A stretch of 64,000 nucleotides of DNA from Promethearchaeota archaeon (lineage in GTDB: Archaea; Asgardarchaeota; Lokiarchaeia; Sigyniarchaeales; SOKP01), in NCBI GenBank assembly GCA_048939995.1, contig JBHLOY010000003.1, forward strand, positions 96,001-160,000. Reading direction: 5' to 3'. Every line of letters begins with the position of its first letter. Positions within the stretch are counted from its first letter, which is position 1. Under the pieces are notes generated by a model. That model was not told the origin of the DNA, ran no database searches, and worked only from the letters and a program-made list of their open reading frames with translations. Below are positions 1 to 64,000 of this stretch, piece by piece. A program made the translations under genes and the position numbers.

Positions 1-1
1 A

Positions 2-487
2 TTACATGCGAAATCTGGAATCCCATTTAGTAAACTAGCAGAGTTACATGGCAATATGTATTTTATGAAGTGCCTAGATTGCTATAAGAAAATGACATTT
101 GAAGAGGCAGGGTGGGATAAATCTAAATGGGGTTCAGGATATAGAACTAATAGAGTACGCGAAAATCAACCAAAATGTCCTTATTGTGGTGGTAGAATCG
201 TTTCAAGCATAGTTAATTTTGGAGACTTACTGCCATATGATGAACTAGAAGAATCTAGAAAGCGCTCTGAAAATGCAGATACATTTTTTGTTATTGGATC
301 ATCTTTAGTGGTTACTCCCGCAGCTAATATGCCGGGTTATGCCAAGATGAATAGAGCTAAGTTAATTATTCTAAATAAAGGAGATACACCTTATGATTCT
401 GTGGCAGATATAAGATTTGATAATTTAATTGAAGATGTTTTGCCACCAATAATGGAAAAAGTAAGGAATCTTATAAAGAATCAATAG
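2..487 (+). CDS. cobB: Sir2/CobB-family NAD-dependent protein deacylase (5'-truncated by window edge)
   Basis: Frame is open from nt 2 (LHAKSG..ELHGNM). Zn motifs CLDC and CPYC, IVNFGD, IGSSLVVTPAA and ILNKGDTPYD are sirtuin motifs. Confidence 0.93.
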   Translation, partial: LHAKSGIPFSKLAELHGNMYFMKCLDCYKKMTFEEAGWDKSKWGSGYRTNRVRENQPKCPYCGGRIVSSIVNFGDLLPYDELEESRKRSENADTFFVIGSSLVVTPAANMPGYAKMNRAKLIILNKGDTPYDSVADIRFDNLIEDVLPPIMEKVRNLIKNQ

Positions 488-590
488 ATTTTTTAGTATT
501 AGTTTATAAATTGCGTTCGAAAATCTTCCTTGGTGGAGACCTATTTCTACATTAGATGGACTAATTATAGCAAAAATAAATAGAATAATT

Positions 591-2255
591 TTATTTTAAT
601 TTCCCATAAATATCTTTATGTCCATTATATTCTTTTAAGACTTTCTTGCCTTCTTTATGAGATAAGGATAACGTAATTTCGCTATTACGGCTTAAAGAGC
701 CTGCAAATATATGTCGATTATCAGCATAAACTATTATATTTCTACTAGCATATATAGGATCTGCCCTTAAAATTAACTTATTTCTTTGGACTTCTATATC
801 CAGATTAATCTTTTCATTATATGAATCTTTTTCATCAGTAAACTCTTCCAATCGTCTATATCTTTTTGAACTTACTGGTTTAATGGGATTAACAACAATA
901 TCTTGTCCAAAGGAATAAATTTCATACTCTAATTGTTTAGTCTTATAATCTCTTACTTCCACAACAGGTCTAGCAAGATCTTTATCTCTAAAACCATGTG
1001 GTACTTTTACAGTCATTTTTATAGCTAAAACTCTTGAAATATCTCCATCTTTTATAAATATTATAGTATCTATTATTGAAGGGAGCATACCAAGTTCTAT
1101 TCTCCCAATAAATCTTTGAATTGCGTCAATTGCGGATGAAGAATGCACAACACCAACCATACCTACTCCAGATAATCGAAAATCAGCATAAACTTGAAAA
1201 TCTTTTGTAGTTCTTACTTCATCAAATATGGTGAAATCAGGTCTCACTAATAAAAGTATATCTGCCGAATTTTCAAGGCTTCCTTCTAATTTAGTATATT
1301 GAGTAATTTCAGGAGTAACTTGTAAATCCCTTACACTCTCAAGTGTTTTCACGATTTTATTTTGTTGAGCATAGAAATTTGCTAGCGCTGCTGAAAAAGT
1401 ACTTTTACCAGCACCAGGTGAACCAGCAACTAGAATTCCTTCTGCCTTTTCCAGCCGTCTTCGTAACCTTGAGTCAATAGAATAATCTGATAGTGTCAAA
1501 TTAACAAGGGGACGTGTCGCAGTTATTTCAATATCATTTGAAAAAGGAGGACGAGTTATCACGATTCTAAACTCTCGTAGTTGGGCTACAACTGCACCAT
1601 ATTTTTCAATTTCAATGAATGAGTGAGTATCTTCGCGAGTAAATTCCACAATTTCCATCGCGATTTCTTCAAGCTGATCTTTAGATATTGATTCCTCTCT
1701 TACTATCTCTAAATACCAATTACCCGGACTACCCTTTTTAGCATAAGGAGGCAATTCTTGCTTTAAATGGACACTCATAGTATTTCCATCAAAAAATTTA
1801 ATTAATTGGAGTGAAGATGAATCAATTTTTGTCGGAGGGATTTTTTCCTTCACGGGCATTACTTCAATTCCCTCAAAAACTCCTACATCACCCTGAATTC
1901 TGTCCGAAGTGATTAAAATAGCCTTATTTTCGCGAGCAGATTCCCTAATTAAAGCATCTAATTCACCTCCAGGAGCCATTTTAATTTCTTCCCGAGTTGG
2001 CCTTTTGCCTATTAAATGTAATTGTATTTTATTTTCATTGTGGTATTGTCTAAGCCTTTTTAAAACATTCAAACCTAAAAATCCGATTTCCTTTTGAACA
2101 TTTGTTCGGTATTCAACTTCAGCTACAACAATATTAGGGATAAAGATTTCTGGATATTCACCTAATTCTCCATCTTCAATTAAATCCAAAATAAGTCCAT
2201 TAAAAATAACTGAAGTGTCACAGACAAACTTATCTGGCATATTCTTCATCATCAA
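591..2255 (-). CDS. PIN-domain/P-loop ATPase (PINA / MJ1533 family)
   Basis: N-terminal PIN domain (DTSVI..AEVE..LDALI..TSD), Walker A GSPGAGKST, DEVR, GVVHSSS and GRIELGMLP. Confidence 0.9.
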   Translation of the reverse strand: MMMKNMPDKFVCDTSVIFNGLILDLIEDGELGEYPEIFIPNIVVAEVEYRTNVQKEIGFLGLNVLKRLRQYHNENKIQLHLIGKRPTREEIKMAPGGELDALIRESARENKAILITSDRIQGDVGVFEGIEVMPVKEKIPPTKIDSSSLQLIKFFDGNTMSVHLKQELPPYAKKGSPGNWYLEIVREESISKDQLEEIAMEIVEFTREDTHSFIEIEKYGAVVAQLREFRIVITRPPFSNDIEITATRPLVNLTLSDYSIDSRLRRRLEKAEGILVAGSPGAGKSTFSAALANFYAQQNKIVKTLESVRDLQVTPEITQYTKLEGSLENSADILLLVRPDFTIFDEVRTTKDFQVYADFRLSGVGMVGVVHSSSAIDAIQRFIGRIELGMLPSIIDTIIFIKDGDISRVLAIKMTVKVPHGFRDKDLARPVVEVRDYKTKQLEYEIYSFGQDIVVNPIKPVSSKRYRRLEEFTDEKDSYNEKINLDIEVQRNKLILRADPIYASRNIIVYADNRHIFAGSLSRNSEITLSLSHKEGKKVLKEYNGHKDIYGKLK

Positions 2256-2847
2256 TATCTAATTTACTAATTAACTCAAACTTATTGACACTATAATAGA
2301 TTGGTTTGGATAGTCTATCAACTGTAGCAACGATTAAATCTTTTCTAGAGCTCATAGCAACTCGAGACATTTTGTCTAAATCCTTTAATTCGATTGGATA
2401 TCCTTCAAATACCGGATATATTAAATATTTTGCAGCATCTTCCTTTATATCTGCCCCTCTTTTGTAAACACGAAAATCAATCCCATTCCCATATCCTGCC
2501 CTAACAATATATCCCCTTTTTCGAAGATCCATATAAATAATATACTTTTGCCATAATCTGGAATCAAATTGAGTGAAATAAATCAATAAATTTTCAAAAT
2601 CATATACTTGATTATTTTTATTATTTTCTCTCCATAATAAAATTCTATTTCTTTCACATAAGAGGAGGACTTCGATTGGTTCTAAAACTAATATTTTATC
2701 ACCCTCTTCTCTCTCTTCTAAAGTTCCAATATAAGATCCATTGTAAAACTCTTCTATGGCTTCTTCATCAGAAATAATTACTTTATCTTTCTTGATAATT
2801 GCCTCGAACTGTGTTTTCTCTGCCTTTTCACTAGCTTTTTCTGTCAT
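2230..2847 (-). CDS. endA: tRNA-splicing endonuclease subunit, probably the structural type (catalytic His absent)
   Basis: YMDLRKRGYIV, G.DFRVYKRGA and RVAMSSRKDLIVATVD are EndA motifs. The expected H-S is replaced by A-A. Confidence 0.88.
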   Translation of the reverse strand: MTEKASEKAEKTQFEAIIKKDKVIISDEEAIEEFYNGSYIGTLEEREEGDKILVLEPIEVLLLCERNRILLWRENNKNNQVYDFENLLIYFTQFDSRLWQKYIIYMDLRKRGYIVRAGYGNGIDFRVYKRGADIKEDAAKYLIYPVFEGYPIELKDLDKMSRVAMSSRKDLIVATVDRLSKPIYYSVNKFELISKLDIDDEEYAR

Positions 2848-2907
2848 GTTCCCTAATTATTATAGACTTTGATATTTATTGAACTTAACCATAATGAAAA
2901 ATGTATA

Positions 2908-3789
2908 CTATATTGAACGAGCTATAATGAAATCTATTAATTTACCGAGGTGTTTAACATTTTCATAGACTTTTGGAGCTCTTTCTTCTAAATATCCTTT
3001 AAAAACTCCCCAATTCTCCTTATTACCTGAAGGTGCTTCAATTAATAACTTTTTAGCTTCATTAATATCATAAGTAAAAATGAGAGCATTATCAAGTTTG
3101 TTAGCATAATCACTTAATAAAAATATATAAAACTCATTTAGATCCCAAGGATTTAATACATAAGCGGGTTTATTTCCATCTCCTGCATTTTTCCCTCTCA
3201 ATAGCCGAGTATCTACTTGTGTTGGCAATACCATATTAAAATTGATATTTTCTTTTTTATATTCTGTAGCCATAGATTTCTGCATTCCAACCACTGCATA
3301 TTTAGTGGCAACATAAGCAGTAAGCCTTGGTGGAGCGTTCGGATAAGCTTCACTTCCAGTTATTATGAATCTTGCTTTTTTATTTTTATCTTCTTTATCC
3401 ATATAAGGATAAGCTGCTTTAAATGTGAAAAATACTCCTAATACATTAGCGTTTAAAATTTCAGAGAATTTCTCATTATTAAATTCATGAGTTGCCCACA
3501 TGCGTGAATAACCAGCATTTGCAATGACTCCATTTAAAGGGCCAAACTCTTCATAAAAGAATTTAAATGCTGCCATTACTTCGTCATATTTGCTAATATC
3601 TGCAACTTTAATTACTACTTTCACATCAGTTCCAAGAGCGATGATCTCCTTTTTAGTTTGGTTTAATTCCTCTAATGTACGTGAGGTTAGCCCAACCTTT
3701 GCCCCTTCTTTAGCGCAAGCTATAGCAACGGCTTTTCCTATACCTCTTCCAGAACCAGTAATTACAACATTTTTACCTTTTAATAACAT
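2908..3789 (-). CDS. Short-chain dehydrogenase/reductase (SDR)
   Basis: TGSGRGIG, NAG and YVATK (YxxxK) motifs. Confidence 0.93.
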   Translation of the reverse strand: MLLKGKNVVITGSGRGIGKAVAIACAKEGAKVGLTSRTLEELNQTKKEIIALGTDVKVVIKVADISKYDEVMAAFKFFYEEFGPLNGVIANAGYSRMWATHEFNNEKFSEILNANVLGVFFTFKAAYPYMDKEDKNKKARFIITGSEAYPNAPPRLTAYVATKYAVVGMQKSMATEYKKENINFNMVLPTQVDTRLLRGKNAGDGNKPAYVLNPWDLNEFYIFLLSDYANKLDNALIFTYDINEAKKLLIEAPSGNKENWGVFKGYLEERAPKVYENVKHLGKLIDFIIARSI

Positions 3790-3875
3790 AAGTGAATCAA
3801 AAATTTTTGAAATAAAAGATTTACTTTAATTAATAATAAAATAATTAATAGTTATTCAACTTTTTTCTCTTAATA

Positions 3876-4475
3876 ATGAATGAATTATATGAAAAACTTA
3901 AGATTCGCTTGAAACATGCATCCAAAATTATATTTATGGGAATTGGAGAGGAGAAGTTAAGAGATGATGGTGTCGGCCCATACATTATTGGTGAACTCTT
4001 AACTCACTTTAACATGGAAAATCTCCTTAATAAAATGATTCTATTTATAAATGCTGGAACTGATCCTATGGCAAGAGTTGATGAAATTGTTAAATTTAAC
4101 CCCTCACATCTAATCCTCCTAGATACTTGTACATTAAGTAAACCCCCTGGAACTATTGCAATCCTTGAACGTGAGAATATTAGCGAATTTGTCCCTATAT
4201 CATCGCATACGGTTCCAATTCATATAGTCATGGATTTTATTATAAAGCAAACTCCAATGCTAGACATATTTATGATTGGCTTTGTACCCGAAAGCCTTGA
4301 AGGATTTGAAAATTTACAATTCTATAAAGCAGATAAAATTAGTGATGATCAGATGAGTGAGAATATTGATCTCCCTTTTTTTAAGATTAACTTGACTAAA
4401 AAATTAGAGAAAGCAGCACTCGAAGTTATTAATATTATAAAAAGATTAATTAATGACTTAATTCCAAAAATATAA
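3876..4475 (+). CDS. hycI: Hydrogenase maturation protease (HycI family)
   Basis: GIGEEKLRDDGVG, LILLD and SSHTVP motifs. Confidence 0.85.
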   Translation: MNELYEKLKIRLKHASKIIFMGIGEEKLRDDGVGPYIIGELLTHFNMENLLNKMILFINAGTDPMARVDEIVKFNPSHLILLDTCTLSKPPGTIAILERENISEFVPISSHTVPIHIVMDFIIKQTPMLDIFMIGFVPESLEGFENLQFYKADKISDDQMSENIDLPFFKINLTKKLEKAALEVINIIKRLINDLIPKI

Positions 4476-4548
4476 TAATTCCCTTTTTAATCTCTATTTA
4501 GTTAAAGTTAAACATAATGAAAAGAAAGAGAAAGAAATAAGAAATTAT

Positions 4549-4803
4549 TTATAATCCGCCCGCTTGGGTGGCCATAACAGTTATTACATCCTTTTTTGGA
4601 TGAATTCCTACTTTTGCGAATTTAAGATCATCTGGAAGTACCTTGCCTTTAAAAATGAATTGTATTGCTAAAATTGGGTTCAATTTGTATTCTCTCTGAA
4701 CAGTTTTTTTAATATCTGCAATAGATTGGTTTGGATCAACTTCAATTAACTTTATAGCCTGATCTGGTGGTACTCCAGTAAGTCTAAACCGATATTGAGT
4801 CAT
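4549..4803 (-). CDS. Ubiquitin-like (beta-grasp) protein with C-terminal GG-L
   Basis: 84 aa. IEVDPNQSIADIK and FIFKGKVL resemble ubiquitin LEVEPSDTIENVK and LIFAGKQL. Ends QAGGL. Confidence 0.85.
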   Translation of the reverse strand: MTQYRFRLTGVPPDQAIKLIEVDPNQSIADIKKTVQREYKLNPILAIQFIFKGKVLPDDLKFAKVGIHPKKDVITVMATQAGGL

Positions 4804-4956
4804 TTTATATCAACTAAATTTTTATTTATAATTTTATATATAAATAAATGTATATTAACAAAAATAAAAGGTCAGCGGTCTTGTAAGTTGTACTAAAGTT
4901 TAAATTGATTCATATCTATCGACAAAAACCAAATTGGCTTTATTAAGCAATCTTAC

Positions 4957-5154
4957 TTAAAACTTAAAGGGTTCTGGAGGTTGGCCCGGAGGACCTGGCG
5001 GATTTGGTGGTGGGAATGGGCTAGGTTGAGGTGATGGTTGAATTGGTAACCGACTTAATCTATTTTCAATCAATGAAATACGATTTTCTAATTCATTTAA
5101 TCTCTTTTCAATTTTATTAATTTTTTCCAATAAGTTTGGGTTTTCTATTGTCAT
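4957..5154 (-). CDS. Small coiled-coil plus proline-rich protein
   Basis: Heptad pattern LEKINKIEKRLNELENRISLIENRL followed by PSPQPSPFPPPNPPGPPGQPPEP. ATG start, and it fills the gap between genes. Confidence 0.7.
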   Translation of the reverse strand: MTIENPNLLEKINKIEKRLNELENRISLIENRLSRLPIQPSPQPSPFPPPNPPGPPGQPPEPFKF

Positions 5155-5328
5155 TATATATCAAATTAAAAATTTTATAGACTGATATTTATTCTTAACT
5201 CTCTATCAAAGAATTAAAAATAAGAATATTAATAAACCAAATTTGTATTAATTAGTATTTTATTTTTTTTTGGTTTTAGTACAGAAAAAAAGTATAATTT
5301 TATATTTTAAGATCTTTACTTAATTATT

Positions 5329-6432
5329 ATGGAAAGTTGGAATATTTCAAAAAAGTTAAAGAGTGAGTTACTCAAAAAGTCTAGTAGTATTGAAGATAAT
5401 AGTAGGAGGATATTGTACATTCTTAGAAACTTAGGTCCACAGAGATTTACTAATATTATAAAATATTCAAATTTAAGTAGATCGACTGTATCTAAATATT
5501 TAAATTTACATCGAAAAGAAAAAAATGTTGAACAAAGGTTAATTACTGATAAAGAAACCAGTAAACAATATCAAGGTTATGTTATCACTGAAAAAGGTGT
5601 AGAAAAATTAGGAGAGGGCCCTTTAAGATTAAAAGATGAACTTTATATAATTAATGAATTAAAAAAAAATGTTCGAAAACTAGAAGATTTAATCGAATTT
5701 TATAAAAAAGTAAATGTAGAAGACCCGTTTATAATTCATATAGTACGTATTATCTCTAAAATAGGTGACAACTTTTTTGAATTACATCAAGATAGAGATC
5801 TATATTTATCTCTTTTTTATATCTTCTATAATTCTATTTTAGGGCAAGGAGCTTTAGCACGAAAATATTGGCATTTTGAAGATTCTAGTCCTCAAAAGTT
5901 TGCTGGCTATAAATTGAATTTAGACCAATTTTGTGAATTATATCACGTTTCCAAAGAAGCAATTAACTATTTAGCTCGAATTAAATTAATTAATCCCGAT
6001 TTTGGATTTTATCTAATTAAGCGTGAAAAAAATGATTTCTTCTTCCATGAAGAAGATCTTTTGGGTACCACAACGATTCGATTAATTAAAGATCGATTAA
6101 TAGATGAAATAATTAATCTTCAGGAAGGAATCTATGATATGATCTATGATCTAGATATCATTGCCGAAGATATAACCAACCAATTAAAAGAAATGGGTTT
6201 AATATGGAATGCTATAAAAGAGCAATTTCAATTATTGGTTATAAATCTTATAATTAAGAATGCAATAGAAATGGGTTTTCTAGATATTGAACGCGAAAAA
6301 TTAATGGAAGGAATTGCTCAATCAAAAAAATTAGCAATGTCTAAAGAAGGAAAAATCCTTCAAAAGTCAATTTTAAAAGGTTCAAAAATTGAAGCAAATC
6401 TTAATGTTCTTAGTCTAATTTTAGAAGGGTAA
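5329..6432 (+). CDS. Winged-helix DNA-binding domain protein
   Basis: N-terminal wHTH (RFTNIIKYSNLSRSTVSKYL...YVITEKG). The C-terminal region is not recognised. Confidence 0.75.
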   Translation: MESWNISKKLKSELLKKSSSIEDNSRRILYILRNLGPQRFTNIIKYSNLSRSTVSKYLNLHRKEKNVEQRLITDKETSKQYQGYVITEKGVEKLGEGPLRLKDELYIINELKKNVRKLEDLIEFYKKVNVEDPFIIHIVRIISKIGDNFFELHQDRDLYLSLFYIFYNSILGQGALARKYWHFEDSSPQKFAGYKLNLDQFCELYHVSKEAINYLARIKLINPDFGFYLIKREKNDFFFHEEDLLGTTTIRLIKDRLIDEIINLQEGIYDMIYDLDIIAEDITNQLKEMGLIWNAIKEQFQLLVINLIIKNAIEMGFLDIEREKLMEGIAQSKKLAMSKEGKILQKSILKGSKIEANLNVLSLILEG

Positions 6433-6481
6433 CTTATGGCAACTAATTACCAAATCCAGAAAGACTAGAGTTTTAATATGT

Positions 6482-7030
6482 CATAAACTTAGAATATTAG
6501 AACTTAATAATAATCGTTTGAATAATTTAAAAAATCTTGAAAAATTATCGCTTAGGAACAATTTAATAGAGGAAATTTGTGATTTAAATGGGCTCAATCA
6601 CTTAGAGTATCTTGATCTTTCAGGAAATGTTGGTATCAATGAAATTCTAGATTCTCTAAAAGATCACCCGTCATTAAAAACATTAAAATTATCTGGGTGC
6701 CCCCTTAAGAAATATTCAGCCTCCGTGTCAAAATTTTTTTGGATGGAAGCTAATTATAGCTACTATTCCAATTATTCCTCAAAGGATACTATTCAATACC
6801 AACGTATCTTTAATAGAAACCCTCAATATGGCAATAGAGTTTATAAACATTTCGTAAAATAGTTATTAAATATCAAATCGATTAAATTTAAATTAACATG
6901 TAGTTACGAAACCATTATTCAGTATGAAAATGAAACAAATAAGAGTGCTATTTGGAGTGGTAAGGCCACAAAAGCTTTTATGAAGTGGTTATATGAAAAA
7001 AAGCAAACAAGGATTACTGATTTCTTATGA
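6482..7030 (+). pseudogene. Leucine-rich-repeat protein remnant with an in-frame TAG at 6860-6862
   Basis: LRR units LRILELNNNRL, LEKLSLRNNLI, LEYLDLSGN and LKTLKLSGC. The frame continues 55 codons past the TAG to TGA at 7028-7030. No ATG precedes the first LRR. Confidence 0.7.
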
Positions 7031-7969
7031 AATATTTAACATTTTCTCAATCGGTTTTAAAGCTCTTTTAGCGATGTCCGAAGGCACTTTTACTTCATAA
7101 GGCTTATCTTCTAGATTTTCCAAAATATATTTAATCAATTCAAGATTGTGCTTTTTCATATTGTAGCAGATTAATTTATCCCTTGCTAATTGTAGATTTG
7201 TTTCTGGAAAATCCTGTTTCAAGCGTTCTAATAATCCAACCTCAGTTCCAATTATGAATTCACTAACTTTTAAAGAGTTTTCTTTAACATAATTATACAT
7301 CCGTGTGGTAGAGCCAACAAAATCTGCCATATTTCTTACTTCTCTTACACATTCAGGGTGAACAAGAAGTTTTGCTTGAGGATACTTAGCCTTTATGGTA
7401 TGAATATCTTCTACTGTAATTTGCGAGTGAACATAACAATGTCCATTATCAGGCATTTTAATAGTTTTAATATTAGATAATTCTTCAGCATAATCTGCCA
7501 AATTGGCGTCGGGTCCGAAAAGAACTGCATTAACGTTATATTCTTTACTAATGTTTTTAACAACTTTTACAGCATTAGATGATGTACAGCAAACATCAGA
7601 TTCAGCCTTCACTGCTGCAGTTGAATTTATATATACTACCGTAGGTAAATCAGGAAATCTTTGTTTAAAATCTAATACTTTTTCAGGAGTCAAAAAAGCT
7701 GCCATGGGGCAACAAGATTCGGGATTTGGGATTAGAACATGCTTATCTTGGTTCAAAATTGATGCTGTTTCAGCCATGAAATCAACTCCTGCAAATATAA
7801 TGTATTCTGTATGAATTCTTTCCTTGGCTATCCGAGATAAGCCAAGAGAGTCACCTAGATAATCTGCGATTTCCTGGATTTCAATAGGTTGATAATAATG
7901 TCCCAAAATTGTCACATCGTTACTTTTTTTTAATTTTAACACTTCTTCTTGAAGTTGACTAAATTTCAA
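7025..7969 (-). CDS. nadA: Quinolinate synthase A
   Basis: HYYQ, GDSL, GVDFMAETA, CPMA, YINS, CTSSNA, CYVH, HPEC and CYNMK motifs. Confidence 0.96.
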   Translation of the reverse strand: MKFSQLQEEVLKLKKSNDVTILGHYYQPIEIQEIADYLGDSLGLSRIAKERIHTEYIIFAGVDFMAETASILNQDKHVLIPNPESCCPMAAFLTPEKVLDFKQRFPDLPTVVYINSTAAVKAESDVCCTSSNAVKVVKNISKEYNVNAVLFGPDANLADYAEELSNIKTIKMPDNGHCYVHSQITVEDIHTIKAKYPQAKLLVHPECVREVRNMADFVGSTTRMYNYVKENSLKVSEFIIGTEVGLLERLKQDFPETNLQLARDKLICYNMKKHNLELIKYILENLEDKPYEVKVPSDIAKRALKPIEKMLNIS

Positions 7970-7972
7970 ACT

Positions 7973-9193
7973 CTATCTCACCTTAGAAATAAGATTATAT
8001 TTTTTACTAATTTCAAGGAATGAATTTACAAAATGTTTTACTTGGTTCCACGTTAGACCATAGGTATTGAACTTCATTTCTGTAGAAATTCCAGGAGCTA
8101 ATCCAATAATACCTCTCTCCTTAAATTCATCCCTTACAAAAAAACCTTTCCGAGAATGAGTCTCAGCAATTTTGGCAAAAGAATTTGTTTCAAGATTGGT
8201 TAAAGGATGAATTTTTGGTAACTTTCCCATAATATCAATCCCTTTTATATTTCTAATGTTTTCAATAACAAAATTAGCTTTTTTTGATTCTTTTCTCACA
8301 ACTTCTATTTGAGTCCTCTTTACTATCGAAGGAAAACTTGCCATTAAAGTAATTAAAGGTGCTCCATAAACAGGAGGACATCCCATTAAATTGCAAATTT
8401 TATTTGGGAATGATTTTGATGTCAAATTTCCTTGGATTTGGGAACTTACCATGATGTCATTATAATAGTCATCATTAAATCCAAGAAGTCCTATTGGACC
8501 CGAAGCAGCCATAGATTTGTGTCCACTACATACAACAAAATCTATATTATTAGCTTTACAGTCTATTGGTAAAATCCCAGCTGAATACGCGGCATTCAAA
8601 AGAAAGGGAATCTCATAACTTCGACAGATATCTCCTATTGGCTTCGGATCGTTAAAATTTCCGTACTTATAGTCCACATGAGTTAATAATACTAATAATG
8701 GTAATTGACCTGTTTCTTTCTTAACTGCATCAATCGTCTTTTTGTAATCCTCACTATTAATATTAAATTCTGGGCCAGCTGAATTTGGAACCTCCCTAAC
8801 TTTTAATTTATTTGACTCAATCGCTAAATATGTTGTATAATGGGCTAAACTGTCTATTATTACTGTCTTTCTTTTTGGATACTTTTCTGATAGAGATTTA
8901 ATTACAAGACGTTTTGATTCTCTAGCAGCTGCCGTAGGACTTACATTATCTATATTTAAGAAATTAGCCATATCATGCAAAAAGTCAACAACAGGAGGGT
9001 TTTTAATTTCATCAATTCGGCCTTTTAGGCAATTATCGCATATTGAGTATCCGTCTCCATAGTGTATTAATGCCTTATACGCTTCTGGCGTTAAGAGACC
9101 TCCTCTTTGAATAGGATGGATATTAATAAATTCCTCATTTACAAATCGAGAAAGCTTAGCATATTTTTGAACAAGAGTATTGCTATATTCCAT
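7973..9193 (-). CDS. pscS: O-phospho-L-seryl-tRNA:Cys-tRNA synthase (SepCysS)
   Basis: PIQRGG, GDGYSICDNC, AHYTT, THVDYKYGN, PLP-lysine motif SGHKSMAASGPIG and LMGC. Confidence 0.93.
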   Translation of the reverse strand: MEYSNTLVQKYAKLSRFVNEEFINIHPIQRGGLLTPEAYKALIHYGDGYSICDNCLKGRIDEIKNPPVVDFLHDMANFLNIDNVSPTAAARESKRLVIKSLSEKYPKRKTVIIDSLAHYTTYLAIESNKLKVREVPNSAGPEFNINSEDYKKTIDAVKKETGQLPLLVLLTHVDYKYGNFNDPKPIGDICRSYEIPFLLNAAYSAGILPIDCKANNIDFVVCSGHKSMAASGPIGLLGFNDDYYNDIMVSSQIQGNLTSKSFPNKICNLMGCPPVYGAPLITLMASFPSIVKRTQIEVVRKESKKANFVIENIRNIKGIDIMGKLPKIHPLTNLETNSFAKIAETHSRKGFFVRDEFKERGIIGLAPGISTEMKFNTYGLTWNQVKHFVNSFLEISKKYNLISKVR

Positions 9194-9312
9194 GATATCC
9201 CATTTGACAAATAATATTTGAATAAATCACATTTCTTGATTAGAAATAGTATTTTACTTTATAAAAATTAAAACATTATATCGCATCATTCTATTCAATT
9301 TAGTGATAAAAT

Positions 9313-9858
9313 TTGCCAATAGTAATGCCAAGTCCTCAGACTGGAAAGAAACCTCAAATAGATGAAACTGTGTTTATAGCACCCACAGCTGTTATTATAG
9401 GGGATGTGACAATCGATAGAGGCACAAATGTTTGGTTTGGAGCTGTTTTGAGAGGAGACTGGGGAACAATCACAATAGGAAAGAATTCTAGTATCCAAGA
9501 TAATGTTACGATACATAATGAAATGGGCTCAAAGGTTAAAATCGGTGATGATTGTATAATAGGTCATCATGCAATGATACATGGACCTTGTACAATAGAA
9601 AATGGCTGCGTAGTAGGTATAGGCTCTAATATTTTACATAATTCTAAGATGGGAGAAGGATCTCAAGTCGGTGCTGGAGCAGTTTTAGTAAATAAGGAGA
9701 TTCCTCCTAGAGTATTAGCTGTCGGGGTTCCTGCAGAAATAAAAAAGGAATTATCTCAAACTGGTGAGTTGATAGGAAAAAAAACTTCAGTGGATTATAC
9801 AAGAAATGGAAAGCTCTTCAAGGAGTTCTATAGCAATAATCCAGAATATTTAAAATAA
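9313..9858 (+). CDS. Gamma carbonic anhydrase-like hexapeptide-repeat protein
   Basis: IAPTAVIIGDV, VWFGAVLRGD, IQDNVTIH and IGHHAMIHG motifs. Confidence 0.92.
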   Translation: MPIVMPSPQTGKKPQIDETVFIAPTAVIIGDVTIDRGTNVWFGAVLRGDWGTITIGKNSSIQDNVTIHNEMGSKVKIGDDCIIGHHAMIHGPCTIENGCVVGIGSNILHNSKMGEGSQVGAGAVLVNKEIPPRVLAVGVPAEIKKELSQTGELIGKKTSVDYTRNGKLFKEFYSNNPEYLK

Positions 9859-10065
9859 TAATCCTTTTATTTTTATTCTAAAATAAAAATTAATTGGATT
9901 TAATATATCTCTATATTATCTTTTTTTTTTAAGGAATTTCTCCAATCTAATTTCATTAATCAAAAAAATCTAAATTAAATTCCTCTAAAATATTTATATA
10001 TTTAAAAGGATTAAGATATAATTATAGAAATTACCAATAAATCAAAAAATTTGGGTTAGATCTTC

Positions 10066-10617
10066 ATGAATTTTATAAAAACCTTTTTCATATCATTAAT
10101 AATCTATCTGGGATTGAATCTAGTTTTCGCTTTAATAATGGTATATTCATCTCCAATATTATCTGCTCAACCAGATGTGGGTATTTATATCATAGCAATG
10201 ATGTTCGGCCCCATTACTACGAGCCCTAGTGTAGCCTGGATTGACTCGGGAATAATATCATTAATACAATCCTTTCAACTTGGTGGTGATCCTTTAACTG
10301 CAACAATATTGTTTCTTTATTATATAATTCCTCCACTATTGACTGTAATCATAGGTGGAGCCATTGCAGATAGTACTTCTATTGCATTTCTATCTTGGTT
10401 ATTAGTAGCAATAATTTCTATTATCGCTTATATTCTAATAATAGTATTTGCTGGTTCTAATCCTCTAGTTTCACCCTCTTTATATTTTGGTATATATACA
10501 TTGTTGTGGTTCCTCTATGGGCCAACTGATCTCTATATAGCGATGATCCTATTTGGATTACTGAATATTTTCTTATATGGTTGTGTTTCTTTCCTAGTTA
10601 CGAGGAAGAAGCTTTAA
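10066..10617 (+). CDS. Hypothetical multi-pass membrane protein
   Basis: About 5-6 hydrophobic segments and a basic C-terminus. Confidence 0.7.
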   Translation: MNFIKTFFISLIIYLGLNLVFALIMVYSSPILSAQPDVGIYIIAMMFGPITTSPSVAWIDSGIISLIQSFQLGGDPLTATILFLYYIIPPLLTVIIGGAIADSTSIAFLSWLLVAIISIIAYILIIVFAGSNPLVSPSLYFGIYTLLWFLYGPTDLYIAMILFGLLNIFLYGCVSFLVTRKKL

Positions 10618-10645
10618 GTTAAATAAAAAATCTTATTTTTTTCTA

Positions 10646-11389
10646 TTATTTTGAGCAGATGCAGAATTCATTTTTAACTAAATCTATCTTATCAAATGTT
10701 AAATTTATAAGATTTACCATAAGTAATTTGTTTTCGAGGTTCGGATGCCCTAGGGAAGTTTTAATAACTTCAAGAGCTTGTAAAGTACCCAGAATACCTG
10801 GGGTCACACCGATTACGGGTAAAAGATTCGCTTCTTGCTGATATGGTTCTGGTTCGTTGAACACACATTGATAACATGCGGATTTTCTTGGATTAATTGT
10901 CATTATCTGACCAAAGAAATCCTTAATCCCAGCTATTACACATTTTAGATTAGCTTCAATTGCCATTTTATTAACTAGAAACTTTGTTGGCAAATTATCG
11001 CTACAATCAACAATGAAGTCCTTATTTTTAACATATTTTTTAATTGTATCCTCCTCTGCACAATCTTTATGTACATTAATCTTAACTTCAGAATTTATAT
11101 TAGATAAAACGGTTTTTGCAACATGAACCTTGTCCATATCAATTTGATTCTCGTTATAAAGGATTTGACGTTGCAAATTTGAAAGTGAAATTGTATCGTT
11201 ATCTATTATTGTAAGTTCTCCGATACCAGCAGCAACTAAATAGTATGCAAATGGAGATCCTAAACCTCCTGCCCCAATTTGGAGGACTTTAATCTGAGAT
11301 AATTTTTCTTGGCCATTTATACCAATATAAGGAGATATAATCTGTCTTGAATATCTATCTTTTTGTTTTTCAGTAAGAAATTTATTCAC
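10646..11389 (-). CDS. ThiF/MoeB/E1-like adenylyltransferase
   Basis: RYSRQ, GAGGLGS, SNLQRQ, DCSDN and CYQC motifs. Confidence 0.92.
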   Translation of the reverse strand: MNKFLTEKQKDRYSRQIISPYIGINGQEKLSQIKVLQIGAGGLGSPFAYYLVAAGIGELTIIDNDTISLSNLQRQILYNENQIDMDKVHVAKTVLSNINSEVKINVHKDCAEEDTIKKYVKNKDFIVDCSDNLPTKFLVNKMAIEANLKCVIAGIKDFFGQIMTINPRKSACYQCVFNEPEPYQQEANLLPVIGVTPGILGTLQALEVIKTSLGHPNLENKLLMVNLINLTFDKIDLVKNEFCICSK

Positions 11390-11756
11390 CTTTCATATAA
11401 CTTTTTACTTTTTTTAAGCATTCTTCAATCTCAATGAAAATTAATCCTAGATCAATATTTCGATCAACAAGTGATACTATAATTGTATTTTCGTCTATAG
11501 AAAGCATAACTAATAGGTAATCAATATATTCTACCGTTATATCAACTAGTTTGTCATCTATAGTTGAGATTGCACTTTCCATTGCACCAAAGGTAGTAGC
11601 TGCCATAGCACCAAATTTCCTATCATCAATATTTCTTGGTAGATTGGATATAATTGTGAGACCATTGCGATTAACAATAGCTGCTCCAATTATTCCAGTT
11701 ACAAGCTCTAGTTTTTCTAATTCTTTACTAAGATTTTCTAGTGAGATTGAATTCAT
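11382..11756 (-). CDS. Roadblock/LC7 (MglB-like) domain protein
   Basis: GIIGAAIVNRNGLTIISNLP, FGAMAAT and DLGLIFIE motifs. Confidence 0.88.
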   Translation of the reverse strand: MNSISLENLSKELEKLELVTGIIGAAIVNRNGLTIISNLPRNIDDRKFGAMAATTFGAMESAISTIDDKLVDITVEYIDYLLVMLSIDENTIIVSLVDRNIDLGLIFIEIEECLKKVKSYMKGE

Positions 11757-11815
11757 TTAAATTAGAACTTATAAACTATGATTTAAATTTTCCGCTAAAA
11801 AAGTTTATAAAATAA

Positions 11816-12016
11816 TTATCTATAGAAACCTTTGTTTCCATTAAATGGGCGGAATCGGTTTCTCCAACCAGGTTGTCTTAACTTGGCGGTTCTACCAAAA
11901 CCACAACTTGCGCAAAATCGTTTTCTCCTATGATAACTGTGTTTGCCACATCTCCGACAGGTTTTATGAGACGCTGCTTTATTCTTCTTTCCTTTACTTG
12001 GAGTTCCCTTACCCAT
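11816..12016 (-). CDS. rpl37e: 50S ribosomal protein L37e
   Basis: MGKGTPS..CRRCGKHSYH....CASCGFG motif. Confidence 0.97.
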   Translation of the reverse strand: MGKGTPSKGKKNKAASHKTCRRCGKHSYHRRKRFCASCGFGRTAKLRQPGWRNRFRPFNGNKGFYR

Positions 12017-12036
12017 TTATGCCTCACTCCTTAAAA

Positions 12037-12345
12037 TTAACTATCTTCATCTTCTTGTCTATGCATTAATTTATCTTCATCATTTTCAGAGAAGATCAAC
12101 TTCTCACGGTCTTGTCCGATGAAAATTACTGAAGCACCTCTTATCATCACTTTTCCAAGATCTTTGCTTCTCTTTCCACCACGACCAAAATATATTTCTT
12201 TTGCATCATCAACAATCAAATTCATATAATTATCAAACATCTCTAATTTCCCAGTTAAATAAGTATTCCAAATCTTTAATTTAATGCGAACTTCTGGCTT
12301 TAAAATCGCTTTACTCAAAGTCCTATGAATTGTTTGCTGAGACAT
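12037..12345 (-). CDS. Sm/Lsm-family RNA-binding protein
   Basis: Sm1 motif GKLEMFDNYMNLIV and Sm2 motif LGKVMIRGASV. Position upstream of rpl37e is the conserved archaeal arrangement. Confidence 0.92.
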   Translation of the reverse strand: MSQQTIHRTLSKAILKPEVRIKLKIWNTYLTGKLEMFDNYMNLIVDDAKEIYFGRGGKRSKDLGKVMIRGASVIFIGQDREKLIFSENDEDKLMHRQEDEDS

Positions 12346-12474
12346 ATTAGAAATAAGAAAATTAATTGAATATTCTATAAAATGTAGTAAAAATATAAAT
12401 ATTTTTTTATTCTAAACGATTTAATTAACCAATTTAATTAAGTTTATACTATTATATCATTTTGAAATTTAGAT

Positions 12475-13512
12475 ATGAAAAAGATTGGGATATTTGATAG
12501 TGGAGTAGAAACTCCTGAAGAAATTATCATGGCCGCAGGCTTTATACCCTATCGACTTTTTGGTGATCCTTCTATAGAACCTGATAAAGCAAATGAACAT
12601 ATTCCACCAACTCACTGCATATGGAGTAGAAATCTTCTTGAACGTGCGATTAATGGAATAGATGATGATATTATAGGCATTATCGGAACACACGGCTGTG
12701 ATCGTACTAATAGAGAATTTGATATTTGGATTGAATGTTTAAATCTTGACTTCATGTTTTTCCTTAATTCACCCCGTAAGAGAGACAATCTTGCTTTGAA
12801 GTTCTTCCTCGATGATATGAAGGAATTAATAATTCAGTTAGAAGAAAAGTTTAAACTAAAAATCTCTTTGGACAAAATTAAAGATTCCATTAAAACTTTA
12901 AATAAGATTAGAGTCTTACTAAAAGAAATCTCAGAATTTAGAAAGGAGATGAAATTAAAAGGATCTGAATTTCATTCATTAGTAAAAAAATCTCAACAGG
13001 AAGAGAAGAATATACTCCTAAATCTATTGGTGTCTAAATTAGAGGAGCTTAAAAAAGGAGAATCATTTGAGAACAAGAAATTTAAAAATATATTATTAAC
13101 CGGTTCAGAGATAGATGATACAGAATTCATTAAATATCTTGAAGATTTAGGATTCCATATTATTATAGATGATTTAGGGGTAGGTACTAAATATTTTTGG
13201 AATGCAGTGAAAGAAAATGGAGATCCAATAGAAAATTTAGCAAAATATCATCTAACCAAACCAATTAACTCGATAAAATTTCCGGCATACGAAAGATTTG
13301 AAGTATTGAAAAACTTAGCCATTGACTATAAGGTTGATGGAGTAATTAATATTGCTCAAAAGTTCTGTGAACCTGTATTATATGATCATCCTTTCTTACA
13401 TAGGAAATTTAAAGAGCTAGACATTCCATATTTATTTGTAGAAGTTACCTATAATCGAGAGTCTTATAAACAATTATCTACTAGATTTTCTGCCTTCGCA
13501 GAGATAATATAG
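12475..13512 (+). CDS. 2-hydroxyacyl-CoA dehydratase / benzoyl-CoA reductase-family subunit
   Basis: PEEIIMAAG, HGCD, VDGVI..AQKFCEP and STRFSAFAE motifs. Confidence 0.87.
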   Translation: MKKIGIFDSGVETPEEIIMAAGFIPYRLFGDPSIEPDKANEHIPPTHCIWSRNLLERAINGIDDDIIGIIGTHGCDRTNREFDIWIECLNLDFMFFLNSPRKRDNLALKFFLDDMKELIIQLEEKFKLKISLDKIKDSIKTLNKIRVLLKEISEFRKEMKLKGSEFHSLVKKSQQEEKNILLNLLVSKLEELKKGESFENKKFKNILLTGSEIDDTEFIKYLEDLGFHIIIDDLGVGTKYFWNAVKENGDPIENLAKYHLTKPINSIKFPAYERFEVLKNLAIDYKVDGVINIAQKFCEPVLYDHPFLHRKFKELDIPYLFVEVTYNRESYKQLSTRFSAFAEII

Positions 13513-13521
13513 AGGTGAATT

Positions 13522-14778
13522 ATGCCTAAAACAGAACATAAGAAAATGTTGGATGCCACCCAAGGGTTAAAAAACATTATGGGTCGCCACTTTTTAGCAA
13601 TTGAACAAGCATATAGAGATGGTAAACCAACTGCATGGGCTACTTCTGGTTCTCCCGTAGAAATGCTTTATGCTATGGATGTTCAACCAATTTTGCCTGA
13701 AAATAGCGCTACAATAAGTGCTGCCCAAAAGTTTTCACAAAACTTCATAGAAATTGCGGAACAAGAAGGCTATTCCTATGATTTATGTTCTTACTTTAAA
13801 ACAAATGTGGGAGCGGTGGTAAGTAACGCAGATATGGCAAAAGGAGGGACAAGAAAACCTACATTTATGTTGTCAACTGATGTGATTTGTGATACGCACG
13901 TTAATTGGTTTGAAGTTCAAGCTGAAAGATTTGGTGTACCACACTATACAATAGATGTTCCACATGTAGTAAGCAATAACACCAATCGACAATATAATTA
14001 CTTCAAGAAATATATCACAGAACAATTATATGAATTTATTGATTTTATTCAGGATGTTACTGGACATGAATATAATGAAGAAAAAAGTCTTGAAGTAACC
14101 AAAAATTCATGGGATTTGAGTATGATCTGGCAGGATATTTACAAATTGAGGAAAAGTGTTCCTTGTCCAATTTCTACAAGAGATACTTTCGGAGGGCTTT
14201 TTCCCCTCTTCACCATGCCAGGCTTAAAAGCTCCAATTAGATTGTACAAAAGAATGTATCGAGAAGCAAAAGAACGTGTGGACAAAGGTATTGGAGCTAT
14301 AGAAAACGAGGAATTTAGGTTGATGTTCGAAGGTATTCCCTTTTGGTATAATCTTAAATTTTTTAGTATTTTAGAAAAGTTGGGTGCGATTATTGTATAT
14401 GAGCCCTATACCTACGCATTTAGTAAATATATGAATCCAAATGTCACTAAAGAGTATGTTTTTAATAAACCAATTGAAGCGATGTCTGAATTAATGTTGA
14501 AATTCTGGTATATCTATGATCTACAAACTCGGATCAAGAAGTTTGAGGAAACCGTAAGAGAATGGAAAATTGATGGAGTACTATTGCACGAGAACTTATC
14601 TTGTAGACCAAATTCCTGCGGTTTATATGATTTAAAGCGTCATTTAATGGATGATTATGATATCCCGTCTCTAGTGATTTCCAGTGATATGAATGATCCA
14701 AGAAAAATGAATGAAACTCAATTAATTAATCAAATCGAGAGTTTCATAGAAATTCTCCGTAAAAGGAAAAAAAGATGA
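13522..14778 (+). CDS. 2-hydroxyacyl-CoA dehydratase / benzoyl-CoA reductase-family subunit
   Basis: PENS, DLCSY, ICD, IDGVLLHENLSCRP and DMNDPR motifs. GAGGTGA RBS upstream. Confidence 0.87.
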   Translation: MPKTEHKKMLDATQGLKNIMGRHFLAIEQAYRDGKPTAWATSGSPVEMLYAMDVQPILPENSATISAAQKFSQNFIEIAEQEGYSYDLCSYFKTNVGAVVSNADMAKGGTRKPTFMLSTDVICDTHVNWFEVQAERFGVPHYTIDVPHVVSNNTNRQYNYFKKYITEQLYEFIDFIQDVTGHEYNEEKSLEVTKNSWDLSMIWQDIYKLRKSVPCPISTRDTFGGLFPLFTMPGLKAPIRLYKRMYREAKERVDKGIGAIENEEFRLMFEGIPFWYNLKFFSILEKLGAIIVYEPYTYAFSKYMNPNVTKEYVFNKPIEAMSELMLKFWYIYDLQTRIKKFEETVREWKIDGVLLHENLSCRPNSCGLYDLKRHLMDDYDIPSLVISSDMNDPRKMNETQLINQIESFIEILRKRKKR

Positions 14779-14832
14779 GAATTTTTAGAAATCTCACTTT
14801 ATTTTCCTTTCAGTTTATTTAAATATTATTAT

Positions 14833-15351
14833 TTAATTGTAATAACTCAAATAAATCTTTTTTATTATGGATTGTAATTCTTCACGATCATTGTAATAGA
14901 ATAAATCATGACCAAGTTTAAAAAATGGGTTTAATAAACCTCCTTTTTTTAGCATATGCGTCATTTCCACGTTTTTTAATACGAATACCTTAGTTTTGTT
15001 ATAGAATTCAGGAAAAGCAACGATAATACCCATTTCTATCATCTGCCCTCCTTTATCATGCTCAAGTACCATAATAATTTCATCAGAAAACTTAGCGATT
15101 AAGTCAAATTTGAGGATTAGATTCTCACTGTGGGTACGTCGAAATTCTTTTTCAAAAAAAGCCAAGGTTTTTTCTCTCTTACTTAATATTTCCTTTATTT
15201 GAATTAAGCTAGGGAAGTTTGCTTCACTGTATGACCCACAAATGAAAATTTTGTATTTTAAAAGGTCAAAAATTGAAAATACATCAACAAATTCATCTAA
15301 AAATTCTTCCCATGTTTCTTCATGTGAATGCTCCATTTTATGTCTCACCAT
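14833..15351 (-). CDS. Hypothetical protein, nucleoside-deoxyribosyltransferase (NDT)-like fold
   Basis: KIFICG...SDEIIMVLE...GGQMIEMG pattern. Confidence 0.5.
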   Translation of the reverse strand: MVRHKMEHSHEETWEEFLDEFVDVFSIFDLLKYKIFICGSYSEANFPSLIQIKEILSKREKTLAFFEKEFRRTHSENLILKFDLIAKFSDEIIMVLEHDKGGQMIEMGIIVAFPEFYNKTKVFVLKNVEMTHMLKKGGLLNPFFKLGHDLFYYNDREELQSIIKKIYLSYYN

Positions 15352-15465
15352 TAGTTAATATTCCTATTTCAATTGACTCGATATAATTTGAGTTAAATAT
15401 AAATATCAAGATTTATTATTTTTTTATAGAAGTAATGAAAAATTCAATAAAAACGTGAAGGGTGA

Positions 15466-15813
15466 GTGAAATTGGAAACTCCCAAAAAGTTAGAAAAAAT
15501 GAGAAAAGATTTAGAAATAATTTCAGAAAAGACTCGCTATAAGATATTACTTACATTATTGGCAAGTGGAGATAAGTTATCTTTCAGCCAACTTAAAGAA
15601 TTACTTCCCTCAATTCCAGATAACAACTTAAATTATCATCTTAGTGTACTAAAGGAAAATGAATTTATTAATAATGAAAAAAAATCTGAGTATAAGCGTA
15701 TGGAACCCCGCTCTTTCTATTCGTTAAGTAAACGAGCAATTAGCCTGCTTGACAACTTAGGACTTAATGCAGTTAAAAAAGAGTTCCAAGCATTGTTTCA
15801 ACAAATGACTTAA
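15466..15813 (+). CDS. ArsR-like winged-helix regulator
   Basis: RYKILLTL..LSFSQL..NLNYHLSVL...YSLS motif. Confidence 0.85.
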   Translation: MKLETPKKLEKMRKDLEIISEKTRYKILLTLLASGDKLSFSQLKELLPSIPDNNLNYHLSVLKENEFINNEKKSEYKRMEPRSFYSLSKRAISLLDNLGLNAVKKEFQALFQQMT

Positions 15814-15850
15814 CATTAATAGACATTAATAGAAAAAGTGTAGGAATTAA

Positions 15851-16528
15851 ATGCCGAGCTCCATATTTTCTCACCAAGCACCTGGATTAATTATAAAAAT
15901 AAAATATCCTTATAAGTTTGATGGAACAGCACTCTGCATAAGTACATTAGTTCCTGATATAGATGTAATTCTTGAACTATTATTTCCCATTTCTCTAAGA
16001 GGAATTACCCATAGTTTTCTTGGGTTGTTAATATGGACAATGCCCTTAACTATTCTCCTAACTATGCTTTTCTCTAGATACATTGGACCTCTATCTGCAA
16101 ATATTGCTAAAATAAATATCAAAATTTTCAAACCACTAAGATATTTTGGTGTAGATGAATGGGATCATCTACGTAAGAAAGAATTTAATATTAAGTTTTT
16201 TATTATTGCATCTTATTCAGCAATAATTGGAGGATTGACGCATCTTTTGCTTGATTTTCCATCACACGAGAAAATATATTTATTTTTTCCATGGGCTATT
16301 TTACAATCTCCTGATTTTTTATTGTACTCTATTATAAGCCATGGTACTTTTTATTTTGGTCAATTTCAAATTGAGGCTAATCTGACGGTATATCGTCTCA
16401 TCTGGAGCATTGAATCTCTAATAACTTTTATATTAACTCTTTATTTTCTTAGATATATCAAAAAGCATAATCTGATAAATGAATGGTATGAAGAGACCAG
16501 ACTTATCGATATAGAAAGTAAATTTTGA
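15851..16528 (+). CDS. DUF4184 / YdjM-like membrane metal-dependent hydrolase
   Basis: SH, VPD, ITHS and THLLLDFPSH metal-binding motifs, with TM segments. Confidence 0.75.
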   Translation: MPSSIFSHQAPGLIIKIKYPYKFDGTALCISTLVPDIDVILELLFPISLRGITHSFLGLLIWTMPLTILLTMLFSRYIGPLSANIAKINIKIFKPLRYFGVDEWDHLRKKEFNIKFFIIASYSAIIGGLTHLLLDFPSHEKIYLFFPWAILQSPDFLLYSIISHGTFYFGQFQIEANLTVYRLIWSIESLITFILTLYFLRYIKKHNLINEWYEETRLIDIESKF

Positions 16529-16539
16529 TTAGTTAAAGA

Positions 16540-16893
16540 TTAATTGGCAATTTTTATAAGAGAATTTGGAGTGAGTATAAGATATTCCTCTCCAATGCGG
16601 GCCATCGAACCTCCATTTTCCCGCAAAAATGATTTTAAATCTTCTATTCCCCTCTTAAGTTTAGTCACATCTACACTTTCAAGTAATGTTTTAGTGTTAA
16701 CGATTAGGATTCTACGTCCAAGTAGTTCTTTTTTAATTTCCTCGATTTGCTCTAGCGATGAGAAATCATACTTTTTAATTAAGAAACTCTGTTTTAGAGA
16801 CGGAAAATCTCTTGAAAAACCCATAGTCTCTTCAGGTGAACCTAGGAGTTCTTCATCCATTTTTTTCCAGAATTTAACCAATTTAAAGATCAC
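16540..16893 (-). CDS. sepF: Archaeal cell-division protein SepF
   Basis: ILIVN..LKRGIEDLK....GGSMARIGEEYLILTP motif. Confidence 0.82.
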   Translation of the reverse strand: MIFKLVKFWKKMDEELLGSPEETMGFSRDFPSLKQSFLIKKYDFSSLEQIEEIKKELLGRRILIVNTKTLLESVDVTKLKRGIEDLKSFLRENGGSMARIGEEYLILTPNSLIKIAN

Positions 16894-17199
16894 TCCTAAT
16901 TTTATTTATACGGTAAACATGTATGTGGGTTAGTATTTAAATTGAAAAATTATCCATGTGTATACTTATTGAATATAGAAATATTATTAAGAAAATACAA
17001 ACTCAAGTCTAACTAATTTACCTTTTATCAACCTAATCTATTTATGAGATATAATGAAAACTTTTACACTTTAAATATTGTAATATGCAAATAATATTAG
17101 TCTTCCAAATAAGTCTAAAATCTAACCTTCAGATAAACCCTTATTTGCTACAATTCATAATACTAACCATAATAAAATTAAAAATTTAAGATATAAATT

Positions 17200-17658
17200 A
17201 TGAGTGAAAAGGTTATCGTTACAAATAAAGGATTGATTAGAGCAGAGTTTAATTTCTGGGTTGGTCAGTATCTTGATAAATTTTATGATAATCTTGAGCA
17301 TAAAAAAATTATTGGAAATAAATGCCCAAAATGTGGTGATGTATTTGTTCCACCAAGAAAAGTATGTGGAAAGTGTAATTTTACCATTTCTCTAGACAAT
17401 AATTGGGTAGACTTGCCAAATACCGGTATACTTTTGAATTTTACAACAACTTCATATCGAGTTAATGATAGAAGTCATAGAAAGGCTAAACCACAAACAA
17501 TTGGAATGATAAGGATCGATGGAAGCAATAGTGCATTAGTATATAGATTATTAGGTTTGGAGCCCGAAGATATTAAAATAGGAATGAAATTAAAGGTTGA
17601 TTGGGAAGAGAGTACAAAAGGAAACCCTTCAGATATCAAGGGCTTCACGAAATTATGA
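17200..17658 (+). CDS. DUF35 Zn-ribbon/OB-fold acyl-CoA-binding protein
   Basis: CPKCG.VFVPPR.VCGKC and IGMKLKVDW motifs. Confidence 0.9.
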   Translation: MSEKVIVTNKGLIRAEFNFWVGQYLDKFYDNLEHKKIIGNKCPKCGDVFVPPRKVCGKCNFTISLDNNWVDLPNTGILLNFTTTSYRVNDRSHRKAKPQTIGMIRIDGSNSALVYRLLGLEPEDIKIGMKLKVDWEESTKGNPSDIKGFTKL

Positions 17659-17661
17659 GAG

Positions 17662-18816
17662 GTGAGACAAGAAATGCAAAAAGTAGGTATCGTTGGATAT
17701 TATCAAGTGAAATTGTATTCAGATGCTAATTATGGCAGATATGAGATGATCTTTGAGGCAGTAAGAGGAGCTCTGGACAGTGTGGGGTTAAAAAAAAAAG
17801 ACATATCGACTGTTGTATCAGCAACAAATGACTATTATGATGGACGAACTATCTCTAATGCACTTACTGTAGAACCTGGAGGAGGATATTTAGTTGATGA
17901 ATCTAAGGTAGAAATGGATGGTGCTTATGCGGTATTATATGGATTGATGAGAGTTTTATCTGGTAATCATAAATTGGCAGTTGTGTGGGGTGGAAGTATG
18001 GTATCATGCTTTCCTTATCATAGTGCACGATTATATGAAACAGATCCCACATGGGAGCGGCCACTTGCTTATGTGAATGATATAACCTCAGCAGGGTTTC
18101 AGATGAGAGCTTATATGGAGAAATATGGAGTAACTGCTGAAGAAATCGCTGAAATTGCTGTTAAAAATCATAATAATGCCTCAAAGAACCCTTTAGCTTT
18201 ACAAGAAGCTCAAAATCCAAATTTATCAGTTAAAGATATTTTAAGTTCAGAAATGTATGCTGATCCGGTGACAGAATTAATGGTAGCTCAACCATGTGAT
18301 GGTGTAGCCGCGTTATTACTAGCACCAGAAAAACAAGCATTGAAGATTACAGATAATCCTATATGGATCACAGGCGTTGGTTTTAACCAAGAAACTTATT
18401 ATCTTGGTGATAGAGATTTATCAATAAGCAAATCAATGGAATTAGCAGGTAAAATGGCTTTTAATTCAGCAGGAATTAATGATCCCATGAGTCAAATTGA
18501 TGTAGCTGAGATATTTGAGGCTTATGCACACGAAGAATTAATTCTTAGCGAAGCTCTGGGATTGACTGAAAAAGGAATGGGATATTCCTTAAATACTGAA
18601 ATTGGAGGAGATCTACCCATTAATCCTTCTGGAGGGGCTATTGGCGGAAATCCTCCTTGTGCCGCAGGATTAATAAGAATTATTGAAGCTACTAAACAAT
18701 TGAGGGGGGAAGCAAACGGATATCAAGTCAAGGGAGCAAAAAGAGCTATTGCTTCAGGTCAAATAGGACTTTGTGCCCAAAATAATATAATTTATGTATT
18801 AGAAGGAGGTAATTAA
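17662..18816 (+). CDS. SCP-x-type thiolase-superfamily protein (Ltp4-like)
   Basis: ESKVEMDGAYA, KNH.NA.KNP, CDG.AA and INPSGG motifs. No N-terminal catalytic Cys. Confidence 0.85.
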   Translation: MRQEMQKVGIVGYYQVKLYSDANYGRYEMIFEAVRGALDSVGLKKKDISTVVSATNDYYDGRTISNALTVEPGGGYLVDESKVEMDGAYAVLYGLMRVLSGNHKLAVVWGGSMVSCFPYHSARLYETDPTWERPLAYVNDITSAGFQMRAYMEKYGVTAEEIAEIAVKNHNNASKNPLALQEAQNPNLSVKDILSSEMYADPVTELMVAQPCDGVAALLLAPEKQALKITDNPIWITGVGFNQETYYLGDRDLSISKSMELAGKMAFNSAGINDPMSQIDVAEIFEAYAHEELILSEALGLTEKGMGYSLNTEIGGDLPINPSGGAIGGNPPCAAGLIRIIEATKQLRGEANGYQVKGAKRAIASGQIGLCAQNNIIYVLEGGN

Positions 18817-18818
18817 AA

Positions 18819-20066
18819 ATGGGAAGGCAAGTGTGCGTTGCAAGTGCAGGTTTTAGCGAACATGCTTCTAAGCGGTCAGATGTAAACATGCCGGAATTAG
18901 TAAGTGAAGCGATAGATGATTGTCTTAAAAAGATTCCCAGCCTTGAATTAAAAGACATTGATGCTTTTGTAAATGGGAATATGCCAGCATTTGAAGGATC
19001 AAATATTCCTGAACTATGGATGACAGATTGGATGGGTGCCAGAAATAAACCTGTAATGCGAGTAACTACAGGGGGAACTACAGGTGGTTCAGTATCTATT
19101 GCTGGATACTATTCTGTTGCTGCAGGATTACCTGGAATTGATACCGTATTAGCTATTGCTTTTGAACAACAATCTCAGGGTGATACAAGCGTTGGATTGG
19201 CTAGTACTGCTTATGGAGAAATTTCTGTTATGAACTCATTAGGTATACCTTATGATCAATTAACAATCATTTTATCGGGTGGTGCTGCTATTGGTATAGC
19301 TTCTTATCAAGCTACTAATTATATGCGTAAAAGTAAGATTACAGAAGAAGATTTAGCCCGAGTCGTAGTTCAAAACAGGCATAATGCTGCGAAAACATGG
19401 TGGGCTCATCTTAAAATGCCCGATCTTACTATTGAAGATGTTTTAGATACACCTTATATTTCATATCCTTTAAGATATGGAATGGTTTGTCCAGCCTCTG
19501 ATGGAGCATGTGCCATGCTTTTCACAACTGAAGAATACGCAAAGGAAATATGTGATATTCCCGTATATGTGAACGGAGTGGGCAGTGTTGCTAATGAAAC
19601 TGCTCTTATTGGATATGGAGGCAGTGGATCGGGACAGCTAGACCTTTCTGAACAACTGGGAGCTCAATTAACCTCTGACTTAGCCTTTAAGCAAGCTGGT
19701 ATTCACTTTCCAAGAAAAGAAATTGATTATGCTGAAGTCTATTCACCCTTTCCTAATCAAGAACTCATGTGGGTTGAAAAATTGGGGTTATTCGAACAAA
19801 ATACGGCACCAATTATGTATGAAACAGGGATAACAGCTTTAGATGGTGAATTGCCCATCAATTGTTCAGGAGGCGTCAATTCTACTAATGCTATTGGCGC
19901 ATCGGCATTGGAAAGACCTGCTGAAGCAGCTTTGCAAATTATGGGAAAAGCAAGTAACCAAATCCCTAAAACAGTGCACACATCATTAGGTCATGGATGG
20001 GGAGGGTATGTTAACTTAGTCACCATGATGGTTATGGCTGATGAACCAGCTAGAAAATATAAATAA
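18819..20066 (+). CDS. SCP-x-type thiolase-superfamily protein (Ltp3-like)
   Basis: KPVMRVTTGGTTGGS, CPASDGACA, AEVYSPF and HGWGG motifs. Confidence 0.85.
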   Translation: MGRQVCVASAGFSEHASKRSDVNMPELVSEAIDDCLKKIPSLELKDIDAFVNGNMPAFEGSNIPELWMTDWMGARNKPVMRVTTGGTTGGSVSIAGYYSVAAGLPGIDTVLAIAFEQQSQGDTSVGLASTAYGEISVMNSLGIPYDQLTIILSGGAAIGIASYQATNYMRKSKITEEDLARVVVQNRHNAAKTWWAHLKMPDLTIEDVLDTPYISYPLRYGMVCPASDGACAMLFTTEEYAKEICDIPVYVNGVGSVANETALIGYGGSGSGQLDLSEQLGAQLTSDLAFKQAGIHFPRKEIDYAEVYSPFPNQELMWVEKLGLFEQNTAPIMYETGITALDGELPINCSGGVNSTNAIGASALERPAEAALQIMGKASNQIPKTVHTSLGHGWGGYVNLVTMMVMADEPARKYK

Positions 20067-20075
20067 AAATAGAGG

Positions 20076-20615
20076 ATGAATAAAATGTCTAAAAGAACTT
20101 TAAGAAAATCAATGGATTATATTAAAAAGGAATATGTGAGAACACGAACCTTACCAGCGAGTTGGTATTTAACTAGTTATAGATTCAAGTTTAACATTAC
20201 TCACATGAAACCCTTTCTTGATAAATTAAAGCAAAAAAAGCTAATTGGAAATCAATGTTCAAGTTGTAATAAAGTCTATTTCCCACCAAGACAAATCTGT
20301 GGTAAATGCCTTGTGAAACCAGATAGATGGATTGATTTGCGTGAAACCGGAAGGATTGCTTCTTTTACAGCAACCTACTTAAAAGACTCTGAAACTGGTG
20401 AAGTGATCGAAAGACCTATTGTGTGTGCTCAATTAGATGGTGCTGATACTTCATATCCAGCACAATTAGATTCTAGTATTGAATTTAAGGACACTTATAT
20501 TGGTATGCCTATAAAGGTTCATTGGGCAGAAGATATCAAGGGAGGAATGATGGATATCGAATATTATGATCCTATCGAAGATGATGCTAAAGATTTAATA
20601 TCTAAAGGAGAATAA
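20076..20615 (+). CDS. DUF35 Zn-ribbon/OB-fold protein
   Basis: CSSC.KVYFPPR.ICGKC and IGMPIKVHW motifs. Confidence 0.9.
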   Translation: MNKMSKRTLRKSMDYIKKEYVRTRTLPASWYLTSYRFKFNITHMKPFLDKLKQKKLIGNQCSSCNKVYFPPRQICGKCLVKPDRWIDLRETGRIASFTATYLKDSETGEVIERPIVCAQLDGADTSYPAQLDSSIEFKDTYIGMPIKVHWAEDIKGGMMDIEYYDPIEDDAKDLISKGE

Positions 20616-20641
20616 CATAATCTATTTATTAAAATTTTTAT

Positions 20642-22354
20642 TTATTCCAAGATTATTCCCTCTAGTGGGTTTAACCTTAGTTTTTTCTTATAATTATTTG
20701 AGTCTAGAACAATTCGATTAACTAAAGTCGAAAATAATAATTTATCTTGCTTTGGACAATCTATCATTATAGCTTTTTTAGAAAAATTCAGATAAACTAT
20801 TACTTGATCCCCATCAATAAATCTACGATAAGCTAAATATTTATTCTTTAATTTATTAACATTTAAGAATTCAAATGATCCTTCCGATAATGATCTTTTT
20901 TCTCTACGTATTTTCAATAATTTCCTATAAGTATTAAAAAGTGAGTCGGGATTCCCTACCTCCTGTTCAACGTTAATTAATTTATATGAGTCCGGTATTC
21001 TTAACCATGGTTTTATTATCCCATTTACACTAAAACCGGCATTTGGTTCAGGGTTCCATTGCATAGGCGTTCGGCATCTATCACGTGTCAGTGAAAATCC
21101 AAGAATTCGTGCTAGAAAAGAGATAGGAAAAACTGAAAATTTATTAGCTATTGGATCTTGACTTTCTTCTAATTTAAAATAAACATTTGACATCCCTATT
21201 TCTTCTCCATAATAGATAAATGGTATTCCCCTTAGAGTGAGTTGTAAGGTCGCCAATAATTTAGCTTTTTGAATATCACCGTTTACGAGGGAAATATATC
21301 GGTCTCTATCATGATTTCCATATACGTAGGTTGGTGTAAAAGGAGGTGATAATGCTTTTTCTATTCTAGAAATTATCCTTCTAATTTTTTTTGGATTAAA
21401 AGATGGTATTGTAGAGGTAAACTCGAATAAGAAAACTGTGTGTAATCCATTATTCTTTGGACCATAATATTTTGCTAATTCTTCAATAGTCCCAAAAGCC
21501 TCGCCCACTAAAAATCTTTCTGGCTTATATTCGTCCATTATACTTCTTAAATCCATTGCAAAATCAAATGTTTCAGGAAGATTTAAATCATATTGATGTC
21601 GGTGAAATAAGGTATCAACATGAGTATCGGAAGGTAGTAATCGCCAACTCAACTTATCATTCCTTAATTGCTTATCTTCGAAAATTGAATGTAAAATGTC
21701 CAATCTAAACCCATCTACTCCTTTATCAAGCCAAAAACGCATTGTTTTAAACATTTCTTCCTTAACTTGTGGATTTCGGTAATTTAAATCTGGTTGGAAG
21801 GGTAAGAAATGAAAATAATACCATTGATCGGTTTTTTCATCATATTTCCATGCAGATCCTCCTATCATAGATTTCCAGTTATTTGGAGGTTTTTTTCCAT
21901 TAGGTTTTTTACCATCACGCCAGATATACCAATCCCGCTTTGGATTATCTTTGCTAGAAGCTGATTCTTTAAACCATAAATGTTTATTTGAAGTGTGATT
22001 AAGTACAAGATCTAAAACCATTCTCATATTTTTACTATGCATTTTCGAAAGTAGCTCGTTAAACTCTTTCATGGATCCATATATTGGATCTATAGAGCGG
22101 AAATCTGAAACATCATAACCGTGATCAGCTTGAGGAGATTCGAAAAAAGGGCTAAACCAAATAGTTTCAACTCCAAGATCTTCATTTAAGTAATCCAATT
22201 TCTCTATTATTCCTTTTAGATCTCCTATACCATTACCAGATGTATCTCTAAAACTTCTAGGATAAATTTGATACACGACTGTTTTTTGCCACCATTTTAA
22301 TTTATCCCCATTCATAGATATTTCAATAATTAAAACCATAAAATCTTTTTTCAT
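20642..22354 (-). CDS. GH13 alpha-glucosidase / oligo-1,6-glucosidase
   Basis: YQIYPRSF, DLVLNHTS, QPDLNY, GVDGFRLD, GNHD, YYGEEIGM and RD.CRTPMQW motifs. The true start is probably at M-N-G-D-K. Confidence 0.94.
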   Translation of the reverse strand: MKKDFMVLIIEISMNGDKLKWWQKTVVYQIYPRSFRDTSGNGIGDLKGIIEKLDYLNEDLGVETIWFSPFFESPQADHGYDVSDFRSIDPIYGSMKEFNELLSKMHSKNMRMVLDLVLNHTSNKHLWFKESASSKDNPKRDWYIWRDGKKPNGKKPPNNWKSMIGGSAWKYDEKTDQWYYFHFLPFQPDLNYRNPQVKEEMFKTMRFWLDKGVDGFRLDILHSIFEDKQLRNDKLSWRLLPSDTHVDTLFHRHQYDLNLPETFDFAMDLRSIMDEYKPERFLVGEAFGTIEELAKYYGPKNNGLHTVFLFEFTSTIPSFNPKKIRRIISRIEKALSPPFTPTYVYGNHDRDRYISLVNGDIQKAKLLATLQLTLRGIPFIYYGEEIGMSNVYFKLEESQDPIANKFSVFPISFLARILGFSLTRDRCRTPMQWNPEPNAGFSVNGIIKPWLRIPDSYKLINVEQEVGNPDSLFNTYRKLLKIRREKRSLSEGSFEFLNVNKLKNKYLAYRRFIDGDQVIVYLNFSKKAIMIDCPKQDKLLFSTLVNRIVLDSNNYKKKLRLNPLEGIILE

Positions 22355-22420
22355 TAATATGAGATGTAATCTATAATTTTGGGAAAAGTATAAATTACTT
22401 TTAATTAATTAATATAAATT

Positions 22421-22942
22421 ATGGAATCAATGATTGAATTTATCAAATCAAGAAAGAGCGTAAGAAATTTTATATATCAAAAGATTGATAATGATACCAT
22501 AAAAGAACTTATAGAATGTGGACGTTGGGCACCTTCAGGCCAAAATAACCAACCTTGGAAAGTTTGTATTGTTGTCCATCCTACTGTTAAAAGAATGATT
22601 GCTGAACAATCTCAAAATGGAGGTATTATAGAAAGCGCATATGTAAATTTCGTTATTTTTTTAGATCTTGAACGTTGTTATGATCGGACAAAGGATCTTC
22701 AGTCTATTGGTGCCTTTATCCAAAATATTCTCTTAGCTGCTCATGCTAAAGGATTAGGGGCTGTATGGATAGGGGAGATATTAAAGAATAAGGAAAAAAT
22801 AAATGAAATTTTTAAATTAGCAATAGATAAATTTGAGCTTATGTGTGTAATCGCATTAGGGGTTATTGATGAAGCAATGGAGGCAAAACGTAAAGAAGAG
22901 AGAAAAAGAAGATTAATCGATAGCTTCATAGATTGGTACTAA
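22421..22942 (+). CDS. Nitroreductase-family protein
   Basis: RKSVRNF, WAPSGQNNQPW and QNILLAAHAKGLGAVW motifs. Confidence 0.92.
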   Translation: MESMIEFIKSRKSVRNFIYQKIDNDTIKELIECGRWAPSGQNNQPWKVCIVVHPTVKRMIAEQSQNGGIIESAYVNFVIFLDLERCYDRTKDLQSIGAFIQNILLAAHAKGLGAVWIGEILKNKEKINEIFKLAIDKFELMCVIALGVIDEAMEAKRKEERKRRLIDSFIDWY

Positions 22943-23097
22943 TCTAGAGTTATTATTTCGTATCTCTTTGATTTAAGTATTAAAATCTGTATTGATTTTA
23001 CTTTTGTTAATAAGTACTACACCATTTAATTTTCCTATAGCTATTAAAAAGTTAAATTAGATAGCCCTTTTAATCAATAATCTAATTTTGAAGAATT

Positions 23098-24375
23098 ATG
23101 AAAAAAGAAGAGCGATATACACATGATTTTAATAATATGATTAAAATCGTAATTTTTAATAGTTTTGGGTTCTTTTTCTTAGAATTTATAATTCCTTTTT
23201 ACGTTAGTCAAGTATTAGGAGCAACAAATATAGAATTAGGGATTATTTTCTCCATGAATCTTGTTGGTCATATAATAAGTTCTTCTTTTACTGGTATTTT
23301 AACCGATAGATTGAAATCAAAAACAAGACTAATTTTACTCGGTTCCTTTGGACGAGGTATCGCATATTTTTGGCTTTATGGAGCATTCATTTTAAATTCT
23401 CTTTTAGGTATAATGCTGGGAAACTTTTTTATTGGCTTTTTTGTTGGGTTTTTTTGGATACCTTTTGATACCTTAATAGCTGAAAAATCGAACAAAAATA
23501 ACCGCGCTAATGCATATGGGAAAAGAAATTCAGCAATAGGTATAGGGATGTTAATAGGTTCCTTAATAGGTTTTCCCATTTTTAGTTATCTAATTTCCAT
23601 TTCATCAAATGCATCTTTAATTTATATTCCTATTGTGTTTTTCGGGATTTCAAACTTCTATGCTGGAATTCAATTTATTAGAAAAGTTAATGAATCAATC
23701 AAATTCAGTAATTTTGGATTTGAATTTTCTAATAATGATAATATAAGAAGAGCTCCTAATTCATCAAGAAGTTTTCTATTTGGTCTAGTATTCATATCAT
23801 TAGTTCTATTCTTAGCCAATATTAATGGATCTCTCGCAAAACCGTTCTTAAATGTTTATCTTTTAGAAAATATTGTTAACGACCCTACGATTGCTGTTTG
23901 GGTGTATTTACCACCTGGGATAATATCAATGCTTTTAGCTCCTAAATTAGGAAATCTTGTTGATCGCTTGAAACCATCAATAGGAATTAGTGTTGCTAGC
24001 GCTTTAGGGGCCGGAATTACCTGGTTATTGATAAATACCAATAATGTTTTTCTCTTTTCTCTCCTTTTAGTTTTTGACATGACAATTGTGCATACTGCAA
24101 ACTTAGTTATACAAAACCTGTTAAGTAGAATATCTTTAAAGCATCGCGGGAAGATCTTTAGTTTATTTCGAGTATTTTTGAACGTAGGAAATGTAATTGG
24201 ACCCATATTGGGTGGTTTTGTATCGTTTTATGTAGGATTGAAATCCCCATTCATAATTTCAATTATAGTTGAATTGTGCTTAATACCTTTTTATGTCATT
24301 ACTTTGCTTGTTTTAAAACCATTTTTAAAAGAAAAGTATGAAAAAATCAAGGAATTTCATGAAGAGTTAGTCTAA
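23098..24375 (+). CDS. MFS transporter
   Basis: About 12 TM segments, with motif A GILTDRL and GNLVDRL. Confidence 0.9.
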   Translation: MKKEERYTHDFNNMIKIVIFNSFGFFFLEFIIPFYVSQVLGATNIELGIIFSMNLVGHIISSSFTGILTDRLKSKTRLILLGSFGRGIAYFWLYGAFILNSLLGIMLGNFFIGFFVGFFWIPFDTLIAEKSNKNNRANAYGKRNSAIGIGMLIGSLIGFPIFSYLISISSNASLIYIPIVFFGISNFYAGIQFIRKVNESIKFSNFGFEFSNNDNIRRAPNSSRSFLFGLVFISLVLFLANINGSLAKPFLNVYLLENIVNDPTIAVWVYLPPGIISMLLAPKLGNLVDRLKPSIGISVASALGAGITWLLINTNNVFLFSLLLVFDMTIVHTANLVIQNLLSRISLKHRGKIFSLFRVFLNVGNVIGPILGGFVSFYVGLKSPFIISIIVELCLIPFYVITLLVLKPFLKEKYEKIKEFHEELV

Positions 24376-24396
24376 TATCATAATCTTAATTATAAA

Positions 24397-25050
24397 TTAT
24401 AAATATAACCAAAAATGGAAAATCCTGGAAAAAATCGGGCCAATCCAATAGTAGAATTCAACCCAATAAATGTAAGTAAATCCCAGATATATTATAGCAT
24501 ATATAAACGCAAAGATAAAACCAAAAATTACATCTACAGGGAAATGAACTCCTAATACTAATCGTGAAATTGCCATTATAATATCTAAACTAAAAAAAAC
24601 TAAAAAAATGAACCAATTATTGAAATACCAAGCAAATATTATTCCAAAAAATAAGAAAAAAGTCACATGACCACTTGGAAAAGATTTCTGCTCAGATTCT
24701 GACATAAGATAAGGAATTCGAATAAATTCATCATGTTTTTTAACACCCTTACTTTCAAGAGTGATATAAGGTCGCTTTCTTCTTACTAAGCGGTATCGAA
24801 TTATGCTATGGATTATAATTGATTGGTCAAAGCCTCCCGTGAAAATCACTAAAAGATAATAATCCTTTGTTATGTAACCATAGATGAACCATGCTATCCA
24901 GATTACACCCCAGAAATATAAACTTCCGCAAAAACTATAAATTTTAGCAAAAGCTTTGGTTCGTTTGCTAAAATCACTATTATATAAGTTTAGAAAAACC
25001 TTAGTATCCCAATTCTCAAGTTTTTCTATATATTCTGAAATAATTGACAT
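24397..25050 (-). CDS. PAP2-family membrane phosphatase
   Basis: R.RP, SFPSGH and SRLVLGVHFPVDV motifs. Confidence 0.92.
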   Translation of the reverse strand: MSIISEYIEKLENWDTKVFLNLYNSDFSKRTKAFAKIYSFCGSLYFWGVIWIAWFIYGYITKDYYLLVIFTGGFDQSIIIHSIIRYRLVRRKRPYITLESKGVKKHDEFIRIPYLMSESEQKSFPSGHVTFFLFFGIIFAWYFNNWFIFLVFFSLDIIMAISRLVLGVHFPVDVIFGFIFAFIYAIIYLGFTYIYWVEFYYWIGPIFSRIFHFWLYL

Positions 25051-25215
25051 AGCTTTGAATGGTCTTTGGATGATTTAACTTTATAAATTGAGCTATTAAA
25101 ATTTTATCCTACAATTAATAATTTTGATACTTTTAATCATCTTTATAGAAGTATCGATTATATATTTAAAAAACAATGCTTTAATCTAGAATATTAAAAA
25201 TATTATATATTCAAA

Positions 25216-25737
25216 GTGAAGATTATGAATGATTATAATTATGCTGGATTCTCTGAAGAACATCTACGCAGAATTGCCTTAAGAAAGGTACATTTTAGGA
25301 TGTCAGTAAAGATACATGTAGGAATTTTTATTGTAATTTCAACTTTAATGTTAATAATAAATTTGCTATTGACTCCAATGACATTTTGGATAATTTATCC
25401 TTTCTTTGCATGGTTAATCGGTGTTGCGGAACATATCACAGCTTATCTAATCTATGCTAAAGGGATATATCCCGGAGCTAAACAAGGTATTATACTGCAT
25501 CTTGTTGCGTATTTTTTCGTGCAATTACTTCTTCTTATTATAAATATTATGGTAACCCCTTTTTTTTATTGGGTTTTATTTCCAGCTATTTTTTGGGGTA
25601 CAGGATTGGCAATTCATTTATTATCCTATTTAACTTTCCAACGGTCTTCCAGTGATGAAGAAGGAGAACTAAAATCAAGAACTCAGCGTGCAGTCGAAAA
25701 AGAAATGGAAAAAATTAGAAAAAAAATGAATAACTAG
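25216..25737 (+). CDS. Tandem 2TM-domain membrane protein
   Basis: Two repeats of H....F.....L..IN......W..YP...W..G...H, and a C-terminal VEKEMEK. Confidence 0.8.
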   Translation: MKIMNDYNYAGFSEEHLRRIALRKVHFRMSVKIHVGIFIVISTLMLIINLLLTPMTFWIIYPFFAWLIGVAEHITAYLIYAKGIYPGAKQGIILHLVAYFFVQLLLLIINIMVTPFFYWVLFPAIFWGTGLAIHLLSYLTFQRSSSDEEGELKSRTQRAVEKEMEKIRKKMNN

Positions 25738-25753
25738 GAGTGTTGGTAAGTTA

Positions 25754-26269
25754 ATGTGGCTTGGTAAGTTTTTAGATTTAGAGGAAGACTTAAACGACTT
25801 AAAGAATAAAATAAAGAATGAAATTATGGAGAGTATAACAAAAAATAAAATCACCCCTCTTGAATTTACTATTATGGAAGCAATATTTAATAATAAAGAA
25901 TTATCAGGTTATGATATTATCCTAAATCTAAATAAACACTTTGCTGGTACGTGGATAGCTCAATCAGGAACAATTTATCCTATCTTATCCAAATTAAAGA
26001 AAGAAGGTTTTCTAAAATCTAGACCTATGAAAAGTCCAATTGGTCCTGTTAAGACAGTTTATTCATTAACAGAAGCAGGAGCACAAATCTTAAAAGAAAA
26101 GGTTAATAAGAACTTTGAGGATCAAATTAAATTCATTGAAAATTTTCTTGTTGAGTTATCTTCTATCTATATCCACTCCTACTCGAAAACTGAAAGAACT
26201 ATAAGAATTGAGGAAGTGCATAATATCTTAACTCAAACATTTGAAAGAATAAAAAAAAATATCCTTTAA
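25754..26269 (+). CDS. PadR-family regulator
   Basis: SGYDI, SGTIYPILSKL and YSLTEAG motifs. Confidence 0.9.
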   Translation: MWLGKFLDLEEDLNDLKNKIKNEIMESITKNKITPLEFTIMEAIFNNKELSGYDIILNLNKHFAGTWIAQSGTIYPILSKLKKEGFLKSRPMKSPIGPVKTVYSLTEAGAQILKEKVNKNFEDQIKFIENFLVELSSIYIHSYSKTERTIRIEEVHNILTQTFERIKKNIL

Positions 26270-26328
26270 CTACCTCTGACTAAAGAAAAGTTTTAAAAAA
26301 TTCAGAATAAAAAGAATAATTAAAAAAA

Positions 26329-26904
26329 TTATAAATCTTTTGAAGTAAATTTAATTAGGACAAACGTAAAAATTACCAAAATTATTCCAGTAACTAAATA
26401 TATTAATCTCCAATAGATCAATCCATAAGAATTAAATATCAAATATGGAATCAATATATTAGCTATAACGATTATTAAGGTAGTTATAATTTTTACTCTA
26501 CTTTCTTGGCCTAAAAATACATTTTTTGATATGAATTTTAAAGTCACTGGAATTGTAAATCCAAATAAGGCCCCGCTTAAAATAGTTATTAAAATGTAAA
26601 TTTCAAGTATGTAGGTTGATGCTAAATAAATAAGTGTAAGACCTGTAATGACTAAACTAAGGAGGACAGTAATGGTATTTGAAAGCTTATCTATAAATCT
26701 AGTACATATCAAAAATATGAAAATAAACACAATGAAGGATATTGAAGTGTATAATGCAATCATACTGACTGGCATAAACCAAGAGTAATAGTATTCGGGT
26801 ATATTAAGGGATGCAAATGAAATAAATGAGTAAATTGGTCCTAAAAGTACACTAAATGATATAAGCAGTTTGAAAACAAAATAATAAATATTTTTTTGAT
26901 TCAT
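26329..26904 (-). CDS. Hypothetical 6-TM protein (half-MFS-like)
   Basis: Six hydrophobic segments, with RFIDKL and YWRLIYLVTG MFS-like motifs. Confidence 0.6.
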   Translation of the reverse strand: MNQKNIYYFVFKLLISFSVLLGPIYSFISFASLNIPEYYYSWFMPVSMIALYTSISFIVFIFIFLICTRFIDKLSNTITVLLSLVITGLTLIYLASTYILEIYILITILSGALFGFTIPVTLKFISKNVFLGQESRVKIITTLIIVIANILIPYLIFNSYGLIYWRLIYLVTGIILVIFTFVLIKFTSKDL

Positions 26905-27009
26905 AGAAATTATTTATATTGAATTCTTTAAATTTTTTTTGAAAATGTGAATACACATAAAGTGTATTCACTAGTAAAAGTTTATAAAGTTTTTAATATA
27001 CAAATTATT

Positions 27010-29082
27010 ATGTCTAATAGATTAACTTTAAGAATTTCTGTAATCTTATTAGCTCTTGGTATTGGTTTAATACCACCAGCATATTTAATCAGTGGATACA
27101 TGCGAGATCAAGTTGATGCTGAGATTCCTAGCACTTTTTTAACAATTAGACAAGGATTTGCTAACTATTTAGAAGCAAACTTTATCGGTCTTGGAATACC
27201 AGATGTATTAAATGAAATTAGAATGTCCAACACAAGAATTCCTTCCCTTGAGAGGCTGACAATCTATGATTTCTTATATATGGTCGACACGATTCCGCAT
27301 TTTCTGCAAGAGATAAAAAATAATATGATAGAAAAGTTCCCATCGATGATTAACGGATCTCGAACTGCTCAATTTATAAATAACACTATATTTGCTGTAA
27401 TGAATGAAACTGCATTATCAGAAGGACAAGTGAGAGTTTTATTCTTTAATGACTACTTATTTGAAGATAATCATGAAAATGCTTCAATAGAGGGCATTTC
27501 GGAATATGGATTAGGCATTGCTTCTCTCAACTACTCAACACTAGCTCGAACTAGAATATTAGATGGTTATGGTATTTATCCAGGTTTACTTACAGATATA
27601 ATTTATGGGGGAGGAGTTATAGATTGGTTAGATTTTTATGATTTAGCGGAAGCTAATATTGGTAATAATCGGACTGAAATGGAATCGGCATATAATTGTA
27701 CATGGAGTTCTGGACAATTACAAAACGTATCACAATATATAAGAAATTATATGTGGGATACTATAATTAAAGCTATGTACTTTCCCAAAACAATTGAAAC
27801 ATATGGAATGGAAATGTTTTACGGACAATGGGCAAATTTTAGCTTTTATGAGGATCATGTTAATTTTAGGCCCTTTCTTGATCCATTAACAACAAGTCTT
27901 CGCGGGTTTGAAATAGCACAAATTATAAGTAATAATCCAGTCCCTTCTGGGATTTCTTTAACTGTTTGTGAGAATTTATGGGACGTATCAAACCCATTAT
28001 CATTTGTTAACCAAAGTGGTTTAATAAAATGGTTTCAAGCGTCTAATTCATCGTATGCATTATATGACCAAAGACTTACTGAATTAAATTCAACTTTTGG
28101 ATTAACTCTTGAACAATTTCAGAGTATCACTACTTGGTTATTCGATCTCGAGACGACATGGAGTCTAAGATTTGTTGTTATAAGTGTTCTTATTCAATTA
28201 CCTAAACCTTTTGGCTTTCAAACATTTCCAATAGTTCATAGAGACAATGTATTTTATGAGCAATGGGCAAATGGTACAGTAGTAAAGGGTGGGCTTAATC
28301 TCAATTTAGCTAGTAACTTAAAAGGATATGAAGCAGGAGTTCCTACTAGAACGAATATCTCAAGAACGATAGCCAAAGCATTCTTCAATGTCAATAACAT
28401 ATCTAGTTTTATGAGTAAAATTGGTATTTTTAAGTGGGTGCAAGCACAACAAGGAAATATATCAGCTCAAAATGAATTAATGAATACATTTGATTTAAGT
28501 ACATCTCAATTGAATTTGCTTCTTAACTGGCTCTTTGTCACATTCAGAGACAATTTGGTTCCTTATTTCGTTTTATCATTAGTAGGAAAAACTTTAAATC
28601 AACTTGCTTTTGACGAATACCCTCGTCAATGGGGTTATGGAACATATAATGAGAGTAGTATAGATCTTACAGATTATGCATCTACAGGATTTAGCTATTT
28701 AGGATGGGAACTCGGCATTCCAACAGACATCACTCTAAATCTCACTCAAACTACTGCTCTATTGGATGTTTCAAATAGTCTATCATTTGCAAATCGCAAA
28801 GGAATATCAAAATGGCTGAGATCAGTGGAAATACAAGAATATTACAATGAAATCATACAAGCTTTCAGTATAACCAACACAGAATATACTCAGATCTATA
28901 ATTATATCATGTATGTAAAAGAAAATTATGTAATCCCATTACTGATTCAAGAATCTATCTTCCAAATGGATCCATATACAATAAGTGAATTGTACCAAAC
29001 AGGAATCCTCATTGGAGCTATAATTATTATTGCTGCTGGTATTATATTTGGTGTCTTAGATTTTCTAAAGAAAAAACGCTAA
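27010..29082 (+). CDS. Large extracellular repeat protein anchored at both termini
   Basis: N- and C-terminal TM helices, three internal QW-containing repeats and many N-x-S/T sequons. ATG at 27010 is preferred over the ORF-track start at 26947. Confidence 0.75.
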   Translation: MSNRLTLRISVILLALGIGLIPPAYLISGYMRDQVDAEIPSTFLTIRQGFANYLEANFIGLGIPDVLNEIRMSNTRIPSLERLTIYDFLYMVDTIPHFLQEIKNNMIEKFPSMINGSRTAQFINNTIFAVMNETALSEGQVRVLFFNDYLFEDNHENASIEGISEYGLGIASLNYSTLARTRILDGYGIYPGLLTDIIYGGGVIDWLDFYDLAEANIGNNRTEMESAYNCTWSSGQLQNVSQYIRNYMWDTIIKAMYFPKTIETYGMEMFYGQWANFSFYEDHVNFRPFLDPLTTSLRGFEIAQIISNNPVPSGISLTVCENLWDVSNPLSFVNQSGLIKWFQASNSSYALYDQRLTELNSTFGLTLEQFQSITTWLFDLETTWSLRFVVISVLIQLPKPFGFQTFPIVHRDNVFYEQWANGTVVKGGLNLNLASNLKGYEAGVPTRTNISRTIAKAFFNVNNISSFMSKIGIFKWVQAQQGNISAQNELMNTFDLSTSQLNLLLNWLFVTFRDNLVPYFVLSLVGKTLNQLAFDEYPRQWGYGTYNESSIDLTDYASTGFSYLGWELGIPTDITLNLTQTTALLDVSNSLSFANRKGISKWLRSVEIQEYYNEIIQAFSITNTEYTQIYNYIMYVKENYVIPLLIQESIFQMDPYTISELYQTGILIGAIIIIAAGIIFGVLDFLKKKR

Positions 29083-29145
29083 ATCACCAAAAGAATTGCA
29101 GCTAATTTTTATTTTTTTCAAATTTTAGAATTTAATAAAAAAGAC

Positions 29146-30417
29146 TTAATTTATATTAATATCATACTTTCTAAATACTTTCTCAAGTGCTTCACTTGCT
29201 AATTCTCTCAATACATTTCCCAGAGGAGCTAAAACCTCATCTTTCGAGGTTCGACGATTTTTACTAATTCGACCCTCCTTTACTTCAAAACTATTTTGTG
29301 CCCAGCTATATTCGTCATTGAATGTAAACCAGACATCCTTATAGGCATTTTCCTGACCTCCATCTCTAGCTAATGGCTTCTCCTCAACTGGAACATCAGG
29401 ATCCTGCAAATAGCACCAATCTAGCACAACCCACTCGAGCTTTCTTGGAGATTCCGGCCGATCTGCCAAATATATACAATAAGAATGACCACCTAATTCT
29501 GAATCAGATGGGGCAACAACAGGGTCAGCCATAACCTGAGCAGCACATACTTTTACTCTCCATGATGGAATTCCAGCATTGATTAATAAGCTTGCTATTA
29601 AAATAGAGCCATCTTCACAATCTCCAATTTCAGATTGAATAGTTTCAAATGGAAATTGCCAATATTCCGGACATTCAGAGGTAATATCATCATAAGTATA
29701 TTTAAGAAATTCACTTACAAATTTCTGACATACCCAAGCAGTTTCATTAGGCGTATTTCTTCTCAATTGAAGCTTATATATGACATGTTGGAGAATAGAA
29801 TCATTCTTTTTAATAAATGACTTAACATCAACATCAATTTCTTTCTTATAATGCTCTCCCCTTAAGGCTCTCCCCGTATAAATAATGTGTGCTCTCTCCC
29901 ATTTACTGTTCCAATAATCTTGACCAAATTCACCATAATTTTTTTCTTCAAACGGAATGACTTCAAGAGGTACATTGGGGGTAATAATTTCTGGTGTATC
30001 CTTTTCTTTTTCTTTACTTTTACTTTGTCTAGAGAATGCTTTCGCTTTACTTATCCAACTTTCTATTTCTTTTTGGGAAGGAATTTTCGTTAAAAGATTT
30101 GAATTTTCTTTTTTTAATTGCTTAAGTTTTTCTAATAAACTTTTGGCATTTCTTCCAGCAAACTCTTTAACAGAATCCACACCACTTAAATTTAGAGCGT
30201 TTGCTATTTTAGGATTAATTCCTTCAATACGCATGAGATCAGCATGTTCTTGCCAGGTATCTAACAAGTTTACCGTAACTCCGATTTTTCGAGCCAATTT
30301 TCTAATTTGATTTGGACTAAGTGGTATAAGGTCTTCCACAGTCATAATACCTTCTTTTTTTAGAAGCTTTGCATGTTTTTCTTCTAAAGAAATAATTTCA
30401 ACTAAATTCAATATCAT
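29146..30417 (-). CDS. DUF4332 (HhH) plus transglutaminase-like cysteine-protease domain
   Basis: ADLMRIEGI..GVDSVKE (DUF4332). GDCEDG, GHSY and LDW give a Cys-His-Asp triad. Confidence 0.82.
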   Translation of the reverse strand: MILNLVEIISLEEKHAKLLKKEGIMTVEDLIPLSPNQIRKLARKIGVTVNLLDTWQEHADLMRIEGINPKIANALNLSGVDSVKEFAGRNAKSLLEKLKQLKKENSNLLTKIPSQKEIESWISKAKAFSRQSKSKEKEKDTPEIITPNVPLEVIPFEEKNYGEFGQDYWNSKWERAHIIYTGRALRGEHYKKEIDVDVKSFIKKNDSILQHVIYKLQLRRNTPNETAWVCQKFVSEFLKYTYDDITSECPEYWQFPFETIQSEIGDCEDGSILIASLLINAGIPSWRVKVCAAQVMADPVVAPSDSELGGHSYCIYLADRPESPRKLEWVVLDWCYLQDPDVPVEEKPLARDGGQENAYKDVWFTFNDEYSWAQNSFEVKEGRISKNRRTSKDEVLAPLGNVLRELASEALEKVFRKYDININ

Positions 30418-30720
30418 AACCCTTTCATTTATTTTAATAAAAATTGGTAGAATAATATATAATTTTTTCCAAATTTATATATTCATATATGAAATCACAA
30501 TTAAATGGTTGTCTCAAAAATGGTTTAATTAACTTTTGGACTCCTAATTTAATTATGAAGAAAATTAACTAAACTTAATAAGATTTAATATTTTCTAAAT
30601 ATAAAGATTTAAATTCAAGCTAAAATTTTTCAATATTACTACAAAAGCTTGTAGAAACTTAATATATCTTATGGTTAAATACATCTAACTAAATATCTCA
30701 ATAGAACCGTTTGATTAATA

Positions 30721-30869
30721 GGCGGGATTACCGAGATTACTCAAGAGCTTCTCTTACATCGGGAATCTGGTCAATGGTCGCGTCTAAAAATGGGTCAAGA
30801 CCGATTATAGGTGCTGGACTTAAGATCCAGTGGCAAAGGCCTTCGGGAGTTCAAATCTCCCTCCCGCCA
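30721..30869 (+). tRNA. tRNA-Leu(UAA) with two non-canonical D-arm introns (30736-30765 and 30775-30808)
   Basis: Acceptor stem GGCGGGA/TCCCGCC-A, anticodon arm CTGGA-CTTAAGA-TCCAG, long variable arm and T-arm GGGAG-TTCAAAT-CTCCC. Removing the two inserts gives an 85-nt cloverleaf. Confidence 0.9.
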
Positions 30870-30995
30870 TTATTTTCCAATTTTTATTAAAAGACAAGTA
30901 TTTAAAAGGAAATATTAAGTAAAAATAAATAAATAATGACATGATATTAAATTTATAATATAAGAAATAATTACATTAATAACGAGGTTTTTAAT

Positions 30996-31373
30996 TTGCC
31001 AGTTGGGATTCTTATTATTCGATGGGATAATGAAATTGGACCAATAAATGAAGGTTTTTATCCGGAAAATTTGAAAATAACTAATAATCTCCTCACACAA
31101 GTCTACTCATCACATAGATATCAGAGTTTAAAACCGGGATTTGCAAGTATCGCTCTTAAAAATAATAAGGTTGTTTCTTTTTTTTCAGGAGTTGGTACAG
31201 ATCATATTAGTGTTGAAAATTATGTTGTTGCACTCTTACTCAGAAGAGATGAGAAACCCAACAAATACCGGGAAATTTTGAAAACTATAGCTGCTGAAAT
31301 CCTAGATAAAATACCTGATGGGAAATTCAAAAAAGTTTTACCTGACTTGTATAAAGATTTAGCTAAAATATAA
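30996..31373 (+). CDS. Stand-alone uDENN/longin-like protein
   Basis: ILIIRWDNEIGP...YP N-terminal motif and a longin-like beta/alpha pattern. TTG start after GAGG. Confidence 0.6.
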   Translation: MPVGILIIRWDNEIGPINEGFYPENLKITNNLLTQVYSSHRYQSLKPGFASIALKNNKVVSFFSGVGTDHISVENYVVALLLRRDEKPNKYREILKTIAAEILDKIPDGKFKKVLPDLYKDLAKI

Positions 31374-31382
31374 AATAAAATA

Positions 31383-32420
31383 TTAACTTATTTGAGCTTT
31401 TTTTAATGAAATCTTTCCATTTTCATCTAATTCAATAAGGTCTACGTCCTTTAGCTTTTGCACTAACTTTCTAACTAGTACAATTGGAGAACCAAGGGCA
31501 TTTCTTAGATCTTCTATACTCATAGAACCAACTTTTTCAATTATTAAAAAGGATTTGAACTGAGCTTCCTGCTCCATTAAATCAGTGAGTTTATCGAAAT
31601 AAACTATCTTTTTCATATTTTCATTTTTAAATGTATCAACTTCGTCAACTCTTTCTTGTAATTGCCTAATTAATGTTTCTGCATTTCTCTTTTCATCGCG
31701 TAATTGTTCTACTTTATTAATTAGTTCTTCATATTTTTGGTGAATCTCTTCAAATCGAGATTTTACATCTTTTGCTTCAGAGGTCGCTTCTGTTGATACT
31801 AACTTAAAATCTAAAAGAAACTTATCCAATTCTGCAATTTTTGTTGTTAATTCTTTTTTTTCTTCGAAATGCTCTTTTTTCAATTTTTCTATCTCATTCT
31901 TCCACTTTTGATCCATATCAGACAAAAGTTTTACTTGTTCATCTTGTAATTTATCTGCAAAAGCTTGAATTTCTTGAACCATATTTTCAAGGTTTTTAAC
32001 TGTTTCATCTTTTAATATTAATTCAGAACTCTTCTCTGCTAATTCGGCCTTTAGATTTCCTATTCTTTCAAAAGCTTCTTCTAGTTTTCTATGAGTAGGT
32101 ATATTTTGCTTTTTAGAAAAATCTAATTCTCTCTGGGCTTCTAAAGCTGTACCTTTTGCTAATTCTAATTCCCTTTCTTTCTCATTTATTATAGCCCTCT
32201 GAGTTCCAATTAATTCTTTTAATTCTAAAACATCATCTGGAATATCATACATTTTAGAAATCTTTGCTTTTTGATCTTCTATTAAATTATCTTGATCAAT
32301 GATAACTCTCTTTTGCTTTTCAACTAGCTCAGTCAATCTATCAATTTTTGATTGTAAGGATGCAATTTCTTTCTCGCTCGATTCGATTTCATCTATCATA
32401 TTTCTCAAATCTTTAGGCAT
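31383..32420 (-). CDS. Long coiled-coil protein with C-terminal winged helix
   Basis: About 280 aa of E/K-rich heptads, then MSIEDLRNALG..LVQKL...DLIE. Confidence 0.7.
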   Translation of the reverse strand: MPKDLRNMIDEIESSEKEIASLQSKIDRLTELVEKQKRVIIDQDNLIEDQKAKISKMYDIPDDVLELKELIGTQRAIINEKERELELAKGTALEAQRELDFSKKQNIPTHRKLEEAFERIGNLKAELAEKSSELILKDETVKNLENMVQEIQAFADKLQDEQVKLLSDMDQKWKNEIEKLKKEHFEEKKELTTKIAELDKFLLDFKLVSTEATSEAKDVKSRFEEIHQKYEELINKVEQLRDEKRNAETLIRQLQERVDEVDTFKNENMKKIVYFDKLTDLMEQEAQFKSFLIIEKVGSMSIEDLRNALGSPIVLVRKLVQKLKDVDLIELDENGKISLKKAQIS

Positions 32421-32565
32421 TGTAGGTTAACTCTCTAAAATTATATGTAAAATTAGTAGTTAATATATATAAACTGAATTAATTTATTTTAATTAATAAA
32501 GATAAATAATATTAATAGAGAGATAATAGATTTAATTTATATATTTATCGAATTAACAAATCAAA

Positions 32566-33159
32566 ATTAGCCGAGAGGTAAAAAAAATTATAGCTTATTA
32601 CTTTAAGTCTGATCAAATAAATGCCTTTATCCTTATTTCTTATAGGTATCTAAAAGATAAAAATAAAATACTACTGGAGGAATTAAATCTATTCAAAAAT
32701 GAAAAGGATATAGCTGAATATATAAATTCAAAGGCTCTTGAAAAAAGGTCCCAAACTAATACTAATGAACATCTAATTATTTCCCAACTAGAGAAACTCA
32801 TTAAAACATATTTAAAAGGGCAAAAAATTAACTTATTTGAAGAAATAACTAAATTGAATGTAGAATTGAATATTAAGGATAAATTTAAGAGTAATTTCTC
32901 CCAAAGAGTTGTAGATGCTCTTCTCAAGGTTAAACCTGGAGCCATAACAACATACTCTGATCTTGGAAAAACAATTCAATCTAAAGCATTTCGAGCAATA
33001 GGGAATGTTTGCAAATCAAATCCAATACCCCTAATAATCCCTTGTCATCGTGTCTTAAGAAAGGATGGAGAAATTGGAGGTTTTATGGGAAAGACTGATA
33101 AAACCTGGGAAACTAATATTAAAAGAACCTTATTAAGAATAGAAGGACATCAAGTATAG
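32566..33159 (+). CDS. ogt: Methylated-DNA--protein-cysteine methyltransferase
   Basis: TTYSDL, RAIG and IPCHRV active site. The frame is open from 32557, so the start codon is uncertain. Confidence 0.9.
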   Translation: MSREVKKIIAYYFKSDQINAFILISYRYLKDKNKILLEELNLFKNEKDIAEYINSKALEKRSQTNTNEHLIISQLEKLIKTYLKGQKINLFEEITKLNVELNIKDKFKSNFSQRVVDALLKVKPGAITTYSDLGKTIQSKAFRAIGNVCKSNPIPLIIPCHRVLRKDGEIGGFMGKTDKTWETNIKRTLLRIEGHQV

Positions 33160-33215
33160 AGATATTTTTTAATTAAACGAAATTAATATATTGTTTACAC
33201 CTTTTATTTAATATT

Positions 33216-34412
33216 ATGGTAAATATATCTCCTATTAAGCCCTACGTTCCAGTAAATCCAGAAACTTTTTGTACTAATCCATACGATGTAATTGATAAAG
33301 AGGAAGCACAAGAATTAAAAAAAATTCCTAATTCCTTGATTCATCTAATTCTACCAGATGGAGAGGGTGATGAGGCTTATCAAAATGCTCTCAGAGCCTA
33401 TAATTACTTTAAAGAAAAATATATTATTAAAAAGGAAAAAGCTCCAAGCATTTTTGTTTACCGTCAAGAATCTCCACAATTTAGCCATCAAGGCTTAATT
33501 ATAGGAGTTTCTCTTCAAGATTATGAAAATGGAAATATATTAATCCATGAGTATACCAGAGAAAAAGCATTGAAAGATAGAACAAGTCATATTGTCACAA
33601 CAAACGTAGCTGCTGGCTTAGTTTGGACAGTATTTCAAGCTAATAAAAAAATAAATGCTTTAATTGAGCAAATAAAACAAAAAAAACCAAGATTCCAATT
33701 TATGAAATATGGGTATGTTCATAAATTATGGCAAGAAACTGATCCCATTTTAATCCAAAGATTAAAGGATCTTTTTCATCATGAAAAAATATATATTGCA
33801 GATGGACATCATCGAGCAGCAAGTGCTGCAAATTATCGCAAGATTCAGCTTCAAGAAGGAAAAGAAATCAAAGAAGCACCTTGGCAGTATTTATTATCAT
33901 ATGTCGCTTCTGATGATCAAATCCATATATTGCCCTATAATCGAGTGATTAGAAGTTTATCCTTTAATGAAAATGAGTTCTTAAAGAAAATAGAACCAGA
34001 ATTTAAATTAAAACAAGTAGAAAAAGCATTTCAACCACAGAAAAAAAATGAAATTGCTCTATGTTTAAAGGGTAAATGGTATAAACTTAAAGTTAAACAT
34101 AAAGACTTTAAAACTAAAAGAGACTCATTAGATGTAAGTATACTTCAAGATAAGATCTTAGAACCAATACTAGGAATTATTAATCCACGCACAGATGAGA
34201 ATATTTTTTTTGTAGGTGGAACACAAGAACTTCGAGAAATGGAAAATTATACTACAGAAAATGGAAATGATCTATTTATAAGCCTATATCCGGTTGATAT
34301 AAAAGATTTAGAAGCAATAGCAGATGAGGGAGGGATAATGCCTCCAAAATCCACTTGGTTTGATCCCAAACTTCTCTCAGGATTAGTTATGCATGAATTG
34401 AAAGAAAATTAA
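33216..34412 (+). CDS. DUF1015-family protein (ParB/Srx-like fold)
   Basis: PYDVI, HEYT, YIADGHHRAA and MPPKSTWFDPKL motifs. Confidence 0.92.
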   Translation: MVNISPIKPYVPVNPETFCTNPYDVIDKEEAQELKKIPNSLIHLILPDGEGDEAYQNALRAYNYFKEKYIIKKEKAPSIFVYRQESPQFSHQGLIIGVSLQDYENGNILIHEYTREKALKDRTSHIVTTNVAAGLVWTVFQANKKINALIEQIKQKKPRFQFMKYGYVHKLWQETDPILIQRLKDLFHHEKIYIADGHHRAASAANYRKIQLQEGKEIKEAPWQYLLSYVASDDQIHILPYNRVIRSLSFNENEFLKKIEPEFKLKQVEKAFQPQKKNEIALCLKGKWYKLKVKHKDFKTKRDSLDVSILQDKILEPILGIINPRTDENIFFVGGTQELREMENYTTENGNDLFISLYPVDIKDLEAIADEGGIMPPKSTWFDPKLLSGLVMHELKEN

Positions 34413-34419
34413 AAAAATA

Positions 34420-35361
34420 TTATTTCTTTTTTAGGAAACTTGACATCTTTTCTGCTATTAGAGTTGCAGCATCGATCTGGTTTTCAATAGTTTGACTCGC
34501 AATGTGAGGTGTTAGTATTAAATTATCATTACAAGCAATTAATTCTTGATCCTTTAGCGGCTCTTCACGAAAGACATCAAGTGCTGCCCCACCAATATCT
34601 TTATTTTTTAGTGCCTGAATTAAAGCTTTTTCGTCAATTAAGGTTCCTCTCGCTGTGTTAACTATTATAGCGTCTTTTCTCATAAGTTTTATTCTCTTTT
34701 CATTAATTATATTTTCTGTTTGAGGCGTAATAGGTAAATGTAGTGAAACTATTTGAGCATCTTTTAATAAATCTTCGATTGATGGGTATATTGAGCAACC
34801 TACAGCTTTAGCTTCATCGATAGCAGATTGCCCTTTACTAAATCTGGAATAAACACCCACCTTCATTCCTAATGCAATTGCGTCTTTTGCCAATTCTTTA
34901 GCTATATTTCCAAATCCTATCAATCCAAGTTTCTTACCTTTTAAGGTATATCCTAAATATTGACTCTTATTCCACTTTCCTTGATGAGTAGTATGATCTG
35001 CATCAGAAATATGTCTTGCTAAAGTCAGCATCAATCCAAGTGAAAGTTCTGCTACTGACACAGCGGGTGCTTCCGGTGTATTTAAAACCTCTATCCCTAG
35101 ATCTTTTGCTTTTTTTAAGTCAATATTATCTAATCCAGCTCCAGCTCTCCCAATAACCTTTAAATTTGTTGCTTTTTCTAACACATCTGCAGTCAATTTT
35201 GTTCTTGACCGAACTACAATTGCCTCATAATTATTTATTTCATTTTTAAGTTCATCCTTTGTTATAGTGAATTTCTTAAATACTTCAAATCCATTTTTTT
35301 GGAAAATTTCTATTCCATCATCCTGAAATTCATCACTAATTAAAACTTTCATAACTATCAT
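34420..35361 (-). CDS. serA: D-3-phosphoglycerate dehydrogenase (short form)
   Basis: VRSRT, GRAGAGLDNID, SVAEL, GFGNI, NTARG and TPHIA motifs. Co-oriented with a class V aminotransferase. Confidence 0.8.
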   Translation of the reverse strand: MIVMKVLISDEFQDDGIEIFQKNGFEVFKKFTITKDELKNEINNYEAIVVRSRTKLTADVLEKATNLKVIGRAGAGLDNIDLKKAKDLGIEVLNTPEAPAVSVAELSLGLMLTLARHISDADHTTHQGKWNKSQYLGYTLKGKKLGLIGFGNIAKELAKDAIALGMKVGVYSRFSKGQSAIDEAKAVGCSIYPSIEDLLKDAQIVSLHLPITPQTENIINEKRIKLMRKDAIIVNTARGTLIDEKALIQALKNKDIGGAALDVFREEPLKDQELIACNDNLILTPHIASQTIENQIDAATLIAEKMSSFLKKK

Positions 35362-35484
35362 TAGATTAATTTTTCATGAATAAGTTAATTAATAAAATTA
35401 TCTTTAAAGATTTTTGTTTAACTTTTTCTCATTTTTAATGAGAATTAAAACATAAGCAAAAATAAAAAAAAGAATTAAAATAAA

Positions 35485-36609
35485 TTATTTATCTAATCTT
35501 AATTTTGTGATAATTTCCGTTAGAACTTTTAACATATCTTCAAGTTCTTTCACAGTAATTTCACCCATATGTCCAATCCTAAAGGTTTTGCCTTTTAATG
35601 AACCGTATCCATCTACGATTCGATATCCCTCATTTAAAAGCATAGACACCATTATACTAGTGTCAATATTCAAATTATTTTTCATAGTAGAAACGGTATT
35701 GGAACAAAATTCTTCCCTTATAGGAAACATTTCCAAATTCATATCACGAGCCCACATTCTTGTTCGTTTACCTAACTGTGAATGCCTTTCAAATCGGTTT
35801 TCTAGGCCTTCTTTATTTAATATATAATCTAGTTGCGAGACTAAACCTCTAATCTGTGGTATTGGTGGGGTATTTGGGGTTTGATTGGATTTATTACTTT
35901 TTAACATCACTTCAAAATCAAAATAATAGCCTCTATTCGTGACTTTAGAGGTTTTTTCGATTGCATCTTCCGAAATTGAAAGAACTGCGATTCCAGGAGG
36001 TAAGGCAAAACATTTCTGTACTGATGCCAAACAAATATCAATACCTAGTTTATCAACTTCAACTTTAACCCCCGCCATTGATGATGTAGCATCCACACAA
36101 ACCAAAGCTCCAAAATCCTTAAGAACTGGGATAACTTCATCAAGAGGGTTATAAATTCCAGTAGATGTTTCACAAGCTTGAATAAAAACTGTAGAATATT
36201 TCTCTCTATCCATAATTTCTTGCACAAATTCAGGAGTTATTGCCTCTCCCCACTCAACTCCTTCTTTGAAAGCATTTTTTCCATTTGAAACTCCAATCTG
36301 ATACCATCTGTCACCAAATGCTCCTATTGACAAGAATAATGCTCTTTCATCATTATTTAGCAAGTTTCTAACACATGCTTCCATAACCCCGGTGGCGCTT
36401 GAAGTAGAGATCAAACATTCATTTTTTGTGTATAAAATTTTTTTCAAATTTTCTATTGCCTTTTGATGCATATCAAAATAAGGTTGAGATCTATGGGTAT
36501 CATTAGGTTTTGCCATTTCTTTTAGTATTCTATCTGGGACATAAACGGGACCTGGAGTAAATAATTTTAATTGTGAACCTTTTTCTTTGTTAAAATGAAT
36601 TTCGGGCAT
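35485..36609 (-). CDS. Class V PLP aminotransferase (SerC/AGT-like)
   Basis: FTPGP, ETSTG, VDATSS, SVQKCFALPPG and FRIGHMG motifs. Confidence 0.9.
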   Translation of the reverse strand: MPEIHFNKEKGSQLKLFTPGPVYVPDRILKEMAKPNDTHRSQPYFDMHQKAIENLKKILYTKNECLISTSSATGVMEACVRNLLNNDERALFLSIGAFGDRWYQIGVSNGKNAFKEGVEWGEAITPEFVQEIMDREKYSTVFIQACETSTGIYNPLDEVIPVLKDFGALVCVDATSSMAGVKVEVDKLGIDICLASVQKCFALPPGIAVLSISEDAIEKTSKVTNRGYYFDFEVMLKSNKSNQTPNTPPIPQIRGLVSQLDYILNKEGLENRFERHSQLGKRTRMWARDMNLEMFPIREEFCSNTVSTMKNNLNIDTSIMVSMLLNEGYRIVDGYGSLKGKTFRIGHMGEITVKELEDMLKVLTEIITKLRLDK

Positions 36610-36661
36610 AATGGCTTTATATTTTAGATTAGTTAAAAATTTTTAGTTGAATAAAAAAAGT

Positions 36662-37342
36662 TTACTTTTTAGCTAATTTATTTAGTTCTATTTTTCGGTT
36701 GATATCATATTCGGTATAATCACCCAACATAAAGAAAAAATATTTAACGTTTCGAAATCTTAAAGGTAAATTATATTCACTCAAATACATAATTGCCCGA
36801 AAAATAGCATTAAATAGTAAAACGCCAGGAATTGCTACTATATGGAACAGAAAAAATTGTTCTGCGGAAGCAAACGCCATAAATACAAGGATAATTGTAA
36901 TTCCTCCAATTATAATATTCATTAGGCGATATTTGAGTAGATATTCCTTTATAATTATACCTTTTATTATTCCAGCTATTCCAATAAGTAATGTAGGAAA
37001 AGTTGAGAGATAAATTACTTCAGTTAAGCCTACATTAGGGTACGAAAAGATGATATACAGCATGTAGAAACTGAAAATGGTGAAACTTATTCCAAATATA
37101 ACGTGTAATACATTTAAGGCTTTTTCTCTGAGTTTTTTGAATAAACCTTTAATAATCTTATATATTCCAAAAAAGAATAAGGTAACTAATGGATACACAA
37201 TTATTGACATTAGAGCAACTAATTTTAAAAATAGAGCTAATATTAAGAAAGTAATTAGAAGTATAATAGAGATAACATTATCCGCACGTATTTTTTGCTT
37301 TAACATTACATTTTCAATAATATAACTCATAGAATAACTCAC
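36662..37342 (-). CDS. Hypothetical membrane protein (DUF308/HdeD-like)
   Basis: Six TM segments with a repeated G...I..G pattern. Confidence 0.6.
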   Translation of the reverse strand: MSYSMSYIIENVMLKQKIRADNVISIILLITFLILALFLKLVALMSIIVYPLVTLFFFGIYKIIKGLFKKLREKALNVLHVIFGISFTIFSFYMLYIIFSYPNVGLTEVIYLSTFPTLLIGIAGIIKGIIIKEYLLKYRLMNIIIGGITIILVFMAFASAEQFFLFHIVAIPGVLLFNAIFRAIMYLSEYNLPLRFRNVKYFFFMLGDYTEYDINRKIELNKLAKK

Positions 37343-37439
37343 CTAAATAAAACAATAATTTTGAAAACTTATTAAATTATTTAGTGAAGCAATTCTTAAA
37401 AATTCGATACTAATAATGCAATGATAATGCCTAAAAACT

Positions 37440-38375
37440 TTATAGAAATAGTATAATATAATTTCCTAAAATAATTAATATTACAGCTACTAGAAATCGC
37501 TTTCGAAATTTTTCCTTCAAGAAGATAATAGAAAAAATTTGTTGAACCATCGGAGTATTTGCAGTAATCGTTGAGGTTAAAACTAAGCCATTTATCTCAG
37601 CGGCTTTAATAAATACAGCATCGGCTAAACCCAAAGATAAAATTCCTGCAATTCCTATGAATATAAAATATCTTAGGTCTTTTCGATTTTCCTTTTTAAA
37701 TCCATCATAATACTCTTTCTGAAAAGCTCCTAGTATTGCTACGGTACCAAAACCAAATCCAACCCTAAAGAAGTTAGAAACGAATATATCACCAGTCAAT
37801 ACTCTTGCTTGGTTGAACGTGACATAAGCTACTGCCCAAAAAAATGCTGTACCAATTGATAATAATACGCCTAAAATTAAATCTTCAGAGATTTTTTCTT
37901 TTAAACTTCTCTTTACTTTTACCTTTTCATCTTTATCTTTTGAGCTCAATATAAACACACTTGAAAGTATTAATAACCCCCCAATAAGTATTGAAAGAGT
38001 TATTTCTTCTGAAAATAATAGAAAAGAAAATGGATATACAAATATTAGTGATAGCTGGGTGAGAGGATAAGCTCGAGAGGCATCTATTCTCTTTAAAGAC
38101 ATATAATAAAATAAGTCTCCAATCGTTACACTTAAACCGGAAATTAAACATATCATTAAAAAAACTAGGATTTCTATATAACCCATATCTTTAAGAAATG
38201 AATAGCTCCCAAAAATTATTGAGATTAAAAATGTACTCAAACATACGCAGCAAAGCCTAAAGAACAGATTAGCTTTTGGTTGAGTTTTTCCAAGACCCCA
38301 TTTGTAAACCAAAGATGCTATAGCCCATGTAAATAGTGCATCTAAAGCTAAAATATAACCAATTATTTCAGCCAT
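37440..38375 (-). CDS. DMT/EamA-family transporter
   Basis: Duplicated 5-TM halves, with SLKRIDASRAYP and LKEK motifs. Confidence 0.9.
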   Translation of the reverse strand: MAEIIGYILALDALFTWAIASLVYKWGLGKTQPKANLFFRLCCVCLSTFLISIIFGSYSFLKDMGYIEILVFLMICLISGLSVTIGDLFYYMSLKRIDASRAYPLTQLSLIFVYPFSFLLFSEEITLSILIGGLLILSSVFILSSKDKDEKVKVKRSLKEKISEDLILGVLLSIGTAFFWAVAYVTFNQARVLTGDIFVSNFFRVGFGFGTVAILGAFQKEYYDGFKKENRKDLRYFIFIGIAGILSLGLADAVFIKAAEINGLVLTSTITANTPMVQQIFSIIFLKEKFRKRFLVAVILIILGNYIILFL

Positions 38376-38403
38376 TTTCTTTAAAATATTTTCTTTTAAA
38401 TAA

Positions 38404-39033
38404 TTATGAAATTAATCTAGTAGTTTTAAGCAATAAATAAATCGAAATACTTACAACCCATATTCCAATTGTAATAGTCATAATCCATTCAATAACAGGT
38501 ATCCAAGTTACTAAAAATAAGATAATAACAAGAATAGTAATAAATCCCAAATAAGAAAGAAATCTGTGGAAATGGTTGTTATTTAGAAATAAAATACTAT
38601 ATAAAAACAAGTAAGTAATTGCGGTAATCATGCAAATCAGAAAAATAATTCCATGCAAATAATAGTATAGTGTGTTAAATATTAAAGAGGGAAACAACCC
38701 GATTAAAGAAAAAAAAACACATGAAATTAATGCTGAAGTAATAGCTGCTTTTTTAAGATTAAATTTAGTATGGTCTACTCCTAATGTCCGATTTATATGC
38801 ATATAGAGAGGAATAGCTAAAAATCCTGATGAAAATACTCCCAAGTTGAAAAATATTGCTCCAGGAGAATACTCACCTCCTAACCAACTTATCATGCAGT
38901 TGAAATCAAAACCAGTAAATAATATAGAAGCGAGATATATTCCTGAAAAATAGACAATTACAGATATTAAGCCAAATAATGGTCCAAACACTTTAATCAT
39001 AAATTTATTATGGTATATATTTAAACGCCACAT
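38404..39033 (-). CDS. DUF998-family membrane protein
   Basis: ISWLG..FFN, LIGLFP...LHG and IEW motifs. Confidence 0.75.
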   Translation of the reverse strand: MWRLNIYHNKFMIKVFGPLFGLISVIVYFSGIYLASILFTGFDFNCMISWLGGEYSPGAIFFNLGVFSSGFLAIPLYMHINRTLGVDHTKFNLKKAAITSALISCVFFSLIGLFPSLIFNTLYYYLHGIIFLICMITAITYLFLYSILFLNNNHFHRFLSYLGFITILVIILFLVTWIPVIEWIMTITIGIWVVSISIYLLLKTTRLIS

Positions 39034-39045
39034 TTTTCAATCATC

Positions 39046-40230
39046 TTATGTTTCTGTATTTATTCTTAAGACAAGTTCTCTTGATGGAATCTGATTAAAT
39101 AAAAACATGTTAATGATCTCTTCTTTAAATTTGTCATTTTCTTCTGCTAATTTTAACATTTGCGAAAAATGTCTACCTTTGTTCTTAAAAAAGAAATCTA
39201 CCATTAAAGCTTTCATTTTAAAAACTCTAATAATTTTTTTTATATTTGAAAAGGAATGGTATTGTTTTAACATCTCTTTTGAAATCTCTTCCTTTTCTAA
39301 AGCACTAATCGCTGCTTTTGCAGCAAAATTTGATGACACTATGCTTGGATAAATTCCTTCTCCGCTAATGGGAGATACAAATCCTGCAGCATCACCAACG
39401 ATCATAATATTATCACCAAACAAGCAATTAGCCTTTACACCTATCGCTGGTAAAGGATATGCTGCTTCCCAAACTTTCTTATATGTTTGTATATTTTTTG
39501 ACAATAAATTTACTATAAAAGGGTCCTTGATAAAATTATTATATATAAGATTGACATTATAGTTTTTATTTTCCTCTTGCCATGTTCCACATCCAATATT
39601 AAATCTTTTATTATCTAAAGGAAATATCCAAGCATATCCCTTATATGGTCTAAAAAAGAAAGACATATATTCAGTTTCTAAATTATTTTTTCCTTCGAAA
39701 ATTCCACATTTGCATATACCAATTTCATCAATTTGCCATTTTTGGCGTAAATATGACTTAATAGCTAATCTTGAGCCTACTCCGTCGGCAATTATAATTA
39801 CTTTTCCTAAAAATTCTTTAGTTCCCGTTGTACTTTTTGTTTTTACTCCAGCTTTCTTATTATTTTTAATAAGAAAGTCAAAAGAAAAGTTTTTATCGAA
39901 TAATTCAGCACCAGCATCAACAGCAATATCTCTTATTAAATTATCAAATTGTAGCCGATCTACATTTATTGAATAATCTTTAAAATTATTCCATGAATAT
40001 TTCAATATCTTATAATCCGCAGAGTATAAATTCATCCCAGTAATCTGCAGATATTTTTGTTTCCGTAATTGAGGAAAATATTTAAAAACTCTAGAACTGA
40101 CAGCACCTCCACAAGGTTTACGCCAGGTGCAATCCCTCTCTATCAAAGCAACTTTAAATCCAGCTTTTGCAATAATTTCAGCACATTTAGATCCAGAAGG
40201 ACCAGCTCCAGAGACGATTACATCATACAT
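39046..40230 (-). CDS. Geranylgeranyl reductase-family flavoprotein
   Basis: GAGPSGS, KPCGG, ADG, GYAWIFP and VGDAAGFVSPISGEGI motifs. Start is likely at MYDVIV. Confidence 0.9.
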   Translation of the reverse strand: MYDVIVSGAGPSGSKCAEIIAKAGFKVALIERDCTWRKPCGGAVSSRVFKYFPQLRKQKYLQITGMNLYSADYKILKYSWNNFKDYSINVDRLQFDNLIRDIAVDAGAELFDKNFSFDFLIKNNKKAGVKTKSTTGTKEFLGKVIIIADGVGSRLAIKSYLRQKWQIDEIGICKCGIFEGKNNLETEYMSFFFRPYKGYAWIFPLDNKRFNIGCGTWQEENKNYNVNLIYNNFIKDPFIVNLLSKNIQTYKKVWEAAYPLPAIGVKANCLFGDNIMIVGDAAGFVSPISGEGIYPSIVSSNFAAKAAISALEKEEISKEMLKQYHSFSNIKKIIRVFKMKALMVDFFFKNKGRHFSQMLKLAEENDKFKEEIINMFLFNQIPSRELVLRINTET

Positions 40231-40423
40231 AGTATGTACTTTTTTTAATAAAGTGAGAAATACATTTATAATTTCAATTTTTATTTTCAAAATAAGTTTT
40301 TGGTATTAATCAATAATATCCACTTATGTCACTTATAATTCTATAAACAACTTTTAACTATAAGTAAAAAATTTATTAAAAATTACAAAAAAATTATTAA
40401 AATAATAGTAATTTAAAACAATT

Positions 40424-41113
40424 ATGAGAAATGAAGATATCTTAAAACCTTCTAAATCCGTGTTTTTAAAAGATACTGAACTGAACTCTGAAAATGACAA
40501 GGAGGTTCCTACATATAAAACTGGAACTACAACTGTAGGATTGACATGTAAAGATGCAGTTATCCTCGGGACAGATAAAAGAGCTTCAATGGCTTATTTT
40601 GTAGCAAGCAAAACCGCTGAAAAACTTCATAAGATTCAAGAATATCTCTATATGACAATTGCAGGTAGTGTAGCAGATGCTTTATATCTTGTGGATATTT
40701 TAAAAGCGGAGACTAGTTTATATCAATTAAAGCATGAAAAACCAATAAAAGTAAAATCGGCAGCTAGATTATTGAGTAATATTTTATATCAAAATAAATT
40801 ATTTCCCTTTGAAGTGGGGCTAATACTTGGAGGAGTAACAGAAGAAGAAGGTCCTACTCTTTTAGATATTGGAGCGTATGGATCAATCTTGCCTGAGAAA
40901 TTTTGTGCTATTGGAAGTGGACAAAACTTTTCATATGGGGTTTTAGAAGCAAAATATAAAGATAATTTAACTGTTAAAGACGGAAAGGATATTGTAATTA
41001 AGGCAGTTACATCATCCATCATAAGAGATATGGCCTCTGGTAATGGAATTGATATAGCTATTGTGAGAAAAGATAGTCCAGCTCAAAGAGAATTTATTCC
41101 TATTAAAGAATAG
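40424..41113 (+). CDS. psmB: Proteasome beta subunit
   Basis: Propeptide followed by TG-TTTVG, then DKRAS, AGSVAD, GSG and RDMASG. Confidence 0.96.
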   Translation: MRNEDILKPSKSVFLKDTELNSENDKEVPTYKTGTTTVGLTCKDAVILGTDKRASMAYFVASKTAEKLHKIQEYLYMTIAGSVADALYLVDILKAETSLYQLKHEKPIKVKSAARLLSNILYQNKLFPFEVGLILGGVTEEEGPTLLDIGAYGSILPEKFCAIGSGQNFSYGVLEAKYKDNLTVKDGKDIVIKAVTSSIIRDMASGNGIDIAIVRKDSPAQREFIPIKE

Positions 41114-41363
41114 TATATTTCTGTTAAGAAATTATATAAACTTGCTTTTTTTAAATCAATCCATATCTATTTGCTCTTTCTGTATTTAAATATTTTGCAA
41201 TAATAAAGCTTAAATCTTAGGATTTCAATAAATTTAAAAAGAATAACATATCTTTAAAAAATAAATTACAAATTATAAAGACAGTAGAACCGATTAATTA
41301 AGCATTCAAACAACTGTAAAAGCTATTAACTATATAAAAAGGCTAATATGGAGTATCATTAAC

Positions 41364-42095
41364 ATGAGTTACAGCATCATTATTGATTTATCTCACAAGG
41401 AAAAAGTTGAAGAATTTCCAGAAATATCCTTGGGTGAAGAAGATATTGAAATTGATTACTTAGATAAAAATGAGGGCCCCATAGATTTTGAAACTATTGA
41501 AGATTATGACATACTCTTTATTGGCAACATTCAACATACAAAGAATGGCACAAATGATAAATTTACTAAAGATGAATTATTAGCTATCAAGAAATTTGTA
41601 GCTGAAGGGGGAGGGATGTTCCTAACTAGTGGTGATGGTGGCGACAGAGATATATCTATGAAAGACGGCTCAATTAGAGTTTTGTATAAAATAACAGGAG
41701 TAAAAAGATTTTGGAATGGTGTCATTCAAGAGACGCCTTCGAATTTCTTGGTAAATAGAAATAATTTATTAATAAATGAAATATTTAGTCATCCTATATC
41801 TTCGGGTGTTACTGAAGTAGTTCTTCCAAATAGTACTTTTTTCACTATTACAGAAGAAGATGTTGAGGATATAATAGTTACTTCCGAAAAAGCTGAATTC
41901 AAATATTATATTGATGATGATATAAGCGCTATAGGACCTGTACCCATCTGTGTTGTTTCTGATTTCTATAATGGGAGGAGCGTTACAATCGGGTCTTCGG
42001 AATTCTTAATGGAGGATTCAGATTTCGGGTTAGATGCTGGAGACAATCTTTTATTTCTTGAAAACATTATTAAATGGTTAACATTTGAAATATAG
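41364..42095 (+). CDS. Acidic GATase-like GIFT/DUF4350 domain protein (IFT52 N-domain-like)
   Basis: IDLSHKE, KFT.DEL.AIKKFV.EGGG, HPI and GRSVTIGS..DN..F..NII.WL motifs. Confidence 0.65.
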   Translation: MSYSIIIDLSHKEKVEEFPEISLGEEDIEIDYLDKNEGPIDFETIEDYDILFIGNIQHTKNGTNDKFTKDELLAIKKFVAEGGGMFLTSGDGGDRDISMKDGSIRVLYKITGVKRFWNGVIQETPSNFLVNRNNLLINEIFSHPISSGVTEVVLPNSTFFTITEEDVEDIIVTSEKAEFKYYIDDDISAIGPVPICVVSDFYNGRSVTIGSSEFLMEDSDFGLDAGDNLLFLENIIKWLTFEI

Positions 42096-42124
42096 TTATA
42101 ATATATTTTATTTTTAATAGTATT

Positions 42125-43225
42125 ATGGTATTTAGATTTATTCGCCCTGAAAGAGTTTGGCAAGATAAAACCATTTTAGCACGTTTTCCTAAATATAAAA
42201 GTATAATTGATGATGAGCAAATTGCAAGATATTTAGTTGCTAAAAGTGTAGAATGTGAATTTGATGAACAAGATTCTTTAAAGGTTTTAGAAAACTTATT
42301 ACATGATAAATCAATTGAATTTAAAAACCTTCTTAATGAAAAAATTAGCAACCTCAAAGATAGAGAATTAATACCGAACTCTTATATCAAATTGGCTGAA
42401 TTCATAGCAACCAAATATCTTGAAAGCTGCATTTTTTGCGAGAGACAATGTAAGGTCAACAGAATTGATGGAGAGAAAGGTTATTGCTTATTAACCAACG
42501 ATTCGTACGTTTCAAGTGCATTTCTTCACATGGGTGAGGAGAGCGTTTTAATTCCTAGTGGTACGATCTTCTTCCAAAGTTGTAATTTTGGCTGTGTTTT
42601 TTGTCAAAACTATGATATTTCTCAAGCTTGGAAGAAAGTTAAAGCAATTGAAGATGTTGCTAAAAAGGTTAACCCGAAAGAGTTAGCAATCTTAGCAGAA
42701 AAATTAGCCGATAAAGGAGCAATTAATATTAATTACGTTGGTGGAGATCCAATACCAAATATTCATACAATTTTAGGTAGCTTAACTTACCAAAAAGTAA
42801 ATATTTGTCAACTCTGGAATTCTAATTTTTATTTGACAGACCAGTCTCTCTCCTTGATAATAGATTTTATAGATTTTTGGCTCCCTGATTTCAAATACGG
42901 AAATAACGAGTGTGGGGAGAAATATTCGGGAATAAAGAATTATTGTGATGTTTTAACTCGTAACCTTAAACGCATTCATAATGATGGAAGTGGTGAGATT
43001 ATTATTAGACATTTGGTTATGCCTAACCACATTGAATGTTGTTCGAAACCAATTTTAGATTTTGTGGCAAAGGAAGTACCAAATTGTGTAGTCAATATTA
43101 TGGGACAATTTAGACCTGAATATAAAGCATACGACTATCCTGAAATCAATCGAAGGCCAACATCGGAAGAAATGCAACAAGTTAGAGAATATGCAGATAA
43201 ACTAGGAGTTCTTTGGGTTTCTTGA
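42125..43225 (+). CDS. Radical SAM protein, PflX-like
   Basis: C..CERQC.VNR, HMGEE, SGTIFF, CNFGCVFCQN, PDFKYGN and RHLVMP motifs. Confidence 0.9.
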   Translation: MVFRFIRPERVWQDKTILARFPKYKSIIDDEQIARYLVAKSVECEFDEQDSLKVLENLLHDKSIEFKNLLNEKISNLKDRELIPNSYIKLAEFIATKYLESCIFCERQCKVNRIDGEKGYCLLTNDSYVSSAFLHMGEESVLIPSGTIFFQSCNFGCVFCQNYDISQAWKKVKAIEDVAKKVNPKELAILAEKLADKGAININYVGGDPIPNIHTILGSLTYQKVNICQLWNSNFYLTDQSLSLIIDFIDFWLPDFKYGNNECGEKYSGIKNYCDVLTRNLKRIHNDGSGEIIIRHLVMPNHIECCSKPILDFVAKEVPNCVVNIMGQFRPEYKAYDYPEINRRPTSEEMQQVREYADKLGVLWVS

Positions 43226-43465
43226 GATCATTCTTTATAAAGAAAAATGATATAATAATATAATCTTTAAAAAAAAGAAGATTTTAGGAATGAAAAAGTA
43301 AAGCATCTTTTTTCAGTAATTTTTTATTTTAATCTTCAAAATGATTTTTAATTTTTGTTTTATTATTTTAAGAAATTATAGAAAAATCTAAAAACTATCA
43401 ATTATTTTCAAATTTAACTAATTAATTAATATGTTTCTTAAATTTTGACTTGAGAGTGATTTCAA

Positions 43466-44566
43466 ATGAGCTTAAAACTAGAAGACGTTAAAGGTTTAGG
43501 TAAAAGAGCAGAAAATCTAAGAACTGCGGGAATTGATACGGTTGAAAAATTAGCAAATGCTAAAATTGAGGATCTCTTAGAAATAAAAGGTATAGGAAAA
43601 GCTTCAGCTCAAAAGTATATTGATAATGCTAACTTTTTACTAAAGAAGGATGACGAGATGCAAGATGTTGTTGCTAAAAAAAAAGTAGAACGGATTAAAG
43701 ACGAAGGAGATAAAGAGATCGAAGAAACCAAGAGAATGGAAGAAAAACAAAAAACTCTTAGAGATATAACTGTGGAAAAAGGTGATTTTGTACTAGTAAA
43801 AATAACTGGAAAAACACAAAAAGGGAATGTTTTTCAAGTATCATCTGAAGAAGATGCCAAAAAGGCAGGTATTTTTGATGAAAATAAGGCAAAACAAGGA
43901 TATTATTCTCCTGAATTTATTATTGTTGGTAAGCCTGGTTTTCTAAATGAGGGTTTAACTGAGACGATTGAAAAAATGAAATTCTTCGAAAAAAAGTCAG
44001 TAAGAATCCCCCCAGGAAAAGCATTTGGTAAAAGGGACCCTCAAAAAATAGAAAGAATAGGTATTGCTAAATTTCGGAAATTAAATGAGGGAAAAAATCC
44101 TGAACTTGGACAAGATTTTGTAAAAAAGGGAACAGGTCAACGGGGTGTTGTAACTAATGTGGTTCAAGGGAGAGTTATAATAGACTATAATCATCCACTA
44201 GCAGGGCAGAGCGTTGATTACAACATTGAAATCATAGATAAAATTGAAGATTTCAATGAAAAAATAGAATATTTTATGTTTTCTAAAGGTATTCCTAAAG
44301 AAAGTATTTTAGAATTTAAATTAAAATATAATAAAGAGGATAAATCTCTTGAGATCACAATTCCAAAAACATTTTTATTCCAAAATCTAACCTACTTAAA
44401 GTTTGGATTAGCTTACGATTTACAGACTCATATGCCAGATGAAATAAACGACGTCAAATTTATAGAAATATATGAAAAAATGCCTATCCCCGCAATACCC
44501 GAAGAATCAGTACAAAAAAAGATTGAGGAATATAATCAAGACCATGAGCATGAGCACGAGCACTAG
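43466..44566 (+). CDS. HhH domain fused to a long-type FKBP peptidyl-prolyl isomerase
   Basis: N-terminal LLEIKGIGKASA. FKBP motifs IPPGKAFGKRD and IDYNHPLAG. C-terminal HEHEHEH. Confidence 0.88.
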   Translation: MSLKLEDVKGLGKRAENLRTAGIDTVEKLANAKIEDLLEIKGIGKASAQKYIDNANFLLKKDDEMQDVVAKKKVERIKDEGDKEIEETKRMEEKQKTLRDITVEKGDFVLVKITGKTQKGNVFQVSSEEDAKKAGIFDENKAKQGYYSPEFIIVGKPGFLNEGLTETIEKMKFFEKKSVRIPPGKAFGKRDPQKIERIGIAKFRKLNEGKNPELGQDFVKKGTGQRGVVTNVVQGRVIIDYNHPLAGQSVDYNIEIIDKIEDFNEKIEYFMFSKGIPKESILEFKLKYNKEDKSLEITIPKTFLFQNLTYLKFGLAYDLQTHMPDEINDVKFIEIYEKMPIPAIPEESVQKKIEEYNQDHEHEHEH

Positions 44567-44570
44567 AAAT

Positions 44571-45545
44571 TTATTCTACTTTAATTTTAGAAACTAATTC
44601 CTCTTTTTTAAGCTTTTTTTGCTCCTTATACTTATGTTTCTTTTTCTCGTAATCTGCTCTTTTCTCTTGAAACTCATGCTTTTTTTTCCATGCTTTCTTT
44701 TTATTATGTTTCTTATTTAAATATTCCTTTTTAGCCTTCTTGTATTCCTTTTTAGCTTTCTTATACTCTTTTTTACTCTTTTTATACTTTTCATACTTTT
44801 TTTTAAATTCCTTTCTCAGATTGGGACTGATTTTTTGAATTCCAAGATCACTCAATTGGTTTCTAAACTTTTCAAAAGATTCAAATCTTAAGACAATTAT
44901 GCCTAACTCATGAGCAGGAATTAGGTTCCTCATTTTGTCATCAATAAAAACGCATTTTTTAGGTTTTGCATCTAACTTTTTTAAAACATATTTATATTTT
45001 TCAATATCTGGTTTTATTAAACCAATTTCATTCGATAAAAATACATAATCAAACATTTCATAAAATCCTCTTAACTCATTTGACTTTGCATGGATATCAT
45101 GAGTGTTTGACATTAAACTTACAATATACCCTGCCTTATGTAATCTTTCAATTACTTCGGCCATTTCTAAAGATAAATGAGTCACCTTCGTGTATAAGTT
45201 AAACCAGAGTTCAACATAATAGGCAATGTTAACCCTTTTGGGAGGCAAAGCCCCATTTTTCGTTTGAAAAGGATAATAGTATTTTTCTAAAATTTTTTCT
45301 AAAAATTCATCAGAAGATATTATCCCTGAACTTAATCTACGTTTTAATTTTCTGATGTAAGGCGCCTCATCGATTTTTGGAATAGATATCATTAAGTCAC
45401 TTTCTATAAGTTCAAACAAATTTTTAAGTACAAAAGTTTTTTCTATTAAAACCCCTCCAAAGTCGAAAATGAAATGTTTAATTTTGTATAATCTAACCTT
45501 CTGCTTTTTAAGTATTTCTTTATCGAAATCTTCTTTTTCTGTCAA
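44571..45545 (-). CDS. HAD-superfamily phosphatase with Lys-rich C-terminal tail
   Basis: FDFGGVL, MSNT, KPD and FIDDK..N motifs, followed by an ~80-aa tail with KKEYKKA repeats. Confidence 0.88.
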   Translation of the reverse strand: MTEKEDFDKEILKKQKVRLYKIKHFIFDFGGVLIEKTFVLKNLFELIESDLMISIPKIDEAPYIRKLKRRLSSGIISSDEFLEKILEKYYYPFQTKNGALPPKRVNIAYYVELWFNLYTKVTHLSLEMAEVIERLHKAGYIVSLMSNTHDIHAKSNELRGFYEMFDYVFLSNEIGLIKPDIEKYKYVLKKLDAKPKKCVFIDDKMRNLIPAHELGIIVLRFESFEKFRNQLSDLGIQKISPNLRKEFKKKYEKYKKSKKEYKKAKKEYKKAKKEYLNKKHNKKKAWKKKHEFQEKRADYEKKKHKYKEQKKLKKEELVSKIKVE

Positions 45546-45562
45546 CTTTTAATCTCAATATA

Positions 45563-46360
45563 TTAATTTCTTTTATATTTTTCAATAATCATGTCACATA
45601 TTTTAGATACTGGATTGTGATTACCCTCCCAATTTGAAAACTCAGGGAAAGTGCCAGGATCTACTATATATAACTTATTAGATGACATTTCTCGAACCAT
45701 ATCTAAATGTCCAAATAATAAACCGGTTTTCTCTTTCCATTTCCAGACAATTTCTTTAATATCTAGGGGAGTTTCAATTATTTCAATGGGAGCATGTTCA
45801 TTCTCTAATGGCTCTTTCTTACAGACACATATTTCACTATTAATAAAATATACTAAGTAATGGATTCCATAAATAAATCGTTCGAGGTATAATATATTTG
45901 TCGGATCTTCCCTGATGTCTTTTATTGAGTTAATTAGTTTAACTCCTTTACTTCCTGATCCCATAAGAGGCTTTAATATCAATGGAAATAAACCATCAGA
46001 GATTTTATTTAAAGATTCAGATGTTCCTAAAAAGATGTGAGGGATATTGAAATTTAAATCTTTCAATAAAAAAGAGGCTTCCACTCTGTTCTTACATCTA
46101 AAAGATATATTTGTATTTGGAATTACAGGTATTTTATGTGCTTCTAAAAAATATCCTGCATAGAGAAATTGCAAATGTTTTGATTTCAGAATAAAGAAGT
46201 CGTTTTCGAGTAAGGAATTATTAATATATAGATTCCTTTTAGTGTACAACTTTACTTTAAATCCTTTCTTTTCGTAATAACTTTTCATTTTTCCGGTAAA
46301 ATGAGTCGATCTCTTTGACAGAATGCCTATTTTCATAATATGACCTCTATCTTTTAGCAT
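45563..46360 (-). CDS. ATP-grasp protein (ITPK1-like, degenerate)
   Basis: FPLILKP.MGSGSKGV, YLERFI, GHLD and IVDPGTFPEF motifs. Confidence 0.7.
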   Translation of the reverse strand: MLKDRGHIMKIGILSKRSTHFTGKMKSYYEKKGFKVKLYTKRNLYINNSLLENDFFILKSKHLQFLYAGYFLEAHKIPVIPNTNISFRCKNRVEASFLLKDLNFNIPHIFLGTSESLNKISDGLFPLILKPLMGSGSKGVKLINSIKDIREDPTNILYLERFIYGIHYLVYFINSEICVCKKEPLENEHAPIEIIETPLDIKEIVWKWKEKTGLLFGHLDMVREMSSNKLYIVDPGTFPEFSNWEGNHNPVSKICDMIIEKYKRN

Positions 46361-47165
46361 GCTCTAATAAGAAATTAGTTACTTTCTTGGGTCCATCTTT
46401 GATATAATTAAAATTCGGAGTCGAATTAACGTCGGTAACATAAAATTTTCCTTCTTTAGATTTTAAAAAATCTACTGATATTATATTTAAATCAAGGATT
46501 TTTTGGATAGTTCTAACTTTTTCTTCTAGTTCTGAGATAAAATCGATCTCCTTCCTTGATTTCATTTTATCTGGATCAATTAATACAGGGATTTGTTTGT
46601 AGAAGTACAGTGTATCCCCTATACCATAAACCTTATATTCCCATTTACTTTTAATGAATTTTTGATAATAATAGAATTGATAGTTTTCAGGGTTCCCATA
46701 AGCCTCAGTTAAAGCTCTCTCATCAACAATTTTGAGATGCCCCTCTACTTTTTCTATTTTTGGTTTGAAAGCATAATTTTTTTGGTCCACCACATTTTTT
46801 ATGATATAATCTTCAAAGGGTGGGGGCATTCCAACAGGTATTATCGCATAATCGGGAACATCGATTCCTGCTTTAGCTAACAATATACTACTTAAAAATC
46901 TATGAGATGATAACAAAATTCCTTTTGATGAATTGAAAACTGGAATTGATGTTTCATGTTCAATTAATTTTACTAAATTTAGTATTAAATCTCCTTTTCC
47001 TTTTACAAAGAAAACATCCTCTTTAAAGTCTGTAATTGAAAAGTCTAATAAGAAAGCTTCTTCCAAATAAATAGATATCTCTGCAGATTTTTTCAAATAT
47101 TTTAGAAATTCATTGACTTTCTTTTCTAAATGGTATTTGTCAATAATTAATCCGATCTTGGTCAA
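46347..47165 (-). CDS. ATP-grasp protein, ITPK1-like inositol-phosphate kinase
   Basis: YQKFI, YKVYGIG, SVDF and VTDVNSTPNF motifs. Confidence 0.72.
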   Translation of the reverse strand: MTKIGLIIDKYHLEKKVNEFLKYLKKSAEISIYLEEAFLLDFSITDFKEDVFFVKGKGDLILNLVKLIEHETSIPVFNSSKGILLSSHRFLSSILLAKAGIDVPDYAIIPVGMPPPFEDYIIKNVVDQKNYAFKPKIEKVEGHLKIVDERALTEAYGNPENYQFYYYQKFIKSKWEYKVYGIGDTLYFYKQIPVLIDPDKMKSRKEIDFISELEEKVRTIQKILDLNIISVDFLKSKEGKFYVTDVNSTPNFNYIKDGPKKVTNFLLEHAKR

Positions 47166-47372
47166 GTAATTTACCTTGTTGATACTTTTTTGAAGAAAAA
47201 TTGACGTATTTAGTTACAAATTTTATTATCTTATTTTAATATAAATAAGTCTTAAGGAATAATAAATTTAGGTTCCAAAAGGAATCTATGAATATTTGGT
47301 TTGTTATTTAAAATAAATATATTTATATAATATAATTTGCTTTTTAGAAATTGAATTAATAGGGTTTTTGAA

Positions 47373-48287
47373 ATGGCTAATAATGTTAAAAGGATTCATA
47401 TTGGAGCCATTTGTAATAGAGATCTCGAGGTTTTGGACAGAATAAAGAAATTTTTACTAAAAAATTACAACATATTTATTGTCGATTTACTAAAAAAAGG
47501 CTCCAATTCTTTTGATATTAAATATTTTAAAAAACAAATAAAAAAATACTCAATCTGTTTTTTAATTGTCAAACTGACAACCCAAAATTCTAATGAAGAG
47601 ATTTATGAGGCAATTAAGCGAGTAAGTCCTAATATTCTGGTTCTAAATAGTTTAAGTTCAGTTCAAGTTTGCGAAAGTCGTAAAGACACCTTTGCAAAGA
47701 TTAGTCAAAATTGTAAAAAAGTAAAGATTCCCACCACTTACTTTACATTAAAAGAAGCATTAAAAGCATGTCAAACTGGAACTAAAATAATTATTAAACT
47801 TGATGCTCATAATATCCCAAATTTTCCAAAGAATGATAGGATAATAGGAGTCGCCCATAATGTAAGTGAATTTAATGAGATGATTCAAACCTATAATGAA
47901 AAAGATTTATTTTTTCAAGAGTATTTAGGAGAGTTTGATATTATCTATAAAGTATATGTGATTGACCGATGGATGGTTTCAATTACATCTCATAATAGGC
48001 TACAAGATATTGATAATTTAACTCCATTAGAATTAATCCATATAAGAGTACCAATTGAAAAACAATTAAAAAGTAGAATAAAAAGGTTAGGCCGTAGATT
48101 CAGAATGAATATTTTTGGTTTAGACTACATTTTAACCGAAGATGGACCATGTATTATTGATGTTAACGATTTTCCAAGTTTTAGAAGTATCCCTGAAGGA
48201 ATAAGCTTAATTTCGGATTATATTTATAATCTCATATCATTACGAGAACAATATTTTCAAATGCGAGTTAAAGCTGAAGCAAAATAA
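47373..48287 (+). CDS. ATP-grasp protein, ITPK1-like inositol-phosphate kinase
   Basis: QEYL, YKVYVI, IFGLD and IIDVNDFPSF motifs. Confidence 0.78.
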   Translation: MANNVKRIHIGAICNRDLEVLDRIKKFLLKNYNIFIVDLLKKGSNSFDIKYFKKQIKKYSICFLIVKLTTQNSNEEIYEAIKRVSPNILVLNSLSSVQVCESRKDTFAKISQNCKKVKIPTTYFTLKEALKACQTGTKIIIKLDAHNIPNFPKNDRIIGVAHNVSEFNEMIQTYNEKDLFFQEYLGEFDIIYKVYVIDRWMVSITSHNRLQDIDNLTPLELIHIRVPIEKQLKSRIKRLGRRFRMNIFGLDYILTEDGPCIIDVNDFPSFRSIPEGISLISDYIYNLISLREQYFQMRVKAEAK

Positions 48288-48288
48288 A

Positions 48289-49380
48289 TTATTTTTCTCG
48301 TCTGTTTTTCAGAAATTCTATTAATCTTTCCTTAGCAATGTAGTCTTCTAATTGTTCAGGGGGATGCTTTGCAAAAAAAGAACAAGCTGAATATAAAACA
48401 CCCCCTATATTTCTATCTTTAGCTATTTTACTAACACGTATGCAATCCGTAATAACACCTGCCGAATTATTCCCATCTTCTACAAATAAAGTGAGATCTA
48501 TTCTTACGGGAGCTCCTCCAAAAACACGGCCTTCAAGTCTAATATATGCTTCTTTTTGGTTTTTTAAGAATGGAATATAATCAACTGCAGAAATTTGACA
48601 ATCTATAGAATCTTTATTTTCTAAATTAGCTATAACCGATTCTGTTTTAGATTGTCGTTTTCCTTCTTCATAACGTAAAGTACCATCATTCATAGGGGTT
48701 AATAAGTTACAAAAATCACTTGAACCTCCCCAATCAAGTTGCAATGTTCGATCTAAGATTGCTCCTCTCATAGGAAATAGATTAGCAAGTGATCTATGTA
48801 TAATAGTTGCCCCAATTTGAGATTTTACATCATCTCCTATAAGTGGGAGGTTTAATTCTTCAGCTTTAGCAATTATTTCTGGATTTTTAACAACATGAGA
48901 TGGCATTCCATTCACAACACAAGCTCCTGCATCAAGAGCTGCCATGGCATAATATTTTACAGCTTTATGGCTTCCAGTAGGAAGTAATATAACAACAACA
49001 TCAACGTTTCTATTTATTAATTCTTTAACCATATCAACAGGCTTTTGATTGTAGTCTATAGGAATAATATTTTTTATATTACTGTCTAATCCATCCATAA
49101 TAGGACCTTTAACTACAGGTGCATTTAGAAACTTTGGTTTAAAGAGAATCATGTTACAATTAGGCTCAGCAAAAATCGCTTCACTTAAATCCTTACCAAC
49201 TTTTTTTGAATTTACATCCACTCCTAATACAAAATTAATGTCATTTATACTATATTGAGTTATCTCTGGTAGGACTCCTATAATTTTGTTGGGATTTTGT
49301 TTATAATTCTCACACCCTTGTATTAAAGCGCTTGCTACATCTCCTACTCCAATAATAGCGACGTTGATTTTTTTCGCCAT
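48289..49380 (-). CDS. ino1: myo-inositol-1(3)-phosphate synthase
   Basis: GVGDVASAL.QG, KVGKDLSEAIF, LPTGS, GDDVKSQIGAT..HR, SKT and NSAG motifs. Confidence 0.93.
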   Translation of the reverse strand: MAKKINVAIIGVGDVASALIQGCENYKQNPNKIIGVLPEITQYSINDINFVLGVDVNSKKVGKDLSEAIFAEPNCNMILFKPKFLNAPVVKGPIMDGLDSNIKNIIPIDYNQKPVDMVKELINRNVDVVVILLPTGSHKAVKYYAMAALDAGACVVNGMPSHVVKNPEIIAKAEELNLPLIGDDVKSQIGATIIHRSLANLFPMRGAILDRTLQLDWGGSSDFCNLLTPMNDGTLRYEEGKRQSKTESVIANLENKDSIDCQISAVDYIPFLKNQKEAYIRLEGRVFGGAPVRIDLTLFVEDGNNSAGVITDCIRVSKIAKDRNIGGVLYSACSFFAKHPPEQLEDYIAKERLIEFLKNRREK

Positions 49381-49484
49381 AATATTTTCTATAATAAAAG
49401 GATTGTATTTAAATCATTTTAAAATCTAAAGCTTTAATATTGAATTATAATTTGCAAATAATCTAGAAAATGAAAAATTAAACC

Positions 49485-51923
49485 ATGGTGGCTACCATAC
49501 TATTTAATCAAATTAACTTAAATTTGCTTCCATTAATTATTATCTTTTTGATATTATTTTTTATTGCAGTGTATTTATTCTTACCTTGGATCTTTAAAAT
49601 TTTTGTGTCTCCCAGATTTAATGCTAGTTATATCTATCGCTCAAAGGATTTTAAAAAAAAAGAATTAGACGTTCCTCTAAATAAAAAAGATAATTTTCAA
49701 ATAGATTTTGATAACAAATCAGGATTATATTCTATTTCATTTGGAAAAAACAGAAAATTTTTGGATGGAAATATAAAAATTAGGTACCAATTAAGAGATT
49801 ACAGTATTTGTAAAACAAAAAGTAAGTCTCTCAAATTAATCTCTTGTGCTGAAATCGATGGAAATGATAGACTAGGAGCATTCAAATCAATAAATGCCGA
49901 ATTTAGGTTGAAAGACGAAGACCTTTTTTTTGAGATTTCAATAAAAAATTACATTCAAGAAAAATTCATTATATTTGAGCTGAATGTTCCTAAAGGTTTA
50001 GAAAACGATTTTTCTGATAAAAAGTCAAAGCTTATTACCTCCTTTCCGTCCTTTATAAATAAAAGCCCTCATACAAAAATACTTACTTTCCGGAATACAA
50101 AATTTTGTCCTCCTTCAAGAAAATTTGATTCTACGTCTGCTCCTGTTTTATTATATGATGATGATTTAAATTGTTTTACCTTGTGTCCCTTAGATGGGTT
50201 TTTAAATACTTTGATCTCAAAAGATAAACATAACAGAATAAATTGTGGCATCCAAGGAGAAATTAAAGAATTACCAAAAAATTTTTCTCAAAAATTTATT
50301 CTTCTTTTTAGTAAAGGGATAAATCATTCTTTGGAGCATTTAGGAGATATTTTATTAAAATTTCATGATTCTAAACGCAAAAATCTTTATGCTAATGTTG
50401 TTACGTCATATTTAGGATATTGGACAGATAACGGTGGATATTACTATTATAAGACTGAGAAAGGAATGAATTATGAAGACACAATGATGGTTATTAAAGA
50501 ATATTTTGTAAAAAATAATATACCAATAAAGTATTACAATTTTGATAGTTGGTGGTACTTAAAACATACAAATAAATTTTTTACTACGTTATTTAGGTTT
50601 ATTGTAAGACTAGCGGGAGGCGGATTATATGGTAATACTTTACTTTGGGAAGTCGATCCAACCAATTTTACAACTAATTTAAAGACTTTTCATCGAAAAT
50701 TTCAAATACCAATTACTGCCCATAATCGTCGTTGGGACTCTAGATCTCCTTATGTAGATAAGTATAAATTTGAAACCTACAAAAATCATGCTGTGCCACT
50801 GAAAAAAGAATTCTGGCAGTGGTTGATGACTCATGCGAGAGAAAGTGGCATTGTTGTTTACGAACAAGATTGGATTAAAAACCAAATTGCAAGTATGCCT
50901 ATTTTGAGGCAAAAATTCAATGCTCAAGAAAATTGGTTAAACAATATGGCCACTGCAGCAAAGGAAAATGAGATAGATGTATTTTATTGTATGCAAACTC
51001 CTGGAATCCTCCTATATAGTATAAAACATTCAAATGTTAATATTTCCAGATGCTCAGAGGATTATAATCACAGATGGCCTTTAACTTATAGATATGTTCA
51101 CTCAACTCAGACAAATATCCTTTTCAATGCGGTAGGAATTAATTCTCATCCAGATGTTTTCCGTTCAAGAACAATAGAAAATGTAAGATTAAGACCTTTT
51201 GGAGAAAAATATCCCAATTTTAAATGTCTATACCAGATCTTAAATGGTGGAGTAGTTGCTCCTGGTGATAAAAAAGAAAATGTAAATTGGGCTCTCCTTA
51301 AAAGAACATGTAGGGATGATGGTTTATTACTAAAGCCGGATAAATCATTAACAGTTAATGATCTAATGTTTAAGAAGCATAGAAAATACTATATTTGTGA
51401 TACTTATACTAAGATAAATCATTTAACTTGGAGTTATATTGTAATTACCAATATATGGCCTCGAAGAGTTAAAGAAACTTCTTTCACACTAAGAGATCTA
51501 GGCTTTGAGATGGGTGATTATATTATCTATGATTATTTTTCTGATACTTTATCTCGAATTAATTTTGATAAAAAGATTGAAATAGGGCGATTAAAAAGAT
51601 ATGGTTATAAATATTATATTATCTCCCCCCTCACAAAAAATGAAATGGCTTTAATTGGGTGTCCTGATAAATTCATTACTTGTTCAAGAAAACTAATTAT
51701 AAACATAAATACAGATGAGAGATCTATAAAATTTTCAGTTCAAAATATAAAAGGTGCTAAAGTAAAATTGTTGTTCTATTCAGAAAAAAGACCTACTAAA
51801 ATTCAGATTGATAATGAATTAAGCAATACATGGAATTATATTAAAGAACTTAGTAGATTAGAAGTAAACATTAGGTTCGATAAAGATAGTAGAAAAGAAA
51901 TTTTAATCCAAAATATGATCTAG
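49485..51923 (+). CDS. Membrane-anchored glycoside hydrolase, GH-D clan-like (GH27/31/36)
   Basis: N-terminal TM helix, then YWTDNG.YYY, FDSWWY, YEQDW, YCM, RCSEDY and DG.LLKPD motifs. Confidence 0.6.
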   Translation: MVATILFNQINLNLLPLIIIFLILFFIAVYLFLPWIFKIFVSPRFNASYIYRSKDFKKKELDVPLNKKDNFQIDFDNKSGLYSISFGKNRKFLDGNIKIRYQLRDYSICKTKSKSLKLISCAEIDGNDRLGAFKSINAEFRLKDEDLFFEISIKNYIQEKFIIFELNVPKGLENDFSDKKSKLITSFPSFINKSPHTKILTFRNTKFCPPSRKFDSTSAPVLLYDDDLNCFTLCPLDGFLNTLISKDKHNRINCGIQGEIKELPKNFSQKFILLFSKGINHSLEHLGDILLKFHDSKRKNLYANVVTSYLGYWTDNGGYYYYKTEKGMNYEDTMMVIKEYFVKNNIPIKYYNFDSWWYLKHTNKFFTTLFRFIVRLAGGGLYGNTLLWEVDPTNFTTNLKTFHRKFQIPITAHNRRWDSRSPYVDKYKFETYKNHAVPLKKEFWQWLMTHARESGIVVYEQDWIKNQIASMPILRQKFNAQENWLNNMATAAKENEIDVFYCMQTPGILLYSIKHSNVNISRCSEDYNHRWPLTYRYVHSTQTNILFNAVGINSHPDVFRSRTIENVRLRPFGEKYPNFKCLYQILNGGVVAPGDKKENVNWALLKRTCRDDGLLLKPDKSLTVNDLMFKKHRKYYICDTYTKINHLTWSYIVITNIWPRRVKETSFTLRDLGFEMGDYIIYDYFSDTLSRINFDKKIEIGRLKRYGYKYYIISPLTKNEMALIGCPDKFITCSRKLIININTDERSIKFSVQNIKGAKVKLLFYSEKRPTKIQIDNELSNTWNYIKELSRLEVNIRFDKDSRKEILIQNMI

Positions 51924-51927
51924 GGCT

Positions 51928-53250
51928 TTATTTTTTGATTAAAGTTTCCTTTACCTTTAAGAAAAGAGGAATAGATCCTAAAAAGAAAATTGGTGCGAAT
52001 ACAAATACAAATGATTCTGGTATGATACCAACTACTAACATATATGTAGCAACTAAACCACCTACTATAGAACCAATTATCTGCGAGAGAGTACGTATAA
52101 TATTTAACAATCCAAGGAACTTTCCTCTTTCAAATTCAGGTAATAAATCTTGCGACCATGCATTCATTGGGGTTTCTAAACCCAAAATGCCGATAAGTAT
52201 GAATGGAAATAATATCAGTAATAAAATTAAATTGATTGATGTTCCTAGTTTAACAAAGGGAATATAGATCATTGCCATTGATATAATGTATATTGAAAGT
52301 GGAATATATACTCGACGACCATGCTTATCGCTAAGATTTCCTAATATTGATATAGCTATAAATAGTACAATGAAGGAAATAAGAACTAAAAAGACCAACT
52401 CAATTGTAGTTAATCCTAAAGCGAATATCCATATAAACAAAAAAGGCATAATTGTAGATATTCCTGTTCTATATACTGTGAGCGCAATTACTAATTTGAA
52501 GAATTCCTTGTTTTCTCTTAATTTTTTCATATTAAAAATTTCTTTAAATTCAGTAAAAAATCCACTTTTGGGAGGTAATTCTTCTACAGATTTCTCCTTT
52601 ATAAACAAAAATCCTATAAGCCCTGTAATGCATATACTTATCCCACCAACAGCTAAAGTAAAAATATGACCCGTCTGTCCAATAAAAGTCCCCTCAGGTG
52701 TTTCTACTCCAAAAATCAAGTCTGCTACAAGGAATGAAGCTACGGCTAGTAATAATCCGATATTTCCTATAATATTCACAATACCATTTGCCCTTCCCCT
52801 TTTTTCTAGCTCAACTAAATCTGGAATAAGAGCGCGTTCAGATACATAATATGCATTTGATGTAATTCCAATTATTATGACATCTAAAATAATACATATT
52901 ATATAGGCAATTATGACATTTCCACCAGCAAGATTAATCGAAAAAGCAAATATTATCATTGAAACCCCTGAAATAATTCCATAGAGTAAAAATGGACGAC
53001 GTCTACCAAATTTTCCCCTTGTATTATCACTTTTTATTCCCCACATTAAATTTGTGACCAATCCCACTACTGCTGATAAACTAACCATTAGAGTAATGAA
53101 TAAAGGTTCCAAAAATAAAACTTGATCTAAATATGTATTTAAATAATTTTGCTCAAAGAAACCAAAGATTGTCTCGCCTGCTAAAAGAAGTCCTATTAAA
53201 TAAACTTGATTTCGCAAGAAATTGCTAAACACTTTTTCCCTTTTTCCCAT
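51928..53250 (-). CDS. MFS transporter (GPH/sugar-like)
   Basis: SDNTRGKFGRRRPF, ALIPDL..RGRANG and LSDKHGRR motifs. Confidence 0.9.
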   Translation of the reverse strand: MGKREKVFSNFLRNQVYLIGLLLAGETIFGFFEQNYLNTYLDQVLFLEPLFITLMVSLSAVVGLVTNLMWGIKSDNTRGKFGRRRPFLLYGIISGVSMIIFAFSINLAGGNVIIAYIICIILDVIIIGITSNAYYVSERALIPDLVELEKRGRANGIVNIIGNIGLLLAVASFLVADLIFGVETPEGTFIGQTGHIFTLAVGGISICITGLIGFLFIKEKSVEELPPKSGFFTEFKEIFNMKKLRENKEFFKLVIALTVYRTGISTIMPFLFIWIFALGLTTIELVFLVLISFIVLFIAISILGNLSDKHGRRVYIPLSIYIISMAMIYIPFVKLGTSINLILLLILFPFILIGILGLETPMNAWSQDLLPEFERGKFLGLLNIIRTLSQIIGSIVGGLVATYMLVVGIIPESFVFVFAPIFFLGSIPLFLKVKETLIKK

Positions 53251-53337
53251 GTTTAATCCTCCATTAACTATTTAAGGAATAAGTTTTAATTTTATTTTGA
53301 TTTTATTATTTAAAAGGATATCTTTTTAACACAAAGG

Positions 53338-54231
53338 ATGCTAAAAAAAGTCGTAATCTCTGCCAGAGAAGATCATGAAATAATAAAACGTGTAATAGGA
53401 AAATTAAGCAAGTTAAAAGAAATTGAACTTATTACTCATGATCCTAAAAAGGATTATTTCACCCTTTCAAGTATGCCTACATCATTTAAAGAAGCTGATT
53501 TAATTATTGTAAAGGTTAGAAATGAATGTTCAATTGATCTCCTTCACTTTGCTAAGATTTATAATATTCCAACACTTCATGATGTAGATACCGTTCTAAT
53601 GTGTAAAAATAAAGTTTCTCTTGACTTTTCTTTGCGAGAAGCGTTTGTTAAACATCCTACACTTAATAGATATTTTTCTCTGCCACATTCTTGGAACCAA
53701 AATGTATCTGATATATTACAATTTAAGGATTGGGCGGCCTCTAAACTACCATTCGTTATAAAAAGCCATTATCAGCATGATAAGAATAATCGATTTAATT
53801 TTTTGGTAAGAGAATTAAATGAAATCGATATATTTTGTAAAAAGTACGCAGAATTCCTGTATTATGATGTATATATACAAGAATTCATAGAAAGCGATGG
53901 TATTGAAAGGAAAATCTATGTGGTAGGTGATAAAATCTATGGTATCCAGAGAGAAAACCCCTTATATATCTACTTACGAGAGAAACCGGAAAATATTAAT
54001 GTTGAAAAAATTCCTAGACAAGAATTTAAAATAACAGAGAGTATTAGAACATTAGCGAGAATTTTAGCAAAAGAATTAGACGTAAAAATATTCGGATTTG
54101 ATCTTATTCGTCCTCTAAGTAAAAGAAAGTATTATTTAATTGATTTAAATGATTTTCCAGGATTTATGGGTATTCCAAATATAGAAGATGCAATAGTAGA
54201 ATACATTAAAAATTACATTTCAAATATTTAA
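53338..54231 (+). CDS. ATP-grasp protein, ITPK1-like inositol-phosphate kinase
   Basis: LPFVIK, IQEFI, KIYVVG, IFGFD and LIDLNDFPGF motifs. Confidence 0.8.
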   Translation: MLKKVVISAREDHEIIKRVIGKLSKLKEIELITHDPKKDYFTLSSMPTSFKEADLIIVKVRNECSIDLLHFAKIYNIPTLHDVDTVLMCKNKVSLDFSLREAFVKHPTLNRYFSLPHSWNQNVSDILQFKDWAASKLPFVIKSHYQHDKNNRFNFLVRELNEIDIFCKKYAEFLYYDVYIQEFIESDGIERKIYVVGDKIYGIQRENPLYIYLREKPENINVEKIPRQEFKITESIRTLARILAKELDVKIFGFDLIRPLSKRKYYLIDLNDFPGFMGIPNIEDAIVEYIKNYISNI

Positions 54232-54232
54232 C

Positions 54233-55081
54233 TTATGCTGTAATTAATGAAACTGGGAATATTACTAGCCAAGCTATAATCCCATATAGTATGCAAAAGT
54301 ACCCAAATTGAACTTTTTTTGAAATTCTGATTAAAATTTCCATTGAAAGATAACCTACTATAAAGCTGACGATAGTTACTATTATTATTGTTAATGGATC
54401 TAAGACACTGAGCATGTATCCTCCTCCAAACAAAATATCAACCACAATAGAAGCTAAGGCAACAGGAACAGACATCAAAAAACTTAATTTTAATGCATTT
54501 TCTTGTGTATACTTCTCAAGCAATATCGTCGAAACTGTGAAACCTGACCGGGAAACTCCTGGTAAAATAGCAAAACCTTGAGATAAACCTGCAAGAAGTG
54601 AATTTTTTATGGTTTCCTTGCCTGTGGTGTTTTGAATCTCCTTTGTGCCATATATCTTTTTAATTCTTAGTAAAAAAATCCCAGTTATTATTAAAAGTCC
54701 AGAAATTATTAAAGTTAAAATATCTCCCTGAGAAGAGGTAAATCCTCCTAAAATGATGAGTTGGAAAAGAAAATATAACGGTAAAGCAGTAATTGCGGTT
54801 CCAATTGTACCGATTATTAACCAATTTCTTTTTTTTATACTATTATCATCACTAATCGACCATTTAGGTAAGATAGTTTTAGCAATATTAAAGTAATCTT
54901 TTCTAAACTTAACTATAACTGCAAAAGTAGTTCCTAAATGTAACCAAATTGAAAGACTGAATGCTACATCTGGTGAGACGTCAAATAGATTCAATGAAAT
55001 AATCATTACCTGACCTGAAGATGATATTGGTAACCATTCAAAAAGACCCTGTAAGATTGCGATAATTATCAATTCAATCAT
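54233..55081 (-). CDS. uppP: Undecaprenyl/polyprenyl-diphosphate phosphatase (BacA)
   Basis: QGLFEWLPISSSG, HLGT and AILPGVSRSG motifs. Confidence 0.92.
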   Translation of the reverse strand: MIELIIIAILQGLFEWLPISSSGQVMIISLNLFDVSPDVAFSLSIWLHLGTTFAVIVKFRKDYFNIAKTILPKWSISDDNSIKKRNWLIIGTIGTAITALPLYFLFQLIILGGFTSSQGDILTLIISGLLIITGIFLLRIKKIYGTKEIQNTTGKETIKNSLLAGLSQGFAILPGVSRSGFTVSTILLEKYTQENALKLSFLMSVPVALASIVVDILFGGGYMLSVLDPLTIIIVTIVSFIVGYLSMEILIRISKKVQFGYFCILYGIIAWLVIFPVSLITA

Positions 55082-55563
55082 AAATCTTCAATATAGTTTT
55101 TTAAACCCTTTAATAAACAATCAATAATTTCATCTCTAGCAACCCTAAACCCGCGTAATTCTTTCATAGATGGATCTTCGATGTCTCCAGAATCACCGGC
55201 AAATTCTTTTAACGTTACAATTACTTTATTACTTTTTTTGACGTATTTTTGAATTTCTTCACTATGATTCTGGGTTAGCGTAAGTATTAGATCAGAATCA
55301 TAAATTAAGTTAGGATGTCTTTTCAAGTCTATTGAAAGCGAATTATCTGGTAAATCAATTCCTATTTCTTTCATGGCTAATTTAGCATCAAGAGATATAA
55401 GCATCCCATCTCTTGCATTTGAAGATATCCCCCCAGACATAACATTTATATCTAGATTATATTTCGAAAACAAATTCTTTAAGAAACCAACTGCCATGGG
55501 GCTTCTGGCTGTATTCACACTGCAAACGATTAATATATTTTTATAAGGAAAGTTAGTCTTCAT
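55078..55563 (-). CDS. Low-molecular-weight protein Tyr/Arg phosphatase family
   Basis: P-loop VCSVNTARSPMA and DIEDP. Confidence 0.88.
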   Translation of the reverse strand: MKTNFPYKNILIVCSVNTARSPMAVGFLKNLFSKYNLDINVMSGGISSNARDGMLISLDAKLAMKEIGIDLPDNSLSIDLKRHPNLIYDSDLILTLTQNHSEEIQKYVKKSNKVIVTLKEFAGDSGDIEDPSMKELRGFRVARDEIIDCLLKGLKNYIEDL

Positions 55564-56233
55564 AAAAACTCCCTATATTAACAAATTTCACATTCTTTTT
55601 TTTCATATTTTCTAAAGAATTTGAAATATTACCCGGAGGGATATCTATCCCTCTTGTTAAATCTATCAATAAATATCCTTCGAATCCAAAGTCAAGACCA
55701 TCCATAGCTGTAAAATAACAGCAGTAGTCTAATGCTAAACCACAAATAAAAATTCTCTTGATATTTAAAGACTTTAAATAACCTGCTAATCCAGTTTCAG
55801 ATTTTTTATCATTTTCAATAAATCCAGAATAACTATCAATCTGAGGATTATAACCTTTACGGATTATCGCATAAGCTAAATCTGTTTTTAGTTTACTATG
55901 GAAATCTGCCCCCCTTGAACCTTGTACGCAGTGATCAGGCCATAAAACAGGCCCAATCGCTTCAGTTTGATATAAATCTCCAGGATTTTTTCCTGGATGA
56001 TTACTTGCGAATGATAAGTGTTCTTGAGGATGCCAATCTTGGGTTAATACAATTATGGCATTACTTTTTTTAAACTTGCCTGCTAAAAGGTTGATATCAT
56101 TAATTATTTGGTCCCCTTCCTTAACTGGTAATGCTCCACCCGGCATAAAATCGTACTGCATATCCACGATAATCAACGCATCATCCTGATTAATTTCAAT
56201 ATTACTTATAACTTCTATATCCTCAATATCCAT
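55553..56233 (-). CDS. pncA: Nicotinamidase/pyrazinamidase
   Basis: VDMQYDF.PGGAL, QDWHP..H, WPDHCVQ, DSYSGF and GLALDYC motifs. Confidence 0.95.
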   Translation of the reverse strand: MDIEDIEVISNIEINQDDALIIVDMQYDFMPGGALPVKEGDQIINDINLLAGKFKKSNAIIVLTQDWHPQEHLSFASNHPGKNPGDLYQTEAIGPVLWPDHCVQGSRGADFHSKLKTDLAYAIIRKGYNPQIDSYSGFIENDKKSETGLAGYLKSLNIKRIFICGLALDYCCYFTAMDGLDFGFEGYLLIDLTRGIDIPPGNISNSLENMKKKNVKFVNIGSFYED

Positions 56234-56307
56234 AAAAATCGTAACTTATTTGTTTTAAATAAAAAAAGTTGGATATATAATTAAATTTTTGACTCTTATT
56301 TAGAAGA

Positions 56308-56922
56308 TTAATATTTTTTATAAAGTAAAAATATTGACGTATAGAATACGGATATCATAATTCCAAAAAATGCTATCCACTCTAAGATGGACCATCTTAG
56401 AGTCATGTAAATGCAAATTATTATCGCAACAATAAAGCTCAAATAAGCTTGGACCCTAACAAATTTCAAACTCTTAAGGAATAAATAACCGTATAATAAA
56501 AATATGATAGTAGTACTAACAAAAAAGATAAGAGCTAAGAGACCATGAATCGTTAAAATTACAAGATTTTCAGGGTAAGCTGGAAAAACACCTATTAAAG
56601 ATAAAGCAATACTATCTACAATTGAGATGCTTACTACTCTCTTTTTTAAATTATTATTGACATTTTCTCCATCTACTGCTTTTCCTAAATTAATATTGAA
56701 AGGTATAGCAAAAAGACCAGAAATAATTAAACTTAAATTAAAGTAAATTCCCCCTGGACTAAGTGCTAAGTGGCTTATATTATAATCTAATATGGAATAT
56801 CCTGGAAATGAAAAAATTGCAATAAGATTCCCAAGAAGCATTACTCCTACAGATAATAAACCATAAGAACCTCTGGGAATAGCTTTATAAAGTTGAGATA
56901 AACTTTGAGTTAAATTTATCAT
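56308..56922 (-). CDS. DUF998-family membrane protein
   Basis: ISHL..YFN, LIGVFP..IHG and LEW motifs. Paralog of 38404-39033. Confidence 0.75.
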   Translation of the reverse strand: MINLTQSLSQLYKAIPRGSYGLLSVGVMLLGNLIAIFSFPGYSILDYNISHLALSPGGIYFNLSLIISGLFAIPFNINLGKAVDGENVNNNLKKRVVSISIVDSIALSLIGVFPAYPENLVILTIHGLLALIFFVSTTIIFLLYGYLFLKSLKFVRVQAYLSFIVAIIICIYMTLRWSILEWIAFFGIMISVFYTSIFLLYKKY

Positions 56923-57017
56923 AAACTTCTATAATATTTACAGAAATTTAAAGGGATCTTATTGAATTCAAAAATATTCATAAGACTTAATTAAATAATA
57001 TTATTATGTCATATTAA

Positions 57018-57088
57018 GCGCTCGTAGTATAGAGGTAGAATCTCGGATTCCCATTCCGAGGACCCGGGTTCAAATCCCGGCGGGCGCA
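57018..57088 (+). tRNA. tRNA-Gly(CCC)
   Basis: Acceptor stem GCGCTCG/CGGGCGC-A, anticodon arm TCGGA-TTCCCAT-TCCGA and T-arm CCGGG-TTCAAAT-CCCGG. Confidence 0.93.
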
Positions 57089-57102
57089 TATTTGTAGAAA
57101 AA

Positions 57103-59292
57103 TTACCATGAAAGCCCTTTATTAAAGCGTAGATTACTTATTATTGAATTAGCTTCATGATCCGGAACTTCCATAAAAGAATAAAATTCATTTTGCCAGA
57201 AAGCTCTTCCAGAAGTAGCAGATCTAATATCTTCAGCGAATTTTATTGAATTCCTGACAGGAATAAGGATTTCAATTATCGCTTGATATTCCTTATCCTG
57301 GTTTATATTTTTAATTTTAGCAGAATATTTTGTAAGTAAAGATAAAACGCTCTTTATATAATCTGGAGGAAGTTGGATAATGCTATGGTATATTGGCTCA
57401 AGTAATATCAATTCTGCTTCATTTAGAGCTTTCTTTATACCCTCGTATAAAAGAGTTGATAATTCAGTGAATGCATTCTCTTCATTTAAATTATTTATTG
57501 TTAGATTTTCTATTAGAATTTTAAGTTCAGTAAGTTTTTCTCCGCAAAGTGGCCCATTCAACTGAATTTTTTCAAAACTTTCTATAATAGTATCTTTGAA
57601 AAAAGTACTAAAAGTATCTGCTCCATGATAAATTAATAGATTTTGGTCATCATCAAATTTCCAAAAATTTTTTATTTCATCCTCCTTCAAATTTGTTTTT
57701 TCTAATAAAACATCCTTGAGAGCATCCAATGGCTTAAAGGAACCAATATTTATTGATTGTAAAAATCGAGCAGTTTTAGGATCTAGTCTCTCAATTTTAA
57801 TTGATAATGTATTCTGGTTGTTTGGTGAATTTACAGTGATAAAAGAGGAATGATATCTACAAGATTCTTTAAAAACCGCTCTTGGTTCTGAAATCGATAC
57901 ATTCACACCTCTTTTTTCAATTTCTTTTGCTGTAACTTCAAGGTGCAATGGCCCCATACCCGATAATAAGAATTCACCATTTTCCTCATTTATTTCAAAC
58001 CTTAAGTTTGGATCCTCAATTAACAAGATTTCAATTAACTCTCTCATCTTATCTAAATTTCTAAGGTATTCCGGTTCGATGGATACGGTCACTACGGGGG
58101 TTGTTACGTATTTTACTTCCTCAAATGGAATCATTTCTTCTTTATATTTGCTTTCAACAATGGTTTCGCCACTTCTAATCTTTTTTAATCCCTCTATTGC
58201 TACAATATTTCCAACAAGAACCCGATCAACTTGTTCTCTTCTCTGTCCCATGAAAATAGCTGTTCTTTGGATAGTAGCATAATCGTTTTCCCTTAAAAGA
58301 AAAATTTCTTCTTTTTTTGAACAGATACCAGAGAAAATTCTTCCAGTTGCTACTAAATTTTGCTTATCAACTTGTACCTTACTTAAACAAATGACTAACG
58401 GACCATTTGGATCACAATTCTTCATAGCTCTTCCTATTTCTACATTAATATCACCGTCCCAGATTTTATCTATCCGATAACTCTGTGCATCTATAGGATT
58501 AGGAAGATGATCCACAACCATTTCTAATATTGCTCTGTGAATTGGAAAGTAGCTTGCTAAATCTGAATATGTTTTTTTAGAATAAGTCTCCTTTTTATAT
58601 CTAGCTCTTATGTCATTAAATTTAAGATCGCTTTCCTCTAACATTTTTAGAGTAAACCCCCATTTATGGAGAGCAGATCCAAAAGCAACATTTCCGCTAG
58701 CTGGAGATACTTGCCATTCTTTTTTAAATTCTTTGTCTGCAAATCTTTCAATAAGTGTATTAAAGTCATTTATTATTCGTGTATACTTCTTTCGTATCTG
58801 TTCGTCATTTAATTTCAATTCTCGAATAAGACGATCTACTTTATTAATAAATAGAATAGGCTTAACACACTCTTGTAGTGCTTGTTTAATCACTGTTTCT
58901 GATTGGCTAATAATTTCTTCGACAGCATCAACTACGACCACAACACCGTCTACAAGTCTTAAGGCTCTTGTTACTTTACCACTAAAATCTAAATGTCCAG
59001 GGGTATCTACTAAATTAATTAAAAAAGGTTTGCGTTTTTCTAATGTTTTTTCATAATATAATGAAATATTAGCTGATTTCATTGTAATTCCACGTTGTTG
59101 CTCTTCTTCTAAATAATCAAGTGCTCTGGCTTCTCCCGCTAATTCTGGTGACAAAAAACCTGCTTCACTTAATAATGAGTCAGATAAGGTAGTTTTTCCA
59201 TGATCAATGTGACCTACTAATCCAAAATTTCTAATATTTTCAGTCTGTTCCATCATTCGTAATATATCTGTAATTTCCTTTCTACGTGGCAT
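57103..59292 (-). CDS. Elongation factor 2 paralog (aEF-2p), diphthamide motif absent
   Basis: GHIDHGKTT, RGIT, DTPGH, NKVD, GMGPLHLE and LLEP motifs. No HRG in domain IV and no adjacent rps7/rps12. Confidence 0.88.
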   Translation of the reverse strand: MPRRKEITDILRMMEQTENIRNFGLVGHIDHGKTTLSDSLLSEAGFLSPELAGEARALDYLEEEQQRGITMKSANISLYYEKTLEKRKPFLINLVDTPGHLDFSGKVTRALRLVDGVVVVVDAVEEIISQSETVIKQALQECVKPILFINKVDRLIRELKLNDEQIRKKYTRIINDFNTLIERFADKEFKKEWQVSPASGNVAFGSALHKWGFTLKMLEESDLKFNDIRARYKKETYSKKTYSDLASYFPIHRAILEMVVDHLPNPIDAQSYRIDKIWDGDINVEIGRAMKNCDPNGPLVICLSKVQVDKQNLVATGRIFSGICSKKEEIFLLRENDYATIQRTAIFMGQRREQVDRVLVGNIVAIEGLKKIRSGETIVESKYKEEMIPFEEVKYVTTPVVTVSIEPEYLRNLDKMRELIEILLIEDPNLRFEINEENGEFLLSGMGPLHLEVTAKEIEKRGVNVSISEPRAVFKESCRYHSSFITVNSPNNQNTLSIKIERLDPKTARFLQSINIGSFKPLDALKDVLLEKTNLKEDEIKNFWKFDDDQNLLIYHGADTFSTFFKDTIIESFEKIQLNGPLCGEKLTELKILIENLTINNLNEENAFTELSTLLYEGIKKALNEAELILLEPIYHSIIQLPPDYIKSVLSLLTKYSAKIKNINQDKEYQAIIEILIPVRNSIKFAEDIRSATSGRAFWQNEFYSFMEVPDHEANSIISNLRFNKGLSW

Positions 59293-59381
59293 TACAATAA
59301 CCTGGTTACTTTGAAAATAATTTAATAATATTCAATTATACTTTTGATTAAAATTTTAGGATTATAGTCATTTAAAGAAGA

Positions 59382-59484
59382 GCGGGAAATGATAATTCTC
59401 ATAACTCAAGATCATCTTCATGAAATTGATAATTAATTATCAATTTTCAGTTGGGTCAGAGTTTTCAACGAAATCATTTCCCGC
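59382..59484. ncRNA. Candidate structured RNA: long rod hairpin with a K-turn on the minus strand
   Basis: Perfect 12-bp closing stem GCGGGAAATGAT/ATCATTTCCCGC, inner AACTC/GAGTT stem and an apical palindrome. Confidence 0.5.
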
Positions 59485-59502
59485 ATGATATTATTAATTT
59501 AC

Positions 59503-60138
59503 TTAAATTTTAACTTCTCCATCAATTTTAACAATTCTCCCATCAATATGCAATCTTCCATCACAAAATAACTCAATAGCTTTGGGGAATATTTTATGCT
59601 CCCATTCTAAGACTCTAGAACCTAAGGTTTCCTCAGTGTCAGTGTCATATACGGGAACACACTTTTGGATGATAATAGGTCCGTGATCTGCATGAACATC
59701 TACAAAGTGAACTGTAGCACCAGAAATCTTGACACCATATTCTAAAGCATCTTTATGAGCATGCATTCCTTTGAAGGCGGGTAATAAAGCAGGATGTATA
59801 TTCATAACGCTCCCATTAAACGTTTCAATGAATAATGGACTTACAAGTCTCATGTATCCTACTAAAATTATTAGATCACAATCGTATTTCTTTAGTACAT
59901 TAATCATTAATTGGTCAAAATACTCTCGTGGTTTATCTAAATATTTATCTGATTCTATTAATACAAAAGGAATATCATGCTTTTTTGCTCGCTCTATGCA
60001 ATATGCGTTTGGTTTATTACAGATAAGTATATCCACTGTAGCCTTTCCTTTCAAAATCCCATTTTCACATGCTATTACTATTGCTTCAAAATTACTTCCA
60101 GACCCACTTGCTATTGCACCTATCTTTACTATTTCCAT
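59503..60138 (-). CDS. purN: Phosphoribosylglycinamide formyltransferase
   Basis: SGSGSNFEAI, GYMR, NIHPALLP, GATVHFV and DHGPII motifs. Confidence 0.96.
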   Translation of the reverse strand: MEIVKIGAIASGSGSNFEAIVIACENGILKGKATVDILICNKPNAYCIERAKKHDIPFVLIESDKYLDKPREYFDQLMINVLKKYDCDLIILVGYMRLVSPLFIETFNGSVMNIHPALLPAFKGMHAHKDALEYGVKISGATVHFVDVHADHGPIIIQKCVPVYDTDTEETLGSRVLEWEHKIFPKAIELFCDGRLHIDGRIVKIDGEVKI

Positions 60139-60519
60139 AATAATCAGAAATTTCTATAATAATAAAACCTTTATATCTAATAGAGTTTCAATTGCTTAAT
60201 AATAATATAAATCATAACGATTGGCCTATGAAAAGCCTCATTACATTATAATGAAAATGTTTTTATTTGATTAACTTATATATAATATGTATCTTAGAAG
60301 TTAGAAGTCATTTATTCTTATATTTGATCTTTTAAATTTATCTCTTATTATCTAAGAGAAGTAAGAACTAATTATAGATTATTATTCAAATATCCATAAT
60401 ATTCATGTGTTAAAGATTTAGAAATAAGATTTAATTGAGATTTATTAAAAACTCATTAGAGAATAATTAATATTTGGAAAATCCTAAATAAAAAACTATT
60501 TTAAAAGAATTGAAGTATT

Positions 60520-62430
60520 ATGAGTTCTGAGCAAGAATTACAAAGAATCAAAAATGAGATTGTCCAAAATTTACCCGATGATATAAAAGTCCAGAAAATC
60601 GAATTTGAAGGTCCTGAAATTGCGGTTTATTCAGAAAACTCGAATCTTGATATGATCGAAGGCTCTGATGTTTTGAAAGATTTAGCAAAAACTATGAGAA
60701 AAAGAGTTGTATTTCGATGGAATGTTGAGAAACGTAAGGAACCTTCAGAAACTGAAGAATATATTAGAAACTTGGTTGGTGAAGAAGCAGAAATAACGAA
60801 TATAGAGTTCGATCATACTCGCGGGGAAGTGATAATTGAGTCTGTAAAACCCGGTCTCGTTATAGGAAAAAAAGGTGTAAATCTAAAAGAAATCCGAGTT
60901 AATACCTTTTGGCAACCTAAAACTATTCGGACCCCTCCCTTAACATCAAAAACAATTCAACTTATTAGAGGAATGTTAACAAGGGAACGCCAAAGCCAAA
61001 AGGACATTCTCTTAAGAATAGGAAGGAGAATACATAGACCAATTCTTTTCAAGGATTTAGATATTAGACTGACAGCTTTAGGTGGGTTTAGAGAAGTAGG
61101 AAGATCCTGTATTTTAATGCAAACAAGAGATAGCAATATATTACTTGATGTTGGATTAAATGTGGGGAATAATAATGACAAATTTCCTTATTTTGATATC
61201 CCTGAATTTTCTCTACGCGATCTTGATGCTGTTATTATATCCCATGCTCACTTGGATCATTGCGGTATGGTCCCATTTCTTTATAAATATGGTTATCGTG
61301 GCCCTGTATATTGTACTTTGCCAACTCGCAATTTAGCTACTATGCTACAATTAGATTATATTCAAATAGCAGAAAAAGAAGGCACAACCCCTCCATATTC
61401 TAGAAGAGATGTTAAGACTGCAGTATTACACACTATCCCTCTATCATGGGGAAAGGTCACTGATATAGCACCAGATATAAAGCTTACGCTTCATAATTCC
61501 GGGCATATCCTTGGTTCTTCAATAATACATCTCCATTTCGGTAAGGGCGGTTTTAACTTCATTTACACGGGCGACATGAAGTATCAGAAAACTAGGTTGC
61601 TCGAAAAGGCGAATGTGAAGTTTCCACGCGTGGAAGCTCTACTTATCGAGGCAACTTACGGTGGTCCTCAAGATCGGATTCCAAGTCGCCAAGATTCTGA
61701 GAAAGAGCTAAGACAGATTCTCATAAGTACTCTCAATCGCGGAGGAAAAGTTTTAATTCCTGTGTTAGCGGTAGGTCGTGCACAAGAACTAATTATAGTG
61801 CTCGAAGAGCTTATATCGAAGGGTCTCATTGATCGCGTCCCCATATTTTTAGACGGCTTAATTGCAGAGGCAACTGCCATCCATACGGCTCATCCTGACT
61901 ATTTGAGCTCAGATTTGAGAGAAAAGATCCTCCATCAAGGAAAGAACCCCTTTCTAAGTGATTTTTTCACGACAATCAGCACTCCTGAAGAAAGAATGGA
62001 TGTAATAAGGGGTGGTCCTTGTATAATTCTCGCAACCAGTGGTATGTTAATCGGGGGTCCTTCAGTACAATATTTGCGGTCCTTAGCAGAAGATAAAAAT
62101 AATTCCTTGATTTTTGTCTCATATCAGGTTAATGGGACATTAGGAAGCCGAATACAAAAGGGATTTCGGGAATTCCAGTATGTTGATGATAGAGGTAGAA
62201 CACAACTCGTACGATTAAACTTGAGTGTATTTACATTAGAGGGCTTTAGCGGGCACTCATCTCGCAGCCAGATTTCGCAATTTTTAAGGAGAATTCAGCC
62301 ACGACCAAAAGTAGTGATCACCAATCACGGAGAGGAAAGCAAGTGTGTGAGCTTATCGACGATGATCCATAAAAAGTTGCGGAAGGCTACCAAAAGTCCC
62401 AAAAATAGAGAGACTATTCTATTAAAGTAG
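60520..62430 (+). CDS. fttA: aCPSF1 / FttA beta-CASP ribonuclease with KH domains
   Basis: EFEGPEI, KPGLVIGKKG, EVGRS, SHAHLDH, GHILGS, TGD, ATSGML and FSGHS motifs. Confidence 0.96.
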   Translation: MSSEQELQRIKNEIVQNLPDDIKVQKIEFEGPEIAVYSENSNLDMIEGSDVLKDLAKTMRKRVVFRWNVEKRKEPSETEEYIRNLVGEEAEITNIEFDHTRGEVIIESVKPGLVIGKKGVNLKEIRVNTFWQPKTIRTPPLTSKTIQLIRGMLTRERQSQKDILLRIGRRIHRPILFKDLDIRLTALGGFREVGRSCILMQTRDSNILLDVGLNVGNNNDKFPYFDIPEFSLRDLDAVIISHAHLDHCGMVPFLYKYGYRGPVYCTLPTRNLATMLQLDYIQIAEKEGTTPPYSRRDVKTAVLHTIPLSWGKVTDIAPDIKLTLHNSGHILGSSIIHLHFGKGGFNFIYTGDMKYQKTRLLEKANVKFPRVEALLIEATYGGPQDRIPSRQDSEKELRQILISTLNRGGKVLIPVLAVGRAQELIIVLEELISKGLIDRVPIFLDGLIAEATAIHTAHPDYLSSDLREKILHQGKNPFLSDFFTTISTPEERMDVIRGGPCIILATSGMLIGGPSVQYLRSLAEDKNNSLIFVSYQVNGTLGSRIQKGFREFQYVDDRGRTQLVRLNLSVFTLEGFSGHSSRSQISQFLRRIQPRPKVVITNHGEESKCVSLSTMIHKKLRKATKSPKNRETILLK

Positions 62431-62551
62431 AATTTAAAACATTTTTCTGATCATGAGAAGCTTAATACCTTAAAAATATCTCTATTTTATTTTCTGTGAA
62501 GAATTAATTTTTTTAAATACCAATTATTTATTAATTTAAAATCTTCCTTAA

Positions 62552-63508
62552 GTGGTACTTTTGGTGTTTAGAAATTTCAAAATAAAAAATCATCTCACTA
62601 CATTAATTAGACGGATTGTTCAGATCGTAGCCTTTCTATTAGTAAATTTAATTATCCTCGAATTCGTCTTTTCGATTAACCTTATAGGATTAGAAGGCAT
62701 CCTAAAAGTACTTCCAATTTTGAATTCACCAAGAAATCCTCTTTCAGAAGGTGCAGGTATTCTTGAATATATATTTTATAGTATGGCAAGTGGTGTTTTT
62801 CCTTTCTTACTTATTGCGATCTTTTTATTAATCTTACTCTTTACAAATAGATTTTTTTGTGGTTGGATATGTCCTATTGGGTCAATACAAGATGTATGTG
62901 CAGCTATTCCCGTGAAGAAAAAGCCAATTAAGCCAAAAACTCATAAAACTTTACTAAACATAAAGTATGTATTTATTATTTTGTTAGTTATCCTTATTGT
63001 TCCTCTTGGAATTACAAAAGTAACTAATATTGTTGCTTATGAAGATTTTCGAGAACAATTAGGTTTATTTGCCCAAAAACCCATAGGTTTTTTTTCCCTT
63101 TCAGAATACATTTTTGTGTTTTTTCCACAGATGATTACTGAAATCTTTTTATCTGGTGGATTACAGCCTCTTTTTGCTAATCTTGGTGGATTTATTATCT
63201 TTATCTATTACTTAATAATTATTGTCCTTTCAACACGATATCCAAGATTCTATTGCCGATATCTCTGTCCTTTTGCTGCGGTTTCTTCGGTTGTAACTGA
63301 TTTTTCCTTTTTGAAATTATCAAGGAATCCCGTTAGATGCGTAGGAAGATCTGAATGTGGAGAATGTGAAAGAGTTTGTCCAAAACAAATTCGAATGCTA
63401 GATGAGCCTTTTGAGTTTTTTACGGGTAGAGGAGAGTGTAATCTTTGCTTAAAATGTAAAGAAACTTGCCCCTATGACGCAATTAATTTAAAGTTTGGTA
63501 CGTTTTAA
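62552..63508 (+). CDS. Membrane polyferredoxin (NapH/MauN-like 4Fe-4S binding protein)
   Basis: RFFCGWICP.G and RFYCRYLCP motifs, plus C-terminal CxxCxxxCP and CxxCxxCxxxCP. Confidence 0.88.
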   Translation: MVLLVFRNFKIKNHLTTLIRRIVQIVAFLLVNLIILEFVFSINLIGLEGILKVLPILNSPRNPLSEGAGILEYIFYSMASGVFPFLLIAIFLLILLFTNRFFCGWICPIGSIQDVCAAIPVKKKPIKPKTHKTLLNIKYVFIILLVILIVPLGITKVTNIVAYEDFREQLGLFAQKPIGFFSLSEYIFVFFPQMITEIFLSGGLQPLFANLGGFIIFIYYLIIIVLSTRYPRFYCRYLCPFAAVSSVVTDFSFLKLSRNPVRCVGRSECGECERVCPKQIRMLDEPFEFFTGRGECNLCLKCKETCPYDAINLKFGTF

Positions 63509-63571
63509 TGAATTTGATTTTTAGTACTATGAATTTATATTTTAAGAAAGATATCTTTTTGGTAAACAAAT

Positions 63572-64000
63572 ATGGATTCTAATAATATTGAGAACTTAAA
63601 ACTGCGGATGCGTAAAGATACAGAAGTCGGTATTCATGGTATACTAAATTCCCGAGCTTTAAGATATTATGATGAAGAGGAGGACGATAATGATGATATT
63701 CGCCCCCCATTTTTTAGGGATGTCGATCGGATTGTTCATTCGAAAGCTTATGCCCGTTATATAGATAAAACTCAAGTATTTTTTGAAATAAATAACGCCA
63801 ACATTACTCATAGATCTTTACATGTAATACTTGTTTCTAGGGTAGCCCGCCAAATTGGTAGAGTCTTAAGATTAAATAATGATCTGATAGAGGCTTGTGC
63901 TCTTGCTCATGATATTGGGCATACTTGTTATGGACATATTGGAGAACAAATATTAGATGATATCAGTAAACGTGAAAAAATTGGTTCTTTTAATCATAAT
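63572..64000 (+). CDS. dgt: dGTP triphosphohydrolase-family HD protein (3'-truncated by window edge)
   Basis: Translated by hand: RPPFFRDVDRIVHSKAYARYIDKTQVF..HRSLH..AHDIGHTCYGHIGE..FNHN. Confidence 0.88.
   Translation, partial: MDSNNIENLKLRMRKDTEVGIHGILNSRALRYYDEEEDDNDDIRPPFFRDVDRIVHSKAYARYIDKTQVFFEINNANITHRSLHVILVSRVARQIGRVLRLNNDLIEACALAHDIGHTCYGHIGEQILDDISKREKIGSFNHN

What the first reader, a model, noticed from the sequence alone, without database searches (positions are those of the whole stretch)
30721..30869. tRNA-Leu(UAA) interrupted by two introns in the D-arm
Seen: a 149-nt gene that collapses to a normal 85-nt tRNA (…ACCGAG|TCTGGTCAA|AGGTG…) on removing 30736-30765 (position 15/16) and 30775-30808 (position 21/22). 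This leaves a 9-nt middle exon. Intron 2 forms a clear bulge-helix-bulge: central helix GGTC/GATT, bulges AA^T and AT^A, and intron helix GGTC/GACC. Intron 1 is relaxed (ACCG/CGGG with 3 of 4 pairs, bulges AG^A and AA^T), so its boundaries are less certain. Established: multi-intron non-canonical tRNAs are typical of Thermoproteales-like archaea and are often missed by default scanners. TTA codons are abundant in this window, so this tRNA should matter.
Basis: partly seen in the sequence, partly recalled or inferred. Interest (0 to 1): 0.7.

Follow-up and report, generated by a model that had tools for sequence, protein, structure and literature searches.

The report
tRNA intron docks a guide RNA
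This leucine tRNA gene of an Asgard archaeon really is split by two introns, which is ordinary for the group, but the second intron carries a short landing site for a methylation-guide RNA encoded 29 kb away, and site and guide have changed together across Asgard archaea, so this intron probably has a job.

Summary
Observation confirmed: removing 30736-30765 (15/16) and 30775-30808 (21/22) gives an 85-nt tRNA-Leu(UAA), the only one found in the assembly. Relatives lacking intron 1 fix its borders. The host is a Lokiarchaeia-type Asgard archaeon, not Thermoproteales; it has an (alpha-beta)2-type endonuclease with the broad-specificity loop and RtcB. Multi-intron D-arm tRNAs are published for Asgard. 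The two introns differ: intron 1 is optional (17 of 79 distinct genes) and variable; intron 2 was never absent (107 loci) and holds a nearly fixed loop motif UGGGUCA(A)GA (30791-30800), shared with the tRNA-Met intron. It is complementary to the D' arm of a box C/D guide RNA in this window (59382-59484, minus), whose D arm pairs with the Leu anticodon loop with nucleotide 34 in the methylation register. Across 49 Asgard genomes arm and motif switch together in three states, with no cross-mismatch; Leu(CAA), the perfect target, mostly lacks the motif (1 of 10). Best reading: the intron is a docking site for wobble 2'-O-methylation before splicing. No RNA data; methylation through a G-U pair is unproven. 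I found no paper on it; the scan noted the same pairing before on other genomes.

The parts
30721..30735 (+). tRNA-Leu(UAA) exon 1 (nt 1-15); ACCG 30730-30733 is the central helix strand of intron 1
30736..30765 (+). Intron 1, position 15/16, 30 nt, relaxed BHB (3 of 4 central pairs, CGGG 30760-30763); optional and variable among relatives
30766..30774 (+). Exon 2 (9 nt, D loop 16-21); GGTC 30769-30772 is the central helix strand of intron 2
30775..30808 (+). Intron 2, position 21/22, 34 nt; intron helix 30776-30779/30799-30802, central helix partner 30803-30806; never absent in 107 family-level loci
30791..30800 (+). Docking motif UGGGUCA(A)GA in the loop of intron 2, complementary to the D' arm of the guide RNA
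30809..30869 (+). Exon 3; anticodon TAA at 30821-30823 (U34 = 30821); nt 30-40 pair with the D arm of the guide
59382..59484 (-). Box C/D guide RNA gene between purN and an EF-2-like gene: 11-bp terminal stem, D' arm 59460-59451, box D' CUGA 59450-59447, inner hairpin, box C' AUGAAGA 59421-59415, D arm 59413-59403, box D AUGA 59402-59399; box C degenerate in this family
2230..2847 (-). tRNA splicing endonuclease structural (beta-type) subunit, catalytic His missing; the catalytic subunit lies on another contig (L031:1168-1773)

Best explanation
The gene is transcribed as one precursor and both introns are cut out by the (alpha-beta)2 endonuclease and joined by RtcB (inferred from established archaeal splicing; machinery shown present). 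Intron 1 is a dispensable, repeatedly gained or lost insert. Intron 2 is kept because its loop carries a docking site: a box C/D guide RNP grips the unspliced precursor with its D' arm on the intron motif and its D arm on the anticodon loop, placing nucleotide 34 for 2'-O-methylation by fibrillarin. One guide serves three tRNAs: Leu(CAA) by a perfect D-arm match, Leu(UAA) (G-U at the target) and elongator Met (two mismatches) with the help of the intron site. Shown: gene anatomy, guide anatomy, complementarity, covariation, distribution. Inferred: binding in the cell, the methylation, and that it precedes splicing.
For: Motif core GGGU(C/U)A in 62 of 63 distinct 21/22 inserts versus 2% after shuffling; core columns 94-100% conserved, upstream loop columns 32-62%. 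Among this genome's tRNA genes the core occurs only in Leu(UAA) and Met, and these two give the best summed duplex energies with both arms, -25.9 and -27.3 kcal/mol. The guide was found by looking for the motif's complement; it is intergenic, folds with z = -4.3, both arms are invariant in 29 family members, and canonical C, D', C', D boxes appear in distant Asgard. Covariation in 49 genomes: guide GA with intron UC (20 Leu-UAA, 26 Met), guide AG with intron CU (4, 3), guide GG with intron CC (3, 1), two wobble cases, no cross-mismatch. The GG guide was predicted from the introns and then found. The motif sits in different introns in different lineages (21/22, 37/38, a bulged form in a variable-arm insert), so it follows the tRNA, not the intron. 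Leu(CAA) has it in 1 of 10 genomes and 0 of 15 distinct genes. Precedent: Pyrococcus guides for nt 34 of Leu(CAA), Leu(UAA), Met, Trp (PMC7994747); extra pairing raises methylation in yeast (PMC5389607). Fibrillarin, RtcB, two EndA paralogues present.
Against: No RNA-level evidence. The guide's G faces U34, a G-U pair at the target, which from my own knowledge often weakens guided methylation (no paper found to cite). In this family box C and box D are degenerate. Here the D' duplex with intron 2 is 7 pairs plus a bulge plus 2, and by energy alone ranks only 14th of 39 genes. The three covarying states probably stand for two or three independent changes among related lineages. Exceptions: three Atabeyarchaeia lack an exact motif; one Leu(CAA) has it; some Asgard Leu(UAA) genes have no motif or no intron.
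Confidence: 0.62

Rival explanations
1. The guide does pair with intron 2, but the outcome for Leu(UAA) is not Um34: the D' arm methylates a G inside the intron, or the RNP acts as a chaperone that opens competing folds and times splicing.
For: The box next to the intron-binding arm (D' CUGA with C' AUGAAGA) is the canonical one in this family while C/D is degenerate; G-U at U34; the BHB of intron 2 is 3.3-4.5 kcal/mol above the ensemble and has competing folds.
Against: The fifth-nucleotide register of the D' arm is not conserved (2-4 nt between the arm core and box D'), whereas the D arm keeps nt 34 in register throughout; the set of tRNAs carrying the motif equals the known wobble-methylation set.
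Confidence: 0.25
2. Ordinary two-intron Asgard tRNA; the motif is kept for intron folding or is an inherited or copied piece, and the D' arm's real partner is only the Met intron or another RNA.
For: The motif repeats the exon's GGUCAA and its last bases overlap the intron helix; the match in this genome is short; G-rich variable-loop/T-stem stretches of other tRNAs pair as well with the D' arm by energy.
Against: The GGGUCA core lies in the loop; it changes to GGGCUA or GGGCCA exactly where the guide changes while the exon stays GGUCAA; it occurs in non-homologous introns of Leu(UAA).
Confidence: 0.1
3. The locus is a broken tRNA copy and a working Leu(UAA) lies elsewhere.
For: Neither BHB is the minimum-energy fold; the assembly lacks some tRNA genes.
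Against: Perfect cloverleaf after splicing; only Leu(UAA) in the census; same architecture in over 100 loci with conserved exons; TTA is the main Leu codon.
Confidence: 0.03

Closest known systems
Multi-intron, non-canonical tRNA genes of Asgard archaea (PMC11291895; bioRxiv 10.64898/2026.10.13.758758) and Thermoproteales
   Same: Several BHB-type introns, D-arm positions, missed by standard annotators, two-subunit EndA.
   Different: Those papers assign no function to the intron sequences; the preprint has no occurrence of 'guide', 'methylation' or 'sRNA'. Here one intron carries a conserved, covarying site.
Pyrococcus box C/D sRNAs for nt 34 of tRNA-Leu(CAA) (sR47), Leu(UAA), Met (sR49) and Trp (PMC7994747, PMC5558902, PMC2584109)
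   Same: Free-standing C/D guide with a D arm on the anticodon loop, nt 34 at the fifth position; same target set.
   Different: There each tRNA has its own guide; here one guide fits three. The review states that in Pyrobaculum tRNA guides the second arm has no target; here it pairs with an intron.
Euryarchaeal guide for Cm34 of intron-containing pre-tRNA-Met (sR49 / sR-tMet; PMC2584109 and its file S5)
   Same: Methylation needs the unspliced precursor because intron bases pair with the guide.
   Different: There the methylating D arm itself spans the exon-intron junction and the D' arm is variable. Here the D' arm is the conserved intron binder, at a site away from the junction and even in a D-loop intron.
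Intron of euryarchaeal pre-tRNA-Trp (box C/D guide inside the intron; PMC4090602)
   Same: A tRNA intron with a role in wobble 2'-O-methylation.
   Different: There the intron is the guide; here it is the docking site for a separate guide and has no boxes.
Extra base-pairing (accessory guide) of yeast snoRNAs such as snR13 (PMC5389607); human SNORD97/SCARNA97 for tRNA-Met Cm34 (PMC6601510)
   Same: Second pairing that strengthens methylation; guide-directed wobble methylation of tRNA-Met.
   Different: Accessory pairing there is on rRNA and stays in the mature RNA; homology to SNORD97 was not tested.

Membership tests
Archaeal BHB tRNA intron | Removal restores a canonical tRNA | tested here: met
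   intron-less relatives for intron 1
Archaeal BHB tRNA intron | 4-bp central helix with cuts after the second base of two 3-nt bulges, plus a flanking helix (strict form) | tested here: met
   Intron 2: four pairs (two G-U) and a 4-bp intron helix; a pattern, 3.3-4.5 kcal/mol above the ensemble
Archaeal BHB tRNA intron | Strict motif for intron 1 | tested here: not met
   3 of 4 central pairs, no adjacent flanking helix here: relaxed class only; a relative with a CCCG exon has 4 of 4. [quoted passage not shown]
Archaeal BHB tRNA intron | Broad-specificity endonuclease and ligase in the genome | tested here: met
   Catalytic subunit aligns to PDB 3p1z_B/3ajv_B (E 5e-37, 1e-35) including the loop Lys (SKPR) and the Tyr, His, Lys positions; second subunit lacks the His; RtcB E 7e-168
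Archaeal BHB tRNA intron | Spliced product in the cell | not testable with these tools
   no RNA holder listed
Box C/D methylation guide RNA | Boxes C, D', C', D in order inside a terminal stem | tested here: met
   D' and C' canonical, C and D degenerate in this family; all four canonical in homologues of other Asgard families; no Rfam family above threshold
Box C/D methylation guide RNA | Arm of about 10 nt complementary to a target, with the fifth base before box D on the modified nucleotide | tested here: met
   D arm pairs with tRNA-Leu nt 30-40, fifth base on nt 34; best duplex of 39 genes
Box C/D methylation guide RNA | Watson-Crick pair at the target nucleotide | tested here: not met
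   G-U for Leu(UAA); met for Leu(CAA) and Met (G-C), so this lowers the Um34 claim, not the guide's membership
Box C/D methylation guide RNA | Fibrillarin machinery in the host | tested here: met
   fibrillarin E 1e-77; Nop5 and L7Ae not searched
Box C/D methylation guide RNA | Expression and methylation of the target | not testable with these tools
   no RNA data
pre-tRNA-Trp-type intron-encoded guide | C and D boxes inside the intron | tested here: not met
   34-nt intron without boxes; the guide is a separate gene
sR49 / sR-tMet type | Methylating arm spans the exon-intron junction at 37/38 | tested here: not met
   This gene has no 37/38 intron; the D arm pairs with exon only

The most novel reading that the evidence does not exclude
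Across Asgard archaea one box C/D guide methylates the wobble base of three tRNAs and uses a motif inside tRNA introns as a movable docking site. This makes wobble methylation of Leu(UAA) and Met depend on the intron, explains why these introns are kept while neighbouring ones come and go, and couples modification to splicing order.
Probability: 0.55. Interest if true: 0.8.

Novelty: new variant of a known kind. Interest (0 to 1): 0.68.

Why it matters
Why tRNA introns persist is an open question; the recent Asgard census describes where they sit but gives them no role. A covarying docking site gives one class of non-canonical intron a testable job, shows a second guide arm that is not orphan, and predicts which introns cannot be lost. 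It concerns the tRNA that reads the commonest Leu codon of this genome, in the lineage nearest to eukaryotes, where wobble methylation of tRNA-Met is still guide-directed. The test is short: three proteins, one guide, two transcripts.

Tried and rejected
A perfect U34 arm plus CUGA at G000 C11:351479: no box C, overlaps a stop codon, about 0.05 expected by chance by my hand estimate; set aside, conservation not tested. Intron 2 as two nested or sliding introns using the inner GGUCAA: leaves a 6-10 nt remnant that cannot be cut in the short-intron relatives. Intron motif pairing with the anticodon stem in cis: not kept when the stem changes. Intron 2 as its own C/D guide: no boxes. Fixed splicing order: both motifs can form together. 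D' arm aimed at the variable loop of many tRNAs: similar energy but no covariation. Extension outside Asgard: four Thermoproteota/Brockarchaeota-type genomes have a guide with the same D arm and a UCUGGCC arm, but their Leu(UAA) intron does not match and no Met intron match was found. Rfam: no family for the guide. Primary papers PMC92551, PMC3256356 and PMC2787110 are not held, so whether the Pyrococcus Leu guides have a second target could not be read at source. Leu(CAA), Leu(UAG) and Trp genes were not found in this assembly.

Full report
Check. The sequence at 30721-30869 is as described. Cutting out 30736-30765 and 30775-30808 gives an 85-nt RNA that ARAGORN calls tRNA-Leu(taa) with all stems; unspliced, it is missed by ARAGORN and Rfam. 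Numbering puts the introns at 15/16 and 21/22. A motif-free census of the genome (profile alignment allowing long inserts) found 39 tRNA genes, 8 without inserts, and this as the only Leu(UAA); ARAGORN's two other Leu(taa) calls are tRNA-Pro genes with introns. TTA makes up 49% of Leu codons. Three near-identical assemblies carry the same 149 nt, so it is not an assembly slip.

Host and machinery. Homologues of the endonuclease are named Promethearchaeota/Lokiarchaeota, as are most records with the closest tRNA genes: an Asgard Lokiarchaeia genome. It has two EndA paralogues: one aligns with PDB 3p1z_B and 3ajv_B over the loop with its Lys and the Tyr/His/Lys positions; the other, in this window at 2230-2847, lacks the His. 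That loop is reported throughout TACK and Asgard and goes with cleavage of relaxed motifs (PMC5829648). RtcB and fibrillarin are present. Heavily interrupted tRNAs with missed D-arm introns are published for Asgard (PMC11291895; bioRxiv 10.64898/2026.10.13.758758). So far the finding is ordinary.

The two introns behave differently. Intron 1 is present in 17 and absent in 62 distinct genes of this type; its interior varies and only the end CGG(G/A/T)+2 nt is kept, as the central helix needs. The intron-less forms fix its borders. Intron 2 was present in all 107 loci (63 distinct inserts, 16-82 nt), most of them fetched by an exon-only pattern; 62 of 63 hold GGGU(C/U)A against 2% in shuffles, and these columns are 94-100% conserved beside 32-62% upstream. 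The core lies in the loop of the intron hairpin. Both splice motifs can form in one molecule (4.8 kcal/mol together, 4.5 for intron 2 alone at 37 C), so no order is forced; neither is the predicted ground state.

The motif has a partner. The same motif lies in the 37/38 intron of elongator tRNA-Met, in this genome and in relatives, and in no other tRNA gene found here. Scanning the genome for it gave one reverse-strand hit followed by CUGA: an intergenic element at 59382-59484 (minus), between purN and an EF-2-like gene. It reads terminal stem, arm UCUGACCCAA, D' CUGA, hairpin, C' AUGAAGA, arm GAUCUUGAGUU, D AUGA, terminal stem; fold z = -4.3; no Rfam family. Both arms are invariant in 29 family members while the hairpin varies. 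A covariance model and patterns found it in other Asgard families, where all four boxes are canonical. The D arm pairs with tRNA-Leu nt 30-40 with its fifth base on nt 34: G-C for Leu(CAA), G-U for Leu(UAA); with pre-tRNA-Met it pairs with two mismatches. It gives the best duplex with this gene among 39; summed over both arms Met and Leu(UAA) rank first and second, though the D' arm alone ranks this gene 14th.

Covariation. In 49 genomes with the guide and at least one of the tRNAs: guide UCU-GA-CCC goes with intron GGG-UC-A (20 Leu-UAA, 26 Met); UCU-AG-CCC with GGG-CU-A (4, 3); UCU-GG-CCC with GGG-CC-A (3, 1); two cases are G-U wobbles; none crosses. The GG guide was predicted from the introns and then found in the same three genomes. 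The base before GGG also tends to match (U with A in this family, G with C in two other families). In two families the motif sits in a 37/38 intron of Leu(UAA) instead of 21/22, and in the Atabeyarchaeia genomes (identified by length) a bulged form lies in a variable-arm insert, so the site moves between introns. Leu(CAA), often with its own 21/22 intron, lacks the motif in 9 of 10 genomes. Kin are not independent: this is two or three changes, each seen in two tRNAs, not 49 events.

Mechanism. Shown: anatomy, complementarity, covariation, distribution. Inferred: the C/D RNP binds the unspliced precursor with both arms and methylates the ribose of nt 34; the intron site makes up for the imperfect anticodon match; splicing follows. 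I put this at 0.62, a physical pairing with another outcome (intron methylation or folding help) at 0.25, no role at 0.10, dead gene at 0.03. The weak points are the G-U pair at the target, degenerate C and D boxes in this family, and no RNA data.

Comparison. Guides for nt 34 of Leu(CAA), Leu(UAA), Met and Trp are known in Pyrococcus, one each; for Pyrobaculum tRNA guides the second arm is described as having no target (PMC7994747). In the euryarchaeal Met guide the D arm spans the exon-intron junction and the D' arm is variable (PMC2584109). In pre-tRNA-Trp the intron is the guide (PMC4090602). Accessory pairing is known for yeast rRNA guides (PMC5389607). A second arm that docks inside an intron, including a D-loop intron, I did not find in the searchable papers; three primary papers were not held. 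After reaching this reading I looked at the scan's notes: seven earlier findings on other genomes describe the same guide-intron pairing from the guide's side; they are not independent support. Verdict: real; a new variant of a known kind; interest 0.68.

Noticed in passing
L017, L019, L075, L084, L115, L117, L184, L185 (position 21/22 of Leu-UAA): A further intron is stacked at the 5' splice site of intron 2 (own central-helix partner GGCC/GGCU plus 2 nt), so it would have to leave first; about 25 of 63 inserts are 50 nt or longer, and L254 and L271 seem to have one at the 3' site.
   Followed up: partly
G000 C28:237433-237538 minus (L278): Elongator tRNA-Met with a 37/38 intron holding the 10-nt perfect complement of the guide's D' arm.
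   Followed up: yes
whole assembly G000: 31 of 39 tRNA genes found carry inserts, including a two-intron tRNA-Sec (C23, ends 113627) and an acceptor-stem intron in tRNA-Ile(GAU) (C5:44903). Leu(CAA), Leu(UAG), Trp, initiator Met and Asn genes were not found.
   Followed up: partly
G000 C37:5601-5706 and C25:1-106: ARAGORN with introns miscalls two tRNA-Pro genes as Leu(taa).
   Followed up: yes
L034:2716-2895, L035, L037: Gene callers place a spurious 59-aa ORF over this tRNA gene in near-identical assemblies.
   Followed up: no
L558, L560, L561, L562: Thermoproteota/Brockarchaeota-type genomes have a guide with the same D arm and a D' arm UCUCUGGCC; their Leu(UAA) has a 14-15 nt 21/22 intron (GGGACUAGA) that does not match it; no target found.
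   Followed up: partly
L567 (G174): The one Leu(CAA) with the motif; it has G31, so its match to the D arm is also imperfect.
   Followed up: partly
L528 (G267) and L542 (G262): Stem-flanked elements with UCUGGCCC and GAU(C/U)UUGAGU but odd boxes, possibly second or degraded guide copies.
   Followed up: no
window 591-2847 minus: The EndA structural subunit overlaps the start of a PIN-domain/ATPase-like gene (591-2255), by look of the sequence; not searched.
   Followed up: no
window 4549-4803 minus: 84-aa protein of ubiquitin-like look ending in AGGL; not searched.
   Followed up: no
window 29146-30417 minus; 30996-31373 plus; 31383-32420 minus: Neighbours of the tRNA: DUF4332/HHH protein with a weak DUF553 hit; a 125-aa and a 345-aa coiled-coil-like protein without Pfam hits.
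   Followed up: no
window 57103-59292 minus: 729-aa EF-2-like GTPase directly downstream of the guide RNA gene, which itself starts 18 nt after the purN stop on the same strand.
   Followed up: no
G000 C11:351479 (L279): Exact U34-matching arm plus CUGA overlapping a stop codon, no box C; probably chance.
   Followed up: partly

Follow-up and report, generated by a model that had tools for sequence, protein, structure and literature searches.

Gene Content and Organization of the Locus

The window analyzed here, 64,000 nucleotides of a contig from a Lokiarchaeia genome (JBHLOY010000003.1, assembly GCA_048939995.1), contains within 9.7 kb eight genes for which an original prediction, made from the DNA letters, had proposed a single system of inositol phosphate synthesis, turnover and import. 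All eight open reading frames are present (Table 1), and the three D-x-N motifs quoted in that prediction are real, being carried by KC, KD and KB, while the fourth ATP-grasp protein, KA, reads D-P-G.

Table 1. Genes of the locus, in positions of the window.
Gene	Position	Strand	Remarks
HAD phosphatase	44571-45545	-	PF00702 match
KA, short ATP-grasp protein	45563-46336	-	ORF finder start 46360; orthologues begin at Met 46336
KB, short ATP-grasp protein	46347-47165	-	ITPK-type signature residues
KC, ITPK1-type kinase	47373-48287	+	PF05770 match, Arg156
MIPS/Ino1	48289-49380	-	PF01658 match
GH-D-clan glycosidase-fold protein, 812 aa	49485-51923	+	Predicted fold
MFS transporter, GPH-like	51928-53250	-	PF07690 match
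KD, ITPK1-type kinase	53338-54231	+	PF05770 match

The strands alternate across the eight genes (-,-,-,+,-,+,-,+) and, therefore, the block is composed of at least six transcription units and is not an operon. The order KA-KB-KC-MIPS…KD is kept in 45 of the 48 loci of relatives that hold KC, MIPS and KD, and so the arrangement is not a matter of chance. In the same archaeal family the neighboring genes for the proteasome beta subunit, FKBP, UppP and PncA are equally syntenic. A search of the genome revealed no ITPK-like ATP-grasp genes beyond these four, and a single copy of MIPS.

The ITPK1-Type Kinases KC and KD

The Ins134_P3_kin profile (PF05770, cut-off 23 bits) assigns 59.3 bits to KD and 23.8 to KC, in agreement with what had been predicted, but only 14.3 to KB and 14.2 to KA, which both remain below the cut-off. 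Seven ITPK signature residues were considered, namely K59, K157, K199, R212, D281, D295 and N297; the numbering of K59, K199 and R212 is that of PMC6900528. By these residues KD is the clearest ITPK1-type kinase of the four (7/7 equivalents), and KC retains six, the R212 equivalent being replaced. When compared with the PDB, the KD family profile places ITPK structures first (maize ITPK1, E 2e-15), and the best ten matches of KC are all ITPK. The likeness to eukaryotic ITPK1 (human, maize and Entamoeba; PF05770) thus comprises both the ATP-grasp fold and the signature residues, six of which are also found in KB; which lineage is nearest to the eukaryotic enzyme is not resolved by the tree. The pre-ATP-grasp model PF17927, at E 0.1, matched none of the four proteins and missed 2 of 10 eukaryote-type ITPKs.

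That the kinases themselves are not new, as stated in the original prediction, is correct: four ITPK1-like genes (LcIKs) flanking IPS genes were described in Lokiarchaeum, and LcIKC partly rescues plc1-delta yeast, where host enzymes finish the synthesis of IP6 (Desfougères et al., 2019, PNAS; PMC6900528). The yeast complementation proposed as a check has, therefore, already been published as a partial rescue. KC carries an invariant Arg156, as does LcIKC, of which it is probably the orthologue. The loci share ITPK1-like genes around IPS and differ in that the paper reports two pairs around two IPS genes, whereas a single MIPS is found here; the main-text passages compared mention no HAD neighbor, heterodimer or non-Asgard copy (PMC6900528). 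We infer that the four published LcIKs probably represent the KC/KD pair in duplicate, which would leave KA and KB undescribed. Contig LAZR01006160.1, which we take to be a contig of the Loki's Castle metagenome, reads KD-MIPS-KC-KB-KA-HAD, and its KC has Arg156. The MIPS-linked core of ITPK1-like kinases has thus been known since 2019, and the KA/KB pair comes in addition to it; a literature search of titles and abstracts, with most subscription journals outside its scope, gave no description of KA/KB or of an ITPK locus in Thermoplasmatota.

Co-Inheritance With a Dedicated MIPS

The distribution of these genes was surveyed in 60 genomes of Lokiarchaeia kin, whose co-occurrence counts are consequently non-independent. 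MIPS of the type found at the locus occurs in 22 of them, KC in the same 22 and in one more, and KA and KB in 21 each of the 22, while all four are missing from 14 genomes of five other genera. KA, KB, KC and this dedicated MIPS orthogroup are, thus, inherited together. KD is inherited independently of them: it is kept in 12 of the 14 genomes of the genera without the module and adjoins the FKBP gene whether the module is present or not. Among the Asgard families searched, KA was not found outside this group (232 genomes), PF05770 at E 1e-5 matched in two Lokiarchaeia families only, and the viral contigs searched yielded no relative of KB.

MIPS is recognized over its full length (PF01658, 72 bits; 279 bits to 1gr0) and is below the cut-off of the mycothiol INO1 equivalog (304 vs. 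638). Its orthogroup is specific to the module, with 75-90% identity among module genomes and at most 46% to other MIPS of Lokiarchaeia. The HAD protein (PF00702, 58 bits) shows motifs I-IV, with invariant D28, the nucleophile, S146, N147, K178 and D202; in motif I, D-F-G-G, the second Asp is replaced by Gly. It ends in a tail of 81 aa with 37 Lys, derived in part from a 21-bp repeat. The gene is present in 17 of the 22 module genomes and in none of the 38 others, and at 30 of 39 loci, so that the inclusion of a phosphatase in the proposed system is supported, although as an optional accessory of HAD-IA type. In Arabidopsis ITPK4 a HAD-like domain, capless and with no activity, is joined to the kinase (PMC7614388). 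The idea that the HAD protein is a free form of such ITPK-fused domains was unsupported by BLAST against a HAD-ITPK fusion.

The module also extends beyond the Asgard group. A contig of the marine Thermoplasmatota MAG GCA_030740765.1 reads KC<>KB-KA-MIPS, with 30, 37, 38 and 64% identity, respectively, to the module genes. KB and KA overlap there by 4 nt, HAD is absent from the locus and every flank differs from that of Lokiarchaeia. The same four genes occur in a rearranged order and, therefore, the link with MIPS survives both rearrangement and a change of phylum.

Residues, Fold and Phylogeny of KA and KB

KB has six of the seven signature residues (equivalents of K59, K157, K199, D281, D295 and N297), with Gln in place of R212, and can be considered a candidate kinase. 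In KA, instead, the Lys199 equivalent is found in 0 of 219 homologues and the Asn297 equivalent is Gly in 219 of 219, losses that extend to the Thermoplasmatota copy, while a GSGS loop and His159, His181 and His210 are invariant across the two phyla; its active site is remodeled and the protein apparently catalytically altered. The expectation of four kinases working in relay is overstated because KA lacks these catalytic residues family-wide and KB scores under the Pfam cut-off; furthermore, the PDB matches of both, by profile and by fold, favor LysX/ArgX over ITPK1.

In particular, the KA model is closest to ArgX/LysX (Z 24.9, rmsd 2.6, 255 residues aligned). ITPK1 is not among the best 50 VIA-align rows for KA but holds rank 8 in Foldseek, and the fold alone, therefore, does not exclude it. 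By profile, ArgX/LysX is also the best PDB match of KA, and ArgX that of KB (E 8e-5, compared with 0.069 for Entamoeba ITPK1). On the other side, the proteins differ from LysX/ArgX/RimK in lacking the Arg/Arg/Glu-x-Asn signature: all four have the Lys59 and Asp295 equivalents, where the RimK/LysX rows show Arg and Glu. The scores against the RimK-family model TIGR00768, about 30-42 bits with no match for KC, are far under its cut-off of 143.4, and the true RimK-family gene of the genome is located away from the module. A quick tree left the deep nodes without resolution; in a careful one RimK/LysX stand apart (100/99) and KA is the sister of KB (99/88). AU tests reject neither the grouping of KA with RimK (p 0.20) nor that of KA plus KB with RimK (p 0.36).

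The two proteins are predicted to form a heterodimer, KA being the probable partner subunit of KB. The score of the modeled complex is 0.93 vs. 0.00 for the best of three controls; of 80 solved pairs, 58 attain the score mark for complexes, compared with 2 of 110 mismatched ones. At least 95% of the contacts are shared between runs, and the pLDDT of the partners is at least 89. Dimer structures of LysX/RimK-type ATP-grasp enzymes have been solved, and the score may reflect resemblance to them.

A Putative Lipid-Independent Route to Inositol Phosphates

The four-gene module most likely produces phosphorylated inositols independently of lipids. MIPS would convert glucose 6-phosphate to Ins(3)P, as its homology strongly indicates, and KC would add a phosphate to an inositol monophosphate, as the partial rescue of yeast by LcIKC suggests. 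KB would probably transfer another phosphate, being the catalytic member of the heterodimer, in which KA, devoid of the normal phosphotransfer residues, might bind ATP and a polyanion and serve as scaffold, sensor or regulator. The Lys-tailed HAD would be an optional phosphatase of the module, and KD an ITPK1-type kinase resident beside the FKBP gene, module or no module. No IPK domain was found in the genome; the SPX profile likewise had no match, its control being silent as well. In its complete form, this reading takes KB and KA for an obligate heterodimer within the ITPK lineage, pairing an enzyme with a pseudoenzyme (or two chemistries). Together with KC and the dedicated MIPS, it would give Lokiarchaeia and marine Thermoplasmatota a prokaryotic route of four genes to the higher inositol phosphates, a proposal that we offer as tentative and less likely than not.

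Rather unlikely, in our judgment, is that KA-KB is an ATP-grasp enzyme of another chemistry, ligase-like or based on His-dependent transfer, that turns the product of MIPS and KC into a solute, a cofactor or a lipid head group, leaving KC and KD as the only inositol phosphate kinases. The ArgX/LysX matches and the AU tests, which leave a kinship with RimK possible, speak for it, and the ligase-type GSGS loop and three invariant His of KA exceed the constraint expected of a dead scaffold; moreover, the genome holds four CDP-alcohol transferases and one IMPase that could use inositol products. However, the positions that are Arg/Arg/Glu in ligases are Lys/Lys/Asp in KB, the low RimK-family scores and the distant position of the true RimK-family gene stand against such a role, and the module has no conserved neighbor coding for an acceptor or a carrier.

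The Glycosidase and the Transporter

The 812-aa protein has no sequence match in Pfam, NCBIfam or PDB and is placed by its fold alone. The model (pLDDT 93.8) shows three domains, including a TIM barrel, of the GH-D clan; the best Foldseek match is the Arabidopsis alkaline alpha-galactosidase 7exf/7exh (TM about 0.6) of the GH36 alkaline alpha-galactosidase/raffinose-synthase family, and D354, D462 and D526 are invariant in GH-D-like motifs. It differs from that family in its low identity (11-12%) and in an N-terminal hydrophobic helix, and is predicted to be a membrane-anchored GH36-like glycosidase. The transporter is assigned to MFS (PF07690, 111 bits; TIGR00792 under its cut-off) and, like MIPS and HAD, exceeds its Pfam cut-off.

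These two genes had been regarded as the turnover and import arms of the system, a role that their distribution does not support. In the 48 loci the slot contains GH in 7, MFS in 24, another protein of 940 aa in 12, and is empty in 15; elsewhere it is filled by GH2, aldolase or dehydrogenases, and in 4 of 12 loci that lack the module KD has MFS as its neighbor. The GH-D glycosidase is more frequent where the module is lacking (19/38 genomes) than where it is present (6/22). Since the slot content varies freely and GH is commoner where the module is missing, both genes are probably unrelated passengers, and would represent sugar-scavenging cargo.

It is accordingly improbable that a single system for synthesis, turnover and import takes up all 9.7 kb, its four kinases relaying on different ring positions. 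Adjacency of all the genes, the tracking of the module by HAD, a slot that repeatedly gathers sugar genes and the crystallization of the closest solved fold with galactinol, an inositol galactoside (7exh), are compatible with it; but GH and MFS are found together in only 1 of 48 other loci, 12% identity to 7exh is uninformative on substrate, and the residues of KA, the separate inheritance of KD and the six transcription units all argue otherwise. What stands of the single-block claim is a MIPS-linked module of ITPK1-like kinases. We consider it somewhat more probable than all the other readings taken together that the eight genes form three layers, namely the KB-KA/KC/MIPS module for phosphorylated inositols with its optional HAD, the resident KD, and the GH and MFS cargo. 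Very improbable is the view that the clustering merely preserves an old gene order within a single archaeal family, with KA-KB unrelated to inositol, for, even if the proteasome beta, FKBP, UppP and PncA neighbors are just as syntenic, the Thermoplasmatota contig differs in every flank and yet keeps KB-KA-MIPS and KC together, and five genera lack all four genes jointly.

Possible Native Inositol Polyphosphates in Prokaryotes

Some prokaryotes may themselves synthesize inositol polyphosphates; the 2019 work used the archaeal kinases in yeast only. If the proposed KB-KA pathway is true, archaea outside Asgard would natively make polyphosphorylated inositols. The compact four-gene set found across two archaeal phyla offers well-delimited components for a reconstitution starting with glucose 6-phosphate, and shows which genes to omit. 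The case for ITPK-like kinases as a eukaryotic signature confined to Asgard is weakened because related D-x-N proteins occur in soil bacteria as well as in the Thermoplasmatota MAG. The bacterial pairs lie mostly beside APH-like kinases and ABC transporters, with MIPS nearby in only 4 of 80 loci, and the motif is, therefore, no proof of an inositol substrate; some of the related bacterial proteins are fused to IMPase or to a polyol dehydrogenase.

Locus organization and the published core

All eight ORFs were found where the original prediction had placed them, and its three D-x-N motifs were located in KC, KD and KB, three of the four ATP-grasp proteins (KA-KD); the fourth, KA, carries D-P-G in that place. 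The genes lie on alternating strands, with divergent gaps of 207, 104 and 87 bp plus convergent ends, so that a single transcript is possible only for KB, KA and the HAD-IA phosphatase (HAD). The genome contains one gene for the inositol-phosphate synthase MIPS (Ino1, or IPS), no ITPK-like gene beyond KA-KD was found in it, and its true RimK-family gene is on a different contig. By the names of its homologues the genome belongs to Promethearchaeota/Lokiarchaeia. The EF-2 paralogue further downstream lacks the diphthamide His motif, as does the Asgard aEF-2p.

Features of the locus and its flanks (positions in the window)
Feature	Position	Strand	Description
Upstream flank	40424-44566		Proteasome beta, 243-aa unknown protein, radical SAM, FKBP; conserved with or without the module
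HAD tail	44571-44810		81 aa, including 37 Lys
21-bp repeat	44721-44786		Encodes part of the HAD tail
KA	45563-46336	-	ATP-grasp gene
KB	46347-47165	-	ATP-grasp gene
KC	47373-48287	+	ATP-grasp gene
KD	53338-54231	+	ATP-grasp gene
Downstream flank	54233-56233		UppP, LMW phosphatase, nicotinamidase; conserved with or without the module
EF-2 paralogue	57103-59292		Lacks the diphthamide His motif

The core of this system has been known since 2019. As the original prediction had noted, Lokiarchaeal ITPK1 homologues were already published; that study describes four ITPK1 homologues in Lokiarchaeum, two IPS genes flanked by two pairs of them, a predicted IP1 kinase role and the partial rescue of plc1-delta yeast by one member, LcIKC, whose Arg156, named there, has an invariant equivalent in KC (Desfougères et al., 2019; PMC6900528). 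The gene order on contig LAZR01006160.1 is KD-MIPS-KC-KB-KA-HAD, and MIPS adjoins KD directly in 15 of 48 loci. We infer that the published pairs probably correspond to KC and KD twice, and that KA and KB fall outside the published four. The present analysis adds a four-gene module (KA, KB, KC and the locus-type MIPS) spanning two phyla, a census of the KA substitutions across the whole family, a KB-KA complex prediction with controls, and the removal of the glycosidase and transporter from the inositol-phosphate system.

Identity of the ATP-grasp proteins

The four proteins had been proposed to be ITPK1-like kinases, a description that fits KD and KC and is not supported for KA. Against the ITPK1-family profile PF05770 (Ins134_P3_kin; cut-off 23 bits), the HMM check envisaged originally, KD (59.3) and KC (23.8) score above the threshold, KB (14.3) and KA (14.2) below it; the first structure matches of the family profiles are ITPK for KD and KC, and ArgX/LysX for KA and KB. 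Of seven diagnostic columns, agreement with eukaryote-type ITPK (rows picked by motif and confirmed by Pfam, irrespective of taxonomy) covers 7 in KD, 6 in KC and KB and 4 in KA. All four share the ITPK-type Lys59 and Asp295 (ITPK1 numbering), positions that are Arg and Glu in the five RimK/LysX rows compared. KC and KD are assigned, from established families, as probable ITPK-type kinases.

In KA homologues the Lys199 equivalent is absent and the Asn297 equivalent is Gly in 219/219; KA retains the ATP lysine, both aspartates, the GSGS loop and three invariant histidines. Its model (pLDDT 93) is nearest to ArgX/LysX structures (Z 24.9, rmsd 2.6, 255 aligned); in the Foldseek search, maize ITPK1 came eighth. 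The careful tree sets RimK/LysX apart from the D-x-N group (100/99), whose base is not settled, and joins KA and KB (99/88); placing KA or KA+KB beside RimK was not rejected in AU tests (p 0.20, 0.36).

Co-inheritance of the module

Across genomes, KA, KB, KC, MIPS and HAD are inherited together, and the glycosidase is not tied to them. The 60 genomes surveyed are kin to one another, so that co-inheritance and slot counts are descriptive: the locus-type MIPS (75-90% identical) occurs in 22, KC in all of these and in one more genome, KA and KB in 21/22 apiece, and HAD in 17/22 vs 0/38 others. In 14 genomes of five other genera, KA, KB, KC and the locus-type MIPS were not found; KD is kept in 12, usually beside FKBP, and a MIPS of about 44% identity occurs in 11. 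In genus g4 (L087-L089 and L100) a PHP-family phosphoesterase lies between FKBP and KD in place of the missing module.

The Lys-rich HAD tail is conserved among orthologues and could bind polyanions. Two tandem HADs occur in several genus g6 genomes. Up to three MIPS paralogues were seen (L071:12829-16304 in G053, L099, G032, G145, G080), in tandem at the KA-KD locus in G053. In L060 (G092) KB is truncated and KA was not found, with KC, MIPS and KD still there, a possible joint decay of the KB-KA pair. In another family, KC-type and KB-type genes stand tail to tail (L104:9703-11347, G148), with neither KA nor MIPS nearby in this 66% complete genome.

A copy beyond the Asgard archaea

In marine contigs retrieved by a profile search, KB, KA and MIPS form a run with KC transcribed divergently, and the ends of KB and KA share 4 nt. 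One, JASLWR010000039.1 (GCA_030740765.1), carries a MIPS that NCBI names, by a MAG label, as from a Candidatus Thermoplasmatota archaeon; the flanks, at 45-47% GC, encode archaellins, a GPN GTPase, GlyRS and three PfkB kinases, and the nearest Atlas cluster of the GTPase is mostly Thermoplasmatota, which is a lead only. The four genes are 30, 37, 38 and, for MIPS, 64% identical to those of the window, so that this Thermoplasmatota-labelled MIPS is closer to the window's than other Lokiarchaeia MIPS are. KA carries the same substitutions as the window KA; HAD, glycosidase, transporter and KD were absent from the stretch examined. On a further contig a KC-type gene is divergent from a 63% identical MIPS.

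Predicted KB-KA complex and proposed mechanism

ESMFold2 scored KB-KA at 0.93, and the highest of its three controls at 0.00; the mark it passed was attained by 58/80 solved pairs and 2/110 mismatched pairs. At least 95% of contacts were common to runs, partner pLDDT was at least 89, and the interface is reciprocal, each N-domain packing against the other's central domain. The model supports KB-KA binding; LysX/RimK-type proteins are dimers in solved structures, and the pass may reflect likeness to them.

Gene content, residue changes and co-inheritance are read directly from sequence and synteny. In the proposed mechanism, MIPS, by its established family, would make Ins(3)P, KB would be a third kinase with KA as its non-canonical partner, and HAD would reverse a step.

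The variable slot

The glycosidase and MFS transporter, originally counted in the inositol-phosphate system, probably do not belong to it: the glycosidase occurs in 6/22 genomes with the locus-type MIPS vs 19/38 others, and the slot between MIPS and KD holds it in 7 of 48 loci, the transporter in 24, both in 1 and nothing in 15. GH2, aldolase and dehydrogenase genes are also seen there. A conserved 940-aa protein, unrelated to either and without Pfam or NCBIfam match, fills the slot in 12 of the 48 loci and was noted in 14 loci among L031-L082 (e.g. L039:7686-10505), usually followed by a Zn-dependent dehydrogenase; its N-terminal HxNxxH-like motif we take to be reminiscent of GH38/GH57 barrels.

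The well-modelled 812-aa glycosidase is a GH-D-clan protein with invariant Asp354/462/526 and a single N-terminal membrane helix. Its nearest structure, Arabidopsis alkaline alpha-galactosidase (TM about 0.6), was solved with galactinol, but at 11-12% identity is too distant to indicate a substrate. On the simplest reading, the pair would be an outward-facing hydrolase and an importer for sugar scavenging.

The wider D-x-N family

Chloroflexota (including Ktedonobacteria) and Actinomycetota (L176-L255) commonly encode short D-x-N ATP-grasp proteins, usually as tandem pairs alongside APH-like kinases and ABC transporters and near MIPS in 4/80 loci; these pairs are apparently an uncharacterised system related to ITPK1. 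Some D-x-N proteins carry fused IMPase, mannitol dehydrogenase or APH domains. From these contexts and fusions, the motif marks a lineage tied to polyol/cyclitol phosphate chemistry rather than a proven InsP kinase. P0500 (L146, a JGI contig) is a eukaryote-type ITPK with a fused N-terminal HAD domain, unlike plant ITPK4, whose HAD is capless. Methanosarcina acetivorans, used as a control, has PF03770 (IPK family) above cut-off.
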